Assembly (NCBI GenBank): GCA_963844965.1
Contig: CAWJQC010000009.1
Span: forward strand, 1 to 64,000
Length of the DNA stretch: 64,000 nt
Source of the DNA: an uncultured bacterium
Lineage (GTDB): Bacteria; Patescibacteriota; Minisyncoccia; UBA6257; 2-01-FULL-56-20
Direction: 5' to 3'
Shown: piece by piece, positions 1 through 64,000 of the stretch
Position numbering within the stretch: the first letter of the stretch is position 1
Layout of the letters: each line of letters opens with the position of its first letter
Position numbers and translations under genes: made by a program
Notes under the pieces: generated by a model
What the model was told of the DNA's origin: nothing
Database searches by the model: none
Seen by the model: the letters and a program-made list of their open reading frames with translations, nothing else

Positions 1-14
1 GCCGTTTTTTTTCG

Positions 15-806
15 TTAAGCCGCAATCTTCTCGGCAAACACGGACGGCGGCATCTTGAGGGCGGAGTGGATCCGCGTGTGGTTGTACTGCCACAAGGTGC
101 TGTCGGTTGCTTCCGCCACGAGCTCGCCGAAGGTCCCGAACCGGTTGGGATCACCGAGGTCAATCTTGAACTTGTCATCGAACAATTCCTGGTAGCCGTT
201 TTCCCATCGGGCACCGGGCCGCGACCGCAAGATAGTGATGCCACAGTCCCCCAGTGTATCGGTGAACGCTCGTGCCTTGTACTCGCTGCCGTTGTCCGAA
301 TGGAAGATGACCGGATGCGGATGGTGGAAAAGCGCGTTGGCCAGGGTCTGTATCGTGAGGGGCGATCCTTTCCGCAACGCCACATGGACGCCCATCAATC
401 GTCTCGTGAAAAGATCGAGTATCGTGGACACGTACACTTTCTTGCCGCGATACAGGAACTCCGTGAAATCGGTTGCCCAGACGTGGTTCGCGTACGAGGG
501 CATGATGGCAAGTAAGAGGTTCGGAAAGGCCCGCGATGCCTTTGATTTCCGGTATTTCCTGCCTAGCCTCCGGTACGGCCTTATGCCGAAAATTCGCATG
601 ACGCGCTGCGCTCGCGGACGGCTCACGCCCAGAGCTTGTCCCAAGCGCCGGGAACCGTATGCCGGATGGCGCTGCAATTCTTCTTCCATGCGGATCTTGA
701 GCGCCCAATCTTTCTTGTCCTGCCGTGATACGTAGTAGAGCGATGCCCGCGAGACGCCCATGGCCCGCGCCATGGCGGACTTGTTCCGCTTTTCCGTCAA
801 TTCTTT
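15..806 (-). CDS. IS3 family transposase OrfB (DDE integrase core), expressed as OrfAB by programmed -1 frameshift
   Basis: rve-domain motifs HSDNGSEYKARAF...RPGARWENGYQELFDDKFK. The frame is open upstream through the A7G site. Stop at 15-17. Confidence 0.75.
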   Translation of the reverse strand, partial: KELTEKRNKSAMARAMGVSRASLYYVSRQDKKDWALKIRMEEELQRHPAYGSRRLGQALGVSRPRAQRVMRIFGIRPYRRLGRKYRKSKASRAFPNLLLAIMPSYANHVWATDFTEFLYRGKKVYVSTILDLFTRRLMGVHVALRKGSPLTIQTLANALFHHPHPVIFHSDNGSEYKARAFTDTLGDCGITILRSRPGARWENGYQELFDDKFKIDLGDPNRFGTFGELVAEATDSTLWQYNHTRIHSALKMPPSVFAEKIAA

Positions 807-1060
807 TTTTGGGCCTGGGAAAGCTTCACGGTAAGCTCGCCCACCACTTCGAACAGCTCCCTGTTCTGCTTCTGGAGACGGCTGAACTCGCCCCAGGAAG
901 GGACGCCCGATGCTCCTGCGCCTAGCCAATTGTAGATGGTGGACTCGTGCAAACCGTGGTCCTTCGCGGCCTGCACTACGGGGACTCCTTCTTCCTTCAC
1001 CCGGCGGAGGATGTCCGCCTTCACTTCCTTCGCAATCCGATGCCCTTTTTTGTTGCTCAT
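797..1060 (-). CDS. IS3 family transposase OrfA (HTH DNA-binding part)
   Basis: 87 aa, MSNKKGHRIAKEVKADILRRVKEEG...; ends KLSQAQKKN* overlapping the A7G slippery site; typical IS3 orfA. Confidence 0.8.
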   Translation of the reverse strand: MSNKKGHRIAKEVKADILRRVKEEGVPVVQAAKDHGLHESTIYNWLGAGASGVPSWGEFSRLQKQNRELFEVVGELTVKLSQAQKKN

Positions 1061-1173
1061 GACACAATGGTAGTTTGTTTCGACCTTTGTGTCTAAATTA
1101 TCCTATCCGGGTCAGGAGCAAGAATCGCTCTTGGCATTTTTATCTTTATCAAAGAAGGGAAGGAGGAAGCACG

Positions 1174-2757
1174 ATGACTTATAAAGATTATGGCGAGAGG
1201 ATGGTAAGGAACATCGCGTTTGCCGTCAAAAATGAAGGACTCGGCGAATTTCCGAAACAATACGGGCAGTTCATGAAGCTCAGCCAGTGGACGAGGAAAC
1301 TTATCGGCAGAAATTTGCCGCTGGTCTTGTCCGACAACTACGAGCATTTCATGGCCTGCTTGCCTCATCTGGATTATGCGGCTCAGCATGCGCTTATCCG
1401 TAAGCAGATTGGCGGCTTCACGACTGTCGCGGGTTTTTGGAAGTGGCTTGAATTTTTAAGCCACAAGGTCACCGAAGCCGAAGTGGAATTGGTCGCTGAT
1501 TTTTTCTCGGGAAAACACAATGGCTATCCGCGCCAATTCAACCGCGATTACTGGATGCATGTTGTGAAAGAGTTTGGCGGTTACCTGCCCCTGCGTATCG
1601 AGTGCATCGGCGATGGCGGGACCTTTACCGGAGTGCCTTTCCCTGTGGCGCAAGTATACGGCGAAACACCCGCGGTGTGGGTTAATGAACCGATGTACGT
1701 TCAGATCGGCCACTTATCCCATGTCGCGACGATTGCCGGGCAGTTCGCGGAAATCCTCGGCGACCCGTTCCGGTTCATTGAGGTTATGTTTCGCGCGCTT
1801 CATAACAGCGACGAATCGGATGATGTTCTGCTCGCCATGCTTATCGGCGGGGGAATCATTTCCACCTCCAACGATCTCGGTGCATTCGTGAACGGTGCTC
1901 CGTTCAAATGCGCCGGAACCACGGGGCACTGCTGGTATCAACAGTACGGCACGCTCAAAGACGCTCTGCGGGACCTGCTTTCAAGCCCGCTCGGTCCTTA
2001 TGCAACCGTATTGCTTGATGTCTATGACCATAAGCACGGGTTTAATGAGCTCATGGAACTCATTCGTGAGGGATTGCCCGCGCCTTTCGCCGACCGTCCT
2101 GACAGCGGTGATACGCTGGAGCTCGGCATGCACGATCTCATGGTCCTGCAGGACGAAGGAAAAGAGATAAATGTTGTATTTGAAGACGGAAAGAAACCGA
2201 AAGACGCGCTCATCGCCGAAAACCACAGGCGGCAGCTGGGTCTAGATAAGAAGCGGACGCTCTACGGAGCAGGAGGCGCGTTCCTGGGGCAGCGCAAAGA
2301 CCTCGAAGCGGCCTACAAGGCGTGTTTCTTCCACAACGGCACTCCCGGCCACCGGACAGATATCGTTGAGACGATGAAAATCTGCCTGGACGACCCGATG
2401 AAGCAATCCATTCCGGGACTGGCACAATGTTTCTACGATCCCGAGAAAGGATTCTACACGGTCGGGTCTGCCGACGAAGCGACGCCGCCCGGTCATCGTA
2501 AGGGATACTTCATTCTCTACGACAATTTGACGGAACCGGGCAATCCCTATTTCAATGCCGACTATGACCCGGACAATCTGGCCAGATGTAGAGCCATAAC
2601 GGATGGCGTTGAGCGCTCAAAGGAAACCCGCCGCCTGCTTGGTCTCTCGTTCACACTGGACGTGGAACCGAATAGAACGCTCATCAACATGACGAAGGCA
2701 GTGCGGGAAAAACGCAGTGCCATTTACAGCCGGGCCCTTTCTTTGGTCGGGAAGTAA
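1174..2757 (+). CDS. nadV: nicotinamide/nicotinate phosphoribosyltransferase family protein (NAMPT-like)
   Basis: 527 aa from ATG 1174, preceded by GGAGGA at about 1161. Contains the RPDSGD motif characteristic of the NAPRTase/NAMPT family and a length typical of NAMPT. The ORF-track start at 1075 has no RBS. Confidence 0.6.
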   Translation: MTYKDYGERMVRNIAFAVKNEGLGEFPKQYGQFMKLSQWTRKLIGRNLPLVLSDNYEHFMACLPHLDYAAQHALIRKQIGGFTTVAGFWKWLEFLSHKVTEAEVELVADFFSGKHNGYPRQFNRDYWMHVVKEFGGYLPLRIECIGDGGTFTGVPFPVAQVYGETPAVWVNEPMYVQIGHLSHVATIAGQFAEILGDPFRFIEVMFRALHNSDESDDVLLAMLIGGGIISTSNDLGAFVNGAPFKCAGTTGHCWYQQYGTLKDALRDLLSSPLGPYATVLLDVYDHKHGFNELMELIREGLPAPFADRPDSGDTLELGMHDLMVLQDEGKEINVVFEDGKKPKDALIAENHRRQLGLDKKRTLYGAGGAFLGQRKDLEAAYKACFFHNGTPGHRTDIVETMKICLDDPMKQSIPGLAQCFYDPEKGFYTVGSADEATPPGHRKGYFILYDNLTEPGNPYFNADYDPDNLARCRAITDGVERSKETRRLLGLSFTLDVEPNRTLINMTKAVREKRSAIYSRALSLVGK

Positions 2758-2763
2758 CAGTTC

Positions 2764-2794
2764 GCGGTGGAGAGAATAAAATCTCTCCACCGCG
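2764..2794 (+). terminator. strong stem-loop downstream of nadV (gcggtggagaga-ataaaat-ctctccaccgc), no clear U-tract
   Basis: 11-bp perfect inverted repeat immediately 3-prime of the nadV stop. Confidence 0.35.
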
Positions 2795-2951
2795 CCCCAC
2801 GCGAGTGATTTATTGCGGAGTAGATCTTTCGCGCGGAGTTCAAAAATTTAAAAAAAGCAGCTTGGCGGCGCATCGGGCAATGACTGAGCAGGAAAAATAA
2901 AACTGCGCGGGCTTATGGCCCGACCTCACTCGAATTCAAACCCAAGATAAC

Positions 2952-3853
2952 CTACGGCGACAAGTTTACGTTCCCGCTGTAATAATCAAACAAGGCCTTG
3001 ATACCGGAGAGATTGCGTTCCCACTCGATTGTGTCGTGAGTTTGAAGTTCTACTGTGATCGCCGGAATGCCGATGGACGCAAGCCACCCTTCGGCGTCGC
3101 CGGTGACTGGGTAGCTGTTGAACGATTTCACAGCCGGGTACGCGGCGGCATGTGCGTATGCGTTCATGATGTCGAGCGTCGTGGGAAGGATGCCGGCATT
3201 GCACTGCGATGCGTACACGGCATTTGCCTGACTGTGCCAGAAGATCGCGGCGGCCGGATGGGTTTGTAGGACGAAATTCCGGATAGCCGCAGTTTCCGGT
3301 TCAGAGAATGGTCCGGACCCCGCGCTCACCGTCTTTCCCTGCCATGTGCCCGTGGACTGCCAGTTGCAGTCAAAGTTCCGGTTAAGATCAACCCCGTGCG
3401 CGTTGAACCGCCCGGCGCCAGGGAAATATTTGTCGGCACGTCGGCGATCGTAAAACGCCCAACTTTCCCGATCACTTTATATACTCCATCGGGATTCACG
3501 GACGGGACTACGGTGACCGAGAGAGTTGCGGGAATGATCTCGGGATGCGCATCAAGATAGTCCACAAACGCATACGCCAGAAGCACGCTGTTCCATTCAT
3601 ATCCGCCGTGCATGCCGCCGACAAAGAGAAGCAGGGTCTTTCCGTTTCCATATGTATATGCGTCAATGGCGCGCTCTTCCACAGAGGTACCGATGACCGT
3701 GTGTTTAGGTCCGGAAGTTTGGGGTTCAACTTGATTTACGGGAGTGGGCGGCGGCGCTTGCTCGCGCCTGCTCGATACCACAAATATGCCCACGCCGAGC
3801 GCGACGAAAACGAGCGCAGCCGCGATAACCCACTTCGTTCCGGAGCGACGCAT
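2952..3853 (-). pseudogene. M14 zinc carboxypeptidase paralog, interrupted by a frameshift (about 3330-3440)
   Basis: N-terminal 175-aa ORF (TM helix, HGGYEW, NPDG) and C-terminal 125-aa ORF (SAGSGPFSEPETAAIRNFV...) are collinear with the intact neighbouring paralog but lie in different frames. Confidence 0.6.
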
Positions 3854-4776
3854 TATTTTCCGTAGTATTGAAGCAGTGCCTCTACGCCAGCCAGATTCTT
3901 ATCCCACTCAACATCGGTATGCGTCGTGAGGAGAACACTGATCGCGGGGATGTTTTGCGCGGCTAACCAATTAACCATATCGCCGGTTAATTTATAGAAA
4001 TCGAAGCTCTTATATGCCGGGTAACCGGATGCGGCCGCGTAGATGGAGGTGATTTTCTTTGTCTCGGCCAAAATCCCATTGTCGCAGCTTGAGGAGAACA
4101 CGCCGCCGGCGGCGCTGTACCAGGCAACAACCGCAACCGGATTGTGCGCGCCTACGTAATCCCGTATGGCCCGGCTTTCCGGCTCGGAGAATGCCGCGCT
4201 TCCTCCGCTCACGGGCGTAGTTTGCCAGACGCCGGTGGCTTGCCAATCGCAATCAAAGTTGCGGCTAAGATCCACATTGTTCGCGTTAAAGCGGCCGGAT
4301 ATCTGGACGGCCGATGACGATGGTACGTCGGACGCCGTGAAACGAGCCGTGGTGCCGACGACTTTATTCAGACCGTCCGGGTTCAGCACCGGAATGACCG
4401 TAACTGTCACGTTCTGGGGAATGGCTTCGGGATGTGCCTTCAAATAATCCATAAGGTCATACGCGACAAGAGCCGTATTCCACTCGTACCCGCCGTGAAT
4501 GTCGCTGATAAAAAGCAGTTCCTTCGCGCCCGAGCCGTAGTGGTATGCGACGATATCGCGTCCTTGGACAGATGTGCCGATGACCGTCTCGCCTCCTGCC
4601 GTGTTTGGGTTCGGCGTACTACTCGCTTGCGTCACGCTCTGCGGCTGACTCGTGGTTGAGGTTGGTGCCTGATTCTGCGTGATGTTCACGGTACCGGGAG
4701 AACTCCGGGTGAAGATGTATATACCGACGCCGACGAGCACAATAACAACAACGAGTGCGATAATTATTTTTTTCAT
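3853..4776 (-). CDS. M14 family zinc carboxypeptidase (gamma-D-glutamyl-diamino-acid peptidase-like), N-terminal TM anchor
   Basis: 307 aa. HGGYEW (HxxE zinc ligand), VLNPDG, and C-terminal TTHTDVEW, typical of M14. N-terminal hydrophobic helix plus S/T/Q-rich linker. Confidence 0.7.
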   Translation of the reverse strand: MKKIIIALVVVIVLVGVGIYIFTRSSPGTVNITQNQAPTSTTSQPQSVTQASSTPNPNTAGGETVIGTSVQGRDIVAYHYGSGAKELLFISDIHGGYEWNTALVAYDLMDYLKAHPEAIPQNVTVTVIPVLNPDGLNKVVGTTARFTASDVPSSSAVQISGRFNANNVDLSRNFDCDWQATGVWQTTPVSGGSAAFSEPESRAIRDYVGAHNPVAVVAWYSAAGGVFSSSCDNGILAETKKITSIYAAASGYPAYKSFDFYKLTGDMVNWLAAQNIPAISVLLTTHTDVEWDKNLAGVEALLQYYGK

Positions 4777-4906
4777 CCCGTTTAGAAGCAGATCGCGGTC
4801 AGGCGATCTGCAAAATTATTTTTTATATACGACGTTTTGTTTATTCTTTTCTAATTGTATATTATGTAACGCGACCGTGGCTTCTAACGGGATTCATAGT
4901 AATCCT

Positions 4907-4937
4907 ATTATACCATAAAGCGGTCAAATTTTCTCAA
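4907..4937 (-). promoter_or_regulatory. sigma70-like promoter for the M14 peptidase gene (TTGAGA ... TATGGTATAAT, extended -10)
   Basis: Reverse strand reads cgcTTGAGAaaatttgaccgcttTATGGTATAATagg, about 130 nt upstream of ATG 4776. Spacer slightly long. Confidence 0.4.
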
Positions 4938-5226
4938 GCGAGGGTTTATCCCTTGGCGCAAAATGTCCCTCGCCGAAGTTGAACGCAAACGAGCGCCTGT
5001 CTGCCGGCGAGGCAGGCGTTCGGCGGCGCATCGGGCCATTCCTACAGTCGTTTCGCGCCGAGGAAGGCCTCAAATGGTCGTTTTACCAGTACGGTTTTTT
5101 TGTTTGCTCTTACGGCCGATTCGTTGTATTATTATAACCGTACTACTTCGCGTTCGCGCGCCCCTCATGCAGGGGATTTTATTTCTGCGTACCGTCGTGT
5201 TCGGCGGCTAAAATAATTTAATTGCT

Positions 5227-7062
5227 ATGGAATTAAGGAATGTTGCTATAATTGCCCACGTTGACCACGGTAAGACCACATTGGTTGATGCCTTATTGAA
5301 GCAGTCTTTGAATTTTAAGCTGAAGGTTGACGCGCCGAGCGAACTCATCATGGACTCTAACGAGCTTGAGCGAGAGCGGGGGATTACTATTTTTTCCAAG
5401 AACGCGGCCGTGAGGTACGGAGACATAAAAATAAATATCGTGGACACGCCTGGCCACGCGGATTTCGGCGGCGAAGTGGAACGCATCATGCGCATGGTGG
5501 ATGGCGTGCTTCTCCTCGTGGACGCGAAAGAAGGGCCGATGCCGCAGACGAAATTCGTTTTGCGGAAGGCGATTCAGGCTGGGCATAAGATAATCGTCGT
5601 CATAAGCAAGATTGATAAGCCGGATGCGAGGCCGGAGTGGACGTTGAATGCGACCTACGAACTTTTCTTTGAGCTCGGAGCGAGCGAATCGCAGATAGAG
5701 TTTCCTGTTGTCTACACCTCTGCCGTCCAGGGAAAAGCCGGCATGACGAAAGATTTAAGCGCGATGAAAAATATAGAACCGGTTTTCCAGACCATAGTCA
5801 AATACATTCCGGCTCCGCTCGTAAACGAGGGAAAACCTCTGCAGATGCTCACGGTAAATCTTGCCTACGACAACTACAAAGGGAAATTGGCCGTCGGCCG
5901 TCTGTACTCGGGGACACTGAAGAAGGGGATGACCGTGGCGCACATCAACCGCGCCGGGAAAATTGAAAAAGCCGGTTTGAGCGCCGTGATGCTTTTTGAC
6001 GGATTGGGCCGCGTGGACGTTCGGGAAGCACCAGCCGGGGATATCGTCGCCGTCGCCGGCATTCCCGACATTACTATCGGCGAAACTATCGCCGACGCGG
6101 AAAATCCGGTCGCCCTGCCGATAATAGAGATAGACGAGCCGACAATAAAAATGACATTCGCCGTGAACACTTCGCCCTTCCGCGGCAGGGAAGGGAAGTT
6201 TACGACTTCAAGAAATCTCAAGGAACGCCTGGAGCACGAACTGGAAACTGACGTCGCTCTTTCCGTGATGCCCACGGAATTTACCGACCACTGGACCGTC
6301 TGTGGCCGCGGCGAACTGCACCTCTCCATCTTGATAGAAAAGATGCGGCGTGAGGGTTATGAACTGGAAGTTTCTAAGCCACAGGTTATTTTGAAAGAAA
6401 AGGACGGGAAGAAACTGGAACCGATGGAACTTACTTCCGTGGAAGTTCCCGAAGCGTATTCCGGCGCGGTGATAAAACTCATGGGAGGGCGGCTCGGCGT
6501 GATGAAGGACATGCGCGTGGATAAGAATATCGTGTTCATGGATTTTGCCATACCGACGCGCGGACTCATCGGCATACGCGACAAGTTTCTCACGGCAACG
6601 AAAGGCACGGGCATCATGAACAGCATTTTTTTGGGATACGAGGGATACAAGGGTGAATTGAGTTCCGTTCAGCACGGTTCTATTGTCGCTACCGAAGGAG
6701 GACTTACGAACAACTACGGACTGGTCACGGCGCAGGGACGCGGCATTTTGTTTTTGGGTCCTGGCGTGCCCGTGTACGAAGGAATGGTTGTCGGGAAAAA
6801 TGCCAAGGCGGGCGATGTTGCGGTGCATGTCTGCCGCCAGCGCCAGCTCACCAATTTCCGCGCCAAGAACGAAGGGCTTGCCGATCAGTTGGAAACGCCG
6901 CTCAATCTTTCACTTGAGGACGCTCTGGACTATATCGGCGACGATGAGCTTGTGGAAATCACGCCCAAGAGCGTGAGAATCCGTAAACTGTCCCTCACCG
7001 AAGTTGAACGTAAACGAGCTCGCTCGGCGGTGAATCGGACCGAGGTTTTGCAAGATAAATAA
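5227..7062 (+). CDS. typA: translational GTPase TypA/BipA
   Basis: 611 aa, N-terminus MELRNVAIIAHVDHGKTTLVDALL (G1 motif), DTPGHADF (G3), length and domain order of BipA. Confidence 0.92.
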   Translation: MELRNVAIIAHVDHGKTTLVDALLKQSLNFKLKVDAPSELIMDSNELERERGITIFSKNAAVRYGDIKINIVDTPGHADFGGEVERIMRMVDGVLLLVDAKEGPMPQTKFVLRKAIQAGHKIIVVISKIDKPDARPEWTLNATYELFFELGASESQIEFPVVYTSAVQGKAGMTKDLSAMKNIEPVFQTIVKYIPAPLVNEGKPLQMLTVNLAYDNYKGKLAVGRLYSGTLKKGMTVAHINRAGKIEKAGLSAVMLFDGLGRVDVREAPAGDIVAVAGIPDITIGETIADAENPVALPIIEIDEPTIKMTFAVNTSPFRGREGKFTTSRNLKERLEHELETDVALSVMPTEFTDHWTVCGRGELHLSILIEKMRREGYELEVSKPQVILKEKDGKKLEPMELTSVEVPEAYSGAVIKLMGGRLGVMKDMRVDKNIVFMDFAIPTRGLIGIRDKFLTATKGTGIMNSIFLGYEGYKGELSSVQHGSIVATEGGLTNNYGLVTAQGRGILFLGPGVPVYEGMVVGKNAKAGDVAVHVCRQRQLTNFRAKNEGLADQLETPLNLSLEDALDYIGDDELVEITPKSVRIRKLSLTEVERKRARSAVNRTEVLQDK

Positions 7063-7183
7063 ATATCACGCCGACCGGGGGTGCGGGGTTTTTGTCTCTT
7101 GGGACGCTGGAGTAAGAGGCTCAAACTGGCTAATTTCGGTCATAATATGACTGTGGATAACTTTCGGTTTACTTTCGGTATTA

Positions 7184-7199
7184 TGGTATAATCAAATCT
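7184..7199 (+). promoter_or_regulatory. extended -10 promoter (TGgTATAAT) ending 7 nt before the ATG: predicted leaderless transcript of the LexA-methyltransferase gene; upstream TTTCGGT repeats (7125-7180)
   Basis: Sequence ggtattaTGgTATAATcaaatctATG. Three TTTCGGT copies and a GTCATaatATGAC palindrome lie just upstream. Confidence 0.45.
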
Positions 7200-8654
7200 A
7201 TGATTACAAAAAGACAAAAACAAATTTTAGATTTGATTACGAGCTATACCAAGAAGCATGGATTTGCTCCTTTATTAGAAGAAGTTAGAAAGCGGTTGCA
7301 CCTACGTTCAATTTCAACGGTTCACCAACATGTTGAAGCTCTCAAAAATAAAGGTTATTTGCTAAAACAAAAAAATCAACGCCGCGGTATAGAGATATCG
7401 AAGTCCGAAAAACTAGTTCAAGTGCCACTTCTCGGCACAATTGCCGCTGGTCAACCGATTGAAGCCATTGAAGATAAAGAAAATATGGTTGTGCCGCGAA
7501 ATAAACTCCCCAGAACTGGTGAAGTATATGCCCTGCGAGTACAAGGCGACAGTATGATTGACGAAAACATTCACGATGGCGACACCATTCTAGTTAAAAA
7601 ACAAAACACCGCCGAAAATGGCGACAAAGTAGTCGCGCTCCTTAATGGGAACGAAGCGACGCTTAAAACTTTTTATAAAGAAAGGGGGCAAATACGACTA
7701 CAACCAGCAAATAAAAATTATCAGCCAGTTATAGTAAAAAACGGGCAACAACTTTCTTTGCAAGGCATCCTATTTGACGTGATCCGAACAAGCGAAGCAG
7801 AACAATCAACTAAATCCTTCGTTTTGTCACCCCGAAAAGATGCCCTGCGACGAGGCAAAATCTCCGACTACCTCAATAAAGTTTACAATGGTGACATAAT
7901 GCACGTTCTAAAAAACTTGCCCGACAACAGCGTTGATATGATATTCGGAGATCCTGATTACAATGTTGGCATAAGATATGGCAGTAATAGTTATACGAGA
8001 GACTTCGATGATTATATAAATTGGTATATAGAACTTACCAAAGAATCAATGCGTGTGTTAAAAAATGACGGCAATATTTTTATGATGAACTACCCGAAGC
8101 AAAATGCACATCTCCGCGTCAAATATTTAGATTTATACTTTCCACACATTAACGAATACGTTTGGGTTTACAATACAAATGTCGGACATACACCAAAAAG
8201 GTTTACAACGGCACATAGAACCATACTCCATGTCAGAAAATGCGCTAATAATAAGTTTTACAAAGACGCCGTCGCACTTCCCTATAAAAATCCAACGGAT
8301 AGAAGAATCCGACAAAATTTAGCGAATGGCTCAAAAGGAAGAATGCCCTATTCTTGGCTTGAGTTTAATCTTGTGAAAAATGTGAGTAGAGAAAAAACTT
8401 ACCATGCCTGCCAAATCCCACAAAAACTAACCGAGATGCTAGTTAAAGCGTCAACCAAACAAGGGGATATAGTGCTAGTTCTCTTCGGTGGCAGTGGTGC
8501 GGAAATAGATGTATGTAGAAATTTAAAACGCCAGTTTATCTCCGCTGAAATAGATAAAAAATACTGCGATATTATAAACAGCCGACTTGCAAACGGCTAC
8601 ATTGATAAGCAATATCGCCTTGGACCACGAGGCAAGAAAATATCTATGGGATAA
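7200..8654 (+). CDS. fusion protein: full LexA-like repressor (HTH + S24 autopeptidase) fused in frame to a beta-class N6-adenine/N4-cytosine DNA methyltransferase
   Basis: N-terminal part: wHTH, IAAGQP (Ala-Gly cleavage site), GDSM (Ser nucleophile), TLKTF (Lys). C-terminal part: motif IV FGDPDYNVG before motif I LVLFGGSGAEID, which is the beta-class order. One continuous 484-aa ORF in about 36% GC DNA. Confidence 0.75.
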   Translation: MITKRQKQILDLITSYTKKHGFAPLLEEVRKRLHLRSISTVHQHVEALKNKGYLLKQKNQRRGIEISKSEKLVQVPLLGTIAAGQPIEAIEDKENMVVPRNKLPRTGEVYALRVQGDSMIDENIHDGDTILVKKQNTAENGDKVVALLNGNEATLKTFYKERGQIRLQPANKNYQPVIVKNGQQLSLQGILFDVIRTSEAEQSTKSFVLSPRKDALRRGKISDYLNKVYNGDIMHVLKNLPDNSVDMIFGDPDYNVGIRYGSNSYTRDFDDYINWYIELTKESMRVLKNDGNIFMMNYPKQNAHLRVKYLDLYFPHINEYVWVYNTNVGHTPKRFTTAHRTILHVRKCANNKFYKDAVALPYKNPTDRRIRQNLANGSKGRMPYSWLEFNLVKNVSREKTYHACQIPQKLTEMLVKASTKQGDIVLVLFGGSGAEIDVCRNLKRQFISAEIDKKYCDIINSRLANGYIDKQYRLGPRGKKISMG

Positions 8655-9282
8655 TCTTTCGCATACTGGCTGCGTCAAAATGATTTTCGCAAACAAGTAT
8701 AAGAGCCGCGTAAAACTTGTCGCGCCCCGCGCCCTTGCTTGTTGGCCCACCATTCCTGTTTTGTAATCTATATGGCATTGTTGAGCCGCATTCTTTCCAA
8801 GATAATTTATAGTTTAGATCCTCTTGCGCCCACATCCATTTCAGCATCTCTAAAAATTGCCGGGAATCAATACCACCGAGCTTTGGCGGTTCTTTATCAA
8901 TAGTATTATTATCATGTAGCCGTACTATCATTTTCCAAAATTTTTTATTTTTCTTTTTGTGAGTTTCAAAATCTTTTAAAAGATTTGCATAGGTAAAGCC
9001 AACCGAGCTTCCTTCATGCCCTTTTTCAAAGGGAACAACCTCAAAATCATAAAGATTTGCCCAAAGAGATGAATTTTTATTCGGCCTTTTTAATGTGCGT
9101 TGTTTTAACTTATAGCCCGGATACCGAATACCGATACGGGGTTTCGCGATAGTACCTTCCACAATAAATAAATGAGAACCAACCGGTGCGGTATGATAAG
9201 GGAGTAATTCCAGTGTTAAGTTTTTAAAAAAATTCAAACCTCCTGAAATATGTAGTTCGTGTATTTTGGTAGATTTAGACAT
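8644..9282 (-). CDS. hypothetical protein convergent with and overlapping the methyltransferase 3-prime end; candidate cognate restriction endonuclease (unverified)
   Basis: 212 aa from ATG 9282 (MSKSTKIHELHISGG...). Same AT-rich islet as the MTase. No recognisable motif beyond a possible D...E.K pattern. Confidence 0.4.
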   Translation of the reverse strand: MSKSTKIHELHISGGLNFFKNLTLELLPYHTAPVGSHLFIVEGTIAKPRIGIRYPGYKLKQRTLKRPNKNSSLWANLYDFEVVPFEKGHEGSSVGFTYANLLKDFETHKKKNKKFWKMIVRLHDNNTIDKEPPKLGGIDSRQFLEMLKWMWAQEDLNYKLSWKECGSTMPYRLQNRNGGPTSKGAGRDKFYAALILVCENHFDAASMRKIIP

Positions 9283-9287
9283 ATTAT

Positions 9288-10055
9288 TTATAAATAATTT
9301 ATTTTTTTGAGCCAGAATTCGTTTTCCCATTCCCATAGCCGTTTCGCGCCGAGGAAGGCCTCAAGGTCGCTTTGCCAATAGGGGAATTCCTTGAGTTCAA
9401 CGTCGCCTTTGAGTTCGCTCCACTCGTGCGGGCAGTCGCGCATCACCTGGTTGCCCCATTGGATTTTTACCTTCTCCCGCCCACCCTTAACTCTTTTTAT
9501 CGCGCCGCAGAGATTACAGGTCTGTATCTGGTCAATCCTTAAAATCCACCTCGTCTGAAGATTTTGGAACTGGTCCTTCAGGGCGTCCATGTAAGCCGCC
9601 GTTTGCAGATTGTAGTCGCGGTAAATTGCTTGGGAAGTTTTTATGTCCAGAACGCCGAACTTGCCGTCAAGAAGCGCCAAGGCATCAACCGTACCGGCGT
9701 AGCGGTGGTCGTAGTGCACGACACGCCGCTCCACGAGCTCCGGCGTCACCTGAATATTCCTGCCCTCAAAATATTTCAAAAATGCCGCGATTGCCGGCTT
9801 CACCGAGAGGGGAATGTCCGGATTTTTGCCGAGGAGGATGCCCTCAACCGTTTCGTGTATCAGTGTTCCTTCCTCGGCGGATTTGTGCGAAACGCTCTGC
9901 GCCGCCTTAAAATTTTCCGCCTCGCCGTAAAAACGCAAAAGCGCCGGCTTCGCCTTGATGGAGACAATTTTCGTCACGCGCGGATACCAAATGCCGTCAA
10001 TGGTATATCCGCAGGCATTTTTGAAACTTTCCGCGTCTTTGAATTCCCCGAACAT
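9288..10055 (-). CDS. RecB-family PD-(D/E)xK nuclease, Cas4/AddB-nuclease-like with 4-Cys cluster
   Basis: 255 aa. One N-terminal Cys (NACGY) and three C-terminal Cys (CNLCG...DCPHEW). VDAL...LDIKT (D...DxK) and QTAAY (QxxxY) motifs typical of Cas4/RecB nucleases. Confidence 0.55.
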   Translation of the reverse strand: MFGEFKDAESFKNACGYTIDGIWYPRVTKIVSIKAKPALLRFYGEAENFKAAQSVSHKSAEEGTLIHETVEGILLGKNPDIPLSVKPAIAAFLKYFEGRNIQVTPELVERRVVHYDHRYAGTVDALALLDGKFGVLDIKTSQAIYRDYNLQTAAYMDALKDQFQNLQTRWILRIDQIQTCNLCGAIKRVKGGREKVKIQWGNQVMRDCPHEWSELKGDVELKEFPYWQSDLEAFLGAKRLWEWENEFWLKKINYL

Positions 10056-10059
10056 TTTA

Positions 10060-10108
10060 AATAATTTTATTCCTAAAATAAAAAATGAGCAATCCGCGCG
10101 GATTGCTC
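10060..10108 (-). terminator. rho-independent terminator after the SAM-methyltransferase gene (gagcaatccg-cg-cggattgctc + T-tract on minus strand)
   Basis: 10-bp perfect stem overlapping the stop codon, followed by attttttatttt on the transcribed strand. Confidence 0.6.
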
Positions 10109-10715
10109 ATAGACAACGAAAGATATAAAGGACGTAATGTTCATCGTTGAAATCTTTGTCCCGATACCCGCCACCCAAATCTTTCTTCAGAACCAGTTTG
10201 GCGTTGGGTATTTTGTTCAGAAAGGCTCTGCATTCCCTGAAACGCTCCGTGCACCACTTTATGCTCTTGATTTCGCCGATGGCACAAGCCAATACACCGC
10301 CCATCTTAACGAGACGTTGCATTTCGGTGATTGACTTCGGACCGGTTAGGCCCACCATCGCGCTTGATACAACCACATCAAATTTTTTATTGGGGAAGGG
10401 AAGGCGATAGGCGTTGGCATGGGCGCATCCACGATATACCAATTTTACCGCGGCCTCTTTCAAGCGTTTTTCCGCAATATCAACACCGATAAGAGTACCT
10501 TGCCATTCGCTTTGTTGTAGTTCCTGTCCGACAAAACCTGGACCGCAACCCACATCAAGAACCAGCTCGCCGCCGCAGAGAAGGGGAGCGAGATTGCGCA
10601 CTAATAACTGCGGTACCTGCCAGCCCTCCAATCGGGATCCTATCTCGTAAACATCTAAGGAATTATAGAATTGTCGGGCTTGTGTCGAGGTTCTCACGCG
10701 AGTCCTCCTCCACAA
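10107..10715 (-). CDS. class I SAM-dependent methyltransferase (small, non-DNA-MTase type)
   Basis: 202 aa with VLDVGCGPG glycine-rich SAM motif and DIAEKRL motif II. Confidence 0.6.
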   Translation of the reverse strand: MWRRTRVRTSTQARQFYNSLDVYEIGSRLEGWQVPQLLVRNLAPLLCGGELVLDVGCGPGFVGQELQQSEWQGTLIGVDIAEKRLKEAAVKLVYRGCAHANAYRLPFPNKKFDVVVSSAMVGLTGPKSITEMQRLVKMGGVLACAIGEIKSIKWCTERFRECRAFLNKIPNAKLVLKKDLGGGYRDKDFNDEHYVLYIFRCL

Positions 10716-10742
10716 TAATTCTGATAAACTTATATCAAAAAA

Positions 10743-12137
10743 CTATCTTTTTAGCAAGTTGTCCGTGTAATTTACAATATCACCGGCGCCCATCATGACC
10801 AATATACACAAATCACGAGGCACGTAACACGAGACACGAGTCGCAAGAAAACTCTTCAAATTTTTGGGGTTGGCGAGGTAGAAAACCGGTTTGCCGGGAT
10901 ATTTTTTTTGGATCGCGGCGGCGAGAGTTTTGGAGGTGAACCGGTAATCTATTTTGTCGCGGCCGGCAACCTTATAGAAGGGGATTAAAACCGTAGTGTC
11001 AGCGTCGTTGAAGGCGGTGGCGAACTCTTTGAAAAGCGCTTGCAGGCGTTTTGCCTGGTGTGGCTGGAAAACGCAGATGATTTTGGATTTCGGGAATTTT
11101 TCGCGGAACGCCGCGAGAGTTGCTTTAATTTCGGTCGGGTGATGAGCGTAATCATCAAAAATTTTCAATTTACAATTTTCAATTTTTAATTGGCCACGAT
11201 ATTCAAAACGGCGCCAGGAGCCGCGGTAGGCGGAGATTGCCGCGACAATATTCTTGTGAGATATACCAAGTGCGCGGCCGGCTTTATAGGCGGCGACCGC
11301 GTTTGAAATATTGTGGACGCCGGGAATTTTTATGACCTCTTTGATTTTCTTCGCCGTGTTGCCGTGAACTGAATACCACAGAATTTTAAGATTTCTGTTT
11401 TGTGCAATCCTTTTTATTTTCGGCCGCAGAGAAAATAAGTTTTTATCGTCTTTGTTTAGGATTAAAGTGCCGCCCGGTTTTGTGCGCGCGAGAAATTGGA
11501 GGAACGCTTTTTTCACGCCGGCTAAATTTTTATAGGTGTCCAAATGCTCCTTATCAATATTGGTGACGACCGTGAGAGTGGGGGAGTAATTCAGGAATGC
11601 CCGGCCGAATTCATCGGCTTCCAAAACCAGATACGGACCTCTTCCCGAACGGAAATTTTTATCGCCCAGCTCCCTGAGCTTCGTGCCGACAATGATTGTC
11701 GGATCAAGAGCGGCTTTTTTGAGGATTAAGCCGATAAGCGTGGCCGTCGTGCTCTTTCCGTGCGCGCCAGCGACGGCGATTGTTTTGTGGCTTCCCACGA
11801 GCACTCCCACGGCCTCGGGGTAGGTGATAGTTGGGAGCCCCAAGCGAGTTGCTTCACGAAGTTCCGGATTGTCCGCTTTTACCGCTTGGCTGCGTATTAT
11901 AAGGGTTAAATCGGCTTTTATATTGCCTTTTTTATGCCCAAAATTGACCTTTACGCCCTCTTTCTGCAACTCACGAGTAATCCGACTCGGGGTCAAATCC
12001 GAGCCCGAAACAGCCCATTTTTCGCCTCTTTTTCCGGTATGATTTTGTGCGAGAAACCAGCGCGCGAGAGCGCTCATACCGATGCCGCCGATACCGATAA
12101 AGTGGACTTTTTTTTGTCTCGCTCTCGCGCCAGCCAT
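10743..12137 (-). CDS. murC: UDP-N-acetylmuramate--L-alanine ligase
   Basis: 464 aa. VHFIGIGGIGMSALA N-terminal Rossmann motif, GAHGKSTT P-loop, Mur ligase middle and C-terminal domains. Confidence 0.9.
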   Translation of the reverse strand: MAGARARQKKVHFIGIGGIGMSALARWFLAQNHTGKRGEKWAVSGSDLTPSRITRELQKEGVKVNFGHKKGNIKADLTLIIRSQAVKADNPELREATRLGLPTITYPEAVGVLVGSHKTIAVAGAHGKSTTATLIGLILKKAALDPTIIVGTKLRELGDKNFRSGRGPYLVLEADEFGRAFLNYSPTLTVVTNIDKEHLDTYKNLAGVKKAFLQFLARTKPGGTLILNKDDKNLFSLRPKIKRIAQNRNLKILWYSVHGNTAKKIKEVIKIPGVHNISNAVAAYKAGRALGISHKNIVAAISAYRGSWRRFEYRGQLKIENCKLKIFDDYAHHPTEIKATLAAFREKFPKSKIICVFQPHQAKRLQALFKEFATAFNDADTTVLIPFYKVAGRDKIDYRFTSKTLAAAIQKKYPGKPVFYLANPKNLKSFLATRVSCYVPRDLCILVMMGAGDIVNYTDNLLKR

Positions 12138-12450
12138 TAGTTAGATTATAAGAGATTATTCTTTGATTGACACGGGTGGTACGTGATATTCAGGTACTAC
12201 GCGGACATCAAAGGGGAGGCCGAAAAACCCCTTACTTTAAAATATCCTATCTGTCGCACAATATACCTTTTGCGTCAGATATATAACGCACTTACCTTTG
12301 AGTTGTCTCTGACCGGCTCCTAGCACCAGACAATCATCGCCACTTAATAAATATATCTGACCGCAAAAGGTTGCGGCCGTTTTGCAACGTCAGAGAAAGA
12401 AATACTCCCCTCTGCCATCGCAAAACGGCCTTATTAGTCGACCGGATCGG

Positions 12451-12861
12451 CTACTTAATCAGCGACAATCCCTGCCGGATCAGATCTGCGGCGGTGTTGA
12501 GCACCCAAATGACAAGCCCGCCGACTGCCTTGATTATCTGAACGAAGTTCAGCCCGGTAGCGCGGATAAGCCACAAATTCGCGTTTTCTAGCGTGTTTTC
12601 AATGCTTATGCCGCCTCCTCCGCCTGAAGTTGTTGGGATGGTAACGTTCGGAATAACATTGTTGCCGCCGCCAATATTCTGCCAAATTTGTTTACCGGTG
12701 TTTATTAGGCTGTTAATTAAGGTTTGTAACCAGGAAGATAGCTGATCGGTATTCAAATTTAAGTTGACGTCGTAGGCGCGGGCAAAATTGATACCCGATA
12801 AGCATAAAACGGAAACGGCCGCGATTGTCGCGATGACCAAATAATTTTTTTTACCGGCCAT
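12451..12861 (-). CDS. hypothetical small secreted/membrane protein
   Basis: 136 aa, N-terminal signal/TM (NYLVIATIAAVSVLCLSG), Gly-rich centre, C-terminal hydrophobic segment. Confidence 0.4.
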   Translation of the reverse strand: MAGKKNYLVIATIAAVSVLCLSGINFARAYDVNLNLNTDQLSSWLQTLINSLINTGKQIWQNIGGGNNVIPNVTIPTTSGGGGGISIENTLENANLWLIRATGLNFVQIIKAVGGLVIWVLNTAADLIRQGLSLIK

Positions 12862-12871
12862 GTTTTTGTTT

Positions 12872-14179
12872 TTAGAGGTAGCCCAAGGGGTTCAGGTCGC
12901 CTCCGAATGGCATTGGCCCGCAAACCTTGCTCGGACCCATGTAAAAAGTCGGGCTGGCGAACACGGAAAAGTGAAGGTGGGGACCGGTCGCGTAGCCGGT
13001 CATGCCCGAATAACCGATTACCTGCCCCCTCTTTATTGTATCACCTTTTGCGACAATCTGTCGAGAAAGGTGACCATACAATGTCGTAAGATTGTCTGTG
13101 TGCTGAATCACGATAAATTTGCCGTAAGCGCCGCGAGGACAGTATGAATCCTGATTGCCGGTCGCGACGACCGTGCCATCCTCGGCGGCCAGGACCGGTG
13201 TGCCGATCGAAGCCGCGAAATCCACGCCGTTGTGCCAATGGCCTTGATAACCGTTTTTTGCGAATTCAGTCGCGCCGTATCCCTGGGTGATGTCATCCAG
13301 CGTATCGCCGCTGACTGGAATAGCCAAAACTCCGTGTCCGAGCGGAGGAAGAGTTGATGGATCGATTTTGGTCCGCAATACCGCGTCAAGCGCCTCAACT
13401 TCGTCAGCGATTTGCTGCTGTTGTTTTTCAAGATCGGCAACTTGTTTTTCGTAGACCGATTCTTTATTTTTGGTTTGAGTGAGCACGGTTTGCTGTTCGG
13501 TTTTCTGGTCTTGAACTATCAATTTTTTATTTGTCAGGTCCTGCTGGTTGAAAGCTATGCTTTCTTTTTTTTGCGTCGCCTCCTGTATCTTGGAGTCGTA
13601 TTCGTCGTGCAAAGAATGCAGATTCGTTATGTCCGTGGTCAGCTGATCTTGCAGGTTCTTGATGTTTTGAGCCTCAAGGACGCCGTCGGCGAGAGTTTTA
13701 CTTTGCAAAAATACCATCAGTAGATTATTGTTGTTCTCGTCGTTCATTTGAACTTCCACGATGGTCCTTATTATCGCGGCTTTTTTATCGGCTATGGACG
13801 ACTGAATGTCGGTGAGATCATAGCCCAGCGATTCCACTTCCAACCCCAGTTCTTCAATAGTTATTTGATCCGCTTTTATGCTCAGACTGAGTTGATCTAC
13901 GTTGTTTTGAAGAGTCGCGAGTTCTTTTTGGAGCGTAAGCCGGTTGCCCGTCGTTTCGCTCAGGGCTTGTTTTGTAGCCTCAATTTGCTTGTTAAGATCG
14001 TCAAGCTGTTTGGCTTTTTCCTGAACTTGCGTCTGGAGATCCTCCCTCGTCATTGTTTGCGCCGTTGAAGTTGCCGCCGGCGTTGAGGTTGCCGCGGTCT
14101 GGGCGGAAACAAAGTTGCGGCAACAAGCGAGCGCGAGCAAAAAGCTGATCGGTAACGAGATTAGGTAGGCACGCCTCAT
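12872..14179 (-). CDS. M23 family metallopeptidase with N-terminal signal peptide and long coiled-coil (EnvC/LytM-like murein hydrolase or activator)
   Basis: 435 aa. Signal peptide, about 250 aa of Q/E/L-rich coiled coil, then an M23 domain (HNGVDF ... GPHLHF). Confidence 0.8.
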   Translation of the reverse strand: MRRAYLISLPISFLLALACCRNFVSAQTAATSTPAATSTAQTMTREDLQTQVQEKAKQLDDLNKQIEATKQALSETTGNRLTLQKELATLQNNVDQLSLSIKADQITIEELGLEVESLGYDLTDIQSSIADKKAAIIRTIVEVQMNDENNNNLLMVFLQSKTLADGVLEAQNIKNLQDQLTTDITNLHSLHDEYDSKIQEATQKKESIAFNQQDLTNKKLIVQDQKTEQQTVLTQTKNKESVYEKQVADLEKQQQQIADEVEALDAVLRTKIDPSTLPPLGHGVLAIPVSGDTLDDITQGYGATEFAKNGYQGHWHNGVDFAASIGTPVLAAEDGTVVATGNQDSYCPRGAYGKFIVIQHTDNLTTLYGHLSRQIVAKGDTIKRGQVIGYSGMTGYATGPHLHFSVFASPTFYMGPSKVCGPMPFGGDLNPLGYL

Positions 14180-15720
14180 GATTTTTTACGGCTGTCTATT
14201 TTCTCAATAGCCGTTCTGATCCTTCTTGCGGCCTCGTCTTTCCCCAGGATCTCCATTATTTCGTAAGGATCCGGAGACGCGGCTTGTCCGGAGAGCGCGG
14301 CCCGGAGCGGCCAGAGCACCATTCCCCTGCCCTCCTTTTCCATAAGTCCGGAGAAAGCATTCATCAAAATTTCGCGTTTCAGGACGTCGGTTTTGATTGG
14401 CTCCGTTATTTTTAAAATTTCGGTGAGGATGGTTCTGATTTTCGGAAGCGGTTCGTTGTTCCACGAAAGCAAGTTCGCGTCATAATCCGGCAATTCAAAG
14501 AAAAATCCGGCGAGTCCGAAAAATTCGTTCAGAGCCGCGAGCCGCGGACGTTCAACGTCAACGATCTTTTCCAGAAATTCCCTGGAATATTTAATTTTCT
14601 TTTCTTTCAAATATGGCTCTATCATGTCGGCGATCTTAGCCGTCGCGAGCGGCTTCAGGTGTTCTTTTTGCAGCCAGTTCAGTTTTTCCAGGTTGAAAAC
14701 CGCGCCGGCTTTCTGAACGCGCCTAAGGTCAAACACTTTCGTAAGCTCGGGCAGGGTGAAAACTTCTTTTTCGTCTTTGGGATGCCAGCCGAGAAGTGTG
14801 AGGAAGTTCACTATGGCTTCGGGCAGATACCCCTGTTTTTGGTATTCGGAAAGCGCGGTGTCGGCGAAGCGCTTGGACATCTTGCTGCGGTCGGGATTCA
14901 GGATCAGCGGCAGATGCGCGTATTCCGGCTCGTCAAACCCCAGCGCTTTTTGGAGCAGAATTTGTCTTGGTGTGTTTGAGAGGTGCTCTTCGCCACGGAT
15001 GACGTGGCTGATTTTCATTTCATAGTCGTCAATGACCGCCGCCAGATTGTAGAGAGGCGTTTCCAGATCCTTCGCGATCACCAAGTCGCCGAAAAGCGCG
15101 GCGTTGAAGCCAACCTTGCCGCGAATTACGTCCTTGAACTCCACCTGCGCTTCCGGCGTTTTGAAGCGGATTACCTGCGGTTCTTTGTCCTTGGGCGGTT
15201 CGCCGGCTGGAGGATTCAAATTGCGGCAATGGCCGCTGTATTTCGGCGGCAAACCCTGCGCGAGCATCGCCTGCCGCTCTGCTTCAAGCTCCTCTTTCGT
15301 GCAGTAGCAATAATACGCCTTGCCCTCGGCTATAAGTTTCTCCAAATATTTTTTGTAAATTTCCGTCCGCTCGCTCTGCTTGTAGGGCCCATAAGGCCCT
15401 ACCGCGGAATCACGCGGACTGAACGCGGACTTACGCTGACCTTTTCCGCGTAGTTCCGCGTCTTGTCCGCGACGGTCCGCGGTTTGGGGCCCTTCGTCCC
15501 ATTCCAATCCCAGCCACAATAGCCCGTCAATCAGTTCGGTTTCGTATTCTTTCGTTGAGCGTTCCTTGTCCGTGTCCTCTATCCGCAATATGAACTTTCC
15601 GCCGGTTTGCCGCGCGTAAAGCCAGTTAAAAAGCGCGGTTCTCGCCCCGCCCACGTGAAGCGGACCTGTGGGGCTCGGTGCAAACCGGACGCGAACAGGT
15701 TTTTCCGATGCAGCTGCCAT
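14176..15720 (-). CDS. gltX: glutamate--tRNA ligase
   Basis: 514 aa. RFAPSPTGPLHVGGARTALFNWL (HIGH region), ILRIEDTD, SKMSKR (KMSKS). Class I GluRS with an insertion. Confidence 0.88.
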   Translation of the reverse strand: MAAASEKPVRVRFAPSPTGPLHVGGARTALFNWLYARQTGGKFILRIEDTDKERSTKEYETELIDGLLWLGLEWDEGPQTADRRGQDAELRGKGQRKSAFSPRDSAVGPYGPYKQSERTEIYKKYLEKLIAEGKAYYCYCTKEELEAERQAMLAQGLPPKYSGHCRNLNPPAGEPPKDKEPQVIRFKTPEAQVEFKDVIRGKVGFNAALFGDLVIAKDLETPLYNLAAVIDDYEMKISHVIRGEEHLSNTPRQILLQKALGFDEPEYAHLPLILNPDRSKMSKRFADTALSEYQKQGYLPEAIVNFLTLLGWHPKDEKEVFTLPELTKVFDLRRVQKAGAVFNLEKLNWLQKEHLKPLATAKIADMIEPYLKEKKIKYSREFLEKIVDVERPRLAALNEFFGLAGFFFELPDYDANLLSWNNEPLPKIRTILTEILKITEPIKTDVLKREILMNAFSGLMEKEGRGMVLWPLRAALSGQAASPDPYEIMEILGKDEAARRIRTAIEKIDSRKKS

Positions 15721-15820
15721 AAATGCATTTTAACACGAAAAAACGTCAATTTCTACCCCGAAATATGGCAAAAAAAAGCCGCACTTTATGTGCAGGGCCT
15801 GTGGATTTTTGTGCGGAATC

Positions 15821-16087
15821 CTAACCGGCTAGTTTCTTCAAGATGAGGTCGGTATGCTTTATGTTGACCGCATAAACCCGCATCGGAAGAATATACTCAA
15901 TACCTGCCACTTCATACTTCCCTGGTGGTATCATTGACGGAGTGTTTGGTCGAACATTTGTCACTTCCTCGTCTGACGGATCATCCGGGACGACTATTGT
16001 TTCTCCAATCCGAATTGGATAGGTTGATTGGAGGGTTAATAGCGATTCTCCAAAAATAAGCCTGTACCAAATTGTAATTGTAGGCAT
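15821..16087 (-). CDS. hypothetical protein
   Basis: 88 aa from ATG 16087 preceded by aaaGGAGtgggaatc. The longer 123-aa ORF start lacks an RBS. Confidence 0.35.
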   Translation of the reverse strand: MPTITIWYRLIFGESLLTLQSTYPIRIGETIVVPDDPSDEEVTNVRPNTPSMIPPGKYEVAGIEYILPMRVYAVNIKHTDLILKKLAG

Positions 16088-16199
16088 GATTCCCACTCCT
16101 TTTTGCCGCCGCATTTGCTCGTGCTCTGCGGCAGCGAAGAAAAAACCGACAATTCCCTCTTCGCTGCCGCAGAAACCATATTCAAATTTCAAATTACTT

Positions 16200-16830
16200 A
16201 CATTTTAATTATAGCATACTTTCTCTAATTCTGTCAATCACCGCGGGCTAAAGCCCGCGGCTTGTGTTCGGCTCCTGTTCCCACTGGTTTCTGATATATT
16301 CTCTCATCGCTTTTTCGTTTTGACGGCCAACGGTTTCGGCAAAGTAACCATCCTGCCACAAGCTGTCTCCCCAGAGGAATTCTTCCAGCTCGGGAAATTC
16401 TTTTCTGACAGCCCTGGACGTACCGCCTTTGAGATAAAACACCGCTTTGGCAACCGTCAGGGTAGCAGGAATTTGAAGCAATAGATGGACATGGTCGGGC
16501 ATTATCTGCGCTTCATGGATGAACCATTTATTCATCTTGGCGGCTTGAAAGAACAATGTCTTGAGTCGCCCGACCATGTCCCCTCGCAGTATCGAGCGGC
16601 GGTACTTTGGGCAGAAAACAACGTGGTACAAACATCGCGTATAGCTGTGGTTGCTTGGCCAGAATCCAGAGGGCATTATCTTCATTATCGCACCGGCAGA
16701 AACCAGTGGGAACAGGCAAATAAGCCCTCCGCCCCTCGCTTCGCTCGGGGCTACGGGGTCGCCTTATCCTCGGCCTAAAGGCCGGGGCTTGCGGCGGAGC
16801 GGGTCAAGGTAAAATAATGCGGTAGAAATA
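16200..16830 (-). mobile_element. IS200/IS605-family element (tnpA only) with hairpin-forming ends
   Basis: Y1 HUH transposase gene flanked by palindromes (ccgcgggctaaagcccgcgg at about 16243; ggcctaaaggccgggg at about 16770). A perfect 19-bp inverted repeat (16262-16280 / 16698-16716) brackets the CDS. Confidence 0.7.
16248..16685 (-). CDS. tnpA: IS200/IS605 family transposase TnpA (Y1 HUH)
   Basis: YHVVFCPKYRR, HVHLLLQIP (HUH), LKGGTSRAVRKEF and WQDGYFAETVG (catalytic Tyr region) are classic IS200 TnpA motifs. Confidence 0.88.
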   Translation of the reverse strand: MKIMPSGFWPSNHSYTRCLYHVVFCPKYRRSILRGDMVGRLKTLFFQAAKMNKWFIHEAQIMPDHVHLLLQIPATLTVAKAVFYLKGGTSRAVRKEFPELEEFLWGDSLWQDGYFAETVGRQNEKAMREYIRNQWEQEPNTSRGL

Positions 16831-17017
16831 GGGAGTTTGAGAGTTGCATGGTTGTATATCTGATATTGTATATCCGACATAGAACAGCGACAGCGCTGCC
16901 GATTGACAGATATTTTCAAATGCTTTACAATGCAGGCAGAAAGAAGGTAATGCCAATACGCCGATGCGGAAGGAGGTCCTCATATGAAGTCGAGTTTGCT
17001 CGTTACATTCAGTTCTG

Positions 17018-17515
17018 GTGTTTTTATTATCCCCTATCGCTTCTGCGCAACAGACAAAACAGAAACAAGCGGCGCCAGCAAAGAGTGCGTGTCAGGATCT
17101 GCTCTTGAAAACTTCCAAGCTTGAACTGGAATATGGTGGGCAGTTCAGAGAGTGGCTTTACGGAAAATCGTCAGACTTCCCCTCTCGGGAAAAAGTAACG
17201 AGGTCCGAAGCGGAAATGCTTACTGCCTGCAGCGTTGAGAACGCGCGTGTGCGGAAGCAGGCGGAAGAATTATTGATGAAGGCGCTGGCGACAATAGATA
17301 TCTCTTGCAGGTTAGATCCGACAGTACGCGAATTCGGCTCACCTTGCGGGAAGATCGCGCCCAATCCGGAGATTCTTATTCTGCACCACGAGTTCTGCGA
17401 CACATGGAACAAGCAAGAACTGGGCGCTAAGCCTGGTATCTGTTCAAAACTTATGCCATTAGAGGGAGGGAAAGCAAAACCAAGAGGTAAGAACTCCTCT
17501 ATTATTGGTATTTAG
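17018..17515 (+). CDS. hypothetical secreted Cys-containing protein; true start probably ATG 16984 with a frameshift at the T5 run near 17021-17025
   Basis: ATG 16984 has a GGAGGT RBS and encodes MKSSLLVTFSSGVF (signal n/h region). The long ORF (GTG 17018) continues the signal peptide (FLLSPIASAQQ) one frame over. Confidence 0.45.
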   Translation: MFLLSPIASAQQTKQKQAAPAKSACQDLLLKTSKLELEYGGQFREWLYGKSSDFPSREKVTRSEAEMLTACSVENARVRKQAEELLMKALATIDISCRLDPTVREFGSPCGKIAPNPEILILHHEFCDTWNKQELGAKPGICSKLMPLEGGKAKPRGKNSSIIGI

Positions 17516-17563
17516 CTTCGCAGCCCCGCGCTTGCATTTCAGCACGGGGCATTTTTGTTCCAA

Positions 17564-18715
17564 CTAACTTGCCAATTTCAATATCTCCTCCGCTATCGTT
17601 TCCGCCGCGTCGGGCTTGAAAAATTTTCCCGAAGCCCGGCTCATTCTTTCTGAAATCTCCGGACCGTGAACGATCTCCTTTATTTTGTCCAAAAGTATTC
17701 CGGGAGACATATTTTGTTCTTCAATTATCGCCGCCGTTGCGCCGTCTCCCGCGAATTCGTAGGCGTTGATCAGCTGGTGGTCGTTCGCGGCTTCTTTGAG
17801 CGGTACCAGTATCGCCGGTTTCCCGAACGCGGCTATTTCCGCGAGCGTGTTGCTTCCGGCCCTCGTCACGATCACGTCGGCCGCGGCAAAGGCGTTTTTT
17901 TCCGCGACGACATCAAGATAAGGAACCGGACGATAGCGGTATTTGGCGCCGGCGCCCGCGAAATGATCCGAGAGCGCGGCACGCGAAAGCTTTTCCGTTT
18001 CGTCAAAATTCGCCTCTCCGGTCTGATGAAGGATCTGGACCTCTTGCAATAAGGCCGTGAGGTTCGTGAGAATGAAGTTGTTGATTCTTCTTGAGCCCTG
18101 CGAGCCGCCGATGACAAGCAGCAAGGGCTCGTTCTCTTTGAAACCCAATTCTTTTTTTGCCGCGCCGGCGGCGGGTCTCGTCTCCAACAGTTCTTTTCTT
18201 ACGGGCGTGCCGACAAGCGCCGTTTTTTTCGGATTGAAATACTCCTTGGCGCGTTCAAAGTTTATCGCTATCCTTTTGGCGAACCAAGCCGAAGCCAAAT
18301 TCGTGAGTCCCGGTATAGCGTCCGATTCGTGGATAATGATCGGAATTCTGTATAACCATCCTGCCGCGACCACCGGCAGAGCGCCCGTTCCTCCTTTGGA
18401 AAAAATAACGTCCGGCATTATGAAAAACATTTTAAAAAGCGCCTCAAAAAAGCCAATGAAAAATTTCGGGATATCCAGAAGATTTTCAAGCGAAAAATAT
18501 CTTCGCAACTTGCCGGACACGACTGTTTTTATTTTGAATCCGGCGGCGTCAAAGATTTCCGAATATGCGTCAAGCGGCCCCATGTAGTAAAGTTCCAGCT
18601 TGGTCTTATCGCCGGCGACTTTTTTAAGTGCCTCGCCAACGGCCAGAAGCGGGTAAGCGTGTCCCCCGCTCCCCCCGCCGGTGAATAATATTCTCAAGGT
18701 TTTTTGATCAACCAT
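17564..18715 (-). CDS. murG: undecaprenyldiphospho-muramoylpentapeptide beta-N-acetylglucosaminyltransferase
   Basis: 383 aa. ILFTGGGSGGHAYP N-terminus, GT28 N- and C-domains, GGSQGSRRIN motif. Adjacent to ftsW and murC. Confidence 0.88.
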   Translation of the reverse strand: MVDQKTLRILFTGGGSGGHAYPLLAVGEALKKVAGDKTKLELYYMGPLDAYSEIFDAAGFKIKTVVSGKLRRYFSLENLLDIPKFFIGFFEALFKMFFIMPDVIFSKGGTGALPVVAAGWLYRIPIIIHESDAIPGLTNLASAWFAKRIAINFERAKEYFNPKKTALVGTPVRKELLETRPAAGAAKKELGFKENEPLLLVIGGSQGSRRINNFILTNLTALLQEVQILHQTGEANFDETEKLSRAALSDHFAGAGAKYRYRPVPYLDVVAEKNAFAAADVIVTRAGSNTLAEIAAFGKPAILVPLKEAANDHQLINAYEFAGDGATAAIIEEQNMSPGILLDKIKEIVHGPEISERMSRASGKFFKPDAAETIAEEILKLAS

Positions 18716-18854
18716 GATTTTGTTTCACTAACCAAATCGTCAAATTTTTCTGCAAAACTTATTTATTATTCAGTTAGCGGGTTAACGTGTTAACGCGTTA
18801 GAATTTTTCAATCAGTTAACTCGCTAACTTGTCAACTCTTTAATATTATAATTT

Positions 18855-19967
18855 TTATGAATATTTGGACACATTCACCGCAATCCCCGACATCGTGAGG
18901 AACACCGCGAGCGCGGTCCCGCCGTAGCTTATGAAAGGCAGCGGCACGCCCGTAAGCGGGATCAGGCCGGAGATCGCGGCCATATTGGTCAATGACTGCA
19001 GTGCTATGACGGTGCCGAAGCCGACGAGGATCAGCCTGCCAAAGTTGTCGCGCGTTTTTCTCGCCAGCCAAAAAAGGCGGAAGGTCAGGATCGCGAACAG
19101 CGCGACGACACTGCCCGCGCCGATAAAGCCGAGCTCTTCCGAGATGACGGCGAAGATGGAATCGTCGGTCGGCGCCGGCAGAGAACCTATCTTTGATGCC
19201 GATTGGCCGTAGCCGACGCCCGTTATGCCTCCGGAACCGATAGCGGTCATCGCCTGATTAACCTGGTAATTTTGGTTTTCGGTATTGCCTGATTGATTCA
19301 GGAAGCCGGTAATTCTTGCCATCCTGTAAGGCGTCACGAGAATTATGGCGCCGAATCCTGCGGCCGCCAAGAGCACTATGGCGATAATATATCTCCATCG
19401 AGCGCCGCTTATGAAGTAAACTATAATCCCCGTGCCAAGAAGGATCATCACCGTGCTTGTCGCGGGCTGGAGTAAAAGTAAGATAGCGATGAATCCGGAA
19501 ATCAGAAGGAATGGCAGGAGGCCCTCAATGAAATTCGCGGCGCGTTTCAGTTTAGGATTGGAGAGCCACGCTGCGAGGTATACGACAAACGCCAGTTTCA
19601 TTATTTCGGCGGGTTGGAAACGCAAAGGACCCAAAGCGAGCCAGCGGTTGGTATTTCTCGCCGTAAGTCCGAGTTTGGTGAACACAAGAGCGAGAGCGAT
19701 AACGCCTACGATCAGAAGCGGCAAGGCGAATTTTTTAAGGTGGCCGTAATATATGGAATAGCCCAGAAAAAAACCGACGAGGCCGACGGACAAGCCGTTA
19801 TAAATTTGATGTTTTAGATAGTAATAACTGTCGTTGAACTGCGTTTTGCCGAGGTTGGAAGAAGCGCTCGCGAGCATCACAAGCCCGAATACGGTCAGAA
19901 CGAAAACGACCGCCATCAGAAAATAGTCCGGGCGATGCCCTGTTTTTGAATTGATTTTATTCAGCAT
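18855..19967 (-). CDS. ftsW: SEDS-family peptidoglycan glycosyltransferase FtsW/RodA
   Basis: 370 aa, 10 TM segments, GVPLPFISYGG signature. Immediately upstream of murG. Confidence 0.85.
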   Translation of the reverse strand: MLNKINSKTGHRPDYFLMAVVFVLTVFGLVMLASASSNLGKTQFNDSYYYLKHQIYNGLSVGLVGFFLGYSIYYGHLKKFALPLLIVGVIALALVFTKLGLTARNTNRWLALGPLRFQPAEIMKLAFVVYLAAWLSNPKLKRAANFIEGLLPFLLISGFIAILLLLQPATSTVMILLGTGIIVYFISGARWRYIIAIVLLAAAGFGAIILVTPYRMARITGFLNQSGNTENQNYQVNQAMTAIGSGGITGVGYGQSASKIGSLPAPTDDSIFAVISEELGFIGAGSVVALFAILTFRLFWLARKTRDNFGRLILVGFGTVIALQSLTNMAAISGLIPLTGVPLPFISYGGTALAVFLTMSGIAVNVSKYS

Positions 19968-20017
19968 CGCGGTTGTCTTTGGCTGGGTCTTTAATTTTCC
20001 GGTTTGCGGCGCGGCGG

Positions 20018-21586
20018 TCAGATCTTTGACGCCGGACCATGCCGTAGTGCGCGTCCATTGCGGCGGTCGCGGAGGCCTTCACTTTTTTTGAAAGCAACCA
20101 TCCCGTTTACAACCGTGTACTCAATCTCAACGTTCTTTTCGGCGGCGGTTCCCTCGGCGGCGCCGGCCGCTTCGTTAACTTTAAAAACTACAAGATCCGC
20201 AAAGTTCCCTTCTTTTACGTCTCCCCTCCCCTTTATGTTGAATTTTCGCGCGGGATCGCCGGTTATTTTTTCTATTGCGGCGTCAAGCGGCATGATATTT
20301 TGGGAAACAGCCATCTTCAAAAATTTCGTGAACGTATTCGTCGCCCTCTCCGGTTTCATGATTCTAACCTTCTCCGAATCGCCCATCGCCGCGGCATTGG
20401 AGGCGATGAAAGAGCGCGGATTTTCAATCGCGCGCTTTATCAGATTTGCATTGATGTTCTTATAGAAGACCACACCGCGCAGTTCGGTCGCCGCCATCAG
20501 CTTAAGCAAGGTTCGCTTGTAATCATCGGTATTATAAATCTCCGACAGCTCTTCAAGCGTTTTGCCGACCAGAAGATCGTTGCCCGGCGCCTGGGCCAAA
20601 ATGAAATTTTTCGGATTCATCGCCGACAAGTCCTTTATGATCTTTTCGCCGAGCCAATCGTCTTTCACGTTGGAGAGCATAACGTTCCTGCCGCCGTTCT
20701 GAGCCCAAACCGGCAGGAACGTATAGATGGGCAGGACGCTCGTGTCAAAAGGATAAATGTCAAAATTGAGATCCGCATCGGCGGGCAAATCGCGAATTTC
20801 GCGGAGAGCTTCTCCGTAGGCCTTTTCCGTTCCCGCGAACGGAAGAAAATGACTGATAAGCGTCTTTACACCGGTTTCTTTCGCCAGCTTTATGGTCTCG
20901 TCAACGGAATCTTTAAGCTCGGGTCCACCTTTGCGCAAATGCGTGGCATAGACGCCGTTGTATTTTTTCACGATCTCCGCCAGATGTTTTATCTCCGAAT
21001 ACGGGGTTCTTGAACCGTGCACATACCCCAAGCCGGTTGAAAGCCCGAAGGCGCCTTCTTGGAGCGACCGCTCAAGAACTCCCCCCAGAACGCGGAGTTC
21101 ATTTTTGGAAAGGTCGCGAAGATTGTCGCCAACGAGGGCGCGGCGCACGGTTGAGTGGCCGACGAGCGTCGCGAAATTGACGCCGAGGGATAGTTTGTTG
21201 AGCGCCGTGAGAAATTCCGCGACCGAATGCCAGCCGACGTTCACTTTGCGTATGTCGCCCCACTTTTGCACGGATTCCAAACTGCCGTAGAGGAGCGGCG
21301 CGAGTGACGAACCACACATGCCGCCGATAATTGTCGTAACTCCTTGTTGCAGGAAGTCCTCCTGCTGCGGATGGTCCAATAAACTCAAATAATGGTCGGA
21401 GTCGGTGTTGACGTCAATGAATCCTGGGCTTAGATACGCTCCCTGGCCGTCAATTATTTCGTCCGCTTTCTTGTTGCCGAAGTCGCCGATCGCCGAAATC
21501 TTGTCTCCGGTCACAAAAATGTCGTGCGTCCCGGAAAGTTTTTCCACCGAACCGAGAATTTGGACGTTTTTTATCAAAAGTGTCAT
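20018..21586 (-). CDS. amidohydrolase-family protein (D-aminoacylase / N-acyl-D-amino-acid deacylase-like)
   Basis: 522 aa. GFIDVNTDSDHY metal-binding N-terminal motif and TIM-barrel amidohydrolase layout. Confidence 0.6.
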   Translation of the reverse strand: MTLLIKNVQILGSVEKLSGTHDIFVTGDKISAIGDFGNKKADEIIDGQGAYLSPGFIDVNTDSDHYLSLLDHPQQEDFLQQGVTTIIGGMCGSSLAPLLYGSLESVQKWGDIRKVNVGWHSVAEFLTALNKLSLGVNFATLVGHSTVRRALVGDNLRDLSKNELRVLGGVLERSLQEGAFGLSTGLGYVHGSRTPYSEIKHLAEIVKKYNGVYATHLRKGGPELKDSVDETIKLAKETGVKTLISHFLPFAGTEKAYGEALREIRDLPADADLNFDIYPFDTSVLPIYTFLPVWAQNGGRNVMLSNVKDDWLGEKIIKDLSAMNPKNFILAQAPGNDLLVGKTLEELSEIYNTDDYKRTLLKLMAATELRGVVFYKNINANLIKRAIENPRSFIASNAAAMGDSEKVRIMKPERATNTFTKFLKMAVSQNIMPLDAAIEKITGDPARKFNIKGRGDVKEGNFADLVVFKVNEAAGAAEGTAAEKNVEIEYTVVNGMVAFKKSEGLRDRRNGRALRHGPASKI

Positions 21587-21659
21587 GTTGATTTAATTAT
21601 AATCTATTTGATAAATACAATAAAAGCTGGTCCGCAAGGACCAGCCATATTCCGAGCCG

Positions 21660-22388
21660 TTAACGCGCGGCGTCGGGAACGATAATTGTAAAACTTATAT
21701 CGTAGCGCACACCTCCCACAGCGTACCGCCCGTTTTCGTCGGGAAACACGCTAAATTGGTTTATAAGAGAACACTCTTTGTCTTCAAACGAAAATGTCGG
21801 TTCTAATTCCGTTATCATGCGGTATAATCGCGGCCATGAATCTACTATGTCGTTCTCACTGACCGTTCCGTAATCGGCGTACGGCGACTGAACAACCAAC
21901 GACAGGCCTGGTAGTTCTATCGCCGGAATGATGTCCCCTTTCGGATAACCGATTATAGAACGCTGCAATCTTTTTTTGGGGGGCAAACGATTCTGATTCC
22001 TCCAGGACGCCGCGCTTTCGTCCGTATGGTACAAATATAGTGTGATATTGGACAGCAAATCGCCAAATGTGGCAATCGTACGGTTGCTCAAAATAATATG
22101 GCCATGGCCGAAATCGTCCCGGCTTAATTTTTTAAAATATCCGGCTCGGTATATGAGTTCTATGTGTCCAGCCATAATCCGGCCATACTTATCGGAAACC
22201 GCCACGTGTACATAACGCACTTTTGTTTTACTCAGCCAAAAGAATTGTTCTGGCTGTTGCGCCACCATCACATCCGCAAACGCAAATAATAAAAGCGAGA
22301 ATAAAAACACACGCGTTTTCAACTTCGGCCTCCTCAAGTAAATCAAATTGGCTGTTGTCAGCATACCCCCGAGCTGGTGGCGCGTCAA
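21660..22388 (-). CDS. hypothetical secreted protein
   Basis: 242 aa; probable signal peptide (RVFLFSLLLFAFADVMVAQQ) if translation starts at an internal Met. Confidence 0.4.
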   Translation of the reverse strand: MTRHQLGGMLTTANLIYLRRPKLKTRVFLFSLLLFAFADVMVAQQPEQFFWLSKTKVRYVHVAVSDKYGRIMAGHIELIYRAGYFKKLSRDDFGHGHIILSNRTIATFGDLLSNITLYLYHTDESAASWRNQNRLPPKKRLQRSIIGYPKGDIIPAIELPGLSLVVQSPYADYGTVSENDIVDSWPRLYRMITELEPTFSFEDKECSLINQFSVFPDENGRYAVGGVRYDISFTIIVPDAAR

Positions 22389-22452
22389 TATTTCCTAGTC
22401 ATTATCTACGCAACCCGTCCGTTCCAAAAATGAAGATTATCCGTGCCCCAGC

Positions 22453-23397
22453 CTATTTTTCCGTATAAACTTCTAATTTTTGCGTGTCAGCCAGGACTTC
22501 AATCGTGCCGTTCTGGTCCGTGCGGAAAACTTTGGCGGTAGTTGAGGCAATCCGTGCGAGTGTCTCTGGCGCCGGGTGTCCGTATGTATTATTCGCGCCG
22601 ACCTCAATGACCGCTATCTCCGGGTTCACCGCCTGCAAAAATTCTTCCGATGAAGAATATTTTGAACCATGATGGCCGACCTTCAAAACATCGGCGGCAA
22701 GTTCGGCGCCGTTTTCTACCAGATAGTCCTCAATATTGGAACCCGTGTCGGAAGTTAAAAGTGTCCTCAGACCGCCAGTTTTTATAAGTTCAACGAAGGC
22801 GGTGTCGTTCAGTTCCGCGCTTTGGATAAAATTTTTGTCTGGCGAAAGGAAATCAACTTCACTGCCCGAATAGTTTATCTTGTCGCCGGCACCAAGCGTT
22901 ATAAGTGGTATATTCTGCGATTTTATTTTATCTAAAAGCGTTTGCCACTCCGCGTTTAGCGGAGAATCTGAACGGCCGTTAAAGATAAAGGCGCCGAAGC
23001 GGTAATTATCCAGAAGATAGTTGAATCCGTTAAAGTGGTCCAGTTGCGGATGCGAAATTATGCCGATGTCTATATAGCGGTCGCCGCCAATGGCACGGCT
23101 CATGCTTCTGAGAACGCTTTTATCTGGTCCGGCATCGGTCAGAATTTTTACCCCCACACCAGAACGAGGATTCAATAAAAAATCGAGCGTATCAAGTATC
23201 AATCCTCGTTTGGTGTGGGGGTGAACATTGCCGGGAAAAACCGCGAGTTCTGCGTCGCCCTGGCCGACATCCAGAAAATAGATCCGCGGCTCGGAGACGG
23301 GCTTCGCGAATACGATTTCATACCAGACAAAAACCGTGAGCGCGACGAGAGAGACCGCTATTATCACACTTAATCCGCCGGTTCTTTTGTTTGTCAT
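22453..23397 (-). CDS. comEC: ComEC/Rec2 C-terminal metallo-beta-lactamase domain protein (separate ORF)
   Basis: 314 aa. N-terminal TM, YFLDVGQGDA, HPQLDHFNG, VGHHGS motifs of the ComEC MBL domain. ATGA start/stop overlap with the upstream ORF. Confidence 0.8.
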   Translation of the reverse strand: MTNKRTGGLSVIIAVSLVALTVFVWYEIVFAKPVSEPRIYFLDVGQGDAELAVFPGNVHPHTKRGLILDTLDFLLNPRSGVGVKILTDAGPDKSVLRSMSRAIGGDRYIDIGIISHPQLDHFNGFNYLLDNYRFGAFIFNGRSDSPLNAEWQTLLDKIKSQNIPLITLGAGDKINYSGSEVDFLSPDKNFIQSAELNDTAFVELIKTGGLRTLLTSDTGSNIEDYLVENGAELAADVLKVGHHGSKYSSSEEFLQAVNPEIAVIEVGANNTYGHPAPETLARIASTTAKVFRTDQNGTIEVLADTQKLEVYTEK

Positions 23398-24836
23398 GTT
23401 GGATTTTGTGTGACGGCCGCCACGGGTTTATGCGGCGAAAAATAATATATAACGACGACCAGCAATCCGTAGTAAAATATTGTGGCAAGCCAGGAATTGA
23501 AAGCAAGCGGCAGAGGCACGCTTAATTCCGCAAAAAGTTTTATGACGCCGATCTCGTAGAAAAGCAGAAGTTCCGCCAGTTTTGCGACTGCGAATCCCAG
23601 ATAAAAGTAGATTGAGCTTAGGGCGGCGAGGATGAACCCCAGAAACATCGTGAACGGCACGAAGACCATTATTAAAACGTTCGCCAGGACCGCCATTAAG
23701 GAAAACTGGCCGAAAGCCGAGATCATAAGGGGCATGACCGCGAGTTGCGCGGAAAGCGTAACGAGCGCGGTTTCTTGGAGGACCGGAGTATTTTTCGCAT
23801 CCAGCCGGAAAAGTTTCTTAAATGCGGGCGTGAGGTATGCGATCCCCAGTAAGCTCAGGAACGACAGCTGAAAACCGAGGTTGAAAACCAGGATGGTCGG
23901 GTCAACGAACGTCATGAGGAGTGCCGTAAGCGCTATTGCGTTCCTCCGGTTGTAGATACGCCCGGTTTCTCTGGCGAGAAACGCAAGGAAGGCCATGATG
24001 GCCGCGCGCACGGCCGAGGCCTCGGCGCCGACCATCAATACGAAAAGAATGATTACGGCAAGCGTAAGATAAAAAGTTTTCCGCCGCGAAAGAAAACAGC
24101 CGAAGGCGAAAGCGACCGTCCAAGCGATAATTCCTATCTTATATCCGAATTGCACGACCACGTGCGTCGTGCCGGATAAAGACATCTGCTCTTTGAATTC
24201 CTGGCTGAAACCGGAGCGCGAGCCAAGCGTGAGCCCGCCCATAAACGCGGCTTCCTCGGACGGGAGCGACTTCTGGAATTGTGAAAGCAAATAATTTTTG
24301 AAGTCAAAAAGTTTTTCCTTTAACCAAAAACCGCGGTGTTCGGCGATGATGGAAATTGTTTTCGGGAACGCGACTGTCGGCTCTTGCGCGACCGATTGCG
24401 CCGGCTCAATCATTCCTTTGATTTCAAGCAGGTCGCCGTATTTGTAATTTTCAAGTGGCGAGGTCAGAATACTTACACTTCCTTTGAGCGGTGGCTGAAG
24501 TTCCACTTCCAAACTTTGATATTTATCGTAAATCTTCGGCTCATCCGCGATTGTTGCCAAAAAGCGAACAGTCGCATTATAAGTTATATTTTCGTTCTGG
24601 TGTTTGATATTCAGATAAAAATGATAATAAAAAGCTCCCGCGAAGAGGAGCAACAACAAAAACAGGAGAAATTTCCAATATTTTAATTTCCAAACCGAAA
24701 ACAAAATCACAAATCCCGCGGTGGCTGCTACCAGAAGCACTACCGCTATATTCCATTCCAAACTCGCCGCGGCAACGCCCGCGAGAAACGCCAGCGCCCC
24801 GCCGAAAACCACATCCGCCGCGACCAAGTTTCGCAT
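23394..24836 (-). CDS. comEC: ComEC/Rec2 N-terminal membrane (competence/DUF4131) domain protein
   Basis: 480 aa polytopic membrane protein with the competence-domain region (GLTLGSRSGFSQEFKEQMSLSGTTHVV). Its stop overlaps the start of the MBL-domain ORF. Confidence 0.75.
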   Translation of the reverse strand: MRNLVAADVVFGGALAFLAGVAAASLEWNIAVVLLVAATAGFVILFSVWKLKYWKFLLFLLLLLFAGAFYYHFYLNIKHQNENITYNATVRFLATIADEPKIYDKYQSLEVELQPPLKGSVSILTSPLENYKYGDLLEIKGMIEPAQSVAQEPTVAFPKTISIIAEHRGFWLKEKLFDFKNYLLSQFQKSLPSEEAAFMGGLTLGSRSGFSQEFKEQMSLSGTTHVVVQFGYKIGIIAWTVAFAFGCFLSRRKTFYLTLAVIILFVLMVGAEASAVRAAIMAFLAFLARETGRIYNRRNAIALTALLMTFVDPTILVFNLGFQLSFLSLLGIAYLTPAFKKLFRLDAKNTPVLQETALVTLSAQLAVMPLMISAFGQFSLMAVLANVLIMVFVPFTMFLGFILAALSSIYFYLGFAVAKLAELLLFYEIGVIKLFAELSVPLPLAFNSWLATIFYYGLLVVVIYYFSPHKPVAAVTQNPT

Positions 24837-24888
24837 TGCTTATTAATACACTAACCAGGGCCTGATTGGCAAGCAAAACGCAGAGCCG

Positions 24889-25485
24889 CTAGATGTATTT
24901 GTAGGATATTTTTCCGTATTCGTCTGTTGTTTTTATTAAAACAAATTCTAGGTTTCCATTGCGGATTGTTCTCTCTATTGAGCTCTGAACTTTCTCCTCG
25001 GTCCTATTTTTTGCAGACTTAGCCATGAAAGATATTTTTTCAATATTGTCTTTGGTAGTCATGCCATGGAAAACAACAAATTCAACCGGCGAAAACAACA
25101 ATCTCACATCTTTTGGGTAGATATCTCGTTTTAGGAAAATCTTATCCATGCCTATTTTCTTTATTTGATTCACGGCCTGTCTTCTGCCCCTAAGCTTCAC
25201 CTTCCTTGTATAAATTGGCTCAACTTTTTCGTACTGCTCTTGTTTATCAGCTAAATCATTTTGTAGATCATTAAAATCCCATCCCAATAAATCAACTTGG
25301 CCTCTGTAAGAATCAAGCCTCTCTTGTTCTTCGATAATCTTACTTAATTCTGGCAATGTTACCCTTTTGCCCATTACGAAAAGGATGACGGCACTTAATT
25401 GAAAGGTCTTATTACAGCATGGGCATATACCAAACATATAATGCCGCTCTTTATAAAACAGAACCAAAAATTTTGTAATATCCAT
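24889..25485 (-). CDS. hypothetical protein, paralog A of a tandem pair: N-terminal CxxC zinc-ribbon, coiled coil, C-terminal putative PD-(D/E)xK/Hjc-like nuclease fold
   Basis: 198 aa. CPCCNKTF; C-terminal VEFVVFHG...EKISFMAKSAKN aligns with paralog B. AT-rich. Confidence 0.4.
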   Translation of the reverse strand: MDITKFLVLFYKERHYMFGICPCCNKTFQLSAVILFVMGKRVTLPELSKIIEEQERLDSYRGQVDLLGWDFNDLQNDLADKQEQYEKVEPIYTRKVKLRGRRQAVNQIKKIGMDKIFLKRDIYPKDVRLLFSPVEFVVFHGMTTKDNIEKISFMAKSAKNRTEEKVQSSIERTIRNGNLEFVLIKTTDEYGKISYKYI

Positions 25486-25486
25486 T

Positions 25487-26053
25487 TTAATAAGGTATTA
25501 AGTTGACAGTTTGTTTTCCCTCTTTGGCTTCTTTGACCCGTTCCCTTACCTGACGCTGGGTTCTATTTAGGGACTGCTGGCCTGTCTTGGCTTCAATAAA
25601 TGAAATTTTTTCAACCCTTCCCTTTTTTGTTAGTCCGCCAAAAGATATGTAATCAATTGGGTTTAATATGGCCCTACAGTCCCCTCTATCAAACCTGAAC
25701 TTGTTTAAGGCCGGTAAAATTTGGTCGAATATTTGGCCAATGTTTGTATACTTTGTAATAACTTGAACCCTCTTGGGTCTCTCTATTTTGCGATGTTTTA
25801 ATTTTTTTATTTTTTCTTTTATGTCTTCGATTTTTTTCAACCAAGTCTGCTCGTCTTTCTTTGTTTCTTCAAAACCCTTTTTGATATTATTGCGTTGCTG
25901 ATCTAATTTATTTAAAACATACCCAGGGTATGGTTTTTTTCTGATATCAAAAAGGTGGGCACTCTTCACACCAAAAGTTTCTCCGCATTTATTGCATTTA
26001 ATTGTCAGGCCCCTAACGCTCTCCAGTATTTTTATTATGTCAATTTCGTTCAC
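25487..26053 (-). CDS. hypothetical protein, paralog B: N-terminal CxxC zinc-ribbon, coiled coil, C-terminal Hjc/PD-(D/E)xK-like motif (IDYISF...IEAKTG)
   Basis: 188 aa. CNKCGETF; D-Y-I...(E)KISFIEAKT resembles Holliday-junction-resolvase/archaeal Hjc-type D...E.K catalytic arrangement. Confidence 0.4.
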   Translation of the reverse strand: MNEIDIIKILESVRGLTIKCNKCGETFGVKSAHLFDIRKKPYPGYVLNKLDQQRNNIKKGFEETKKDEQTWLKKIEDIKEKIKKLKHRKIERPKRVQVITKYTNIGQIFDQILPALNKFRFDRGDCRAILNPIDYISFGGLTKKGRVEKISFIEAKTGQQSLNRTQRQVRERVKEAKEGKQTVNLIPY

Positions 26054-26101
26054 GTTATTTATTTGCGTTTTATCCCATTGCTAAATCTTATATCCTATCG
26101 G

Positions 26102-26851
26102 CTACCCCCTTCTCCACTTGGCAATCTTTTTATGGTCGCCGGAAAGCAGAATTTTTGGAACAACCCAGCGCCGCCGCTCGCTTCTTGACGAGATTTTTTT
26201 CGCATGCTTTCTTATTTTCCTATTCGCGCGAATTAGAAATGGTGATTTCTTCTTCGCTCCAACGCTTAGCGATTTGCGATTTGCGCTTGGCTCGAATATT
26301 TCCGGTCGCGTGTACGTTGGGAACGAACCGTTTATTTCCTCAAGCGATTCGGTCTTGCCCAAAAAACCGGGCAGGAAGCGACTCACGGATTCAATCAAAA
26401 CAAGTGCAGGCAGTTCGCCGCCAGACAATACATAATCCCCTATTGAGATTTCCTCGTCGGCGACATACCTCGCCACGCGCTCGTCAACGCCTTCATAACG
26501 GCCGCAAATCAGAATCAGCTGGTCGTATCTTGCAAGCCGTTTCGCGACTTTCGCGTCCAGTTTTTTTCCGCGAGTGGAAAAAAGAATTACTCTTTGGCTT
26601 GTTTTCTTGCCTCGTGATACGTGATGCGTGATATGTGATACAGCTTTATATATAGGTTCGATTTTGAGCACCATCCCCGGTCCTCCGCCAAATGGCTTGT
26701 CGTCAACTTTGTGGTGTTTGTCAGACGTGAAATCGCGGAGATTATGAATTTTTATATCAATCAATTTCTTCGCCTGGGCGTGCTTAATGAGCGACTCGTT
26801 GAGATAAGATTTGAATGCGTTGGGAAATATTGTAATTACATCAAATCTCAT
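26102..26851 (-). CDS. trmD: tRNA (guanine37-N1)-methyltransferase
   Basis: 249 aa. MRFDVITIFP N-terminus, SPOUT fold, DERVARYVADEEISIGDYVLSGGELPALVLIE, with a short insertion and basic C-terminal tail. Confidence 0.88.
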   Translation of the reverse strand: MRFDVITIFPNAFKSYLNESLIKHAQAKKLIDIKIHNLRDFTSDKHHKVDDKPFGGGPGMVLKIEPIYKAVSHITHHVSRGKKTSQRVILFSTRGKKLDAKVAKRLARYDQLILICGRYEGVDERVARYVADEEISIGDYVLSGGELPALVLIESVSRFLPGFLGKTESLEEINGSFPTYTRPEIFEPSANRKSLSVGAKKKSPFLIRANRKIRKHAKKISSRSERRRWVVPKILLSGDHKKIAKWRRG

Positions 26852-26927
26852 AAAGATGAATCTCCGCCAAAGGCGGATCCGCCTCCGGCGGAAAAAATCT
26901 TGGGAAAAATAGTGATAATATCAAACC

Positions 26928-27125
26928 TCATACGCCGCTGTCATCATATTTCCCGTCACCCTCGTTTTCGTTGCCGCCTTTTTCTTCGTTTTCCGCCAAC
27001 TCTTCTAAGGACAGTTCTTCGCCCTCGTCGCTTTCCTCGCTGCCCTCTTCGGCCAGAAGCTCTTCGCGGTCTTCGTCCGTGCCGTAAAGCGGTGGTTTTC
27101 CGCCATCCTCATCATTTTCGTTCAC
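26928..27125 (-). CDS. possible small highly acidic protein (65 aa, D/E-rich)
   Basis: ORF between the ATPase gene and trmD. Composition-biased; could be spurious. Followed by two short GC hairpins (26865-26900). Confidence 0.2.
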   Translation of the reverse strand: MNENDEDGGKPPLYGTDEDREELLAEEGSEESDEGEELSLEELAENEEKGGNENEGDGKYDDSGV

Positions 27126-27156
27126 GTCGGCTTTCTTGTCGTCGCCAGCGCCGGGA

Positions 27157-29796
27157 TCAGTTCTCGCTCATATTACCAGGGCTGAGGTCGCTATTGTCCC
27201 AGCGGACGCCGTGTTCTTCGGTGACGTCAAACGGACTTTTCCCGCCGTTATTGTGCTCGTTGACATCGCCCGCGACACTACCCGTTCCTTTCGTGGCGGC
27301 ATAGTTTTCGCCGTCGTTGCCGTCAAAGTTTTTCTGCCCGCTTTCTTCTTGTTTTTTGCTTTGCGCGCCGGTTTCTCTTGGTGAAATTGCTGACCGCGGT
27401 GCAGCCGCCGGAATAACTTTCCGCAGCGAATCGCTTATCGCCTCGCGTAATCCACCGATATTCACTTCAAATTTCTGATAAATCTTCGGTTGTTGCTGCG
27501 GTTGTGGCTGGGATTGCTGTCGCGGTTGCTCGGGCCGCCACTGTGGTTGCGAATACCGATTTTCAGGTGCTTCCGCGCGCCGGTTGAGCCCGCTTCGTGA
27601 AACGGACGGGGGTGTCGGCCGCGAACGCGGCGCGCGATTGGACTCGCGTTCGGGGCGATCCGCTTCTCGCTCTCTCGTTCTGCCATATGAGCCGCCTGTC
27701 ACTCCCGGTCTCGGCTGGTCAATATTTTCGCGATAGTCTCCGCTCACATACAGGAGCGTCTGTTCACCGCCACTCCTTTTATCGTCGCGGCGGATAGTGC
27801 TCCGACTCATACCTGCCATATCTTTTCCACCAGTTTCAGTTTCCGAAATATTATCGTTTATGTTCGGAGAATCTTCTTTTTTTTTACTTTGATCGGCCCC
27901 TTCGCTGCGTTCATCAAGGGCAGCCGGCGGGGTTCTCGGTGGAGTTGTGGGCGGTGGCGCAGATTCTTTTTGATCGTTTTTCAGATTATTTCTCCGTAGC
28001 GAATCGCTTATTGCTTTGCGCAGTTCCTCAATGTTTACTTCGGTCTTGGGATGAACTTTTGGCTGAAAGATTTGCGGTCGGCTACCTGGTGTTGTTTTCG
28101 TTTCCTGAGGATAGGGTCTCGTTTCCTGCGGTTGCGGTCGCTCTGCGGTTCTCTGAGGAACGCGCGACTCCGTCGGGGCCGGTTCTCTAACCGTGTCTCC
28201 GGTCCGGAAGTTTGCGGACGGAAATCTCGCGGTCGCTGGTCCACGCGCAACAGCTCCGTCTTCGAAATAAGGACGTTTCAGCGGTACGACTTCGGGTCCG
28301 GGTCGGTTGCTTGTTGCGGCAGTTTCGCCCGCTGGCCGGAAACGTTTCAGCGGCACAATTCTCGGTTCCGGGCGGCTCGCGGGAGCGGAAGAGGCGTACG
28401 AAGAAGGCGGGCGTCGCTCCGGTGACGAACCTTGCAGGGTTTGCCGCAATGGGCGCTCATACTGGCGACTGACTTTCTCATCAACCAGGGTTTCGCTCGC
28501 GGTTTGCCATTCGCTCGCAATTTTATCTTCCACGATTTTTCTCGGCGTGCCATACTTCTGCTGGGAATTTTTTATAATGACGTCTTTGTAAACGAGAAGC
28601 GGAATTTTCTGAGGAGGCGGCGTTTCCGCCGAGAAAGGCCTGGAGGCCACGCCGTCTATCATGAGTTTTATGTAAATGTTGGCCTTCGCCAGATTCACGA
28701 GATCGTTCTGAAGAAATTCCGGCGTGAATTCCGTTTCCAGGAATTCCGCGTCCGCTCCGCCGACGCGGAAGCAAATTATGGTGCCGATGTTGCCGAAAAC
28801 AGAGTCACGCACCTTGGTGCTCTGGTCCGTCATGAGCTGCCCGATGTACTGGTGTGCCAGGATCAGGCTCAGGCGGTACTTTCTCGCTTCAGAAAGAATG
28901 TTGGCGAAAGAATCCGTGGCGAAGTTCTGGAACTCGTCAACGTAAAGGAAAAAGTCCCTTCTTTGCTCTTCGGGCATATCCACGCGCGACATAGCCGCGA
29001 GCTGCAGGCGGGTGATGACCATCGCGCCCAAAAGCGCCGAGTTGTCTTCGCCAATCCTGCCCTTGGACAAATTCGCTATGAAAATTTTTCCGCTGTCCAT
29101 AATCTCGCGCATGTTGAGCGTGGAATTCGGCTGTCCCAATATATTCCTGATCAGCGGATTTGAAATAAATTGGCCTACCTTGTTTTGAATCGCGGCCACC
29201 GCTTCGGTTTCCAGGCGCTGCGTGTAGCGGGCGAATTCGTTCACCCAGAAGGCCTTCACGACGGGATCCTTAAGGTTTTCCACTATCTTCTTGCGGTAAA
29301 CCGGTTCGGACAGCATCCTCATGATTCCCAAAAGAGTTGAACCGGGAAGTTCCAGAAGCGCGAGGAGCGTGTTGTTCAATATGTAAGCCATGCGCGCCGA
29401 CCAGACGTCAACGAATATTTTTTTGAAGACCCCCATGAGACCGGAGGCAACAAGGTGTCTGAATTCGGGATTGACCTGCTCCATCGGATTGAAGGCGACC
29501 GGATATTCCATATCGGCGGGATTGAAATAGATCACGTCATCCATCCTTTCTTCCGGCACGAAGTCCAAAACTTTTTCCGCAAGCTCGCCGTGGGGATCAA
29601 CAACCGCCAAGCCCCTGCCGGCTTTGATGTCAGCGATGGCCATATTTTCAAGAAGCGTGGTTTTGCCCACGCCGGTCTTGCCAATAAGGTAAACGTGCCT
29701 CCGGCGGTCATCAAGTTTTATGCCGAATTTCGTCCTCCGGTTCCTGAAATTGCAGAAACCCAGCGGCGCCAGATCTTTTTCGTTGTTACTATTCAT
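27157..29796 (-). CDS. TraD/VirD4/HerA-like P-loop ATPase (DUF87-type coupling-protein-like) with long C-terminal Pro/Arg/Gln/Ser-rich repetitive tail
   Basis: 879 aa. Walker A YLIGKTGVGKTT, Walker B FLYVDEFQNF, LILAHQYIGQL. The C-terminal 400 aa are low-complexity with two copies of a (K/P)x(I/K)(F/Y)Q...EVNI..LR.AISDSLR motif. Confidence 0.6.
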   Translation of the reverse strand: MNSNNEKDLAPLGFCNFRNRRTKFGIKLDDRRRHVYLIGKTGVGKTTLLENMAIADIKAGRGLAVVDPHGELAEKVLDFVPEERMDDVIYFNPADMEYPVAFNPMEQVNPEFRHLVASGLMGVFKKIFVDVWSARMAYILNNTLLALLELPGSTLLGIMRMLSEPVYRKKIVENLKDPVVKAFWVNEFARYTQRLETEAVAAIQNKVGQFISNPLIRNILGQPNSTLNMREIMDSGKIFIANLSKGRIGEDNSALLGAMVITRLQLAAMSRVDMPEEQRRDFFLYVDEFQNFATDSFANILSEARKYRLSLILAHQYIGQLMTDQSTKVRDSVFGNIGTIICFRVGGADAEFLETEFTPEFLQNDLVNLAKANIYIKLMIDGVASRPFSAETPPPQKIPLLVYKDVIIKNSQQKYGTPRKIVEDKIASEWQTASETLVDEKVSRQYERPLRQTLQGSSPERRPPSSYASSAPASRPEPRIVPLKRFRPAGETAATSNRPGPEVVPLKRPYFEDGAVARGPATARFPSANFRTGDTVREPAPTESRVPQRTAERPQPQETRPYPQETKTTPGSRPQIFQPKVHPKTEVNIEELRKAISDSLRRNNLKNDQKESAPPPTTPPRTPPAALDERSEGADQSKKKEDSPNINDNISETETGGKDMAGMSRSTIRRDDKRSGGEQTLLYVSGDYRENIDQPRPGVTGGSYGRTREREADRPERESNRAPRSRPTPPSVSRSGLNRRAEAPENRYSQPQWRPEQPRQQSQPQPQQQPKIYQKFEVNIGGLREAISDSLRKVIPAAAPRSAISPRETGAQSKKQEESGQKNFDGNDGENYAATKGTGSVAGDVNEHNNGGKSPFDVTEEHGVRWDNSDLSPGNMSEN

Positions 29797-29828
29797 GCTT
29801 TCAGGTTTCTATTATTGAAAATTGAAAA

Positions 29829-31130
29829 TTAGGCCGCCTCTTCTTCTATTACCGGCAGAGGCGCCGGCGGGCCTCCTTTTCGCGACTCAACTTTTTCCAA
29901 AGAAGTGGTTCCAACTCCGGTTATTGGGAAGTGATAAATGGTGGCAAGCTCCTCAATGTTCAAGATCGGCTTATGGGGATTGAAAACCATATCGCGATAG
30001 TGCTCAAAGACCAGGCGTTTGCGCCATCTGAGGCGAAGCGCCACCAGCCAGTAGTGAATGGCGCGGGTCATGGTTGCCTTATCGGGCTTCAGGAGATTCA
30101 TATTCTGCGTGTTGAATTGCCTGAAGAAACCCGATATCGATGCCACATGATCGCGGCTGAACGACCCTCGTTTATCTATGTAAAGGAAGCGGATGTTGGT
30201 CTCAAAGCCGAGTTTGGCGATCTTTCTTTCTATGCCCTCCACGACCTCTCTCTGGCCAGGGGTCAGCATCAGTATCCTGAAATTGGTTCCCTCTTCTCTT
30301 TTCCTCTCCACTTCCAATGACGGGTGTTGAAACGGGGATCTCAACACCTCCTCCATCGTTACGCCGAAGATGGAGGAAAAAAACGGCTTTTTCTTTTTCT
30401 TTTCTTCTCTGCCGGTCAATTTGTCCACAATGGCCATTCCTTTGTCTTTCCAGTCGTCGCCGGTCGGCCGCGCCATTATTTGTATCCATATCCTTTCGTC
30501 GTCCTTGAGCTTAGACACCGTTTCAATGATCATGGCCATAGGATCAACCCTGCGCTCCTCCACCGCTTCTTCAAACATCGGGTAAGTCCTTATGGGATAG
30601 CAATTCGGCGCTCTTAATATTTCTTCCTCGCCGTAGACGTCAAATACTTTATTGGGCAGGACGTATGGCATTTGTTTCACGTAATCCTCCACTTCGGTTA
30701 TTTCCGCCTCCGGATACTGGGAGTAGATAGCCGACTCCATCAAGTGGCGGAACTGTGTCGGCACGCGCATGTAAAAATGAATTTCGCCGTTCTGACCCAC
30801 CAGCTCAAACGATGTCCAGTATTCCTCTTTGCCCTCCCAATATTTTTCCGTGAGCCTCAAGCCGTAGGAATAAGGTACGTGAGCGGCGGCGAAAATCTGC
30901 TCCATGGCTTTCGGAGTCTTCAATATGTTTTTCGGGACTTTGATCTCCAGAAGCTTCCAGTCTATGCCGGTCACGAAGCGGAAGTGGAGATAAATAAGCC
31001 AGAAATCCCAGAAGAAGAAAAATGCGAGGAGCGGCAGGGCTATCCACCACACGGCGCCCCAGACGCTTCTGACGCTTTCCCAAAGGCCGCTCAGAAGCGG
31101 CGAACTGGCGATTATTTGCGACGGAGTCAT
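29829..31130 (-). CDS. hypothetical membrane protein encoded immediately upstream of the TraD-like ATPase (probable operon partner)
   Basis: 433 aa with two N-terminal TM helices (WGAVWWIALPLLAFFFFWDFWLIYL). 32-nt gap to the ATPase gene. Confidence 0.5.
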   Translation of the reverse strand: MTPSQIIASSPLLSGLWESVRSVWGAVWWIALPLLAFFFFWDFWLIYLHFRFVTGIDWKLLEIKVPKNILKTPKAMEQIFAAAHVPYSYGLRLTEKYWEGKEEYWTSFELVGQNGEIHFYMRVPTQFRHLMESAIYSQYPEAEITEVEDYVKQMPYVLPNKVFDVYGEEEILRAPNCYPIRTYPMFEEAVEERRVDPMAMIIETVSKLKDDERIWIQIMARPTGDDWKDKGMAIVDKLTGREEKKKKKPFFSSIFGVTMEEVLRSPFQHPSLEVERKREEGTNFRILMLTPGQREVVEGIERKIAKLGFETNIRFLYIDKRGSFSRDHVASISGFFRQFNTQNMNLLKPDKATMTRAIHYWLVALRLRWRKRLVFEHYRDMVFNPHKPILNIEELATIYHFPITGVGTTSLEKVESRKGGPPAPLPVIEEEAA

Positions 31131-31138
31131 AGAGATTT

Positions 31139-31278
31139 CAATTTCTAATTTCTAATATCTAATTTCTAAATAACACCGAAATCCCAATGCCCAAAATTCT
31201 AAACGTTTGGGATTTGCGATTTGTATATTGGGATTTGTTTAGGATTTAGAAATTTAAATTTAGAAATTTCTGCCATAC
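31139..31278 (-). repeat. AT-rich intergenic element copy A (tagaaatt repeats + ttgggattt repeats) abutting the start codon at 31130
   Basis: Shares an exact 31-nt core aatttctaatttctaatatctaatttctaaa, followed by tgtttggg.tttg.gatttg...ttgggattt.tttagga.ttagaaatt, with copy B at 33395. Confidence 0.6.
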
Positions 31279-31371
31279 TTATAAGTATAAAATCAAAGTG
31301 CAATAACCGCCAATCACAACTATTCGCGAATATTCGCGAATATAATTTTGCATAATTCGGATTTATTCTGG

Positions 31372-32019
31372 TTACGCTTCGCGCACTCGGTATCTTCCAT
31401 CAGGTAAGCGTTCAAAGAAACTTTTGTTTTGCAGGTTTATAAGAACGGTGTTGGGTTTGAAGAATCTTTGTTTTGCCACGTGAGCGACGACATCGTTCGG
31501 CTTCAGCGGTCCCGCCTCCCGCAGAACCTTTTGTATCACTTCCCGCGCGATTCCCGGCTCGTAGCCGTGTTCGCGGAGAGCGTACATCCCGCGTCCAACC
31601 AGCACGAACCGCTCGTCTTTGATCAGCTCGTTATGAACGGTGGGCGCGAGCGCAACCTGGCCGCTGAGTCCGCTCTCATTTATGACCTTGGCTATGTCCA
31701 CGAAATGAAGCGGCTCTTGTTTCTTTTTTAGAACCAAGTAGATGCGGTCTCTCGTGGTCATCGGCTTAATCTCCGGCCAATCGCGCAAGCCAAAATCGCC
31801 GTAGGAATTCTGGCAGATCTTCTTTGAAATACTCAAATAGTTTTCAGCGTGATTTTTGTTGGTTAATTTTGCCCTACTGAACTCCCTGAAGCTTTCAATA
31901 TAAGCGCCGTCCAATATTTTGGGTTTGCGCTCCTTGAGGTGCGAGACCCATCCATCAATAAAACCAACCGCTGTTTTGAGATACGTTCTTGGAAAGGTAA
32001 TAGAACGGCCAGAAGTCAT
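31372..32019 (-). CDS. winged-helix DNA-binding protein (HARE-HTH/RNAP-delta-like region); may be the C-terminal part of the overlapping upstream sigma-region-4 ORF
   Basis: 215 aa. Segment PLHFVDIAKVINESGLSGQ...FVLVGRGMYALREHGY resembles HARE-HTH. Overlaps the ORF 31955-32404 by 65 nt in another frame. Confidence 0.4.
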   Translation of the reverse strand: MTSGRSITFPRTYLKTAVGFIDGWVSHLKERKPKILDGAYIESFREFSRAKLTNKNHAENYLSISKKICQNSYGDFGLRDWPEIKPMTTRDRIYLVLKKKQEPLHFVDIAKVINESGLSGQVALAPTVHNELIKDERFVLVGRGMYALREHGYEPGIAREVIQKVLREAGPLKPNDVVAHVAKQRFFKPNTVLINLQNKSFFERLPDGRYRVREA

Positions 32020-32404
32020 CGTCTTCCGGGTGGTAGTAAAAAGCTGGAAGCGCTTCTATCAAAAGCGCCAGGTGATGATCGCCCAAGCCGTCAGCGATAT
32101 CTTTCAAGTTGCCGAGAAGCGCGTCGTTCTTCATAACGCCGCCGGCGTTTTTCAGATGCTTTTTACTGGAAGCGATTATTTGCGCGCAGTCGGGATTCTT
32201 TGAAATTTCCTTTGAAATGGTATCTATGGCTGAATTCTCTATTTGTCTGATTCTTTCCCGCGTTACGTGCATTCTGTCGCCTATCGCCGCCAGCGTTTCA
32301 TAATCGCCTTTGTTATTCAAACCAAAACGGCCGCAAATTACTTCCTTTTGGCGGCTATTTAAGACACTTATTAAACTATTGAACAACTTCTGTGCCGAAG
32401 TCAT
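31955..32404 (-). CDS. sigma-70 region-4 (HTH) domain protein
   Basis: 149 aa. RQKEVICGRFGL...TLAAIGDRMHVTRERIRQIENSAI matches the sigma-70 region 4 HTH. Confidence 0.5.
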   Translation of the reverse strand: MTSAQKLFNSLISVLNSRQKEVICGRFGLNNKGDYETLAAIGDRMHVTRERIRQIENSAIDTISKEISKNPDCAQIIASSKKHLKNAGGVMKNDALLGNLKDIADGLGDHHLALLIEALPAFYYHPEDDDFWPFYYLSKNVSQNSGWFY

Positions 32405-32487
32405 ATGAGTTATTTGTTAGTTATTATACACCAGAGACCTTTTAAAAGTCAAGGGGGGGTTGCCCACACCCCATTTTTGGGCTTATT

Positions 32488-33394
32488 TTATAAGGATTTT
32501 GAGGGGCTTTTACCGAATATGAGAAGGGCGGGGCTGGCAATGAAGATAGATGAGTAAATGCCGGTAGTAACGCCGACGAGAAGCGTCAAAATAAAGTACC
32601 GCAGATTTATGGGACCCGTGAAGTACATGGCGACGAGCACCAAAATCAGCGTAAGAGAGGTGTTTATGGATCTCGCCAGGGTTTGATTGACGCTTGCGTT
32701 TATAAGGGTCTCAAAGTCCTCCCTGCCTCTGCTTTTTAACAAATTTTCCCTTATTCTGTCAAATACCACGATTGTGTCGTGCACTGAGAAACCCATGACG
32801 ACGAGGAGTGCGACCACGAAATTGCTGTCAATCTCAATTTTCAAAAAATGTCCGAGCAACGCGAGGAGACCGGCTGGAATGGCGACGTCGTGAAAAAGCG
32901 TGAGTAGCGTCACGATGCCATACTTCCAGGAGCTCACCGGCCGCGACGCCTTTCTGAAAGCGAAGGCTATGTAAAGAGAAATGCCGATAAGGACGAGGCC
33001 GATGGCGATCAAAGCGTCCTTGCGGAGCTCCACGCCGATTGACGGTCCGATGGACTGGAAACTCAATTCGTCAAACGAAGGAATTTTGTTCTTAAGGACG
33101 CTCAAATATTTTTGGTGGTCGGTTTCGTTTATCTCCCCGGCCCGCACGAGGAATGTTCCGTTGGTTGTGTCGTAAGTAGCTACGGCATCCGGCAGGGCTG
33201 AGATCGGTATTGAAAATATTCTGGACGGCAGCCGGATCCGTATTGCCGCTCGCGGCCCGGAACTGCCAGAGCGTCCCGCCCGCAAAATCAACCCCTTCTT
33301 TAAACCTGAAGATGAGCATCGCGAGGATAGCTACGCCGACCAAGACACCGGAGAGCAAATAGAAATATTTTCGATTACCGATGATGTTTAACAT
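32488..33394 (-). CDS. secF: protein translocase subunit SecF, interrupted by an apparent frameshift between about 33200 and 33290 (N-terminal 100-aa ORF 33092-33394, C-terminal ORF 32488-33291)
   Basis: N-terminal ORF: TM helix plus GVDFAGGT. C-terminal ORF: SecF/SecD RND-like TM bundle (LARSINTSLTLILVLVAMYFTG). Directly downstream of secD. Confidence 0.7.
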
Positions 33395-33492
33395 AAATTT
33401 CTAATTTCTAATATCTAATTTCTAAACAATATGTTTGGGGTTTGTGATTTGGGTGTTGGGATTTATTTAGGAATTAGAAATTAGGATTTAGG
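33395..33492 (-). repeat. AT-rich intergenic element copy B abutting the secF start codon and overlapping the secD 3-prime end
   Basis: Same 31-nt core and ttgggatttatttaggaattagaaatt tail as copy A. Confidence 0.6.
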
Positions 33493-34785
33493 ATTTGTTG
33501 TCTTGTCGTCTTTAATGAAGACCCTGAGGAACAGCCGCGTTGTCGTAATGGCGGAAAACAAGCTAACAAGAACGCCGATGAGGAGTGTCAGGGCGAAACC
33601 GCGAACAAAACTTGAAGTAAATTCATAGAGAATTATCGCCGTGATTATCGTGGACATGTTGGAATCGCGAATGGAGGGCCAGGCGCGCCGGAAGCCCTCT
33701 TCCATGGCGGATGTCTTTGAAAGTCCGTGTTTCAGTTCTTCTTTAATGCGTTCAAAGGTCAGGATGTTTGCGTCAACGGCCATACCGATGGTCAGGATAA
33801 ATCCGGCGAAACCGGCGAGACTTAGCGTTATTGGTATGAGTTTGAATACGCCGAGCGTGAGCGCGATATAAATAAGGAGCGCTAACGCGGCGTAAATGCC
33901 AAGCTTCCGATAGTACATGAGCATGAAAATAATTATAAGTACGGTGCCGATGATGCCGGCAATTATAACTTTGCGCAACGAGTCCGCTCCCAAGCTCGGG
34001 CTTATCGTCTGCTGATTGATAAGCGTGATCGGCGCGGGCAGCGCTCCGGCATTGAAACGCTCAACAAGTTTCTGCGCTTCGTCCACGGTGAAGCTGCCGG
34101 TAATCACGGCATGCCCTCCGGAAATCTGTTGCTGAACGACGGGGCAGGTCATAAGCTGATTGTCTATGAAAACAGGCAATGGCCTTTGAATATTTGCTCC
34201 CGTGAGATTTTCAAAAATCTTCGCGCCTTCGTCATTGAAAGTGATGGACACGCGCGGCGCGCGAGTTGTTTGGTCAAACTCCAGCTGTGCCCCCGTGACA
34301 TACCGTCCGGTCAGGTTTGTTACGACAAGAGTTGAACTTGCCGGGACGTTGCAGGCCGCGGCTATATCCGGCGGCATGGGGGCTACTTTCTCGCCCGGTG
34401 TGGGAGTTTCTATTTGTGCAAAATAAAGAAGCGGTGTTGAACCGATTTCCTTGATGGCGTCCGAAATATTCGTTACACCGGCCAGTTCCACGACGAGCTG
34501 GGCGTTGCCGCCTGACCTCGCGGTAAATATTTGCGGCTCACTCACACCAAATAAGTTCACTCTACGCTCTATCACGTCCCGCAGTCCGTTGATAACGGAA
34601 TCTTGGTCGGTAGCCGCTACTTGGGAGAGGTCAATCTGATAGACGAGGTGGCTGCCGCCGACCAAGTCCAGCCCCAGACGCCACGGCTGGTATCTGGCGC
34701 CGAGCCATTTCGGATAAACAAAAATCACGGCCGCGATAGCGACCAAAATTATGATTGTTAAAAACAAGCCCGGATTACGGCGCAT
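33481..34785 (-). CDS. secD: protein translocase subunit SecD
   Basis: 434 aa. N-terminal TM, large periplasmic domain, C-terminal six-TM bundle with LAGFAGFILTIGMAVDANIL typical of SecD. Confidence 0.85.
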   Translation of the reverse strand: MRRNPGLFLTIIILVAIAAVIFVYPKWLGARYQPWRLGLDLVGGSHLVYQIDLSQVAATDQDSVINGLRDVIERRVNLFGVSEPQIFTARSGGNAQLVVELAGVTNISDAIKEIGSTPLLYFAQIETPTPGEKVAPMPPDIAAACNVPASSTLVVTNLTGRYVTGAQLEFDQTTRAPRVSITFNDEGAKIFENLTGANIQRPLPVFIDNQLMTCPVVQQQISGGHAVITGSFTVDEAQKLVERFNAGALPAPITLINQQTISPSLGADSLRKVIIAGIIGTVLIIIFMLMYYRKLGIYAALALLIYIALTLGVFKLIPITLSLAGFAGFILTIGMAVDANILTFERIKEELKHGLSKTSAMEEGFRRAWPSIRDSNMSTIITAIILYEFTSSFVRGFALTLLIGVLVSLFSAITTTRLFLRVFIKDDKTTNPKS

Positions 34786-34917
34786 ACCCAGTAGTGAAAC
34801 TGTGATTATTTATAAATCAAGCAATTCACGACGTAATTACTAATTGCCCATGCAATAAACCGTAGATGCCGCAAAGATGTTTTCCGCCTACGGCGTCGCA
34901 GTTCTACTACTGGGCAT
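34786..34917. repeat. approx. 130-bp element bounded by imperfect inverted repeats (cccagtagtgaaac ... gttctactactggg), copy 1, abutting the secD start codon
   Basis: The same terminal motifs bound a second copy at 53882-54008 directly upstream of corA. Confidence 0.5.
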
Positions 34918-34961
34918 ATGGAAATTAGTGTAACAGCATTCTAACAAAAAGTAAACACTTG

Positions 34962-35034
34962 TACCCCCACTAGGAATCGGACCTAGGTCAACTGCTTAAA
35001 AGGCAGCTGCTCTACCACTGAGCTATGGGGGCTG
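34962..35034 (-). tRNA. tRNA-Lys (anticodon UUU)
   Basis: Reverse strand GCCCCCATAGCTCAGTGGTAGAGCAGCTGCCTTTTAAGCAGTTGACCTAGGTCCGATTCCTAGTGGGGGTA folds as a cloverleaf: 7-bp acceptor, D-arm AGCTCAGTGGTAGAGC, anticodon loop CTTTTAA, T-arm GGTCCGATTCC. CCA not encoded. Confidence 0.8.
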
Positions 35035-35156
35035 ACCTGTATTATAACTTCTAATTTGGTTATTTTCAAACAAACAGAGCCGCTCTAAGGCGGCCTGAAG
35101 TGGATAGGTTTATTTAGACATTAATTCGATGATTTTTGTAACCCTATCCCACCGCG

Positions 35157-35687
35157 TTACTTGCTATTTCTCATTCGTTTTATCACTTCGCCAAATCTTC
35201 GCTCGAACTTATTTTTTGGTACTTGGCTACTATAGTGGAGAGCATAGTCCACTTTTATCTCTTTAGAAATTCGTGGCTCAATAAACGGCCCGAAGCTCGC
35301 CTCATAAGTTCTTCTACCCAAAACTACAATGGCTTTCGGTCGTATAATTTCTATTTCTTTAAGTAGGAATGGTAACCATTTCTGTATTTCTTTCTCTGTC
35401 GGTTGTCTTGGTCTATCTCCCGCCTTAACAATGTCGGTTACATAACTCCCGGCGACACCATATTTAACCATCATTTCTTGAAGAAATTTGTCTCTGGTTG
35501 TCCTGCTGAAATTGGGGTATTTATTTCTATTAGATTTTTCTTCGGGCTTATTCATAGACGGCATCTCTGCGACAAACATAAAATTAAACCGTTCCCGTGA
35601 GTCCTTTGGCAAAAATACCCCGCTCGATTCCCGTGATGGCTTTAGTTTTTTATTAAGATTTTTTAGTTTGTCTAGCTTACTGTTCAT
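35157..35687 (-). CDS. putative uracil-DNA glycosylase superfamily protein (family 4/5-like, divergent)
   Basis: 176 aa. FVAEMPS (degenerate GE.PG-type motif A region), AIVVLGRRTY, ALHYSS (motif B-like His). Weak. Confidence 0.3.
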   Translation of the reverse strand: MNSKLDKLKNLNKKLKPSRESSGVFLPKDSRERFNFMFVAEMPSMNKPEEKSNRNKYPNFSRTTRDKFLQEMMVKYGVAGSYVTDIVKAGDRPRQPTEKEIQKWLPFLLKEIEIIRPKAIVVLGRRTYEASFGPFIEPRISKEIKVDYALHYSSQVPKNKFERRFGEVIKRMRNSK

Positions 35688-35707
35688 AGAAAAACTCTTC
35701 TATCTTT

Positions 35708-35888
35708 TCATCTTTTCGATTCACTGATTTTCTTTTTGCAATCTTTGCAAATACCAGCCATTTGTTCGTCCCAATTGCTTAAATATTTTTTACAACTTAC
35801 ACACCGATTGGTTTCGGGAGTGGGAAGATGACACTTAGGACAAGAAGACATTCCGCCATATACAGCACCGCATTTGCAATTTGGCATA
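35708..35888 (-). CDS. small zinc-ribbon protein (59 aa, two CxxC pairs plus extra Cys), not in the ORF track
   Basis: Reverse strand ATG at 35888: MPNCKCGAVYGGMSSCPKCHLPTPETNRCVSCKKYLSNWDEQMAGICKDCKKKISESKR*. Confidence 0.35.
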
Positions 35889-35935
35889 ATTTCGTATTTT
35901 TATTTTATATTTTTACTATATACGCGCGCGACCTT

Positions 35936-36493
35936 TCATCTATTTTTCCTTTCAAGACGCACAATCCACCTTATTTTTTCTTTTTCCACGTCGGTGGGTG
36001 GGTTAACAGATAAACCCTCGAGTTTTTTAGATATTAGATCTTCGGTAAGTCCGCTATTAAGTCCCTCGTCTATAATATCGGCGACTCTTTTAAACTCTGG
36101 ACGATGCGTTTTTTGATAGGCAAACAGCATGTCCGCGGCGTAATCAATAAACTTCTCACCATTAGACGAGAGAGTGCCCCCGTAATCGTCCAGTGGTAGA
36201 CCCCCCTCTTCGCTCTTTCCAGCTATATCATGCACGGTTTTGACAATCTCCTTGGCATCGGAATCGGAGAGGGCTTGGAAACGTTTTACCGCGGCATATA
36301 CTGATGTGATGATTTGATCCTCGGTAAGACCGCCGCGCAAACCCCTTCTTGCTATTCCCGAAAATACTTTCTTCGATTCGCCACCAGCTGATTGGAAAAT
36401 TTTAAATATTCCGTAAAGAAAACCAAAAATCAGCGAGAACACAACGGCGAAAAGACCGAAATCACTACCATCTTTTTTGTTTGATCCTGCCAT
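35936..36493 (-). CDS. hypothetical membrane-anchored protein with internal G(L/N)(R/S)GGLTED(Q/L)II repeats
   Basis: 185 aa, one N-terminal TM helix, repeats RGLRGGLTEDQIITSV / EGLNSGLTEDLISKKL. Confidence 0.4.
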   Translation of the reverse strand: MAGSNKKDGSDFGLFAVVFSLIFGFLYGIFKIFQSAGGESKKVFSGIARRGLRGGLTEDQIITSVYAAVKRFQALSDSDAKEIVKTVHDIAGKSEEGGLPLDDYGGTLSSNGEKFIDYAADMLFAYQKTHRPEFKRVADIIDEGLNSGLTEDLISKKLEGLSVNPPTDVEKEKIRWIVRLERKNR

Positions 36494-36583
36494 TGTTGAT
36501 TACATTCAAATTCTACCATTTTTTGCTTCGACCACCATGCTGTGCAATGACAAAAATATTGTTACTAAAGAGCAGTTTCTTTG

Positions 36584-37720
36584 CTATTCTTCTTTCTCCA
36601 ATTCTTCCAATAGTTTCTTCGCTTTCGGGCTTAATTTCTTCGGCGCCTTGACAGTGAAAGTCACGAGTAAATCGCCGCGGTTTACACCGAGCACCGTCGA
36701 GGTGCCAAATTTTGGCATTCCTTCCTCCGGAATCCGCAAGTTTTCCTTCAGATTGAAGTGCGCCGGGATTTCAATATTGATTTTCCCGCCGCCTATGGTC
36801 GGTATTTCTATTTTGCGTCCCAGAAGGAGGTCAAAAATATTCAGGTCCTTTTTGATGACGAGGTCGCTGCCGTGGCGTTCAAAGACCGGATGCTGGCGGA
36901 CGCGGACGCGGATATAGAGGTCGCCCGCCGCTGTGCCGCGCTCCCCCGCCTCGCCCATTCCTTTTATTTTTATAAGCTGGCCGTCATCAACGCCGGGCAA
37001 AATTTCAACTTTCACCTCGCGCTCGCCCGTGATTTTGCCGTTTCCTTTACAATAGCCGCAGACCTTGTTGGGAATCTGGCCCACGCCGTTGCATTTCGTA
37101 CAGGCCCTGATCTGCGAAAACGTGCCGAAAAAAGTCCTGCGTTGTTCGCGGATCTCTCCCTGCCCGCCGCAGACGGAGCAGGTCGTAAAGCCGGCAGAGG
37201 CGTCGCTCCCCTGCCCCTTGCAGTGCTCACAACGGAGCGATGTTTTTATTTTAAGGTCCTTCGTGACCCCGCGGAACGCTTCCTCAAGCGTCACCTCTTC
37301 CATCATTTCCAAATCCGAACCCCTCTCGTACGTGCGGCGGCGCGGCTTCACGCCGAGTCCCTCAAAGAAACTTTCAAAAATATCGCCAATGTCGCCGAAG
37401 TCCGAATAATTTCCGCCTTCGCTGCCGGGAAATCCAAAACCTTCCCAGTTAAATCCGCCGGGAAATCCACCCCACTCGGGCCCCGCGCCTCCTCCCCAGG
37501 AAAAGCCGCTAGCGGGCTCCGCCGTTCCGAAGCGGTCATAGTTGGCGCGCTTCGCTTTGTCCGACAGAACCTGATACGCTTCGTTTATTTCCTTGAATTT
37601 ATTTTCGTCGCCGCCGGCTTTATCCGGATGATACTGGTGTGCGAGCCGCCTGTAGGCCTTTTTAATCTCCTCTTCGGAGGCGTTTTTGGTCACGCCTAAA
37701 ATTTTATAATAATCTCTCAT
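36584..37720 (-). CDS. dnaJ: molecular chaperone DnaJ
   Basis: 378 aa. J-domain with HPD ([10 protein letters not shown]), G/F-rich region, four CxxCxGxG zinc-finger repeats, C-terminal domains. Confidence 0.92.
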
Positions 37721-37808
37721 AAAAATTTTTAATTTTAAAATTTTGCAATTTTCAATGATAACGCGTTTGAAAATTAAAAATTAGAAATTGAAAATTGGTC
37801 AGTATTCA

Positions 37809-38849
37809 TCAGTATTCTAAGACTTCGTGTGTCCGTGTCTCACCTAAAACGTGCATGAAATTGGACGCCAGAAGCATCTCGTATACCAGGAACGAAATAA
37901 GCCCGACGATAAGATAGAATATCACGCCGAGGATTCGGAGCACGATAAAGACCACAAGCACCCAGCCGATATCAAAAAAACTGCCGAAACGATCGCGCCA
38001 ACTGTTCAAGAACTTGATTATCACGTTATAGAGGACGTCGCTTGTCAGTTCGTCGCCGGTAATCGTTACGCCGAGACTCTTGCCCAGATTTTTTACCAGA
38101 TCGCCGGCGGTTTGCACTATGGCAGAATCCTGATCGGCGGCAGCCAGATTTTCAAATGTCGGATTATTTTTAAGCTCCACGCGCGCTATGCCTTCGGCAA
38201 ACTTTTCAAACGACGTGGAGGGGTTGATCTCCGGGTAGAAATTGGCCACAGATGCGGCAACCCAGTCGTAGAATTTCTGAAAATTGGCTTCCGAGACAAA
38301 CATGGTATTTTCATTCAATTGCGGCAAATAGAGGATGACAAACATCAGAAGAAGCGCCGTTGTCAATTTTTTAAGAACCGGTCTCGTCGTGCGGAAAAAA
38401 CTTATCTCCAAAACATTATCAAGTTCCCTGCGTCCAAATACGTCGCCGCAAAACATGAGCAAGAAGGTGAGCGCGGCGACGATGCCCAAAATTTTCAGAT
38501 TATAGGTATAGAACAATCCGAGGAGGGCAACTACCTCAAGGATAATGATCCAAAGCCGGTGCGCGAGTTCTTTCGTGAGTAGCATTGAGAGAACGGATAA
38601 AACCGAGAAAACGGTTACACCAAGTAAAAGCAGAGCGTAATTTACCGCTCCTACCAGGAACTGCCTGTAGAGGTATCCAACGCTGAACGCCGACGCGACC
38701 GTTAAGAGGTCCATAGCCAGCGGTTTATAAAAGTCGTGGCGCTTCACTGGGGCTTCGGGGTTAACCTGCCTGATCAGGTTTTGGGGAGACAATTTCGGTT
38801 CCATCCCGTTAGAAATAGGACGCGGACGAAAAAACTCCGTGCCTACCAT
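37809..38849 (-). CDS. hypothetical polytopic membrane protein located between dnaK and dnaJ
   Basis: 346 aa, at least 6 predicted TM helices. No recognisable family. Confidence 0.4.
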   Translation of the reverse strand: MVGTEFFRPRPISNGMEPKLSPQNLIRQVNPEAPVKRHDFYKPLAMDLLTVASAFSVGYLYRQFLVGAVNYALLLLGVTVFSVLSVLSMLLTKELAHRLWIIILEVVALLGLFYTYNLKILGIVAALTFLLMFCGDVFGRRELDNVLEISFFRTTRPVLKKLTTALLLMFVILYLPQLNENTMFVSEANFQKFYDWVAASVANFYPEINPSTSFEKFAEGIARVELKNNPTFENLAAADQDSAIVQTAGDLVKNLGKSLGVTITGDELTSDVLYNVIIKFLNSWRDRFGSFFDIGWVLVVFIVLRILGVIFYLIVGLISFLVYEMLLASNFMHVLGETRTHEVLEY

Positions 38850-38940
38850 TATTGCTTAATATATTTCGACCGTTCAATAAATACGTCATTTGTAAAAGCG
38901 TCCGCGATTTCTAACGGGATTCCATCTTTTTCGTTATCTT

Positions 38941-41079
38941 TTATGCGGGCGGCTGTTGAGGTTTTTCTTCGCCTCTGCCTTCGTTCCCTTTATTATAGAA
39001 CGACTGGCCGATTTTTTGAACTTCCGCCGAAAGGGCGGCACTCGCGGATTTTATCGCTTCCAGGTCGCCGCTATCCTTAACCTTCTTGAGCGCTTCAACT
39101 TTTTCGTTCACCGCGTTCTTGATATCAGCGCCGATCTTATCTCCGGCGTCCTTCAAAGATTTTTCGGCGAGGTAAACCAGCGCTTCCGCCTGGTTGCGCG
39201 TATCGGCAAGTTCCTTTTTCCGCGCGTCGTCTGCGGCGTGTTCGGCGGCTTCCTTGCGCAACTTTTCAATTTCATCTTTGGACAAGTGGGTCGTCGCCTC
39301 AATTTTCACCGATTGCGATTTTCCCGACGCCTTGTCCTTGGCCGAGACGGAGAGTATCCCGTTGGCGTCAATGTCAAAAGTCACTTCAACCTGCGGAACG
39401 CCGCGAGGCGCGGGCGGTATGCCGTCCAGAATGAACCGCGCCAGGGTTTTGTTGTCCGCCGCCATTGGCCGTTCTCCTTGAAGAACGTGAACTTCCACCG
39501 ACGTTTGCATGTCCGCGGCCGTGGAGAAAACCTGTGTCTTCGCCGTCGGCACGGTGGTGTTTTTCTGGATCATCGGCGTCGCCACGCCGCCCAACGTTTC
39601 AATGCTTAAAGTGAGCGGCGTTACGTCCAAAAGCAAGATGTCCTTCACGTCGCCCTGGAGAATTCCCGCCTGCACGGCGGCTCCCACGGCTACGACCTCA
39701 TCGGGATTGATCCCCTTGTGCGGCTCCTTTCCGAAAAGTTTTTTCACCGCTTCCACCATCGCCGGCATTCTCGTCTGCCCGCCGACCAGAACCACTTCGT
39801 TGATGTCCGACAGTTTGAACCCGGCGCCTTTCGGCGGCGGGGCGGTCACCGTCTCGCGCGTAAGTTCTATGGAACGAGCTATGTAATCCTCAACGAGATT
39901 CTCCAATTTGGCGCGGCTGAGTTTTATCAGAAAATGCTTTGGGCCGGAAGCGTCGGAAGTAATATACGGAAGATTAATTTCGGTTTCCGTGGAAGTAGAA
40001 AGCTCGTGCTTCGCGCGTTCAGCAGCTTCTTTGAGACGCTGGAGCGCGAGCGGGTCCTTTGATATATCAATGCCTTCCCGCTTCTTGTATTCCGCGACCA
40101 AATATTCGTTGATACGCTTGTCAAAATCGTCGCCGCCCAGGTGCGTGTCGCCGCCGGTCGCCTTCACCTCAACGGTGTCGTCGCCGACCTCAAGGACGGA
40201 GATGTCAAAAGTTCCGCCGCCGAAATCGTAGACAATGATTTTTTCGCTTTTTTGGCGGTTCATCCCGTAAGCCAGGGCAGCCGCAGTCGGCTCGTTAATG
40301 ATTCGCCTAACCTTGAATCCCGCGATTTCCCCGGAATTTTTTGTCGCCTGCCGCTGCGAATCGTCAAAGTAAGCGGGCACGGTGATAACCGCCTCTTCCA
40401 CTTTTTCTCCCAGTTTCGCCTCTGCGTCGGCTTTAAGTTTTCCTAACATCATCGCGGACATTTCTTCCGGCGAATACCATTTATCGCCCATTTTTATTTC
40501 AACACCGCCGGATGCGCTTTGCTGGATGTCATAAGGCAGCCATGCCTTGTCGCGCTGGACTTCGGGGTCGGTCCATTTGCGGCCGATAAGGCGCTTTACG
40601 GAAAAAATCGTGTTCTTGGGATTCGTAATCGCTTGCCGCTTAGCGAGCAATCCGACGAGCCGCTCGCCGTTCTTTGAAATCGCGACTATGGAAGGCGTCG
40701 TGCGGTTGCCCTCGGGATTCTCAAGTATGCGCGGCTCGCCGCCTTCCGTTACGGCAACCGCGGAATTAGTTGTTCCCAAGTCAATTCCAATTATTTTTTT
40801 TCCCGTAGATTCACTGGCCGTAAATTCTGCCTCAAACGCACCTTCCCCGCTCGGCAGTAAAAACGGTTTTTCTTTCACCAAAAGAAAATCCCAATCTCCG
40901 AAATCGCCACCTTTAAAAAGATTCTCTAACCCGGATTTAGAAAATATCCCGGAGGGAGCTTTCTTAATTAAAACTGTTAAAATCCTTTTGCCGCCACCAC
41001 CGGTGGCAATAGCATCTTTCAGAACTTCTACTTCTAGACCTTTATTCTTACAAAATTTTTCAATTTTATCGTAGGACAT
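38941..41079 (-). CDS. dnaK: molecular chaperone DnaK (Hsp70) with an unusual approx. 95-aa N-terminal extension
   Basis: 712 aa. [11 protein letters not shown] begins at residue 97. DLGGGTFD, full NBD and SBD. No Met or alternative start codon between 41079 and the canonical Hsp70 start. Confidence 0.88.
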
Positions 41080-41114
41080 TTTATTATTTATTTTAATTAT
41101 TTTTCTAATTCGAC

Positions 41115-42041
41115 TTATTGCAGTTCCTCGACTTTATAGCTCCACGTTACGTCGTTAAACACCCCACTACTGACGGTTAAAAGGTACGTACCCGGACCAA
41201 ACCCATTATAGGTGCCACTTACTGTTTGGCCATCGGCAACTGGAATATTGTGAACGAACGTACCAAAAGGAATGGGATTTGAAGCATCCAGCAAACTCTT
41301 GATTCTCACAAAATCCAGGTCTTGCTTATTTTCTTCGGCGGTTGTTGGCCATGTATTTGAAGTTACATGATTTGTCATGGTCCATTGTACCCTCCATCGC
41401 TGAGAGGTTATTTGGAACGGCGGCGGATATTTTCTGTCTGTATAAGCTCGTGGGTCAGTTGACCTCGCTATACTGTTACCACGAGAAATCTCGACCCATA
41501 TCCCTGCTTGCGGGGTTGTAGACTGGGATATTACTTTATAAGTGGAGTCATCGGTAATTAGTATTGGTGTCGTTACAGATAAATTCGCTATTGTTTGGGA
41601 TGTATAGGAACTCGGATCACGCAAAGCATTGCCGTTATCGCTGCCAAGGGACCCCAAATACGTACCATTGAAAGAAATTTTATTACCGGGCATCAAATTC
41701 AAATTGTTGACTGTTTTAGGCAGGATGAAAGCAACTGCAGTATTACCTTGACTATCTTTAAGAACGAGACAGCAGTTCATCTCCATGCTTTGTATTGTGC
41801 CCTCGAATTGAGATGAATTCTCGGATGACAAATCTTGGCCAGAAAATTGTTCGATGGGAGATTGTTGCGTTGAGGCCAGAGGTGTTTTTGTCGTGGACGA
41901 TGCGGTTTGCAACTGATTTGTAGGCGTCGGAGATAAGGGCGGAGGTATTGCCACCGGAGTCTGGTTGTACAGTAGCCCGCCAGTTATAGCCACAACGAAA
42001 ATCGCACCGATTACTATAGACCATTTATATTTTGTCCACAT
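41115..42041 (-). CDS. hypothetical membrane-anchored secreted protein inserted between grpE and dnaK
   Basis: 308 aa, N-terminal TM ([16 protein letters not shown]), S/T/Q-rich linker, no known domain. Confidence 0.4.
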
Positions 42042-42064
42042 AGTATTTTTAAATGATAATCTAT

Positions 42065-42817
42065 TTACTTTCGCTTAAATTGAATTGACGGGCCAACTTC
42101 GTTGTGCTCCGAAAATCCGACCACGCGCCAGTCTTTAAATTGTGCCGCATCGAAAACATTTTTTATCTTCTCAAAAGAATCTGAAACAGAAAGCTCTAAC
42201 GGGACAGATAGAATTGACTTGTCATTAGTCCAAAGTGGATAAGGTGTCGTACGTTTAATGACTAAATTATGGCTTTTGCAAAATTCTTCAATCTCTTGAA
42301 CGTTGCCCTTGCTAACTTTAACCCTCGCCGGCCTTAATATTTTATCATAAATTCTGTAGCCGGGCTCTATTTCTTCCAAAACGGTCCCTTCTGGCTTATC
42401 GGATTCGGCGGCGGCAACCGCTTCGGCGGACGACGGGTCAAATTTGTCGCCGACCTTCACCTCAATCCGTTCCACGCCGCGCTTTCGCAAAATATCCTCT
42501 ATCTGCGTTCTAATCATATAAATTCCCTTATCCACAGAGCCGGATTTTTCCATAGCTCTCAATCCCAGGTCAAAATTATCAATAATCGCGATCAAATCTC
42601 TTATGAGTTCTACACTGCCGTAGCGCGCGATATCTTCCAAACGCTGCATTTCTTCCTTTTTATAGTTAATGAAGTCCGCTTTCGCTCTCTGCCAGCCGGC
42701 GAGATACTCAGCTTTTTCTTTCTCGCATTTCTCTAGTTTTTCTTTCAATTCTTTGACTTCGCCGCTGTCCGCGCCGCTTGCTTCCGAATTTTTCTTTTTA
42801 TCTTCTTCGTCTCCCAT
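42065..42817 (-). CDS. grpE: nucleotide exchange factor GrpE
   Basis: 250 aa. Acidic N-terminus, coiled coil, GrpE C-terminal beta-domain (RTQIEDILRKRGVERIEVKVGDKFDPS..AEAV). Sits between hrcA and dnaK. Confidence 0.8.
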   Translation of the reverse strand: MGDEEDKKKNSEASGADSGEVKELKEKLEKCEKEKAEYLAGWQRAKADFINYKKEEMQRLEDIARYGSVELIRDLIAIIDNFDLGLRAMEKSGSVDKGIYMIRTQIEDILRKRGVERIEVKVGDKFDPSSAEAVAAAESDKPEGTVLEEIEPGYRIYDKILRPARVKVSKGNVQEIEEFCKSHNLVIKRTTPYPLWTNDKSILSVPLELSVSDSFEKIKNVFDAAQFKDWRVVGFSEHNEVGPSIQFKRK

Positions 42818-43437
42818 TATTTTTTATTGCTTAATTCTTTGAAAATACCCAGGACCTTTTTATAGTTCATTCTCTTCGGGCCGATAGCCAAAAGAAGAAC
42901 GCCGCCGCCGTTTGCCCCGTAGCTTCCCGAGATGACCGCCAAATCCCCACTTTTCGTCACCGGACTTTTCCTACCGATAAAGACCTGCGGCTCGGCGGAT
43001 TTTTTTAATTTTTTCTCCGCTCTGCCCAGTCGCTCGTCAAGCTCCGCGAAGTCGCGGACAATTTCTTTGATCGCGTCCGGCGTTTCCCACTCCGGCCGTT
43101 CCACGAGATTTTCAATCCCCTCTTTGTATATCTCGCCGCCTCCGCTCGCGACGCCCAAAAGTTCAAGTTCGTCCGAAAGGAATTCCGCGAGTCCCGCCAA
43201 GGCGTGCCTCGCGAACAAATTCCTCACGGACCACAAACCAAAAAACGATTCCTCCTCGGCAAGAATCCGATTGGCGAAAAATTCGTAACCGGCGTCGCTC
43301 GGGACCCTGCCGGCGGAGTGGTGTGGCTGTTCCAAAAACCCTTCGTTGGATAATTTCTCCAGTTCCAGCCGTATCATCGCCGGTTTAATGCCAAAATCGC
43401 AATGTTCGTAAAGCCAGCCGGAACTTATCGGCTCGTC
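42817..43437 (-). CDS. hrcA: heat-inducible repressor HrcA, 5-prime truncated (N-terminal winged-helix lost at the junction with the GC-rich block)
   Basis: The frame is open to 43485, but HrcA-like sequence (..SSGWLYEHCDFGIKPAMIRLELEKLSNEGFLEQPHHSAGRVPSDAGYEF..) ends at about 43440 where composition switches. About 30-50 N-terminal residues are absent. Confidence 0.6.
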   Translation of the reverse strand, partial: DEPISSGWLYEHCDFGIKPAMIRLELEKLSNEGFLEQPHHSAGRVPSDAGYEFFANRILAEEESFFGLWSVRNLFARHALAGLAEFLSDELELLGVASGGGEIYKEGIENLVERPEWETPDAIKEIVRDFAELDERLGRAEKKLKKSAEPQVFIGRKSPVTKSGDLAVISGSYGANGGGVLLLAIGPKRMNYKKVLGIFKELSNKK

Positions 43438-43440
43438 TGA

Positions 43441-45250
43441 GTCGACAGCCGGCCGGAAATCGGCACCTGGAGCACAGCGGCAGCGCTACACATAGACACC
43501 AACGGCAACTCGATCTTCGATCCCGACAACCTCGATTTCACCAACCGCGACCTGGTCTACAGCTTCGGCTTCTCCACCGACAACATGTTCTCCGGCAACT
43601 TCAGCCCGATCGGGGCCGCAGCGGCCGACGGCTTCGACAAGCTGGCCGCCTACGGCAAGATCGGCACGCAATATCGTTGGATCGTCAACACCAATAACGA
43701 CGGCGTGCCGGACGATGGTGGTCAACGACCCGGCGAACATCAACGGCTTGCCGGTCGCCGGCAACTTCGACGGCAACGCCGCCAACGGCGACGAGGTCGG
43801 GCTGTTCGACGGCGCAACTGGTGGCTCGACACGAATCACGACTACAAAGTCAACACGAAAATCGTCAGCTCGTTGCGGGGTTATCCGATCGTGGGCGACT
43901 TCGACGGCGACCACAACTTCGACCTGGCGACCTACCAGGTCAACCCGGTCAACAAGTTCTTCTTCGAGTTGGAGCCGCTAGTGCCACGCCGGTGTTCAAG
44001 AGCATCGATGCCGCGAGCCAGTTCGGCTACATTGGCGTTCGCTCACGGCCGGTCGCGGCCGACATCGAGCGCGACGGCACGACCGACGTGGGGCTGTGGG
44101 TGCCGGACCGCACCGGCGCCACGGGCGACCACATCGGCGAATGGTCGTTCCTGCTCTCCAATTTCGTAGACGCAGCAAGGGCACGGTCAGTACGCTGGAC
44201 CATCAGTTTTCGCCGACGCCGTTGAGCACGACCTGCTTCGCCCGCTTCGGCAACGAGTTCCCTGCCGATGGTGGGTAATTTTGATCCGCCGCTGGCCAGC
44301 GTCAAGGCGGGGCCGGCGATTTCCGGCGTGGTGCTGACCGTTTCCGGGACGAAGCCGACGGTCACTTGGGCGGTGGACGCCGGCCGAGCATTGCCGCGGC
44401 GACGTTGTTGGTGGACGGCAAGGCGGTGGCGGTTTCCAAGCTATCGGGCAGCGCGACGCACGGCAGCTATTCCGCCGGCGCTGGCGGGGTTGAACCTGGC
44501 GGCGGGCAGTCACAGCTTTGTGATCAAGGCCACGGACTCGGCGGGCACGCCCGCCACGACGCAATGCACGGGCACGTTCGACGTCGTCGGGCCGACGATC
44601 AAGGGCGTGGCACTGTCGGTTGCGAAGGGCCTACTCACGTGGAACGCGGTTTCGCCGAACGGCATGGCCGGCGTTGCCCTGATGATCGACAACAAGTCGG
44701 TGTCGAAGATCGCGCTACGCCGTCGGAATTACGCTGGGACGATGGGTTTGCCGGGGATCGGCACCACAAGTACGTCATCACGGCCACCGACAAGACCGGC
44801 AAGAGCGTGACGCTAAGCGACAGTTTTGTCGTTACCGCCCCGACGATCAGCAACGTAGCGATAGCGGCTGCGAAGGGCTTGATCACGTGGACGGCTGCGG
44901 CTTCGCGGCGTGGCGAGTGTTGGTCTGACGATCGACGGCAAGCGAGTGTCGAACACAAGCGGTCCCAACGCGGCGGGGAACTGCTACGGGTTGGCGGGCA
45001 AGCTGCCGGCGGGCACGCACAAGTACGTCATCACGGTCACTGACAAGGGTGGCAAAGCGGTGACGCTTGGCGGTTCGTTCGTGGTGAGCAAGCCGTCCAA
45101 GGCTGTGCAGAGCACCGCGATATCGAGTGCAAGCCGGCTCTGCGTTGTCCGATTCGGCCAAGGTTGCCTGGCTTTACGATCTTGGCGGTTTGACCGGCAC
45201 ATCGTCGAGTACGACCAAAAAGAGCACGTCCGCCCAAGCCGCGGACACCG
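43441..45250 (+). pseudogene. 5-prime-truncated, multiply frameshifted gene for a secreted FG-GAP / Ig-like-repeat surface protein (GC about 65%, foreign-looking)
   Basis: Protein-like segments in alternating frames: NTNNDGVPDD, AGNFDGNAANGDEVGLFDG and IVGDFDGDHNFDL (FG-GAP-like), then three approx. 100-aa Ig-like repeats (..GSHSFVIKATDSAGT.. / ..HKYVITATDKTGKSVTL.. / ..HKYVITVTDKGGKAVTL..). At least 6 frame changes. Confidence 0.5.
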
Positions 45251-45689
45251 TTATTGCCCGCTACTGAGCAGGGTTACAAGGATCGAGAAGCGGTTGAGGC
45301 GACAAGCGACATTGCCTTGTCGTAAGGATAGCATGCGTCGGGACGAGGGTTTCGAAATGGCACTATTTCGGGAGCGAACGCCTGGTCGCAGGATGGGTGC
45401 ATTTACTTACAGGATGTTTCGCCGTGAGAGTTCACCCGACAGGCGGTTGAGGATTTTTTTGAGGGTTGTGCCAACCATCTCCTGATTACCAATTGAGGTT
45501 TGGTGTTAAGAATAAGTGAAACTTGGCTCTCCGACTCGTCTGTATCGGGCGGGGATCGGCGAATCGGACGGGCCCGTCTGCCGGAGCCGTTGATCTTATA
45601 CCAGTCATTTAGAGTCGATCACCGCCGGCTCAGCCTTGCTCTGAGCCAGCCCAATAAGGGAGATTTCTGCCATGTGGTAACACCAAGCC

Positions 45690-48600
45690 ATGGGATTCCG
45701 TAACAACTCGCGACGTTCCTCCTCCGCCACGCGGCAGAAGTCGAAGCCATTCTCGATGCGAAACCGACACGCAGCATTTGAACCCCTCGAAGAGCGTCAG
45801 TTGCTGAGCGTCACGCTGACGGGCGTGCCGGATTGGGTCGCTAAGGGTACCGCCCCGATCGTTGCCGGCAACAGCGACAACGTTACGGGGATGACGCCCG
45901 CCACCAGCCTGGAAGTCGGCGCTGTGAACGCTCTGGCGGTCGACCCGACAAACACCAAGCATCTCTTTGCGGCCACCGTGAATGGCGGCATCTGGCAAAC
46001 CAACGACTTCACCGTGGCGAACCCGACCTGGACCACCAGCACGGATCTCATGCCGTCGCTGGCGATCAGCGCTATCGCCTTCAGCCCCACTAACAGCAGC
46101 GTCATCTATGCCGGAACGGGCAGCTACAGTTCCACGGGTGGCGGTGTGGGCGGGGCCGGCATGGGTGGCGGCTCTGTCGGGCTGTACAAGTCAATCAATG
46201 GCGGGGCCACCTGGCAGGTCATCGACCCGAATGGCATCTTCACCGGACTGCGCAGTCCGGCGAGTTGTCCCGAGACGCTTAACGGAGGCCAAACCGTCTT
46301 TGCGGCCGCGACCGATACGGCGGCCGGGAGCGGCGGCGTCTACCGCTCGGACGATGGCGGCGGCACCTGGACGCGGCTCTCGGGCGATAACGGCCTGCCC
46401 AACGCGGGCGTCACCGACCTGGTGGCTAATCCGGCCAACGCCAACCAGTTCTTCGCTGCGGTCGCCGGCGGATCCGGCGGCGCCGGCGGCACGGGCGGCA
46501 TCTTCAGCCTCGATCTATCGGTGAATACAACCTGGACGAACATTACGGGTAATATCAACACCATCAATCCCGGCGTGCTCAACAATGCGATCCGGGTGGA
46601 GTTGTCTGTCAGCATCGCCGGAGTGAATCCGATCTGGGCGAGCGTGATCAACAGCAGCGGCTTCTACGCCGACGTCTTCCGGGCGCCGAACGCCGCATCG
46701 CCCACATGGGCGGCCGTCGGACCCGGCGGTTTGCTTCCGGACGTTCTCCAAGGCAATCAGGGTGGCGTTCACGGCTCCATCGAGGCCGACCCCAACTCCG
46801 ACACGGTCGTGTACATCGGCGGCGATGCAAAGCAGACTGCCAGTCCCTTTAGCGGGTATCTTGCCCGAGGTGATTCCGGCACCAACACCTGAACCGGCAT
46901 GACCCCCGTCGATACCGTGACGGCGAACCCTGGCCTGACCGTCATCCCGACGGCTAATGGCGTCACCGCCGCCCCGCATCCGGACACCCGCAACCTGGTT
47001 TTTGCCTCTGGCGGAGTCCTGCTGGTATCGTGCGACGGCGGCGTCTACCAAGCCACAAACCCGACGGGGGCCGGGCCGGCGATGGCCTGGACTTCGATTA
47101 ACGGCACCCTCGAAGACAGCGAGTTTTACACGGTTTCCTATGACAACCGAAACACGGCAGCCACGGCCGACGATCTAATCGAGGGGGCCGCCCAGGACGA
47201 CAGCTCGAGTGAGCGGAACACGGCTGCCGTTTGGAACACCCAGACAGGCGGCGATGGCACCGTCGTGCTGGCTGACCCCATCAGCGACACACGCTATTTC
47301 TCGATGCAGAACTACTTCATGGGTAGTGTCATCGGCGGGGGCGGCGTCAATCGACCCGCCGGCACTGTCGCGGGCACGGGGGGCAAGGTTCTGAACGCGG
47401 CTAACGCCGGCACCAAGGCCGAGACGTTCCCCTTTACCCCCGCCTTCCAAATCAACCAGGGGGACATCGGCAGCGGGGCGGGCACGGCACGGGTTATCCT
47501 GGGGGGCAATCAGACGCTCTATGTCTCCAGCGACCAGGCAGCCAACTACACCTCGATCGGCGGCACAACTGCAAATAACCCCGACCCCGTGACCAACCTA
47601 ACCGCCCGGGTGATCACGATCGCGTTTGGTGCGGCGACCAATACGAATGCCTGCTACGTCGCTATGTCCGACGGCAACGTCACCAAGACGACGGACATCA
47701 CCACTGCCGGCGGTGGTTTCAGCCTCACGACCTTCCTTGCGACGGCCGGCGGTGAGGATGGCGCAGGGTATGGCGATCGATCCCAACGACGCGAATACGG
47801 TCTACGTAATCACTCTGACGCGCAGCCTGCGTGACCACGGACGGCGGCACTACGTGGGCCAACATCACGGACAACCTGGCATCCCTGTTCACTCCGGGCT
47901 TTGCCAGCAACGTGAGTCCGAGTCAGGAGCGGGGGATCACCCTGTTCAACAACGGCACGGCAACGAAGGCCGACGACGTGCTGTTGATCGGCGGTCCAGG
48001 CGGTGTCTTTCGGCGTCTGGCCGCATCGCCCCCGGGTGGCATTTGGAGCCAATATGGCGTTGATTTGCCCAACGTGCTGGTCGACAGTCTGCAATATGAC
48101 CAACTGAGCGATACGCTTCTGGCTGGCACTTTTGGCCGCGGCGACTGGACGGTTAGCAGCGTTGCCACCACAATTAACGCCGCTGGCGTGATGGTGATCT
48201 GCGGCGACCAGGATTTTGCCAACGAAGACGACACCTTTAAGCTGGTCCGCGACCCCGGCGATCCGTTGCTGTTGGATGTGTTTCAGAACAACACCACCAC
48301 TACCCCCGACTTCCAAGTGCCGTTGGCGGTGGTCCAGCAGATCGACGTCTTCGCCGCCGGCGGCAACGACAACTTGATTGTTGACAGCAGCAACGGCCTG
48401 ATCAGCGTCGCCGGCGGCATTCGTTACGACGCCGATCACGGCTGCCCGGGCGACACAGCCGCCGGAATCGGCGGTTTCGACCGCCTCACCCTCACCCAGA
48501 ATCTGACGGGTGGCCCCGCCATCGCTTCCGATCAATTGGCGCCGGGTGCCACCCCGGGCGACGGCATCAGCACCGTCAACGACACGGCCGGCAACGTCCA

Positions 48601-51223
48601 GACGATTGATTTCCAGTACCTCGAACCGGTTGTCGATAACGTCCCCTCGCCGACGTTCGATATCGCCGCCGTCCCCGGATTGGCGAGTCTGCTGGACGCC
48701 GACAACGCCATCGACTATACGGCCAGCCAGATTCTGCTTACCGGCGGCCGCGTGACGATCGACAATTTCGAGCCGATCGAGTTCGAGAACAAGGTCACCT
48801 TGGTCATCGACGCCGGGGCCGGCAGTGATGCGATCAATCTGAACAATCCCACCACGCCCACCGGCCTGGCGGCCATCACCGTCAACGGTGGCGACCCGTC
48901 GCTCGCCGATACGATCACCGTCAACGGCATCAAGGGGGCTACGGACCATTTCGTGGTGCTGCCCACGGCCGCAGGCAACGGAAACATTTTCGACACCGAC
49001 ACAGCGAGCGCCAAATATCGCCCCCGAGGTTCACTATTCCGGCATGCAAGGGGTCAACGTCGTGGGCCAAAACGCGGATGCGGACGCCTTGGCGGACGGA
49101 GGAACTGTGGGCGACGACTCGTTCACCTATAATCCTGGCACGACCGCGTCTTCCGGAGAGATTCACGGTTTCAACAGCGGTTTCTCCTTTGGGGCCTTGA
49201 CCTTTAACGGAATCACCGGCTGGGTCACGATGGGATCGCCTTTGGTGAACCTTACCGCAGGTTCGGCGACCGGCCTCCTCGTCCTCGGCGGCCACGACAC
49301 GGTGGTCATCGACGGGACGGCGGCTGACGATTCCTTCAATTGGGACAATTCTCTTGTATTCCTGCAGGTGCGAGTGGACACTGGCGGCGACCTTCACACC
49401 CCCATCGTCCTGGCCGGCGACCAAATCGTTGGATACGTTTCACACGTCATTGTGCAGGGGCTCGACGGCAACGACACGTTCAATGTGATTCCTGGGGGGG
49501 CCCCTGGCAGTGACTTGTTCGACATCCGCATCGAAGGAGGGGATTCCGATAGCTTTACCGACACACTAAACCTCAGCGGCGCCGTCGGCCCGGTGGGGGT
49601 GAATCTGGCCGACAGCACCGTGCCCTCCGACACCTCGATAACCGGCTACGGCAGCACCGTCACGCTCACCGGCGTCGAGTTGGTCCACATGGATGTCAAC
49701 GGCACAAACCCTGACGGTCACGGGCACGGCGGGCGCGGACCAGTTCAACTTCACGCCCACGGCGCTGGGCGTCGGCAGTTTCAAGGTCACGACCACCGGC
49801 GCCATCGTCGAGACCAGCCCGCAATTCACCTATACCGGCGTGGCGGCCACGGGCGTCACGCTCAACGGCGGTACGGGCGGATTCGACGTGCTGGGACTGA
49901 CGGCCACGGCCGGCAACGACACGATCAACGCCGTGCAGACCGACGCCACGCATTTGAGCTTCACCCTCAACGCGTTCACGCAGCCTTTCATTTTCGCCAC
50001 GCCGGCTTCGGTGCCAGGGGTCAACATCTACGCCGGCGCCGGCGATGACTTGATTCGCGTGAGCGTGACCAATGCGCTGGAAAGCACCACGCCGAGCGCC
50101 AGCCTGCGGTTCACGGTCGACGGCGGCGAGCCCAATGCCAGCGATCGGCTGCTCGTGAACGACGACGGCATTGGCGACCTGACTATCCTTCGCCAGGGCC
50201 CCGATGATCGAAGCGGCTCGGTGACGGTGGGCGTTCTGAATCCCGTTGTCTATGAAAACGTCGAGCGTCTCGACGTCACGCCGCTTAATCCCATCACCGG
50301 TGGGACCGGCACTGACGGCAACGGCCGCATCTTCGTCATGCATCAGAATCCGTTCGAGACCAACGACAGCCTCGCGAACGCACGGCGCAGATCGAGCGGC
50401 TGGCCGATTCGCCGACCAGCCCCACGATCGACCCGGCCGGCCTCAATACCCCTCCGTTTACGGTCAGCGGCGACGAAGATTGGTACGTCTTCCGTCCCAA
50501 GTTCACCACGGACTACCAAGTCCGCATCCTGTTCCATCGCATCGTGGCTTTGGCGAACGGCCGGCCTGGCCTGCCGGGCACCGGCGACTTGTCGCTCGAC
50601 ATCTACGACGCCAACGGGGCGTTGATCGTCTCCGGCGTGGCCGATGGAAACGGCGACAACCGCACGGCCATTTTCGGGGCCACGCCCACCGTGGCACAGT
50701 TCGCCACGATCTATATCCGCGTCAAAGGCGGAGAAGCGCCAGCTGGCGCCTCGGTCAATCTCTACGACTTCGACAACATCACCGCATTGACGTTCCCGGT
50801 GCCACCGGGGGTCGGCAACGTGGACGTGTTCGGTCCCCAGGTCACCGGCGTGGCCATCACCACCGCGCCGGCCTACAACTTGTTCGATCCCAAGGAATTC
50901 ACACATGGCGGCCTGGGCCCGACGCCATTGGTAAACGGCCTGACCATCAGTTTCAAGGATTTACCGGCACGCACCCCGGGCTTCGTCTATCCGGCCCTCG
51001 ATCCGGCCACGGCCAGCACCCGGGCACTTATGTGGTCAAGGGAGATGCCAACGGCATCGTTCAGATCTCGCAGATCATCGTGACCAACAACCCGCCGGCG
51101 GTGGGACAGGTGCCCACGGCGACGGTCCAACTGGTTTTCGCCCAGCCGTTGCCCGACGATCGCTTCACGTTGACGATCAACGACAATCTGCTCGATCCGG
51201 CCACCGCGTCTATAAATCCCTGA
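45690..51223 (+). pseudogene. large Planctomycetes-type secreted BNR/Asp-box repeat protein gene, disrupted by an in-frame TGA (46890) and at least 8 frameshifts
   Basis: N-terminus RRSSSATRQKSKPFSMRNRHAAFEPLEERQLLSV (planctomycete-type N-terminal motif). BNR repeats SINGGATWQ, SDDGGGTWT, TTDGGTTWA. C-terminal PPC-like segment DEDWYVFRPKFTTDYQVRI. The reading frame hops 0>0>1>2>0>1>0>2. Confidence 0.5.
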
Positions 51224-51401
51224 ACCGCCGCCTCCAAAATTTTCTGCGTTCTTTCCGTAAACATGGAGTAATCGCGAATAATGCGAATCTATTTTAAATA
51301 ATGCGAATATTATTATTAGTGTTATTTGCTATCATTCGCATTATTAGCGAACACTCCGAATTATAGTCCTATTGGCAATCTTGTCAAGCGATTGCTAATA
51401 C

Positions 51402-51430
51402 TTGACAGAAATATAATTCCATGCTAACAT
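51402..51430 (+). promoter_or_regulatory. sigma70 promoter (TTGACA-17 nt-TAACAT) for the small membrane protein gene, overlapped by a cttgtcaag/cttgacag dyad and preceded by aataatgcgaat operator-like repeats (51276-51354)
   Basis: cTTGACAgaaatataattccatgcTAACAT; two direct and one inverted copy of aatgcgaat upstream. Confidence 0.45.
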
Positions 51431-51489
51431 TACATCAGTACTTGCCCGAACGTGTTTGATGTTGGGCAAGAGAAAAGGAGAAGGGCGAC

Positions 51490-51825
51490 ATGAACTATCG
51501 TCTGAAAGTTTTGATTGCCGTGTTAATTGTGGTGCTTTCGGTCGTGGCGGCTTTGCTGTGCGGCTTTGCCAAGCTCTCGGTTGTGTTCGCGATCGCTGGC
51601 ACAGCCTTCGTTGTCAATCGGCACATCTGTCGGTGCCGCAACTGCTCAAGCTGGAGAACGCATTGGGATTTCCAGTACGTTGGGGATAATTGGAATCCTG
51701 GCCACGGAACAACACAGGAATTTAGGTGTTGCGCGGCATGTCACCAAACAACGCTTTTAGATACCCATTCAAGCTGCGCGGAGAATCCACTGAATGTTCC
51801 CGACGACTTAAACTCGAACTACTAG
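51490..51825 (+). CDS. hypothetical small membrane protein with Cys-rich C-terminus
   Basis: 111 aa, RBS aaaGGAGaagggcgacATG, two TM helices, CRCRNCSS...CCAAC. Confidence 0.45.
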   Translation: MNYRLKVLIAVLIVVLSVVAALLCGFAKLSVVFAIAGTAFVVNRHICRCRNCSSWRTHWDFQYVGDNWNPGHGTTQEFRCCAACHQTTLLDTHSSCAENPLNVPDDLNSNY

Positions 51826-51960
51826 CTTCGTCCTCCAATCCCGCTACGTCCCCCTGCTTTGGCAGAATGGACTTGGCGGGATTTTTATTTGACGGAATTG
51901 CCTATTTCCTATAAAATTTGTGCAGCTTTATCGGATTGATAATTTGCGAGGATGGTGTAA

Positions 51961-52524
51961 ATGAAAAGATTTTTTCTGCCCTGCTTTTTGCTGTTTCTAC
52001 TGCTTCCGTTTCCGTCCGTTCTCACTGCTCAAACTACGGCTCAAATAGAATCATGGAACGACGTTATCGGCGGTAAGATTGTGCCGCAGGTTGACGCCTA
52101 CGTGACGCACAAATCGTCAGAGCGTGTCGGCCAGTTTGCCTGGTTCGTTACGGGCCAGCACTGGTCCGAGGCCTACGCAGGATTGGAGCTTTATCCCAAA
52201 AAATGGATGACATTGGACATGGGCGCTGGCCTGGAGACAAACAAAAATCCATGGCGTCTCGGCGGCATTGTGTGGATGGGTAGCCAAAAACAGTCGCTTC
52301 TGACCGCATTGGAAACAGGCGGCAGCGGCTTCTGGTGGCGGAGCATATACAACCGAAAAGTTAGAAAATGTTTCGGCATCGGGATAATCGGCCAGGCGCA
52401 CAGGGGCGTCGGTCCGAGGGCGCAGTTTTGTATTCCCAGAACGCCAATCACAATATGGGCTGCCAATTTCTTCTGGAACGGCAAGCCTTCACAGGCGTTC
52501 GGGATTGTCTATGGTTTCAACTAA
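51961..52524 (+). CDS. hypothetical secreted protein (signal peptide; possible small beta-barrel, C-terminal ...GFN)
   Basis: 187 aa. MKRFFLPCFLLFLLLPFPSVLTAQT signal peptide, aromatic-rich, ends in Phe-Asn. Confidence 0.45.
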   Translation: MKRFFLPCFLLFLLLPFPSVLTAQTTAQIESWNDVIGGKIVPQVDAYVTHKSSERVGQFAWFVTGQHWSEAYAGLELYPKKWMTLDMGAGLETNKNPWRLGGIVWMGSQKQSLLTALETGGSGFWWRSIYNRKVRKCFGIGIIGQAHRGVGPRAQFCIPRTPITIWAANFFWNGKPSQAFGIVYGFN

Positions 52525-52550
52525 AAACGCCGAACAGCAATTTTCAAACG

Positions 52551-52598
52551 GCCGCCGGAGTTTTTCGTATAACGCGATAAAACTTCGGCGGTTTTTTA
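52551..52598 (+). terminator. rho-independent terminator (gccgccggagtt...aacttcggcgg + T6)
   Basis: 11-bp stem with one mismatch, followed by tttttt, 27 nt after the stop of the 51961-52524 gene. Confidence 0.55.
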
Positions 52599-52690
52599 TG
52601 TTTGACATTTTAACGCGCTGTGCGCTATTGTTCTTCCCAGAAGAAGGCGAACCGCCTTCAGTTTGAAAGTAAAAAAGGGGGGGTAAGGTT

Positions 52691-53218
52691 ATGCAGGCGC
52701 TTGCTGGATTTTTTGGGTTCACGACATTGGCCGGCGTTATTTGGAACTCTGTTGCTTATTTGGCATTCATATTGATTATCATCGGCGTTTTCTCCGACCG
52801 GTACCGCAATATCCTTATGACTTTTGGCGCCGCCGTACTTGCACTATACGCAGCAATCTTCCTTCATAATCCTCTATTTGCCGCACTACAAACGCTGATT
52901 GTCGTTTCAGGATTTTTACAATTAGCGAAGGTTTCCAAACGCACGGCGATGGCTACTATGGTGATATTTACAGCTGTGGCATATCTCTTCCTGGCACTGA
53001 ACGGCTCTATAGCCAATATCTGGGCGCTGCTCGGCTCTCTTGGCCTGCTTGGCATTGCCTTTGGCTTGGTCGCTCTCCCGCAACATAATGGTTTTCTGCT
53101 GATGGCAACGGGGGGTGTGTTGCTGATTGTTTATGCGTTTACGGTGGCTGCCTGGGTATTTTTCCTACTCAACGTTTTCTTTACCGTTGCGAACATTCGC
53201 GTCTGGCGGAAAAGATAA
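52691..53218 (+). CDS. hypothetical polytopic membrane protein
   Basis: 175 aa, 5-6 TM helices, RBS-like ggggggtaaggttATG. Confidence 0.4.
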   Translation: MQALAGFFGFTTLAGVIWNSVAYLAFILIIIGVFSDRYRNILMTFGAAVLALYAAIFLHNPLFAALQTLIVVSGFLQLAKVSKRTAMATMVIFTAVAYLFLALNGSIANIWALLGSLGLLGIAFGLVALPQHNGFLLMATGGVLLIVYAFTVAAWVFFLLNVFFTVANIRVWRKR

Positions 53219-53329
53219 ATTTGCGCAAAAGCTGGCCGCTTGCCCCTTGAGGTCGGCGGCTTTTTGTTTTCCTATCGCCGGTTGTTGAACTAATTTAAAT
53301 GCCCGCCTCAGAACGAAGCGGGCGCATTT

Positions 53330-53773
53330 TTAATGTTTACCCGAAGACAAACTTAACCCGACCACACCGATAATCGTGATGGCGAGGAACGCCGTCTCAC
53401 GCCACGTCAGCATTCTCCGGGACATAACCGATACCAATACGGCAACGACCAGTGGATATGTAGCGGAAATTGCCGTAACTATGGCTACCTGCGTGCCTTC
53501 CGCGCGCGCGTACATGTAGTTGAAACCGATTAGGGCGCAGACATACACTGTCGCGCACAAGATTGTGATAAGAAAACCCTGGCCGCTGGTCACGAATTTA
53601 TCGCCGCAAAATCTCAACTGGATTAAGCCGGCAAGACAATAGACGAAGCCGAGAATTATAAAAAATTCCCCGCCGCTTACTCTCTTAAGGGCCGCGGACC
53701 AAAGCATCACGGCTATGCCCAAAAGTACGGCAACAATAATGGCAACAAAATTCAGATTGAAACCGGAATTCAC
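53330..53773 (-). CDS. EamA/DMT-like small membrane transporter (4-5 TM)
   Basis: 147 aa, hydrophobic throughout, resembles a single EamA repeat. Confidence 0.4.
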   Translation of the reverse strand: MNSGFNLNFVAIIVAVLLGIAVMLWSAALKRVSGGEFFIILGFVYCLAGLIQLRFCGDKFVTSGQGFLITILCATVYVCALIGFNYMYARAEGTQVAIVTAISATYPLVVAVLVSVMSRRMLTWRETAFLAITIIGVVGLSLSSGKH

Positions 53774-53881
53774 AGTTATCCTCCGTCAAGTATTCTGACG
53801 AGAGAATAGCACCGAATTGATTGAACGGCAAGCACTGGTACGTTTTGCCCGCAGCGGCCGATTCGTTTATAATAATTACAT

Positions 53882-54008
53882 GCCGGGTAGTGAAAATTCG
53901 ACCGTAAGTGTATATATCCAACAGCCCGGTTATTGATTATACAATCCAATAAAATTGTCAGAAAAAAGTCGCTGGTTATAAAAATAAGTCGAATTTCTAC
54001 TACCCGGT
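53882..54008. repeat. approx. 130-bp inverted-repeat-bounded element copy 2 (gccgggtagtgaaaattcgac ... gtcgaatttctactacccggt) abutting the corA start codon
   Basis: Terminal motifs shared with the copy at 34786-34917, including the same tca/cta asymmetry in the second arm. Confidence 0.5.
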
Positions 54009-54884
54009 ATGCCCACAACAAAACCAAACGCGGAGTGGATTGATATCCTCCATCCCAAAGCCAGGGACTTGGAGATAATCGGAAAAAGATTTCATATCCA
54101 CCCGGTAATCTTAAAAGAATTGAGGGAGCCGTCGGCCAGGTCACGCGTTGAGGCCTATGACCACTATCTGTATCTGATTTACTATTACCCGGTTTACGAT
54201 CCGGTGGAACAAACGTCGCGGCGGACAGAGATTGACTTCCTGATAACGAAAGGCGCCGTGATAACGACGCACTACGAGCCGCTTGAAGCCATCAGGGACT
54301 TTACGCCGAAGCTAGCCGAAAACACTTTGAAGCTCACCTATTTTCTGATAGAAGCGCTCCTGGATTTTGAAGAACGGCAGTTGAGGCACATTCGGGAAAA
54401 GGTTGAGGCGGTAGGCGCGGAACTGTTCAAAGATAAGGAGAAAGAAGTTCTGCGCAAGGTCTCGCGGATGAAGCGAGATGTTTCCGAATACAGAATTATC
54501 GTCAAGCACCAAGGACCGATATTGAAATCGCTTTTCAGCAGAGGCACGAAATTCTGGGGCGAAGACGCGAATGTTTACCTTGAGGACCTGATCGGCGACC
54601 ATCTCAAGATTGTTAACCAAATTGAGGATTACAGAGACGCCATTTCGGACTTTGAAGACACCAACAACCAGCTTATGAACCTGAAAACGAACGCCGTCAT
54701 GAAAACTTTCACCACGCTTTCCTTTCTCACGTTCCCCTTCATGCTCCTTGCCGCGCTTTTCAGCATGAACACGCGCGATACCCCCGTAATCAGCATGCCG
54801 AATGCTTTTTGGATTGTCTTCGGATTTATGATTGTGGCGATGGTCTCGCTCACTGTTTACTTCAAGAGAAAAGATTGGTTCTAG
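54009..54884 (+). CDS. corA: CorA-family magnesium/cobalt transporter
   Basis: 291 aa. Cytoplasmic N-domain, two C-terminal TM helices, with FSMNT in the position of the GMN signature between them. Confidence 0.7.
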   Translation: MPTTKPNAEWIDILHPKARDLEIIGKRFHIHPVILKELREPSARSRVEAYDHYLYLIYYYPVYDPVEQTSRRTEIDFLITKGAVITTHYEPLEAIRDFTPKLAENTLKLTYFLIEALLDFEERQLRHIREKVEAVGAELFKDKEKEVLRKVSRMKRDVSEYRIIVKHQGPILKSLFSRGTKFWGEDANVYLEDLIGDHLKIVNQIEDYRDAISDFEDTNNQLMNLKTNAVMKTFTTLSFLTFPFMLLAALFSMNTRDTPVISMPNAFWIVFGFMIVAMVSLTVYFKRKDWF

Positions 54885-54905
54885 GCGTCATCCAGCAGAC
54901 GGAGT

Positions 54906-55763
54906 TTGTGTGTTATAATGATTATTATGCATTTAAGCTTTGTGAAAAAAATTCTTTTGGTCGCAGTTGTATTACTGGTGTTGGCGCTTCTTTTGCCAAT
55001 CGTAGAACTGAAAAATATTGATTCTCTTTTGACGGCCACAACTTTTCTTTTTGGCGTTCTTTACGGTTTCGAAATATCGGTTGTTATTGCTAATTTCGTT
55101 GCTTTGAAAACTCAACTTGCTATAGAAAATGCTGGATTATTGTCCATCTACCATTTAGCTGACATCATGGGTGGTAAAACTGGCGAGGAAATAAAAGATC
55201 GAATAGAACTACACCTTCTTGAGCTAATAGATTATCCCCTAGAAAGACATCTTGAGACTGGCAAATCATATTTTAATATTTTTGAACCCCTTAAAAAAGC
55301 TCCTGATCCAAGGAGCGCAGCAAAGGGCCAGGCACTTCAATACCTCAATGAAGGGATCTATTATATTCCTCAGGCACGCAATCAAGTAGCCGATGTTGCT
55401 CCTCGATTTGTGAATAAGGCTGAGTGGATGATGCTGTCAGTTTTGGGATTATTCTTGATCGTAGCTCTATTTCTTGGCCGGGGACCAGATTTCTTTTCGC
55501 AGATAACAGCCGCAGCCTTTTCAACTTTGGTAATCGGCTCGCTACTTCTCCTTGATGAAATTGATTCTAATAGAATCATGGAGGCTTACCTTGAGTATGG
55601 CATGTTCAACGACACACTGAAATCAATTGGCAAAACACCTTACTATCCAGAATTTGCGATTGAACAGGGAGATATAAAAATTCCCAAAGGAGAAAAATAT
55701 CGGTTGGGCACTTTCCCAAACTATCCATCTCTTGAGGGTAGACGCATAAAAATTGTAGGGTAA
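54906..55763 (+). CDS. hypothetical membrane protein
   Basis: 285 aa, several TM helices, no recognised domain. Confidence 0.35.
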   Translation: MCVIMIIMHLSFVKKILLVAVVLLVLALLLPIVELKNIDSLLTATTFLFGVLYGFEISVVIANFVALKTQLAIENAGLLSIYHLADIMGGKTGEEIKDRIELHLLELIDYPLERHLETGKSYFNIFEPLKKAPDPRSAAKGQALQYLNEGIYYIPQARNQVADVAPRFVNKAEWMMLSVLGLFLIVALFLGRGPDFFSQITAAAFSTLVIGSLLLLDEIDSNRIMEAYLEYGMFNDTLKSIGKTPYYPEFAIEQGDIKIPKGEKYRLGTFPNYPSLEGRRIKIVG

Positions 55764-55827
55764 CACGGGTTCTGACGAATCTCCGGCGTATTTGGTTTCC
55801 CACCCTTGCGGTGTTAAAATTTTTCTA

Positions 55828-56871
55828 ATGGATAGATTATTTCGGGGTTTATTGTTGTTTATACCCATCGCATTGGCCGCGCAATTTTTGCATTTTTCTC
55901 CCGTTGCGGTTTTCTTTCTTTCCGCCTTGGCGATAGTGCCGCTCGCAAAATTCATCGGCGAGGCAACCGAGGAGTTGAGCGTCCATGTGGGACCGGCCTT
56001 GGGCGGACTTCTAAATGCCACTTTCGGCAACGCCACCGAACTCATCATCGGGATTTTCGCGATAAGGGCTGGTTTGATCGAGGTGGTGAAGGCGTCCCTT
56101 ACCGGTTCAATTATAGGCAACTTGCTTCTCGTTTTGGGAATGGCGATGTTTGCCGGCGGCTTGCGACATAAAAAGCAGGAATCCAACCGTACCGCGGCCA
56201 TGGCCAGCGGCTCGTCGCTCTTTATAGCGGCGATAGCGCTCGTGATTCCCGCGATATTCTTGCAATCGGTTTCTTCAAGCGGCGGCGCCACCGAAGAACT
56301 AAGCGTTTTCGTATCCATTTGCATCATCCTGCTCTATGTCGCTGGTTTGTGGTTTTCACTTTTCACGCATAAACACCTCTACACGGAAGAAGTCGGAAAG
56401 TTGGAGGCGCGCTGGAGCATAAAAAAGAGTATTTTGATTCTGCTTCTTGCCACCATAGCCGTCGCTTGGATGAGCGAAATTCTCGTCGGTTCCATAAATC
56501 CGCTTGTCGCTGCCCTCGGCTGGAGCGAGCTTTTCGTAGGCGTGATTTTTGTGGCAATCATCGGCAACGCCGCGGAGCACACCTCCGCCATCATGATGGC
56601 GATGAAAAACCGGATGGATCTGGCACTACAAGTTTCAATCGGTTCCGCGACCCAAATCGCGATATTCGTCGTGCCTTTTCTGGTTCTTGTGAGTTCCTTC
56701 CTTTCAAACCCGATGAATCTGGCATTCAATATTTTTGAACTCGTATCAATAGTCCTCTCCGTTTTGCTTGTTAATCTGATAATCGCCGACGGCGAAAGCA
56801 ATTGGCTTGAAGGTCTGCAACTTATCACGGCTTATGTCATCATCGGCGTGGCGTTTTTCTTCTACCGCTGA
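55828..56871 (+). CDS. cax: Ca2+/H+ (cation/proton) antiporter, CaCA family
   Basis: Two alpha-repeat signatures GNATELIIGIFAI and GNAAEHTSAIMMA, 10-11 TM. ATG 55828 is preceded at 8 nt by TGtTAAAAT. The ORF-track start 55792 is a TTG. Confidence 0.75.
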   Translation: MDRLFRGLLLFIPIALAAQFLHFSPVAVFFLSALAIVPLAKFIGEATEELSVHVGPALGGLLNATFGNATELIIGIFAIRAGLIEVVKASLTGSIIGNLLLVLGMAMFAGGLRHKKQESNRTAAMASGSSLFIAAIALVIPAIFLQSVSSSGGATEELSVFVSICIILLYVAGLWFSLFTHKHLYTEEVGKLEARWSIKKSILILLLATIAVAWMSEILVGSINPLVAALGWSELFVGVIFVAIIGNAAEHTSAIMMAMKNRMDLALQVSIGSATQIAIFVVPFLVLVSSFLSNPMNLAFNIFELVSIVLSVLLVNLIIADGESNWLEGLQLITAYVIIGVAFFFYR

Positions 56872-56999
56872 AATAATCACTATACCGGTGTTTAGTAAAA
56901 CGGCCCGGACGCATAGATGCGTTCTGACTTGTTTTTTTACTTTCTCCCCTCCACGTTTAAAATTTTGGCTTTTTATCCTTGCGGTGTTAGAATCTTCCT

Positions 57000-58445
57000 A
57001 TGCTGAAGCTTTACAATACTCTCACGCGGCAGAAGGAAGCGTTCAAACCAATCCACAGGAACCGGGTTGGGCTTTACACCTGCGGACCGACCGTTTACAA
57101 CTACGCGCACATCGGAAATTTGCGCACCTATATTTTTGAAGATATTCTCCAGCGGACGCTGGAATACGAGGGCTACGCGGTGAACCGCGTGATGAACATC
57201 ACCGATGTCGGCCATCTGACCGCGGATTCCGACACGGGCGAAGATAAGGTTGAAAAGGAAGCGAAAAAAGAGCGGAAATCCGTGATGGAAATCGTTCATT
57301 TCTACACGAAGGCGTTTTTTGACGATCTCCGCGAACTTAACATAAAAATTCCCGAAATTTTGGAGCCGGCGACAAAACACATAGACGAGGAACAGAAAAT
57401 CATAAAAAAGTTATTTGAAAACGGATTGGCCTACGAAACTGAGAGCGCCGTCTATTTTGACGTCGCGAAATACGGTCTGGAGAAATATCTGAAACTTTCG
57501 CGCCAGCCGCTTGACGAGAAACGCACTGGCGCGCGCGAAGAAGTGATAGTTGACCCGCAAAAAAAGAGTCCGGCGGATTTCGTTCTTTGGTTCAAGCTCG
57601 CCGGCAAATTCAAAAATCATATCCAGCACTGGCCGTCGCCTTGGGGAGAAGGTTTTCCGGGGTGGCACATAGAGTGCTCGGCGATCTCCTCAAAGTTTTT
57701 AGGCCAGCCGTTTGACATCCACGTTGGCGGCGTTGACCACATAGGCACGCACCACACGAACGAAATCGCGCAGTCGGAAGGAGCGTATGGCGTTCCTCTC
57801 GCGAATTTCTGGCTGCACGGGGAATTTTTGCTCATGAGCGACGCGAAAATGGCAAAGTCGGTCGGGAATTTTCTGACGCTCGGCGAACTGGAAAAGCGCG
57901 GCATTAATCCTCTTGCCTTCCGCTATTTCGTTCTGAACACGCATTACCGCTCCAAACTTAATTTCAGCTGGAAAGGTCTGGAAGGAGCGCAAGCCGGGCT
58001 GAAAAATTTATATCGCTCCGTATATCATCTACTGCTGGAGAAAAACAGACCGGCGCCGAATGCCAAAAAAGTTACCCGAAGACCAGACTACGACGCGCAG
58101 TTTTCGGATGCTCTGAACGACGACCTCAACGCTCCCCGCGCGCTTTCCTGGCTCCATGAAGCCGTCAGGGCGGAAAATTTCACGGCAAAGGAAAAGTTGG
58201 CGCTTATTGAAAAATTTGACCGCGTTTTGGGCTTGAAACTGTTGGAAACCGCGAAAGGCGTACTCAAAGCTAATCGCGGCGCGGAGACGGCAAATATCCG
58301 AAAACTGGTCGGGAACTATGAGAAATTCAGAGCCAGTAAACAGTTTATGAACTCCGACCGCTTGAGGAAAAAAATTCTTGAGTTAGGATATGAGGTGGAG
58401 GACACAAAAAGCGGAACTATTTTATGGCCAAAACATCCACTCTAA
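57000..58445 (+). CDS. cysS: cysteine--tRNA ligase
   Basis: 481 aa. YTCGPTVYNYAHIGNLRTY (HIGH), KMAKSVGN (KMSKS), zinc-binding Cys/His. Preceded by TGtTAGAAT-N6-ATG (leaderless-type). Confidence 0.9.
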   Translation: MLKLYNTLTRQKEAFKPIHRNRVGLYTCGPTVYNYAHIGNLRTYIFEDILQRTLEYEGYAVNRVMNITDVGHLTADSDTGEDKVEKEAKKERKSVMEIVHFYTKAFFDDLRELNIKIPEILEPATKHIDEEQKIIKKLFENGLAYETESAVYFDVAKYGLEKYLKLSRQPLDEKRTGAREEVIVDPQKKSPADFVLWFKLAGKFKNHIQHWPSPWGEGFPGWHIECSAISSKFLGQPFDIHVGGVDHIGTHHTNEIAQSEGAYGVPLANFWLHGEFLLMSDAKMAKSVGNFLTLGELEKRGINPLAFRYFVLNTHYRSKLNFSWKGLEGAQAGLKNLYRSVYHLLLEKNRPAPNAKKVTRRPDYDAQFSDALNDDLNAPRALSWLHEAVRAENFTAKEKLALIEKFDRVLGLKLLETAKGVLKANRGAETANIRKLVGNYEKFRASKQFMNSDRLRKKILELGYEVEDTKSGTILWPKHPL

Positions 58446-59791
58446 AAATTCCGCCGCAGAATCTTGAGGCCGAACAGGCGGTGCTCGGCTGTCTGCTTAT
58501 AGACAAAAACGCCATTGTCCAGGTGGCGGATTTGCTTGAGCCGGCGGACTTTTACGACCCGAGGCACGAAAAAATCTACGAGGTTATCCTGGAATTGTAC
58601 GCCAAACACCAGCCGATAGACCTTATCACGACCACAAGTCACCTTAAGGAAAAAGAGCTTCTGAAAGACATCGGCGGTTCGGCTTATCTCGCGGAACTTA
58701 CGAATCAGGTCGCCACGGCGTCGCACGTCGCAGAGTACGCGGCCACGGTCAAGGAGAAAAAAGTTCTGCGCGATCTCATCAAGGCGGCGGCCGAAATCGC
58801 CGAAGATGTCTTTGAACCGTCAAAAGAAGTGGAAGATCTCCTTGACGAAATTGAGCAGAAAATCTTTTCAATATCGCAGAAATCAATCCAGCAAAATTTC
58901 ATTCATCTCAAGGAAGAATTAAAGGGCGCCTATGAACGGATAGAAAAGCTTCATCAGGGCGGCGGCCGGTTGCGCGGAATCCCCACCGGTTTTGACGAAC
59001 TGGACGAACTTCTGTCTGGATTGCAGAAATCGGAACTTATCGTTTTGGGCGCCAGGCCATCGCTCGGAAAAACCACGCTCGTTTTGGATATCGCGAGGAA
59101 CGCGGCCATGAAGGGCGGCATTCCCGTCGGGATTTTTTCGTTTGAAATGTCGCACGAACAGGTCATTGACCGCTTGATCGCCGCTGAGTCGCAGGTTCCA
59201 CTGTGGCACATTCTGACCGGCCGCATAAAGGAGGATGTGGAATTTGAAATGATACAGGGCGCGCTTGACCGGCTTTCCAAAACAGCCATCTTCATTGATG
59301 ACTCGCCGTCCTCCAATATCAGGGAGATGCGTTCCAGGGCGCGCCGCCTGCAAGCCGAGCACGGCCTGGGGCTTCTCGTCGTGGATTATCTCCAGCTTAT
59401 AAAACCGCGCATAAATTTTGAGAGCATGGTCCAGCAGGTTACGGAAATATCGCGGGGACTCAAGGAGCTGGCGCGCGAGCTCAAGGTACCGGTTCTCGCC
59501 GTTTCCCAGCTTTCTCGCAACGTGGAACAGCGCGAGGAAAGGCGGCCGCGTCTTTCGGACTTGCGTGAGTCGGGCAGTATTGAGCAGGACGCCGACGTCG
59601 TGATGTTCATTTACCGGAAAGACAAAGACAAGACGGATGTTCCGCCGGAAGAACAGAATATTGCCGAGATAACCGTCGCGAAGCACAGAAATGGTCCCGT
59701 GGGCAGCATTAAATTGCGGTTTGACACGGAAAGGATTTCGTTCAGGCCGCTCGAAAAAAGATACGGAGAACCATCGCCGTTCGATTCATAA
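58424..59791 (+). CDS. dnaB: replicative DNA helicase DnaB
   Basis: 455 aa. N-terminal LEAEQAVLGCLL, Walker A GARPSLGKTT, Walker B LLVVDYLQLI, RecA-like C-domain. Overlaps the cysS stop by 22 nt. Confidence 0.9.
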   Translation: MAKTSTLKIPPQNLEAEQAVLGCLLIDKNAIVQVADLLEPADFYDPRHEKIYEVILELYAKHQPIDLITTTSHLKEKELLKDIGGSAYLAELTNQVATASHVAEYAATVKEKKVLRDLIKAAAEIAEDVFEPSKEVEDLLDEIEQKIFSISQKSIQQNFIHLKEELKGAYERIEKLHQGGGRLRGIPTGFDELDELLSGLQKSELIVLGARPSLGKTTLVLDIARNAAMKGGIPVGIFSFEMSHEQVIDRLIAAESQVPLWHILTGRIKEDVEFEMIQGALDRLSKTAIFIDDSPSSNIREMRSRARRLQAEHGLGLLVVDYLQLIKPRINFESMVQQVTEISRGLKELARELKVPVLAVSQLSRNVEQREERRPRLSDLRESGSIEQDADVVMFIYRKDKDKTDVPPEEQNIAEITVAKHRNGPVGSIKLRFDTERISFRPLEKRYGEPSPFDS

Positions 59792-59882
59792 ATTTATTAT
59801 CTATTAACGAATTAACGGATTTGAATTTTTGATACGTTAATTCGTTAATCCGTTAATTTACCAATTTGATTTAATTAAAAGC

Positions 59883-60464
59883 ATGAAACTGCCTGAATCC
59901 ATCAATAATTTAAAAGAGGAGCTGGCGGAACTGCCGTCAATAGGGCCGCGTCAGGCGATACGGCTGGCGTTTTATCTGGTCGGTCGCGGCGAAAATTTTA
60001 TAAAGAATTTCGCCGAGGACATTGACGAACTGCGCCGCGTTAAAATCTGCGAGCGCTGTTTTTTTGTTCATCAAAACAACGGTTCTTTGTGCGATATCTG
60101 CAAGAACCCCGCACGGCGCAAAGACATCATAATGCTTGTTGAGAAAGAAACCGACTTGATATCGCTTGAGAATACCGGCAAATTTAACGGCAGGTATTTT
60201 ATCCTTGGCCCGATCCCGAAAACTGGACTTCTTGAAGATTGGCAGAAACTACGCCTGCAGAGTCTAAAAAATTTTATCCAAAAAGAATTGGGCGGCAAAG
60301 CCGAGGAAATAATTTTGGCGCTGAATCCGACGAGCGTGGGCGATTTCCATGCCTCTCTTCTTGCCAAAGAGCTTGGAGAATTAGCGAAAAAAATAAACCG
60401 CCTGGGACGAGGATTGCCCACTGGAGGTGAGATTGAGTTCGCGGACGATGAGAGCTTTAGGTAG
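59883..60464 (+). CDS. recR: recombination protein RecR
   Basis: 193 aa. LPSIGPRQAIRLAFYL (HhH), C4 zinc finger CERC...CDIC, Toprim domain. Confidence 0.85.
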   Translation: MKLPESINNLKEELAELPSIGPRQAIRLAFYLVGRGENFIKNFAEDIDELRRVKICERCFFVHQNNGSLCDICKNPARRKDIIMLVEKETDLISLENTGKFNGRYFILGPIPKTGLLEDWQKLRLQSLKNFIQKELGGKAEEIILALNPTSVGDFHASLLAKELGELAKKINRLGRGLPTGGEIEFADDESFR

Positions 60465-60531
60465 TGCGCTGGAGAAACGATTTTAGTTTTGCGCAAACAC
60501 CCAAAGTTAATAAAACAAGCCGATTAGAATT

Positions 60532-60882
60532 CTAATCGGCTTTTTGTATCAGTTCTTTGACAATGGCCATTGCCCGAAAACGAATAATCGCGACGTAATC
60601 CTTATCGGCCAAATCGGTTAATGTTTTTCTTAATTTCTCCAGGCCTTCCTCACTAAATTTCGAGGCGCGCACGATTCGCGTTTTTTTCGTAATTCTCAGA
60701 AAGGTAAACCTACCATCGGGAAAAACTCCGAGGACAATTTCGTTTTTTGAGAAATCATAAAGATCCTCATCGTCTTTACAGGAGACAACACGAAAAACAA
60801 TCGCCTCCCTACCCCGGAGCAAATGCTCTTCAAGCGGGTGGCCCTCGTTCAGATTCAATCTCAACTTCCTGATCTTATCCAA
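60532..60882 (-). CDS. hypothetical protein
   Basis: 116 aa, no recognisable motif. Confidence 0.35.
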   Translation of the reverse strand: MDKIRKLRLNLNEGHPLEEHLLRGREAIVFRVVSCKDDEDLYDFSKNEIVLGVFPDGRFTFLRITKKTRIVRASKFSEEGLEKLRKTLTDLADKDYVAIIRFRAMAIVKELIQKAD

Positions 60883-60947
60883 TGCGATCCTCCGAAATTT
60901 TATCTATCTGCTGATGATATTTTAACAAATAAAATTTTATTTGCAAA

Positions 60948-61952
60948 CTAACCGTGGCGCACGACAACCACGTCGCCGTCCTGAACCACATATTCTTTTC
61001 CTTCCAGCCGAATCTGCCCTTTTTGTTTCGCTTGCACCCAGCCGCCGAGTTCCAGAAGTTTTTGCCAGTTGATGACTTCGGCTCGGATGAAGTTCTTCTC
61101 AAAATCCGTATGAATGACGCCCGCCGCCTGCGGCGCCTTTGTACCGCGCTTTATCGTCCAGGCGCGCGTTTCGTCCTCGCCGGTCGTTAGAAAGCTTATC
61201 AAATCCAGAATTTTGTAGGCTTTCTCTATCAGAATCGGGAGCTTGTCGGACGCACCTAGGTCAGCCACGATATAATCCGCCCCCAACTCCCCTATTTTCT
61301 TTATCAATTCCGGCTTGACTTCATTTTCCTTACCGTTCAGGAGGTAAATCTGCCGCTTGGTGGTCAGTAAGTTCAACTCTTTCACGATTTCCTCGTCTTT
61401 ATGTTTCAAGATCAAATTGCCGCCGTTCAATTCCTTCCGCACCACCTCCAAGACAGCCAGGTTTTTCATCGCCTGCTTGTCGCCTGTGCGCGCTTCGCCC
61501 CCCAATTTTCCGAGGCGCTTATCAATCGTTTCCAAATCTTTCAAGGCAAGTTCGGAATTTGTAGTGATGAGATCGCGCAGGGCGTCAACTGAATTTTCCA
61601 CGTGTATAATTTCGGGGTTTTCAAATGTCCGAAGAACTAACACTATCGCCTGCGTGTCGCGGATGTGAGCCAAAAATTGGTTGCCTAACCCCTCGCCCTT
61701 GTAGGCGCCGCGCACGAGCCCGGCGATGTCGTAAAACTCAACGACCGCTGGCACAACCTTTTTGGAATTGCTCAATTTGGCGAGTTTTTCCAGGCGCTCG
61801 TCCGGAACCGACACAATGCCGACATTCGGGTCAATCGTCGCGAAAGGATAGTTGGCGATATTCACTTCTTGCTTCGTTAAAATTTTAAACAGGGTGGATT
61901 TGCCAACGTTGGGTAGTCCCACGATGCCGATTGAAAGTTTTTGACCCGACAT
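60948..61952 (-). CDS. ychF: ribosome-binding ATPase YchF (Obg-like)
   Basis: 334 aa. GIVGLPNVGKSTLF (G1), FYDIAGLV, C-terminal TGS domain. Confidence 0.88.
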   Translation of the reverse strand: MSGQKLSIGIVGLPNVGKSTLFKILTKQEVNIANYPFATIDPNVGIVSVPDERLEKLAKLSNSKKVVPAVVEFYDIAGLVRGAYKGEGLGNQFLAHIRDTQAIVLVLRTFENPEIIHVENSVDALRDLITTNSELALKDLETIDKRLGKLGGEARTGDKQAMKNLAVLEVVRKELNGGNLILKHKDEEIVKELNLLTTKRQIYLLNGKENEVKPELIKKIGELGADYIVADLGASDKLPILIEKAYKILDLISFLTTGEDETRAWTIKRGTKAPQAAGVIHTDFEKNFIRAEVINWQKLLELGGWVQAKQKGQIRLEGKEYVVQDGDVVVVRHG

Positions 61953-63213
61953 AGTTTAGATTTCTAATTGGTATACCGCCGTATACATGCAATTCTTCTT
62001 GAGTGCCTACGACTTTATCTATAACATCCCTAACTATCGTCTTTTTTCCCTCAAAATTCAAGCGTGCAACGACTTCCGCCGCGCACTCGGCAAATTCCCT
62101 TACCTCGTTCCATTGGGGCAAAATAAAGTCATTCTGGCGCTCTCCCGCCTCTGGCGGCTTTGGCATCCTGCTTTCCAGTAAAGCAACCCGTGCCCGTAAA
62201 TCGCTCTTGTATTCCTTCAGCTTCTCCATGCCTATCAGCCCCGCCCCGTATGCCCTGTCATAGCGAGCTTCCTCGTCTTTCAACTTCTCAACGTCCCTTT
62301 TGAAATTGAAAATGGATATATCGGGGCGCGCCGCGCTTTCTTTCTTTTTCCCGATAAACTTCTGCGCGTTTTTCATCATCAGTTCCGGCGAAGTCATAAT
62401 CCCTGCCGTCTTTTTCCATACGAGCGCATCGGCTATCCTCGCGTTTATTCCCCGCTCGGCGCACTTCGGAGGCAAGGGGAAGCTGTGAACCCTATCCGTG
62501 CAGCGATAATAAAGATGTTTCCCGCGCTGCGGGCCTTCTCCGGCCCGCCTTCTCCCGCATCCGCAGTAAATCTTCCCGCTCAAAAGATACTCGTTTTTCC
62601 GGTTTCGCTGGCACTCCGCGAAATTTACCGCAAGTTGCCGCGCCGCCCGCTCAAATAATTCTCGGCTGATGAGGGCGGGTGTCGTTATTTTTATCCACTC
62701 CTCCTCCGGCCTCACCTTGCGGCTCGTCTTTTTGATTCTCCGGTAGCCCTCTTTCTTAAACGGATTCTCCGGCACGACGGCATAAGAGCTTCCATAATGC
62801 CCTTCGCCTATGTAGGTTTTATTCCTCAAAAGCGTTGAAAGGGTGCTGGTATTCCAAACGCCCCGCGCGCTCCAGCGCGGCGCTATGCCCGCTTTCATAA
62901 GCTCCTTCACAACCTGCCGCAAAGTAAGCCCGTCATCGGCAATCCACGAAAATATCTTTTTAACAACGGTTGCCTCTTGTTCGTTGATTTCATAGCAGCC
63001 ATGTTTCCCATCCGTTTCTTTTTTCGGCTTAAAAATATAGCCGTAGGGAGCTTCGCTGGTAATAATATGCCCCTCTTTTGCCTTCCGCAGTTTCCCAAGC
63101 CGGAAGCGCTCGGCGATTTTCGCCCTCTCATACTCGGCAAAAAGCCCCCTAACACCGTGCAGGATTTTCTCCTCGCTATTTTTCGGACGGAATGGTAACG
63201 AACAATACTTCAA
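61885..63213 (-). CDS. large serine recombinase, recombinase + zinc-ribbon domains (C-terminal part; in a different frame from the catalytic-domain ORF)
   Basis: 442 aa. Recombinase-domain motifs (GYIFKPKK..., Cys cluster CGCGRRRAG..C), coiled-coil C-terminus. Overlaps the ORF 63176-63523 by 38 nt. Confidence 0.7.
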   Translation of the reverse strand: MKYCSLPFRPKNSEEKILHGVRGLFAEYERAKIAERFRLGKLRKAKEGHIITSEAPYGYIFKPKKETDGKHGCYEINEQEATVVKKIFSWIADDGLTLRQVVKELMKAGIAPRWSARGVWNTSTLSTLLRNKTYIGEGHYGSSYAVVPENPFKKEGYRRIKKTSRKVRPEEEWIKITTPALISRELFERAARQLAVNFAECQRNRKNEYLLSGKIYCGCGRRRAGEGPQRGKHLYYRCTDRVHSFPLPPKCAERGINARIADALVWKKTAGIMTSPELMMKNAQKFIGKKKESAARPDISIFNFKRDVEKLKDEEARYDRAYGAGLIGMEKLKEYKSDLRARVALLESRMPKPPEAGERQNDFILPQWNEVREFAECAAEVVARLNFEGKKTIVRDVIDKVVGTQEELHVYGGIPIRNLNYVGSKTFNRHRGTTQRWQIHPV

Positions 63214-63523
63214 CTCCCGCCTCCCGTAGTTCGTCCATCACCAATTCCTGATAAGAGTAGCGGCGGGCCAACCTATCTGGGTCATAAATCAAAACCGCTT
63301 CCCATATCTTCTTTTTCACGTCCTGCCGGAGCTGGTCGAGTTGAGGCCGCACGAGCGTGTCCCCGCTCCAGCCGTTATCAATGTATTCCTGCACGATGGT
63401 GTAGCCATTTTTCACGGCAAACTCCCGAACGGCGACAAGCTGGGTTTCAATAGTGCCTTCATCCGGCGAGGTGCTGACACGGGCGTATATGGCAATCAAT
63501 TTTATGATGGCGGCTTCGTTCAT
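63176..63523 (-). CDS. serine recombinase N-terminal catalytic (resolvase) domain
   Basis: 115 aa. IAIYARVSTSPDEG (catalytic Ser region), resolvase fold. Its frame is shifted relative to the downstream recombinase domain. Confidence 0.7.
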   Translation of the reverse strand: MNEAAIIKLIAIYARVSTSPDEGTIETQLVAVREFAVKNGYTIVQEYIDNGWSGDTLVRPQLDQLRQDVKKKIWEAVLIYDPDRLARRYSYQELVMDELREAGVEVLFVTIPSEK

Positions 63524-63702
63524 CGTTTCGTGTTCTTATGTTTGCTTAAAAACTTTTGATATTCGCTTTTCGGTATGCGCCAGAGCGCCGTCCCTTTGCC
63601 GAGTTTATACCCGACCAACAGCCCCTTTTGAAGCCAGCGTTGAACTGTGCGGGGATGTATCCGCAGATTTTTAGCGATTTCGTCTTTCGTGAGAAACTCC
63701 AT
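63520..63702 (-). CDS. excisionase/AlpA-like helix-turn-helix protein
   Basis: 60 aa from ATG 63702 (MEFLTKDEIAKNLRIHPRTVQRWLQKGLL...). Preceded by direct TTGACAA repeats. The ORF-track start 63747 is a TTG. Confidence 0.5.
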   Translation of the reverse strand: MEFLTKDEIAKNLRIHPRTVQRWLQKGLLVGYKLGKGTALWRIPKSEYQKFLSKHKNTKR

Positions 63703-63759
63703 GCTTTTAATTCTATTCCCAATAGTCGCAGTTGTCAAAATTGTCAAAAGTGGACATCT

Positions 63760-63822
63760 TACCCCACCACCCCACTCACTATATCGTAGGCGTAAAACAA
63801 TAGTGAGTTAGAGGGTGGGGTA
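63760..63822. repeat. imperfect 23-bp inverted repeat (taccccaccaccccactcactat / atagtgagttagagggtggggta), candidate recombination (att) site of the serine-recombinase module
   Basis: The two arms are separated by 17 bp, directly upstream of the excisionase-like gene. Confidence 0.4.
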
Positions 63823-64000
63823 AATGAGCATCCTCCTTCTATCGTCAGGGTCTGCTTCTTGGGCTATCAGTCCGGCATTTTCCAGCATCGGGATAATCTG
63901 TTGTCGCAAAAGCCAATCTGGGAGCGGCCGTCCATACACTTGGAAGTGTTTTTGCGTTATTTCCCGTCTTGTAAGCCCGCATGGGGCGCTCGCCATACCA
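63808..64000 (-). CDS. winged-helix (MarR-like) regulator fragment; N-terminus probably outside the window
   Basis: C-terminal LENAGLIAQEADPDDRRRMLIYPTL matches the MarR wing motif (D-P-x-D-R-R). The ORF reaches the window edge. Confidence 0.3.
   Translation of the reverse strand, partial: GMASAPCGLTRREITQKHFQVYGRPLPDWLLRQQIIPMLENAGLIAQEADPDDRRRMLIYPTL

Follow-up and report, generated by a model that had tools for sequence, protein, structure and literature searches.

Two AT-rich blocks lie immediately upstream of start codons in this stretch of DNA, one at the head of an operon for a membrane protein and a VirD4-like ATPase and the other before secF. They are best explained as copies of a selfish, MITE-like element without an open reading frame (ORF), which would be of the intervening-sequence (IVS) type, reside in transcribed spacers and derive from a cassette carrying a PF05635 gene; we put the probability of this reading at roughly 0.75. 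Both blocks belong to a dispersed family whose arms also enclose PF05635 genes, members of the family are placed at gene junctions, and among relatives the element is present at some orthologous junctions and absent from others.

The initial annotation described a 31-nt exact repeat directly 5′ of both ATGs, and this holds, the distances being 9 nt and 1 nt. In the window, by which we mean the whole 64-kb stretch analysed, the exact 31-mer AATTTCTAATTTCTAATATCTAATTTCTAAA occurs twice on the plus strand, at 31140-31170 and 33396-33426. The window contains no third match, even when up to 3 mismatches are allowed, and 100 shuffles gave none at all. Each 31-mer is one arm of an imperfect palindrome that is 104-134 nt long in the window copies, and the preceding ttgggattt/tttagga block, which the initial annotation had listed separately, is real and constitutes the other half of that palindrome. 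The features are as follows.

27157-29796, minus strand: VirD4/TraG-like ATPase gene, next after the 433-aa ORF
31128..31130, minus strand: ATG of the 433-aa membrane-protein ORF (29829-31130), 9 nt from the 31-mer
31138..31271, minus strand: copy 1, a complete ORF-less palindromic element (the CM R1 match spans 31134-31274)
31140..31170, minus strand: outer right arm of copy 1, the 31-mer; in gene sense TTTAGAAATTAGATATTAGAAATTAGAAATT, ending 9 nt before the ATG
31171..31237, minus strand: inner arms and loop of copy 1 (arms 31171-31196 and 31207-31237, loop 31197-31206)
31238..31268, minus strand: outer left arm of copy 1; the plus strand reads TTTAGGATTTAGAAATTTAAATTTAGAAATT
31284..31313, minus strand: weak sigma-70-like site TTGGCG-18-TATACT (9/12, consensus scan) just upstream of copy 1
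33392..33394, minus strand: secF ATG, 1 nt from the 31-mer of copy 2
33395..33498, minus strand: copy 2, with the inner right arm deleted (the CM R1 match spans 33390-33502)
33396..33426, minus strand: outer right arm of copy 2, the 31-mer, ending 1 nt before the secF ATG
33466..33496, minus strand: outer left arm of copy 2, which holds the last four secD codons and the TAA stop (33481-33483)

The palindrome arms pair 31147-31195 with 31220-31268 in copy 1 and 33396-33426 with 33466-33496 in copy 2, and the latter copy occupies the whole secD-secF spacer. The orientation of both copies is weakly defined, with 1-9 bits between strands in covariance model (CM) R1 and nhmmer: with CM R1, copy 1 reaches 104.9 bits for the minus and 98.8 bits for the plus strand (nhmmer, 85.6 and 76.9 on the two strands), while copy 2 scores 66.2 and 65.2 bits (nhmmer, 54.0). 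The copies have a GC content of 26%, compared with 50.5% for the window, and are built of 7-nt units, AAATyCT in the left arm and TTAGrAT or TTAGAAA in the right arm; the lag-7 self-match is 0.56 in copy 1 and 0.64 in copy 2. In gene sense the outer right arm of copy 1 presents four UAG triplets at exact 7-nt spacing, and its inner arms consist of TTTGGGA/TCCCAAA-type units. Stop codons are present in all six frames of the window copies, with at least two per frame in copy 1.

The arms of the window copies are 73-82% complementary, which makes them terminal inverted repeats capable of pairing into a long stem. The predicted folding energies of the two copies are -30.3 and -15.5 kcal/mol for the sense strand and -36.2 and -26.8 kcal/mol for the antisense strand (z-scores -3.1 to -6.1, copy 2 at -6.1), the antisense strand folding better than the gene-sense strand. 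No compensatory covariation between the arms was detected, RNAalifold retaining 8 pairs only, and the variable Y/R positions combine as if they were independent (TG 11, TA 9, CA 7, CG 3). Over 34 outer-arm pairs, the gene-sense strand has 86 cells with a C.A mismatch and 44 with a G.U pair. Since these mismatches exceed G.U pairs and the arms lack covariation, a hairpin in the sense RNA is not obviously under selection. Copies also retain an internal mismatch that is asymmetric, with GCA on the left and ATA on the right. With Rfam covariance models the gathering threshold returned one tRNA only and a limit of E up to 10 returned nothing on the elements, and a literature search with sequence strings of the element found no relevant paper.

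The degenerate arm pattern matches at least 120 genome loci; their record titles, the sole source of the phylum labels, name Patescibacteria, Planctomycetota, Nitrospirae, Deltaproteobacteria, Bacteroidales, Omnitrophota and others. In a set of 121 sequences (120 fetched loci and the window), nhmmer placed 133 element sites in 909 kb, 2 of them within the window. The density is often 2-4 copies per 8 kb, with a maximum of 4 and one tandem pair (CM and nhmmer). Moreover, 33 full copies align end to end over ~140 nt, non-repetitive inner arms included. Among the candidates that the initial annotation considered, a small mobile repeat is the one supported, as the family is dispersed over many genomes and is present or absent at orthologous junctions.

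The initial annotation also proposed that scattered occurrence, within genes or on either strand, would mark a simple dispersed repeat; the repeat is indeed dispersed and occurs in both orientations, but its placement is not random. A co-oriented start follows the right end of the element 30 times, in 23 instances at 0-11 nt, and when all co-oriented starts within 40 nt of an element end are considered, 29 of 39 lie no more than 12 nt away. At the left end, 24 copies directly adjoin the stop codon of the gene upstream. Copies are also located inside LSU or SSU rRNA genes (L011, L031, L038, L041, L085, L090), exactly between tRNAs (L035, L072) and at convergent gene ends, and others precede unrelated genes. 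A shared direct repeat was not seen at the ends of the aligned copies, nor between the empty sites of L128 and filled sites, which are too diverged for exact comparison, and no recognizable transposase was seen. Given the lack of a target-site duplication and of a transposase, the case for mobility draws solely on the distribution of the family and on empty versus filled sites. Phage was considered as a vector and rejected: a scan of viral contigs gave 6 short heptamer runs, with neither a full element nor a PF05635 ORF.

The link to a longer form comes from loci in which an ORF of ~120 aa lies between the element arms (L030, L047, L100, L064); the flanked ORF matches PF05635 in L030 (E = 6e-15) and L047 (E = 2e-13). 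In 80 metagenome loci retrieved via the PF05635 protein and searched with an HMM of the ORF-less copies, a left arm was found in 66, a right arm in 63 and both arms in 54. The element starts exactly 40 nt before the ATG of the PF05635 ORF in 53 of the 66 loci with a left arm and ends ~64-68 nt past its stop codon, giving a cassette of ~470 nt. The cassette in L010 retains the periodic design with different units. Because the same arms flank the PF05635 ORF at fixed distances in 54 of 80 loci, the window copies look like derivatives that arose by internal deletion. They are termed ORF-less derivatives rather than cassettes because they are 104-134 nt long, have stops in all frames and are accompanied by no PF05635-like ORF in the 64-kb window by tblastn.

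Collectively, these data suggest how the two junctions may have arisen. The family would be the ORF-less, MITE-like form of the ~470-nt cassette, in which the same two arms enclose the PF05635 gene, and the 31-mer is its well-conserved outer right arm. Its habitat would be transcribed spacers, that is, positions within operons, in 5′ leaders, between tRNAs and in rRNA helices. One copy would have inserted directly 5′ of the secF ATG, where it now provides the secD stop codon, and the other directly 5′ of the ATG of the operon for the membrane protein, whose orthologues in relatives are annotated PF26449 DUF8128, and the VirD4-like protein. Once transcribed, the element may fold into a long A-U/G-U hairpin, which by analogy to rRNA intervening sequences might be processed by RNase III, and the right arm could act as a translation-initiation leader for the downstream gene. 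An element of this kind is probably tolerated in spacers because it has stops in six frames, leaves coding sequence uninterrupted and offers an A/U-rich end usable as a leader without a Shine-Dalgarno (SD) sequence.

The 7-nt units raise the possibility that the arms are a binding array, in which UAG/CUA units are recognized by a ring-shaped protein (the pentameric PF05635 protein, or one like HutP or TRAP) that governs processing or translation of the neighboring gene. Such a reading is compatible with a selfish element, and we regard it as tentative and rather improbable. The four UAG triplets of the right arm are spaced at exactly 7 nt, and HutP recognizes three XAG triplets with 4-nt spacers between them, likewise a 7-nt unit (PMC2425495); S23p, the PF05635 protein, has been described as a toroidal homopentamer (PMC4990558). 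HutP sites and the element share UAG triplets, 7-nt spacing and a position in RNA upstream of coding regions, but the context and the taxa differ, so that the similarity serves only as a lead. Variation in the arm units is independent of pairing, as sequence recognition rather than structure would predict, and other cassettes, such as that in L010, keep the periodicity with different units. Against this stand the lack of a PF05635 gene in the 64-kb window and the consideration that the periodicity could be a relic of the origin of the arms by slippage.

A host cis-regulatory element common to both operons, that is, a promoter, operator or translation enhancer coupling secF to the DUF8128/VirD4-like genes, appears unlikely; a shared promoter, a translation enhancer and a regulator binding site were among the candidates of the initial annotation. 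The genes around the elements are secD, secF, a sigma-like gene, DUF8128 and VirD4-like. An identical 31-mer directly 5′ of both ATGs and the proximity of 29 of 39 starts to an element end would be expected of a regulatory site. In the same direction, conservation across orthologous loci is much higher in the right arm than in the neighboring coding DNA, in a comparison with L123 and L127 that is free of ascertainment bias. Orthologous element copies are present in L123/L124 and L127, with 30 of 31 arm positions identical. The right-arm stretch of copy 2 is identical to that of L123 at 38 of 39 positions and that of copy 1 to L127 at 32 of 34, compared with 69% and 80% identity over the full alignments, which comprise the element and ~330 nt of coding sequence, the coding parts being ~70-77% identical by eye. 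This conservation could reflect a function at the host level. However, more than 100 genomes have this element in front of unrelated genes, and it also occurs at convergent ends, between tRNAs and inside rRNA genes. Moreover, both junctions are empty in the syntenic loci L128 and L129, in which secD and secF overlap by 8 nt and the DUF8128 junction measures 29 nt, and in L125-L127 the secD/secF site is filled by a different periodic palindrome.

The promoter version of this proposal finds no support in the element itself. A scan for sigma-70 sites (-35/-10, 16-18 nt spacing) gave none within either copy, the sites recovered being 32452-32423 and 31313-31284, whereas a neighboring gene has a clear TTGACT-18-TATAAT site; copy 2 lies within the secDF operon, where a promoter is unneeded. 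A -10-like TAGAAT or TAGAAA is visible by eye at the arm end, without a usable -35. Copy 1 is placed between the sigma-70-like site at 31284-31313 and the ATG of the 433-aa ORF, and the flank with this site is conserved in the orthologous locus L127. If the predicted site is active, copy 1 is the 5′ leader of the membrane-protein/VirD4-like operon.

An A/U-rich translation leader, also put forward in the initial annotation, is plausible as a secondary effect of the element, as an SD sequence is almost never found in the spacer of the 29 starts that lie within 12 nt of its end. The SD sequence that the initial annotation found missing is indeed absent from both genes, but this is not distinctive, since an SD-like motif precedes only 4 of the 45 window ORFs. 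The element as donor of an SD sequence (AGGA) was rejected: AGGA forms the end in only 9 of the 29 close-range cases, and AGAA does so in the window copies.

Independent slippage, in which the blocks are chance, non-homologous heptamer microsatellites, is very improbable. Pure heptamer runs (TTAGAAA and other units) do exist in L012, L098 and L110, and viral contigs match as short heptamer runs only. Nevertheless, this explanation is largely refuted by the ~140-nt alignment of full copies with their non-repetitive inner arms and by the fixed distances between arms and PF05635 ORF in dozens of loci; the retention of the GCA/ATA mismatch across copies and the lack of matches in shuffles also speak against it. 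A guide-RNA array resembling CRISPR or TIGR, the latter having 36-nt units with two variable spacers beside a Tas (Nop-domain) gene (PMC12045711), is brought to mind by the source, a bacterium of the candidate phyla radiation (CPR), in which such arrays have been described, and by the AT-rich, repetitive element with its poorly conserved units, and was rejected as scarcely credible given the 7-nt period, the lack of variable spacers and neighboring genes that include no Tas gene.

The S23p protein (PF05635, "23S rRNA intervening-sequence protein") is a four-helix bundle that resembles Avd, a retroelement accessory protein. Intervening sequences in rRNA are bounded by terminal inverted repeats, in some cases carry an S23p ORF and are excised by RNase III (PMC4990558). 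The S23p-type IVSs of 23S rRNA (Coxiella, Leptospira) and the present family have in common inverted repeats that form a long stem around a four-helix-bundle ORF of ~120 aa, a composition richer in AT than the host and a scattered distribution that hints at horizontal transfer (PMC4990558), and some members of the family lie inside LSU/SSU rRNA genes. In contrast to these IVSs, for which RNase III excision is known, the window copies are ORF-less with arms of 7-nt periodicity, and in contrast to strict rRNA IVSs, which occupy helix 25 or 45 of 23S rRNA or 16S rRNA, they occupy spacers of mRNAs, immediately 5′ of start codons. The rRNA genes of CPR bacteria hold both short ORF-less insertions, reported at classical IVS sites, and 23S_rRNA_IVP ORFs (PMC11270868). 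The short insertions resemble the present family in being <200 bp, in lacking an ORF and in not being introns, and the copies in L011, L031, L038, L041 and L085 fit their description. That study dealt with rRNA genes only and defined no sequence family, whereas here the same family is found at protein-gene junctions and in non-CPR genomes.

Heptamer repeats at starts have a precedent in the TAACTGA direct repeats of Beggiatoaceae, Cyanobacteria and Bacteroidetes (PMC4679880). Both repeat types place tandem 7-nt units within a few nucleotides of start codons and have a patchy distribution across phyla by a transfer mechanism that is known for neither; they differ in the sequence of the unit, and the TAACTGA repeats are direct and have no known associated ORF, whereas the present element has two inverted arms. 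REP/BIME elements, described as GC-rich palindromes that measure 20-40 bp and carry GTAG or CGTC as a tag (PMC3733652), were rejected as a match for an element of 104-134 nt with 26% GC and neither tag.

As in classical MITEs, the element is short and multi-copy with terminal inverted repeats; a parent IS with a transposase and the same ends is lacking, and the only longer form found encodes PF05635, not a known transposase. ERIC/IRU and Correia/NEMIS elements are, like this element, imperfect palindromes of ~100-150 nt that are present in multiple copies in transcribed intergenic DNA, vary in presence among relatives and may form RNase-sensitive hairpins in mRNA. They differ from it on three counts: at the present element no duplication of TA or of another target sequence was observed, its full-length relative codes for PF05635 rather than a transposase, and its family ranges over phyla, not a genus or family.

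For annotation, the two blocks are to be masked as a repeat family and not read as operon-specific regulatory sites. The element also breaks short-read assemblies, as illustrated by Logan contig L001, which ends inside copy 2. These data join three observations that are usually treated apart, namely 23S IVSs with S23p ORFs, short rRNA insertions in CPR bacteria and AT-rich palindromes at mRNA starts. Moreover, the stereotyped cassette (40-nt arm, ORF, 66-nt arm) and its ORF-less copies provide a handle on the function of PF05635/Avd-like proteins and on the spread of IVSs between phyla, and the placement of the element is a natural test bed for SD-independent initiation in Patescibacteria. A broader and more speculative proposal, to which we assign a low likelihood, is that PF05635 cassettes and ORF-less derivatives form one pan-bacterial mobile family that homes to sites 5′ of starts and to rRNA helix loops. 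Its pentameric, Avd-related protein would recognize the 7-nt arms and mediate RNA processing or retro-mobility, also in trans, and the right arm would be a portable SD-independent initiation region. If true, this proposal would give the long-unexplained S23p/IVS proteins a function.

An exact 31-mer, AATTTCTAATTTCTAATATCTAATTTCTAAA, occurs twice in the window, at 31140-31170 and 33396-33426, and reads TTTAGAAATTAGATATTAGAAATTAGAAATT in the sense of the genes. No third match was found in the window with up to three mismatches allowed, and 100 shuffles gave no match. As the initial annotation had stated, both occurrences lie directly 5′ of an ATG. The repeat ends 1 nt from that of secF and 9 nt from that of a 433-aa ORF. 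The genes concerned, and the two copies of the longer element to which the 31-mer belongs, are as follows:

33481-34785, minus strand, secD
~33395-33498, among minus-strand genes, copy 2 of the element, inner right arm lost
32488-33394, minus strand, secF
31372-32404, minus strand, sigma70_r4/HARE-HTH gene
~31138-31271, among minus-strand genes, copy 1 of the element, with outer arms, inner arms and a 10-nt loop
29829-31130, minus strand, 433-aa membrane protein gene (DUF8128 gene)
27157-29796, minus strand, VirD4/TraG-like ATPase gene

The lack of a Shine-Dalgarno (SD) sequence, also remarked on in that annotation, is real at both genes but nothing special, as only 4 of the 45 window ORFs have an SD-like motif. 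Several window ORFs carry a TATAAT box 7-10 nt 5′ of the ATG. Together, the SD scarcity and these boxes suggest that many mRNAs of the source organism are leaderless or have very short leaders. Both genes between the copies are broken into two frames, in each case by one frameshift: secF at 33198-33200 and the sigma70_r4/HARE-HTH gene at 31980-31988. In relatives, both are unbroken (301-306 aa and 343 aa, respectively), and the frameshifts could be genuine, marking a pseudogene, or stem from errors in sequencing or assembly.

In both copies, the 31-mer forms the outer arm of an imperfect palindrome. The copies have 26% GC, compared with 50.5% for the window, and a clear 7-nt period (lag-7 self-match 0.56 and 0.64 for copies 1 and 2, against ~0.2-0.3 at most other lags), with four UAG triplets spaced exactly 7 nt apart in the right arm. 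A TIGR-like array was considered and is contradicted by unit length and neighbouring genes. Copy 2 takes up the whole secD-secF spacer, and the last four codons of secD with its TAA (33481-33483) fall within it. Since each of the six frames of either copy holds at least two stop codons, insertion of copy 2 could replace the secD end harmlessly. The orientation of both copies is weakly defined, by 1-9 bits.

A degenerate pattern spanning all four window arms matched at least 120 loci in a one-genome-per-species collection. By record title, the matches belong to many Patescibacteria lineages, Planctomycetota, Nitrospirae, Deltaproteobacteria, Bacteroidales, Omnitrophota, WOR-3, and others; about half of those listed have a palindromic partner 100-150 nt away, and six loci besides the window hold the exact 31-mer. 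End-to-end alignment of 33 full copies gave the consensus AAATyCTAAATCCTAAgcaCTAAATCCTAAACAAatTCAAAt..CAAAATTCAAAAC - loop - TTTTGAA..TTTGAATTTGTTTAGGATTTAGATATTAGGATTTAGrATTT. An asymmetric internal mismatch (GCA left, ATA right) is retained in this alignment, which favours common descent over independent slippage. An HMM search found 133 distinct sites in 909 kb (the 120 fetched loci and the window), and together with the covariance model it placed up to four copies within 8 kb (locus L068), three in L099, and a tandem pair in L091. An independent short-read contig with identical secD (L001, 3165-3247) terminates inside copy 2; hence, the repeat breaks assemblies.

Copies 1 and 2 are thus ORF-less members of a dispersed family that sit exactly at gene boundaries, and the "small mobile repeat" listed among the original candidates is borne out. 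Placement was counted in the canonical orientation of the family. Next to the right end there is an ORF start in the same orientation in 30 cases, at a distance of 0-11 nt in 23, and the 3′ end of a convergent gene in 24. At the left end, the element touches or overlaps the stop codon of a co-oriented gene upstream in 24 cases and faces a divergent start in nine. Among 39 co-oriented starts within 40 nt of an element end, 29 lie at ≤12 nt. The spacers of these 29 are A/T-rich, and a single one of them includes an SD-like motif; such motifs turn up where the spacer is longer. Copies also lie within LSU or SSU rRNA genes (two in L011; also L031, L038, L041, L085, and L090) and exactly between tRNA genes (L035 and L072). 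These gene-end, tRNA and rRNA positions make the placement non-random: the element occupies transcribed spacers. Where a copy lies in an rRNA or tRNA context, small GC-rich hairpins often flank it on both sides; these contain GCGAAGC in L003, L031, and L090 and have other loops in L035 and L027. An extra GC hairpin stands in the loop of some copies (L088 and L049).

Homologues of SecD bear source names such as Patescibacteria, Paceibacterota, and Minisyncoccia, which puts the source organism in that group. The order secD-secF-sigma/HTH-DUF8128 is kept in five relatives. The secD/secF junction is empty, with an 8-nt overlap ATGCTTAA, in L128 and L129 (SecD identity 76%); it has a short remnant (24 nt) in L122 (84%), an orthologous element ending ...AGAAATTT-ATG in L123 and L124 (81%), and a different periodic palindrome in L125, L126, and L127 (80%). 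The latter has ATCAGC/GCTGAT units and a period of ~10 nt (L125 3867-3964, L126 1534-1631, L127 1324-1421). The sigma-HTH/DUF8128 junction, covered in L125, L127, L128, and L129 and outside the sequence of L122, L123, L124, and L126, is empty (29 nt) in L128 and L129, is a 122-nt spacer without a full element in L125, and carries an orthologous full element in L127. Gain, loss or replacement has therefore occurred at these sites among close relatives, in every case immediately 5′ of an ATG, and the recent history of this clade includes the gain or loss of copies 1 and 2 themselves. The secD-secF junction seems to be a recurrent landing site. An operon-specific regulatory site, including the regulator shared by both operons that had been proposed, is contradicted by the family distribution and by the empty orthologous sites.

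The orthologous copies were found by synteny, not by the arm pattern, and are therefore free of that ascertainment bias. Copy 2 and L123 are identical at 38 of 39 positions in a right-arm stretch, and copy 1 and L127 at 32 of 34. Over the whole aligned stretches (element plus ~330 nt coding), identity is 69% and 80%, respectively, and ~70-77% in the coding parts, judged by eye. The greater likeness of the right arm means that it is constrained, homogenised between copies, or repeatedly re-inserted. No target duplication was found at the ends of aligned copies or between the empty L128 site and filled sites, which have diverged too far for exact comparison, and no transposase was found with the element.

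The window holds further intergenic periodic palindromes with other short units: AATTTTC/GAAAATT immediately ahead of the dnaJ ATG (37718-37802), AATGCGAAT (51266-51356), TTAACG (59790-59860), GTTAAC/GTTAGC (~18720-18800), and TATTCGCGAATATTCGCGAATA (31321-31342). Each may belong to a sister family of elements of this type. The 32 nt that separate the DUF8128-like ORF from the VirD4-like gene (29797-29828) include a short AATTTTCAATTTTCAATAA string, which may be a remnant of a related repeat. The heptamer-repeat-like string AATTGAAAATTGTAAATTGAAAATT (11149-11191) lies in frame within a Mur-ligase ORF and encodes QLKIENCKLKIF, directly ahead of DDYAHHP. The block at 43500-51000 has 62% GC, versus ~48-50% in the rest of the window, and plus-strand ORFs rich in internal repeats and without Pfam match; foreign origin, a large repeat protein and an assembly chimera could each account for it.

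In L030 and L047, the element halves stand ~300 nt apart around an ORF of ~120 aa, a layout shared by L100 and L064. [quoted passage not shown] Scanning metagenomes with an alignment of the cassette proteins gave 80 loci, in which an HMM built solely from ORF-less copies matched 66 left flanks and 63 right flanks, with both flanks matched in 54 loci. The element starts exactly 40 nt 5′ of the ORF ATG in 53 of the 66, its right end lies ~64-68 nt 3′ of the stop, and at least 35 of 53 cassettes have a co-oriented start within 40 nt 3′. Moreover, the ATG and first codons persist in the ORF-less consensus (ATG ACC AAA ATT CAA, compare MTEIQ in L030). Judged from shared arms, fixed offsets and leftover start codons, the ~140-nt elements, window copies included, look as if they arose by internal deletion from a cassette of ~470 nt with a stereotyped layout. 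Neither the full-length alignment of copies nor the fixed cassette geometry is compatible with a chance microsatellite. In L064 (800-1900), a PemK/MazF-like toxin gene interrupts the PF05635 ORF within its arms and a second partial copy follows, which indicates elements nested within elements.

Intervening sequences (IVS) of rRNA have been described as parasitic elements flanked by inverted repeats. RNase III excises them, and they are thought to spread horizontally; some carry an S23p ORF, whose product is a toroidal pentamer of four-helix bundles (PMC4990558). A survey of candidate-phyla-radiation (CPR) rRNA genes reported that short insertions without an ORF occur at the classical IVS sites and that insertions in 16S as well as 23S genes can hold 23S_rRNA_IVP ORFs (PMC11270868). 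PF05635 has also been likened to Avd, an accessory protein of diversity-generating retroelements (PMC10053308). The kind is hence already known, as IVS-type, MITE-like palindromic elements. No Rfam family matches the element, a literature search with its sequence found no paper containing it, and a search for prior description found none for this specific family, for its 7-nt periodic arms, or for its spread to sites immediately ahead of start codons in genomes that record titles assign to many phyla.

Among 34 outer-arm pairs, there was no compensatory covariation between arms, and on the sense strand C·A mismatches (86) outnumber G·U pairs (44); in computed folds of the window copies, the antisense strand folds better than the sense strand. 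Arm sequence rather than sense-RNA pairing may therefore be the conserved property, and a protein that recognises this sequence would be in keeping with that. One example of such binding is HutP, whose XAG target triplets are spaced 7 nt apart (PMC2425495). The element would be transcribed along with its flanking genes: copy 2 lies inside the secDF operon, and copy 1 closely follows a promoter-like site (31313-31284) that is weak, though conserved. Its RNA would fold into a long A-U/G-U hairpin that might be cut by RNase III, by analogy with rRNA IVS. After folding or cleavage, the A/U-rich right arm would serve as the SD-less leader of the next gene.

Follow-up and report, generated by a model that had tools for sequence, protein, structure and literature searches.

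In a stretch of DNA of 64,000 nucleotides from an uncultured bacterium (the window), the genes secD and corA are each preceded by an inverted-repeat-bounded element that ends directly at the start codon. A first-pass annotation of this DNA offered two explanations, namely a MITE- or REP-like element that inserts next to start codons, or a structured cis-regulatory leader. We therefore asked which of these explanations accounts for the two elements. The closest named relatives of CorA and SecD, as well as of the GIY-YIG nuclease described below, all belong to Paceibacterota, Parcubacteria and allied lineages, and the window is from a Patescibacteria (CPR) genome.

Anatomy of the two elements in the window

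Both elements are real, though their boundaries are slightly shifted relative to the first-pass annotation, to 34787-34914 and 53883-54007. The element at secD (copy 1) and its surroundings comprise the following features:

34787-34914: copy 1, whole element, 128 bp, with 20-bp arms paired at 19/20 positions
34787-34806, no strand: arm CCCAGTAGTGAAACTGTGAT, the 3′ arm in secD mRNA sense
34895-34914, no strand: arm GTCGCAGTTCTACTACTGGG, the 5′ arm in secD mRNA sense
34807-34894: interior, 88 nt, without detectable homolog and without an ORF of note
34783..34786, minus strand: gene-proximal 4-bp target-site duplication CATA (TATG in mRNA sense), based on the sequence and the empty-site alignment
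34915..34918, minus strand: promoter-proximal 4-bp duplication CATA (TATG in mRNA sense)
34917..34915, minus strand: duplicated "first" ATG, inside the promoter-proximal duplication
34785..34783, minus strand: secD start codon ATG, inside the gene-proximal duplication
33481..34785, minus strand: secD, the host gene of copy 1
34927..34935, minus strand: extended -10-like box of secD, TGTTACACT, 9 nt upstream of the first ATG

The -10-like box of secD was read by eye and from the alignment, where it is kept as TGTTAnAnT in four element-free orthologs, and scores under the threshold of the promoter scan. A gene for tRNA-Lys(UUU) (34961-35032, minus strand) is located 43 nt upstream of the first ATG and has its own strong promoter, TTGAAA-17-TATAAT, at 35069..35041. 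No terminator intervenes, and read-through transcription from the tRNA gene across the element into secD is possible.

The element at corA (copy 2) is organized as follows:

53883-54007: copy 2, whole element, 125 bp, with 20-bp arms paired at 19/20 positions
53883-53902, no strand: arm CCGGGTAGTGAAAATTCGAC
53988-54007, no strand: arm GTCGAATTTCTACTACCCGG
53903-53987: interior, 85 nt, unrelated to that of copy 1 and to that of the corA copy in locus L002
53879-53882, plus strand: promoter-proximal flanking repeat CATG, which holds the duplicated first ATG (53880-53882)
54008-54011, plus strand: gene-proximal flanking repeat TATG, which holds the corA start codon (54009-54011)
54009-54884, plus strand: corA, the host gene of copy 2
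53845-53873, plus strand: sigma-70-type promoter of corA, TTGCCC-17-TATAAT, from the promoter scan, with TATAAT kept in orthologs

Six nucleotides separate the -10 box of the corA promoter from the first ATG. The flanking repeats of copy 2 differ by one base (CATG versus TATG). Neither secD nor corA is preceded by a Shine-Dalgarno sequence; the neighbouring EamA gene has GGAGG.

The two copies have the core GTAGTGAAA/TTCTACTAC in common, which lies within their 20-bp arms. The deviation from perfect complementarity that the first-pass annotation had noticed in both corresponds to a tandem of G·T and A·C at stem positions 10-11, and the A·C is the sole non-pair in each stem. In the sense of the mRNA both copies read (N)ATG-CC..GTAGT..interior..ACTAC..GG-TATG, so that a start codon lies at each end of the element, and the distance between arm and host ATG, given before as one or two nucleotides, is exactly one (T).

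A design-specific scan of the window for 20-bp stems returned copies 1 and 2 and no third match, and shuffled versions of the window yielded 0-2 stems of this design, even at a looser pairing of 16/20. When one mismatch was allowed, the 9-mer GTAGTGAAA was not enriched in the window. The signal in the window is the paired arms, not the 9-mer alone. Folding of both leader RNAs likewise revealed long-range pairing of the arms, which close the whole 5′ region (z = -2.9 and -5.5). Thus, the proposed stem over the translation initiation region has a structural counterpart in the RNA folds, but no result marks it as a regulatory device. The interiors differ as first described, their alignment score being no better than that of shuffled sequences. 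Moreover, a comparison of the interiors with all fetched loci revealed no homology above noise, and searches against Rfam at the gathering threshold and at E values up to 10 gave nothing relevant in either element.

A second kind of hairpin is present at 33396-33496 and 31135-31268, where AATTTCT heptads (four to five copies) face inverted heptads about 45-50 nt away. The former ends directly at the start codon of secF (ATG at 33394, minus strand), the latter 4 nt from an ATG at 31130, and similar TTAGAAAT runs lie upstream of -10 boxes in two other CPR loci, L098 and L094. These heptad hairpins could act as promoter or UP-like elements, or they could constitute a further repeat family. In addition, the G+C content of positions 44001-52000 is 0.59-0.63, compared to 0.45-0.55 in the remaining window, and an array of the 9-mer GCGGCGCCG is found at 46458-46499; the segment 44001-52000 could be foreign or an unusual gene. 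At 15399-15483, a 39-nt inverted repeat with CGCGGA-containing units of 10 and 21 nt has 5 nt between its arms.

Empty and filled sites in orthologs

None of the four secD orthologs (76-84% identity) has the element; they show the extended -10 box TGTTAnAnT followed by 7-9 nt and ATGCGCCG. In the alignment the closest ortholog reads ...AATTTCCATATGCGCCG, and the window reads ...AATTTCCA-TATG-(128 nt)-TATG-CGCCG. Likewise, two of three corA orthologs (79-80% protein identity) are empty and have the arrangement TATAAT-N6-ATG; these are predicted leaderless genes. The third (70%) is filled at the same point, with conserved arms, an unrelated interior and 160 nt between the first and the second ATG. 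In total, six of the seven orthologous sites (four secD and three corA) are without the element, and in both alignments the comparison of empty and filled sites reveals one copy of the 4-bp target duplication at the empty site.

Taken together, these alignments show that both elements are insertions and not conserved leaders, and that secD and corA are leaderless or nearly so in the relatives (-10 box, 6-9 nt, ATG). secD and corA have each received one copy at their start codon, and each insertion duplicated (T)ATG. The promoter now faces the first ATG and then the hairpin, with the host ATG one base past it.

Spread and common anatomy of the family

The pattern GTAGTGAAA-N85-115-TTCTACTACNNGG was searched in one genome per species, amounting to 596 Gb. 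At least 120 stretches were found, compared to about 34 expected by chance from base-composition-free arithmetic over the 596 Gb. Among the 120 matches listed, about 89 records carry names of CPR lineages (Parcubacteria, Saccharibacteria, Microgenomates, Gottesman-, Moran-, Yanofsky-, Uhr-, Doudna-, Buchanan- and Harrisonbacteria and others), 16 are an unclassified "bacterium" and 15 stand under other deposited names (Gammaproteobacteria, Bdellovibrionales, Nitrospira), with the labels taken as deposited and the counts being lower bounds from an arbitrary subset. One of the otherwise-named records has a MITE subfamily in common with Gottesmanbacteria and Microgenomates MAGs. Genomes hold multiple copies: two are present in the 64-kb window, and at least 11 were found with the exact pattern alone in Parcubacteria GW2011_GWB1_40_14 (assembly LBYG01). 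The search of other genomes for the paired cores, which the first-pass annotation had suggested, revealed at least 123 further places with the same design. Hence, further copies exist, while conserved structure in orthologous leaders was not found, as indicated by the empty sites described above.

The anatomy of the family was determined from 125 copies taken from the matches listed, in which the pattern fixes the core (positions 5-13) and the size range; shorter copies (about 50-70 nt between the cores) and longer ones exist outside the pattern. From stem position 1 to 20, Watson-Crick pairing amounts to 89% or more; it falls to about 25% at position 21, and the family stem is exactly 20 bp. 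Multiple pair types, that is, covariation, occur at positions 3, 4, 14, 15 and 17-20. Positions 5-9 and 12-13 are invariant and positions 10-11 are G·T and A·C, all of these lying within the stretch fixed by the pattern. Since the arms covary, their structure is conserved. The family core, GTAGT-GA-AA / TT-CT-ACTAC, places the tandem G·T and A·C precisely in the middle of the stem, and each arm pairs with the other arm and not with itself.

Of the 125 copies, 70 lie between exact 4-bp direct repeats, and many others match at three of four bases. The flanking repeats (TATG, CATA, AATG, TCAA, TTGA, CAAG, CTTG, CAGG, AAAG, ATAA and others) vary in step on both sides, indicating a true target duplication and not a fixed end sequence. 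The interiors are variable in sequence and range from about 30 to 290 nt in length; 102 of 125 are singletons, and there are a few subfamilies. One of these has seven members with about 81% identity in seven different MAGs, which apparently reside at different host genes, as suggested by their differing first codons. Tandem copies with one common ATG were found in four loci (L057, L088, L093 and L121).

Insertion sites

In 96 of the 125 copies the element adjoins an ORF of 50 codons or more that begins within the duplication. The arm and the ATG are usually separated by one base (T). Relative to the gene, the core is oriented one way in 62 of these copies and the other way in 34. Motifs resembling a Shine-Dalgarno sequence precede the first ATG in 8 of 95 copies (8%), the crude six-frame ORF baseline being 9%. 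Roughly half of the copies (counted among those listed) have a -10-like TAnnnT hexamer 3-10 nt before the first ATG, versus 25% in the baseline, which consists of crude six-frame ORFs and a range of 4-10 nt. The targets look leaderless. Because Shine-Dalgarno-like motifs are rare in the baseline as well, these counts lend moderate support to a specificity for leaderless genes. The preference for start codons could in part reflect purifying selection in a gene-dense genome together with a sequence preference for (T)ATG, instead of true targeting.

The other 29 copies sit elsewhere. Elements were found inside -35 hexamers (L073, L094 and a TCAA/TTGA group), where an intact TTGACA is retained on the gene side, in a Shine-Dalgarno site (L107) and at the 3′ end of a tRNA-Tyr gene (L009). 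Moreover, two elements with a CAAG duplication lie in the anticodon loop of tRNA-Gly(CCC) genes (L042:4020-4225, L099:4860-5060, minus strand). Their interior is a complete, ARAGORN-valid tRNA-Gly(CCC), so that the element disrupts the tRNA gene but also brings a substitute for it. The outer and the inner tRNA gene are nearly identical in their 3′ halves.

In two different MAGs (L058:4920-5050 and L122:200-340), elements interrupt the same type of sequence, GGGGAAAG|GTCG...., which in L058 lies about 10 nt downstream of a TATAAT box and has no Rfam match. This target looks like the 5′ end of a small RNA or leader. No element was observed inside an rRNA gene of the fetched loci; in the three loci with rRNA motifs the elements are outside. 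In one locus (L022, minus strand), the 16S rRNA 515 and 1392 motifs are located at 1385 and 3559 (reverse-complement coordinates), about 2.2 kb apart instead of the usual 0.9 kb or so, which indicates that this 16S rRNA gene contains about 1.3 kb of insertions, in line with reports on CPR. The hairpin element of the same locus lies outside the rRNA gene.

Coding relatives with a GIY-YIG nuclease

Longer elements of about 300 bp with the same arms contain one ORF, which encodes a single-domain GIY-YIG protein of 85-95 amino acids (L054, L056 and L121). The only domain matches of this protein are PF01541 and the overlapping PF10544. It is highly conserved, with the GIY, YIG, Arg, His-Asn and Glu positions kept, and among the 691 matches of the protein family every named one is from CPR. 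By sequence, the nearest solved structures are UPF0213 proteins (1zg2 and 1ywl) and SLX1, a structure-specific nuclease. The 64-kb window itself holds no GIY-YIG gene.

In a protein-first search that was blind to the arms, 80 metagenomic loci were fetched. In 50 of them the ORF lies between exact core motifs, and variant cores are present in most others. Among 39 distinct well-formed stems around the GIY-YIG ORF, 36 keep the tandem mismatch at positions 10-11, with the order G·T/A·C in 14 and A·C/G·T in 22. The mismatch persists even where neighbouring pairs have covaried (GTAGAG.., GGCAGT.. and GTTGTAG..). As it is kept in stems that were found without reference to the arms and amid covaried neighbours, this wobble pair in the middle of the stem is under selection in the folded form and not a by-product of the search pattern.

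An automated test placed the nuclease ORF in the same orientation as the host ORF whose ATG adjoins the 3′ arm in 32 of 59 loci; most of the others visibly read ...GGGTATG and had a slipped stem register in the test. Relative to the GA/AG core, the ORF occurs in either orientation. Several ORF calls, among them P0241, P0249 and P0252, start with MPxSETS...I-MFYVYV, which corresponds to the duplicated first ATG read in frame through the arm. Since the protein begins at this ATG, the coding copies appear to borrow the promoter and the start codon of the host gene.

The arms of eight GIY-YIG loci (L136, L138, L139, L141, L143, L153, L155 and L163) start with ATCCCGTAG..., and their host genes begin with ATGGA.... 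As the hosts all begin in this way, the "AT" of the host ATG forms the last stem pair in this subfamily. Its duplication register is ATGG, unlike the TATG type.

Assessment of alternative explanations

Given these results, the elements in the window are probably non-autonomous, MITE-like copies of a Patescibacteria-wide family of GIY-YIG hairpin mobile elements. They are short and non-coding, are bounded by terminal inverted repeats, duplicate a target site whose length is fixed and whose sequence differs between copies, vary between presence and absence and occur in multiple copies; by sequence, they fit the structural definition of a MITE, with the GIY-YIG protein as candidate mobilising enzyme. 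The suggestion of a MITE- or REP-like insertion next to start codons is therefore borne out by the ATG-containing 4-bp target-site duplication, the empty sites in orthologs, the multi-copy spread and the GIY-YIG coding relatives. The structured leader that had been offered beside it, be it a riboswitch, a thermometer or an attenuator, would hide the start codon of secD or corA in the stem until a signal arrives. Such a device would suit a thermodynamically unusual stem that joins the region of the start codon to the 5′ end of the transcript, and riboswitch control is common among corA genes. However, the absence of the element in four of four secD and two of three corA orthologs, the unrelated interiors, even between two corA copies, and the lack of an Rfam match even at E = 10 all argue against it. 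Moreover, the same arms are found at dozens of unrelated genes, in both orientations and at non-leader sites, and the mismatches lack a G·U bias in the mRNA sense. By these comparisons the leader reading appears largely refuted, and scarcely any likelihood is left for it. An accidental resemblance of two inverted repeats that happen to share a 9-mer can be dismissed: the 9-mer with one mismatch is indeed not enriched in the window, but both stems are paired at 19/20 positions with the same core and the same mismatch, and at least 123 further copies have the identical design.

An extension of the mobile-element reading would assign the stem a role in RNA. The element would then resemble an intron or intervening sequence, with the 20-bp stem as a processing signal, e.g., for RNase III. 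Its removal would restore a leaderless mRNA, and insertions at start codons, possibly also in rRNA and tRNA genes, would be tolerated. The sharply bounded stem of 20 bp, about two helical turns, is in line with this idea, as are the location of the first ATG and of the stem's 5′ end at the expected start of transcription and the complete tRNA-Gly in the hairpin loop of L042, which cleavage of the stem could release. In addition, short non-intron insertions and GIY-YIG-encoding ones are reported from CPR rRNA genes (PMC11270868). On the other hand, none of the fetched loci has an element inside an rRNA gene, G·U is not favoured over A·C in the transcribed sense, and a cut inside the stem would leave a short leader instead of a true leaderless end. 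We consider this extension rather unlikely. Very unlikely, in our view, is mobilization as a REP or REPIN by a RAYT (Y1 HUH) transposase, or as a classical MITE of a DDE insertion sequence, with the GIY-YIG gene as an unrelated passenger. The elements do form hairpins and are dispersed and intergenic, and their arms contain GTAG...CTAC, a GTAG head being reportedly typical of REPs. However, the arms are not palindromes singly and pair with each other across 85-300 nt, and they are flanked by a 4-bp target duplication; to our knowledge, the RAYT-related IS200/IS605-type enzymes leave none. Moreover, no gene other than GIY-YIG was found between the arms, which it occupies in 36 of 39 cases anchored on the protein, and in about 0.9 Mb of fetched CPR DNA none of the longer elements combined these arms with a transposase.

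Group I and group II introns were rejected as candidates, since a conserved catalytic RNA core is lacking: the interior is variable in sequence and length (about 30 to 290 nt) and has no Rfam intron match.

Relation to known systems

Among MITEs, the Correia (NEMIS, Neisseria) and ERIC elements are non-coding, 100-160 bp long and multi-copy, have terminal inverted repeats and a target-site duplication, and frequently form a long hairpin in the transcript of the gene downstream. The elements described here are likewise short, non-coding and multi-copy with terminal inverted repeats and a target-site duplication, but there is no sequence similarity, and their arms covary and keep the central tandem mismatch. 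Correia elements have a TA duplication and 26-bp repeats, and we know of neither a cognate GIY-YIG gene nor start-codon precision for Correia or ERIC. The REPIN/RAYT system is similar in its dispersed hairpin repeats, the bracketing of one small nuclease-type gene and the GTAG motif. However, its enzyme is HUH Y1 and not GIY-YIG, REP units are individually palindromic unlike the arms here, and REPINs lie downstream of genes whereas these elements are found at start codons. GIY-YIG nucleases are known as homing endonucleases, as repair enzymes, from Penelope retroelements and, recently, as hairpin-associated Ssn nucleases. We know of no established transposase among them, nor of a GIY-YIG enzyme that serves as the engine of a bacterial cut-or-copy transposon.

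The Ssn nucleases are GIY-YIG proteins of 94 amino acids, and a hairpin repeat lies on either side of their genes (NTS-ssnA-NTS; Nat Commun 2025, PMC11893778). The enzyme binds its DNA hairpin only as single-stranded DNA and cuts a few nucleotides away in the flank, and the repeats are also dispersed genome-wide without the gene; the authors note the IS-like architecture, and Ssn is interpreted as modulating transformation and not as serving mobility (PMC11893778). A single-domain GIY-YIG protein of about 90 amino acids (85-95 here) and a gene bracketed by hairpin-forming repeats are common to both systems. In contrast to Ssn, where each repeat forms its own hairpin of 20-50 nt, the two 20-bp arms here pair across the whole element, and descriptions of Ssn include neither a 4-bp target duplication nor insertion at start codons. 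By analogy, the Ssn/NTS pairs are the closest precedent for a GIY-YIG protein that would read a hairpin; Ssn forms the subfamily cd10448, and the nuclease here, with UPF0213 and SLX1 as nearest solved relatives, was compared with it by description. CPR rRNA genes contain short insertions (<200-250 bp) and GIY-YIG-encoding ones that are neither group I nor group II introns (J Bacteriol 2024, PMC11270868). The hairpin family resembles these, as well as intervening sequences excised by RNase III, in organism group, short size and GIY-YIG coding; it may be the same as the rRNA-gene insertions, a lead that is based on a comparison by description. In the literature on Patescibacteria/CPR, Saccharibacteria MITEs, leaderless genes and GIY-YIG, we found no prior description of the hairpin element and none of start-codon-targeted hairpin elements in CPR.

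Proposed mechanism and host-gene expression

By analogy with the hairpin-binding nucleases, the GIY-YIG protein may act in trans on the folded single-stranded hairpin, which it would recognize by the central tandem mismatch, and a cut by the nuclease at the base of the stem would give rise to the 4-bp duplication. Both stem ends lie about 10 bp away from the mismatch at the centre of the 20-bp stem. A protein centred there could, speculatively, reach the junctions of the element with its flank as well as those of the arms with the interior. Such a dual reach would fit the sharp stem boundaries, the exchangeable interior, the tRNA cargo and the occurrence of the ORF in either orientation to the GA/AG core. 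The coding copies would exploit the host promoter and the duplicated ATG, some ORFs being in frame from this ATG through the arm. Alternatively, the GIY-YIG nuclease could be selfish cargo and not the mobilising enzyme.

The host gene would remain expressed if a double-strand-specific RNase removed the 5′ hairpin, yielding a near-leaderless mRNA, or if ribosomes started at the second AUG. An N-terminal extension of the host protein was rejected: every non-coding copy has stops after the first ATG, usually within 10-30 codons, and the bias of element lengths towards multiples of three (43/31/21) is weak. In non-coding copies, the distance between the end of the short ORF and the second ATG is variable, which lends no support to coupling by termination and reinitiation. 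An archaeal-style TATA box or internal promoter in the element was likewise rejected, as the promoter seen in the orthologs precedes the first ATG; the element has no fitting internal promoter, and its 3′ arm contains no TAnnnT hexamer at the right distance. The counts of G·U and A·C mismatches have no orientation bias that would point to selection in the mRNA sense. How secD and corA would be translated behind a 20-bp stem without a Shine-Dalgarno sequence is explained by none of these results.

It is possible, and we put this forward tentatively, that the family represents a new class of bacterial mobile element, in which a minimal GIY-YIG nuclease reads a 20-bp hairpin with a central tandem wobble. 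The element would specifically colonise the point at which both transcription and translation of leaderless genes begin; by duplicating the start codon it would gain the host promoter and the first ATG for its own expression, and removal or bypass of the hairpin at the RNA level would render the insertion phenotypically silent. If so, the element would be an intron-like parasite of 5′ ends that leaves the host its second ATG, with an interior that is exchangeable as cargo, e.g., the tRNA-Gly in the anticodon loop of a tRNA-Gly gene.

For annotation, the elements account for unusual N-terminal extensions ("MPxSETS...") in called GIY-YIG genes and for spurious long 5′ regions ahead of essential Patescibacteria genes, and the conserved arms provide a simple marker of CPR DNA in metagenomes. 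With its target duplications, MITE derivatives and phylum-wide spread, the family would render the question of GIY-YIG transposition directly testable. Moreover, the precision at start codons constitutes a natural experiment that sets leaderless, Shine-Dalgarno-less translation against a structured insert of 130-300 nt, which is valuable since CPR bacteria have almost no genetics.

Follow-up and report, generated by a model that had tools for sequence, protein, structure and literature searches.

The hrcA locus and its Patescibacteria neighborhood

The window (the whole 64,000-nucleotide stretch of DNA that was analyzed) contains a GC-rich foreign block lying within the heat-shock regulator gene hrcA. 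The features of the locus are given below, where L002 denotes a separate contig with nearly the same boundaries as the block.

38941–42817, minus strand: host operon downstream of hrcA, all genes intact
38941–41079, minus strand: dnaK, intact
41115–42041, minus strand: ORF of unknown function, intact
42065–42817, minus strand: grpE, intact
42817–43443, minus strand: host hrcA from codon 19 (duplicated GAC) to stop; Pfam HrcA PF01628, 47.9 bits
43441–43443: left junction triplet GTC (host GA GTC TAT; donor ACC GTC GAC in L002)
43444–51210, plus strand: foreign block, 7,767 bp, 60–67% GC, Planctomycetota origin, one circularly permuted unit of a giant-gene locus
43441–45150, plus strand: donor gene A, 3' fragment; FG-GAP-like and Ig-like (Big_13) repeats
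45151–45689, plus strand: donor spacer from the end of gene A to the start of gene B; lower GC, ~0.54
45690–51207, plus strand: donor gene B, 5' fragment; ~1,840 codons, BNR/sortilin-like propeller and repeat domains
46890–46892, plus strand: in-frame TGA, which is TGG (Trp of GTNTW) in L002
47745–51022, plus strand: six frame switches in gene B, at ~47745, 47836, 49035, 49704, 50405, and 51021
51208–51210: right junction triplet GTC, equal to hrcA codon 19 GAC on the minus strand
51208–51264, minus strand: host hrcA 5' stub, codons 1–19 (MFTERTQKILEAAVQGFID), intact
51360–51398, minus strand: hrcA promoter and CIRCE-like repeat, overlapping

The hrcA gene is split by the block, not truncated. 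An initial annotation of this DNA had described the N-terminal wHTH of HrcA as removed at the left junction, a claim contradicted by codons 1–19, which are intact at 51264–51208. Codons 20–226 follow at the left junction without the loss of a host base, and the rejoined protein of 226 aa, a short HrcA of the Patescibacteria type, aligns without gaps to 10 homologs. Its identity as HrcA is supported by the PF01628 domain, full-length colinearity, and a CIRCE-like operator upstream. In the public annotation, hrcA is only a 186-aa ORF starting at ATG 43377, and this sequence is 100% identical to a protein (P0001) on a 126,036-bp public contig.

Upstream of the stub is a sigma-70 promoter, TTGACA-16-TATAAT, that matches the consensus at 12/12 positions (51387 to 51360). 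Lying over it at 51372–51398 is the CIRCE-like inverted repeat TTGGCAATC-N9-GATTGCTAA, and the nearest host relative (L001), in which hrcA is intact, has TTGGCACTC-N9-GATTGCTAA upstream of its own hrcA. The CIRCE consensus is TTAGCACTC-N9-GAGTGCTAA. The host locus thus resembles the HrcA-CIRCE heat-shock regulon in having HrcA, with grpE and dnaK downstream of its gene, and a consensus promoter overlain by a CIRCE-like repeat, but its repeat deviates from TTAGCACTC-N9-GAGTGCTAA. This comparison applies to the interrupted host gene only and not to the block. Both flanks of the block are syntenic with L001, in the order RecR-DnaB-CysRS-CorA ... HrcA-GrpE-DnaK-DnaJ.

Anatomy of the Planctomycetota block

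The GC profile is 0.60–0.68 in the block versus 0.43–0.55 in the flanks, rising at ~43440 and dropping at ~51210. The GC jump reported initially (43440 to 51225) is real, but its right edge is at 51207–51210 and not at 51223–51225, and the last codons of the ORF in that annotation are host sequence. A tetranucleotide comparison, which the initial annotation had suggested, singled out the block as the only outlier in the 64-kb window (distance to host of 0.047–0.050 versus 0.010–0.024 elsewhere). The composition shift is therefore abrupt and confined to this single segment. The planctomycete-type content proposed for it was borne out as well: the closest genome match to the block is an uncultured Planctomycetia MAG, and its named homologs belong to Gemmatales, Pirellulaceae, and Planctomycetota, whereas HrcA, GrpE, and DnaK in the flanks are of the Patescibacteria/Paceibacterota type. 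For comparisons with relatives, filtered tblastx results were used, as unfiltered tblastx was too noisy at the GC content of the block.

An abrupt shift in GC and taxonomy is what would be expected if two unrelated contigs had simply been joined end to end in a chimera, or of a binning contaminant. We find either scarcely credible, since after the block the host resumes at the very next hrcA codon and in the gene order of L001, which refutes an end-to-end join, and since the block lies inside one contig, so that binning is not involved. The chimeric contig join put forward in the initial annotation stands as to chimerism; with the same Patescibacteria locus on both sides, it has to be recast as an insertion-type chimera.

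The block had also been read as encoding one large protein, and it instead carries fragments of two donor genes. Gene A contributes 1.7 kb from its 3' end and gene B 5.5 kb from its 5' end, with ~540 bp of spacer between them. The gene A fragment begins mid-domain (VDSRPEIGTW...) and matches residues 1572–1903 of a 2156-aa homolog from the related locus L021. From 45659 on, blastn similarity is found to the region upstream of the homologous gene in another related locus, L020. Gene B carries the N-terminal motif FEPLEERQLLSV at 45765–45812 and is interrupted mid-domain at ...NDNLLDPATA. Both terminal genes are thus cut mid-domain, rather than carried whole as genomic island cargo would be.

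Pfam searches of the block placed Big_13 above threshold, while Planc_extracel, FG-GAP_3, BNR, and Sortilin-Vps10 were weak, sub-threshold matches. Planc_extracel (PF07595) scored 18.6 bits on gene B residues 26–41 versus a cut-off of 25.5, and the L021 homolog scored 22 bits. No Pfam PPC domain was detected in the block. Among the domain calls made initially, Ig-like repeats are therefore upheld by Big_13, the planctomycete-type motif, FG-GAP-like repeats, and BNR have weak support, and the PPC-like C-terminus was not recovered. No integrase, recombinase, or other mobility gene was found by Pfam among the ORFs and stitched translations of the block, which gave only Big_13 and weak propeller/repeat matches. 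The block also lacks a transposase, terminal inverted repeats, and other terminal repeats; it is not at a tRNA/att insertion site, the sole tRNA being at 34961–35032; and no ONT adapter remnants were found.

The donor giant-gene locus is represented in the block by one unit, circularly permuted, whose two ends are ~100 bp apart in intact homologs. In L020, block position 51184 maps to 13648 and 43441 to 13769, while in L021, 51193 maps to 16277 and 43441 to 16395. A concatenate of the right end and the left end of the block is covered 93–99% by natural proteins. At the closure point of the donor ~100 bp are missing, including 60 bp that are present in L002. The only repeat flanking the block is the 3-bp GTC. 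It is a candidate target-site duplication, but may equally be microhomology or chance because the left end of the donor also carries GTC.

Three simple origins of these junctions were considered and rejected. A 21-nt similarity (p ~0.002) links the left flank of the host to the left end of the donor; it lies in tandem and does not overlap the junction, unlike what a homology-guided crossover would require. A restriction-fragment origin would fit GTCGAC (SalI) at the left end but is at odds with the right end, which is not a second site, and an un-split Nanopore read chimera is at odds with the absence of an adapter remnant.

Frame switches, the in-frame stop, and the sister contig

A GC3 frame plot resolved 16 coding segments in the block and therefore 15 frame switches, in line with the count of at least 14 given initially. 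The in-frame TGA noted at 46890 is also present, and homologs align straight through it. Nine of the switches fall within ~1.5 kb of the gene A fragment. In gene B, the sequence from 45690 to ~47300 is in a single frame relative to 7 homologs, and the switch at ~51017 is a homopolymer loss, CCCC to CCC. The host sequence is clean: in 9,207 nt of aligned coding sequence we found 0 frameshifts where 19 would be expected at the rate of the block (P = 5e-9), so that the host has none to set against the 15 frame switches and the single nonsense codon of the block.

L002 is ERZ25039512 contig_116997, a 7,826-bp Flye-style contig of which positions 61–7826 align to window positions 43441–51181. Its identity to the block is 92%, as a mosaic of 73–100% segments that includes exact runs of 406, 314, and 208 bp. 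The ERZ accession series to which it belongs holds Microflora Danica (MFD) Nanopore assemblies; ERZ25039471 contig_10471, in the same series, is a contig of the MFD MAG MFD01231.bin.2.30. These assemblies were made with Flye 2.9.2 (--meta --nano-hq) followed by one round of Medaka (PMC12313526). Sister assemblies also hold fragmented homologous giant genes, and in the relatives L020, L021, and L003 the homologous gene is single-copy. The protein collection searched contained nothing else near-identical to the proteins of the block or of L002, and no native donor context was recovered; a junction-spanning query for the closest donor relative gave a best identity of only 52%. JGI metagenomes scanned with the junction-adjacent host flank and with a conserved donor 33-mer yielded nothing for either.

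Indel errors are complementary between the block and L002 (Fisher p = 4e-9). Between 44950 and 47800, gap runs with missing bases number 16 in L002 versus 2 in the block, and between 48600 and 51181 they number 26 in the block versus 1 in L002. Accordingly, from 45690 to 47300 homologs run in one frame through the block but need at least 4 frames in L002. Four of the six gene B switches recur in L002 at about the same positions (~47800, ~49700, ~50400, and ~51020). Block-L002 mismatches at codon positions 3, 1, and 2 number 63, 46, and 26 and 68, 46, and 30, an order (position 3 > 1 > 2) characteristic of functional genes under purifying selection. Divergence between the two is very uneven, with 73–100% identity per 250 bp (chi2 = 491, p = 3e-84), and is thus neither uniform nor selection-free as in a decaying pseudogene. 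This uneven divergence, together with the codon pattern, the complementary indels, and the clean host, indicates that the lesions are consensus errors or strain mixing.

These data bear directly on a fixed horizontal transfer now decaying in the Patescibacteria lineage, with the frame switches and TGA as real pseudogenizing mutations. The restriction of dense lesions to the foreign block and the presence of the block in the public record would fit this explanation, which we nevertheless regard as very improbable. Neutral decay predicts roughly even divergence and not segments of 73–100% per 250 bp with 406-bp exact runs, and the codon pattern of substitutions is that of purifying selection. 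Lesions that complement those of L002, along with four frame switches common to both, fit consensus errors. GC and tetranucleotide composition are unameliorated, full host coverage should have given a consensus as clean as the flanks, and the nearest relative has an intact hrcA. The initial annotation had left a choice between recent lesions and sequencing or assembly errors, and had listed a recent HGT in rapid decay among its explanations; the error option is retained, while uneven divergence, the position 3 > 1 > 2 order, complementary indels, and the clean host lead us to reject decay.

Origin of the block

The block probably lies outside the Patescibacteria population genome and is most likely a long-read metagenome assembly artifact and not a decaying gene transfer. 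More specifically, it is probably an insertion-type inter-phylum assembly chimera, in which a collapsed loop or repeat edge was unrolled into the host contig. The distrust of this region and the suspicion of assembly or coverage problems expressed initially were well placed, so that the earlier interpretation is partly supported overall, although it missed the hrcA 5' stub and the circular permutation.

A genuine but rare insertion, by which ~7.8 kb of Planctomycetota DNA integrated into hrcA in one or a few Patescibacteria cells, appears unlikely. DNA taken up from the environment would have integrated by illegitimate microhomology-guided recombination or by a single crossover of a circular or tandem-derived unit, and the assembler would have kept a minority haplotype whose frameshifts, here too, would be consensus errors due to low or mixed coverage. 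Such an insertion would fit the codon-precise position with GTC at both junctions and in the donor left end, as well as the absence of adapter remnants, and a circular donor would explain both the absent host loss and the permutation. The ~100 bp missing at the donor closure (60 bp of it in L002) misfits a simple single crossover of an intact circle, however, and it would take coincidence for both ends of a linear fragment to fall within 100 bp of one gene position. Such an event would also leave 7.8 kb of opposite-strand DNA between hrcA-grpE-dnaK and the promoter and operator with their 19 codons, and mobility functions are absent. Single-read variants can be reported by long-read assemblers, yet random capture of chromosomal DNA across phyla has a very low prior next to assembler chimerism, which is documented (bioRxiv 10.1101/2025.04.22.649783).

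Two known routes of integration offer partial parallels. Campbell-type single-crossover integration of a circle likewise gives a flanking direct repeat, no host loss, and a permuted insert whose ends are neighbors in the donor, but here there is no integrase, no att-like site longer than 3 bp, and no replicon function, and ~100 bp are missing. We know of no precedent for a circle carrying a single giant gene. In natural transformation (Acinetobacter baylyi, Streptococcus), illegitimate integration of foreign DNA at microhomologies usually involves a host deletion or a homologous anchor. The block is similar to such events as a random non-mobile foreign fragment with genes truncated at both ends and ~3 bp of junction homology; it differs in that no host sequence was lost, that its length is almost exactly one repeat period of the donor, and that its consensus quality argues against presence at the population level. 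A real, very recent capture of a ~7.8 kb tandem or circularized giant-gene unit into the Patescibacteria hrcA, with 3-bp microhomology and no host loss, is in our estimate rather doubtful. If true, it would directly show that an ultra-small bacterium in soil had taken up DNA from another phylum and integrated it illegitimately, and it might point to physical contact with a planctomycete; any real insertion would offer a rare view of raw foreign DNA as it becomes part of a CPR genome.

For the assembly chimera, we propose the following course, starting from Nanopore reads of a soil or sediment metagenome assembled with metaFlye. A Planctomycetota locus of low abundance and mixed strains, in which a giant secreted-protein gene is either tandemly repeated or closed on itself in some other way, would collapse in the assembly graph to a loop or repeat edge of ~7.8–7.9 kb. 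This edge could then be tied to the host path at one point inside hrcA, for which one chimeric read would be the simplest link, and the assembler would traverse the loop once. A single traversal would leave no host loss, one donor period permuted to the attachment point, and a sloppy closure with ~100 bp missing. The loop edge would also be emitted as a stand-alone contig (contig_116997), and polishing would split heterogeneous donor reads between it and the block, leaving patches of good or near raw-read quality in each; the frame switches and TGA would be due to this splitting of reads over two copies. We infer this graph mechanism, with its loop topology, coverage, and clipping, as well as a common sample origin of both contigs.

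In favor of the chimera are the base-perfect host continuity, the adjacency of the block ends in homologs, the twin contig, the complementary errors, and the clean host, along with the lack of mobility genes, tRNA, terminal repeats, or ONT adapter remnants at the block. Against it, a base-perfect A|B|A arrangement with a 3-bp repeat is also the expected look of a real insertion, a graph artifact needs a cyclic donor locus while L020, L021, and L003 are single-copy, and the 21-nt similarity between host and donor is left unaccounted for.

Multi-phylum chimeras and minor variants represented by one read are documented for long-read metagenome assemblers, with metaFlye among those benchmarked, as are duplicated regions that lose reads to another copy (bioRxiv 10.1101/2025.04.22.649783). 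Like the chimeras of Trigodet et al. (bioRxiv 10.1101/2025.04.22.649783), the case described here shows a sudden shift in GC and gene taxonomy within one contig, a segment with a probable duplicate in another contig, biologically unsupported indels that break ORFs, and, presumably, the metaFlye assembler family. Those chimeras merge stretches of 2 or more taxa and are diagnosed by read clipping, whereas the assembled sequence here shows a single permuted unit placed base-precisely in an A|B|A arrangement.

If the block is a chimera, a public Patescibacteria MAG contig holds 7.8 kb of Planctomycetota sequence that would score as inter-phylum HGT, spurious secreted-protein genes are added to a CPR genome, and hrcA looks truncated; the lesson would be one of data quality. 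Base-perfect host continuity, a one-period circularly permuted insert, and a twin contig with complementary errors could then serve as a read-free signature for such errors.

Split hrcA and host continuity

GC content in a sliding profile is 0.60-0.68 over ~43440-51210 vs 0.43-0.55 in the flanks, and tetranucleotide distances, named as a check in the initial annotation, single out this interval as the sole outlier in the 64-kb window. Plus-strand ORFs of the block are protein-like yet broken. A GC3 frame plot gave 16 coding segments and hence 15 frame switches (9 in 43441-44950, 0 in 44950-47725, and 6 between 47745 and 51022), and the TGA at 46890 lies in frame. The GC jump, the broken coding, the at least 14 frame switches and the stop codon described initially are thus all upheld. 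Low-GC patches (0.36-0.41) occur in host sequence at 7001-9000, 25001-26000, and 35001-36000; they are no tetranucleotide outliers at 4-kb resolution.

The initial annotation had the left junction removing the N-terminal wHTH of HrcA. We found the gene to be split instead, with its 5' part intact at the right junction: on the minus strand, hrcA starts in the right flank at ATG(51264) as MFTERTQKILEAAVQGFID, ending at 51208, and its remainder, D-SDEPISSGWLYEHCDFGIKPAMIRLELEKL..., occupies the left flank between 43443 and the stop at 42817. The rejoined halves form a 226-aa protein with the Pfam HrcA domain, which aligns gap-free at the joint with ten Patescibacteria HrcA (220-234 aa). No host bases were lost, and a GTC triplet (codon 19, GAC) stands at both junctions (43441-43443 and 51208-51210). 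Gene order on either side is that of L001, a relative with an intact hrcA (RecR-DnaB-CysRS-CorA-hyp ... HrcA-GrpE-DnaK-hyp-DnaJ), and all host genes align with their L001 counterparts full-length in a single frame. Given the gap-free joint, the complete host sequence and the matching gene order on both sides, the block is a clean 7,767-bp insertion and not a contig join. A simple join, the chimera proposed initially, is extremely improbable, since the same host gene and the L001-like gene order resume past the block.

Donor gene unit and its permutation

The truncated HrcA (186 aa), DnaK, and several block ORFs all belong to one public 126,036-bp contig (NCBI, ENA). The top species-level genome match of the block is "uncultured Planctomycetia bacterium MFD01231.bin.2.30" (contig ERZ25039471 contig_10471), and further named homologues are from Gemmatales, Pirellulaceae, and Planctomycetota, as the initial annotation had expected. 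The block holds fragments of two donor genes, A and B:

Components of the block, in order
First part: gene A 3' fragment, 1.7 kb
Middle: spacer between genes A and B, ~540 bp
Last part: gene B 5' fragment, 5.5 kb, N-terminus MGFRNNSRRSSS...FEPLEERQLLSV

Homologues of the gene B N-terminal region are 45-60% identical, and in intact relatives the giant gene encodes ~2,700 aa (578 + 2156 aa in L021, a contig with block homologues). Pfam support for the domains first assigned to the block was thin. The Ig-like assignment stood (Big_13, over threshold), while the planctomycete motif (Planc_extracel, 18.6 bits vs a cut-off of 25.5), FG-GAP_3, and BNR fell below threshold, as did Sortilin-Vps10, and the Pfam scan found no PPC domain in the block.

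The right end of the block (51014-51202) corresponds to L021 protein residues 1473-1536 and the left end (43441-44162) to residues 1572-1903; the ends lie 118 bp apart in L021 DNA. In L020, another contig with block homologues, block positions 51184 and 43441 map to 13648 and 13769. A concatenate of right and left ends is 93-99% covered by natural proteins. The ends are neighbours in L020 and L021 and natural proteins span the concatenate: the block is one gene unit in circularly permuted form. Starting at a point P within the gene, the insert passes the gene end and the spacer, re-enters at the gene start, and stops ~100 bp short of P. Similarity to L020 is ~70% in tail and head alike, which suggests a single donor gene, or tandem copies of very recent date, and not old paralogues.

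The 33-mer GTCGACAGCCGGCCGGAAATCGGCACCTGGAGC (VDSRPEIGTWS) sits exactly at the block left end and is identical in L020 (13769-13801) and in the sister contig L002 (61-93), an unusual conservation as L020 is only ~70% identical overall. A 17-nt direct repeat, CTCGATCCGGCCAC(G/C)GC, which encodes LDPATA in each copy, occurs at 50997-51013 and, 194 nt on, at 51191-51207, where it adjoins the right junction on the donor side. Host sequence left of the left junction (43411-43432, AGCCAGCCGGAACTTATCGGC) resembles donor sequence right of it (43447-43464, AGCCGGCCGGAAATCGGC; local score 12, p ~0.002 vs random host 40-mers). Being in tandem without overlapping the junction, this pair is unlikely to be a crossover site.

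Sister contig and alternative origins of the block

A 433-aa block ORF clusters at >=90% with a protein of L002 (ENA ERZ25039512 contig_116997, 7,826 bp). L002 61-7826 aligns to window 43441-51181, with boundaries nearly equal to those of the block, and carries at its left 60 extra bases of true donor coding sequence (RASFPSGDGQPGGDFVARFT followed by VDSRPEIGTW). Identity is a mosaic: 100% at 48161-48410 and 51127-51181, 73-87% at 43.4-44.4 kb and 48.7-50.1 kb, with longest exact runs of 406, 314, and 208 bp (heterogeneity chi2 = 491, p = 3e-84). Mismatches follow pos3 > pos1 > pos2 (63/46/26 and 68/46/30, p = 5e-4 each), a bias that marks them as genuine variation among functional genes, allelic or paralogous, and not as noise or neutral decay. 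Indels divide by region (Fisher p = 4e-9). At 44950-47800, bases are missing in L002 (16 gap runs vs 2), and seven homologues follow one frame through the block but four or more in L002; at 48600-51181, they are missing in the block (26 gap runs vs 1), and L002 keeps a single frame over 47853-49679. Four frame switches are common to both, one a CCCC to CCC homopolymer loss, and the TGA at 46890 is TGG in L002.

The mosaic divergence, selection signature, complementary lesions, and clean host exclude neutral decay after transfer, and the recent, rapidly decaying HGT offered initially is accordingly very improbable. Were the insertion fixed and at host coverage, it should also match the polish of its flanks, which show 0 frameshifts in 9,207 nt of host coding where the block's rate would predict 19 (P = 5e-9).

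L020 and L021, from sister assemblies within the ERZ series of L002, likewise have the giant-gene homologue in pieces (six ORFs at 7184-14566 and two at 10001-18152, respectively); in these Nanopore assemblies the family seems liable to frameshifts in the consensus. Sister accessions ERZ25039466, ERZ25039471, ERZ25039512, and ERZ25039519 bear Flye-style "contig_N" names. MAG MFD01231.bin.2.30, whose contig is in ERZ25039471, comes from the Microflora Danica long-read project (PRJEB58634), with Nanopore reads assembled by Flye 2.9.2 --meta --nano-hq and one Medaka round (PMC12313526). Long-read metagenome assemblers are documented to output multi-phylum chimeras, single-read-supported sequence, and duplicated regions whose reads are drawn to another copy (bioRxiv 10.1101/2025.04.22.649783).

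We consider an assembly artefact the probable origin; as sequence the block is real, as biology most probably not. A self-loop or repeat edge, joined to the host path at one node and traversed once, would leave the host sequence perfectly continuous, insert a single permuted donor period, close the donor imprecisely, and give a twin contig with its cut where the block has its own, which is the combination seen here. Host continuity follows automatically when a graph path is split at one coordinate, and on the donor side repeats are bounded only approximately. We infer both this mechanism and the graph itself from the working of repeat-graph assemblers. A genuine insertion carried by a rare cell lineage would yield the same two junctions but is unlikely: the missing 100 bp and one-period length fit it less well than an artefact, and it would cut the hrcA operon off from its promoter. 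We found no integrase, transposase, terminal inverted repeat, or long direct repeat in the block, no tRNA or Rfam match near it, no ONT adapter sequence across the window, no exact match to host flank or donor 33-mer in JGI metagenomes, and no additional copy of the block in the protein collection.

Promoter and neighbours of hrcA

Upstream of the hrcA stub lies a sigma-70 promoter (TTGACA-16-TATAAT, 12/12; 51387 to 51360, minus strand), overlapped by a CIRCE-like inverted repeat, TTGGCAATC-N9-GATTGCTAA, at 51372-51398. L001 has TTGGCACTC-N9-GATTGCTAA upstream of hrcA at 6431-6457, and the repeat could be a version of the HrcA operator found in Patescibacteria. Between promoter and start codon is a 24-nt inverted repeat (51265-51288 / 51334-51357; 88% complementary, 45-nt spacer) that holds three copies of TAATGCGAAT / ATTCGCATTA and is missing from L001.

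On the minus strand, DnaK has an N-terminal extension of ~94 aa (40798-41079) and GrpE a C-terminal one of ~80 aa (~42065-42310), which L001 DnaK (620 aa) and GrpE (178 aa) lack. The extensions are alike (BLASTP E = 7e-7, 29% identity over 62 aa, motif EKFCK/EEFCK ... DW). Between grpE and dnaK lies a 308-aa minus-strand ORF (41115-42041) with no Pfam match; L001 has an unrelated 97-aa ORF in this gap.
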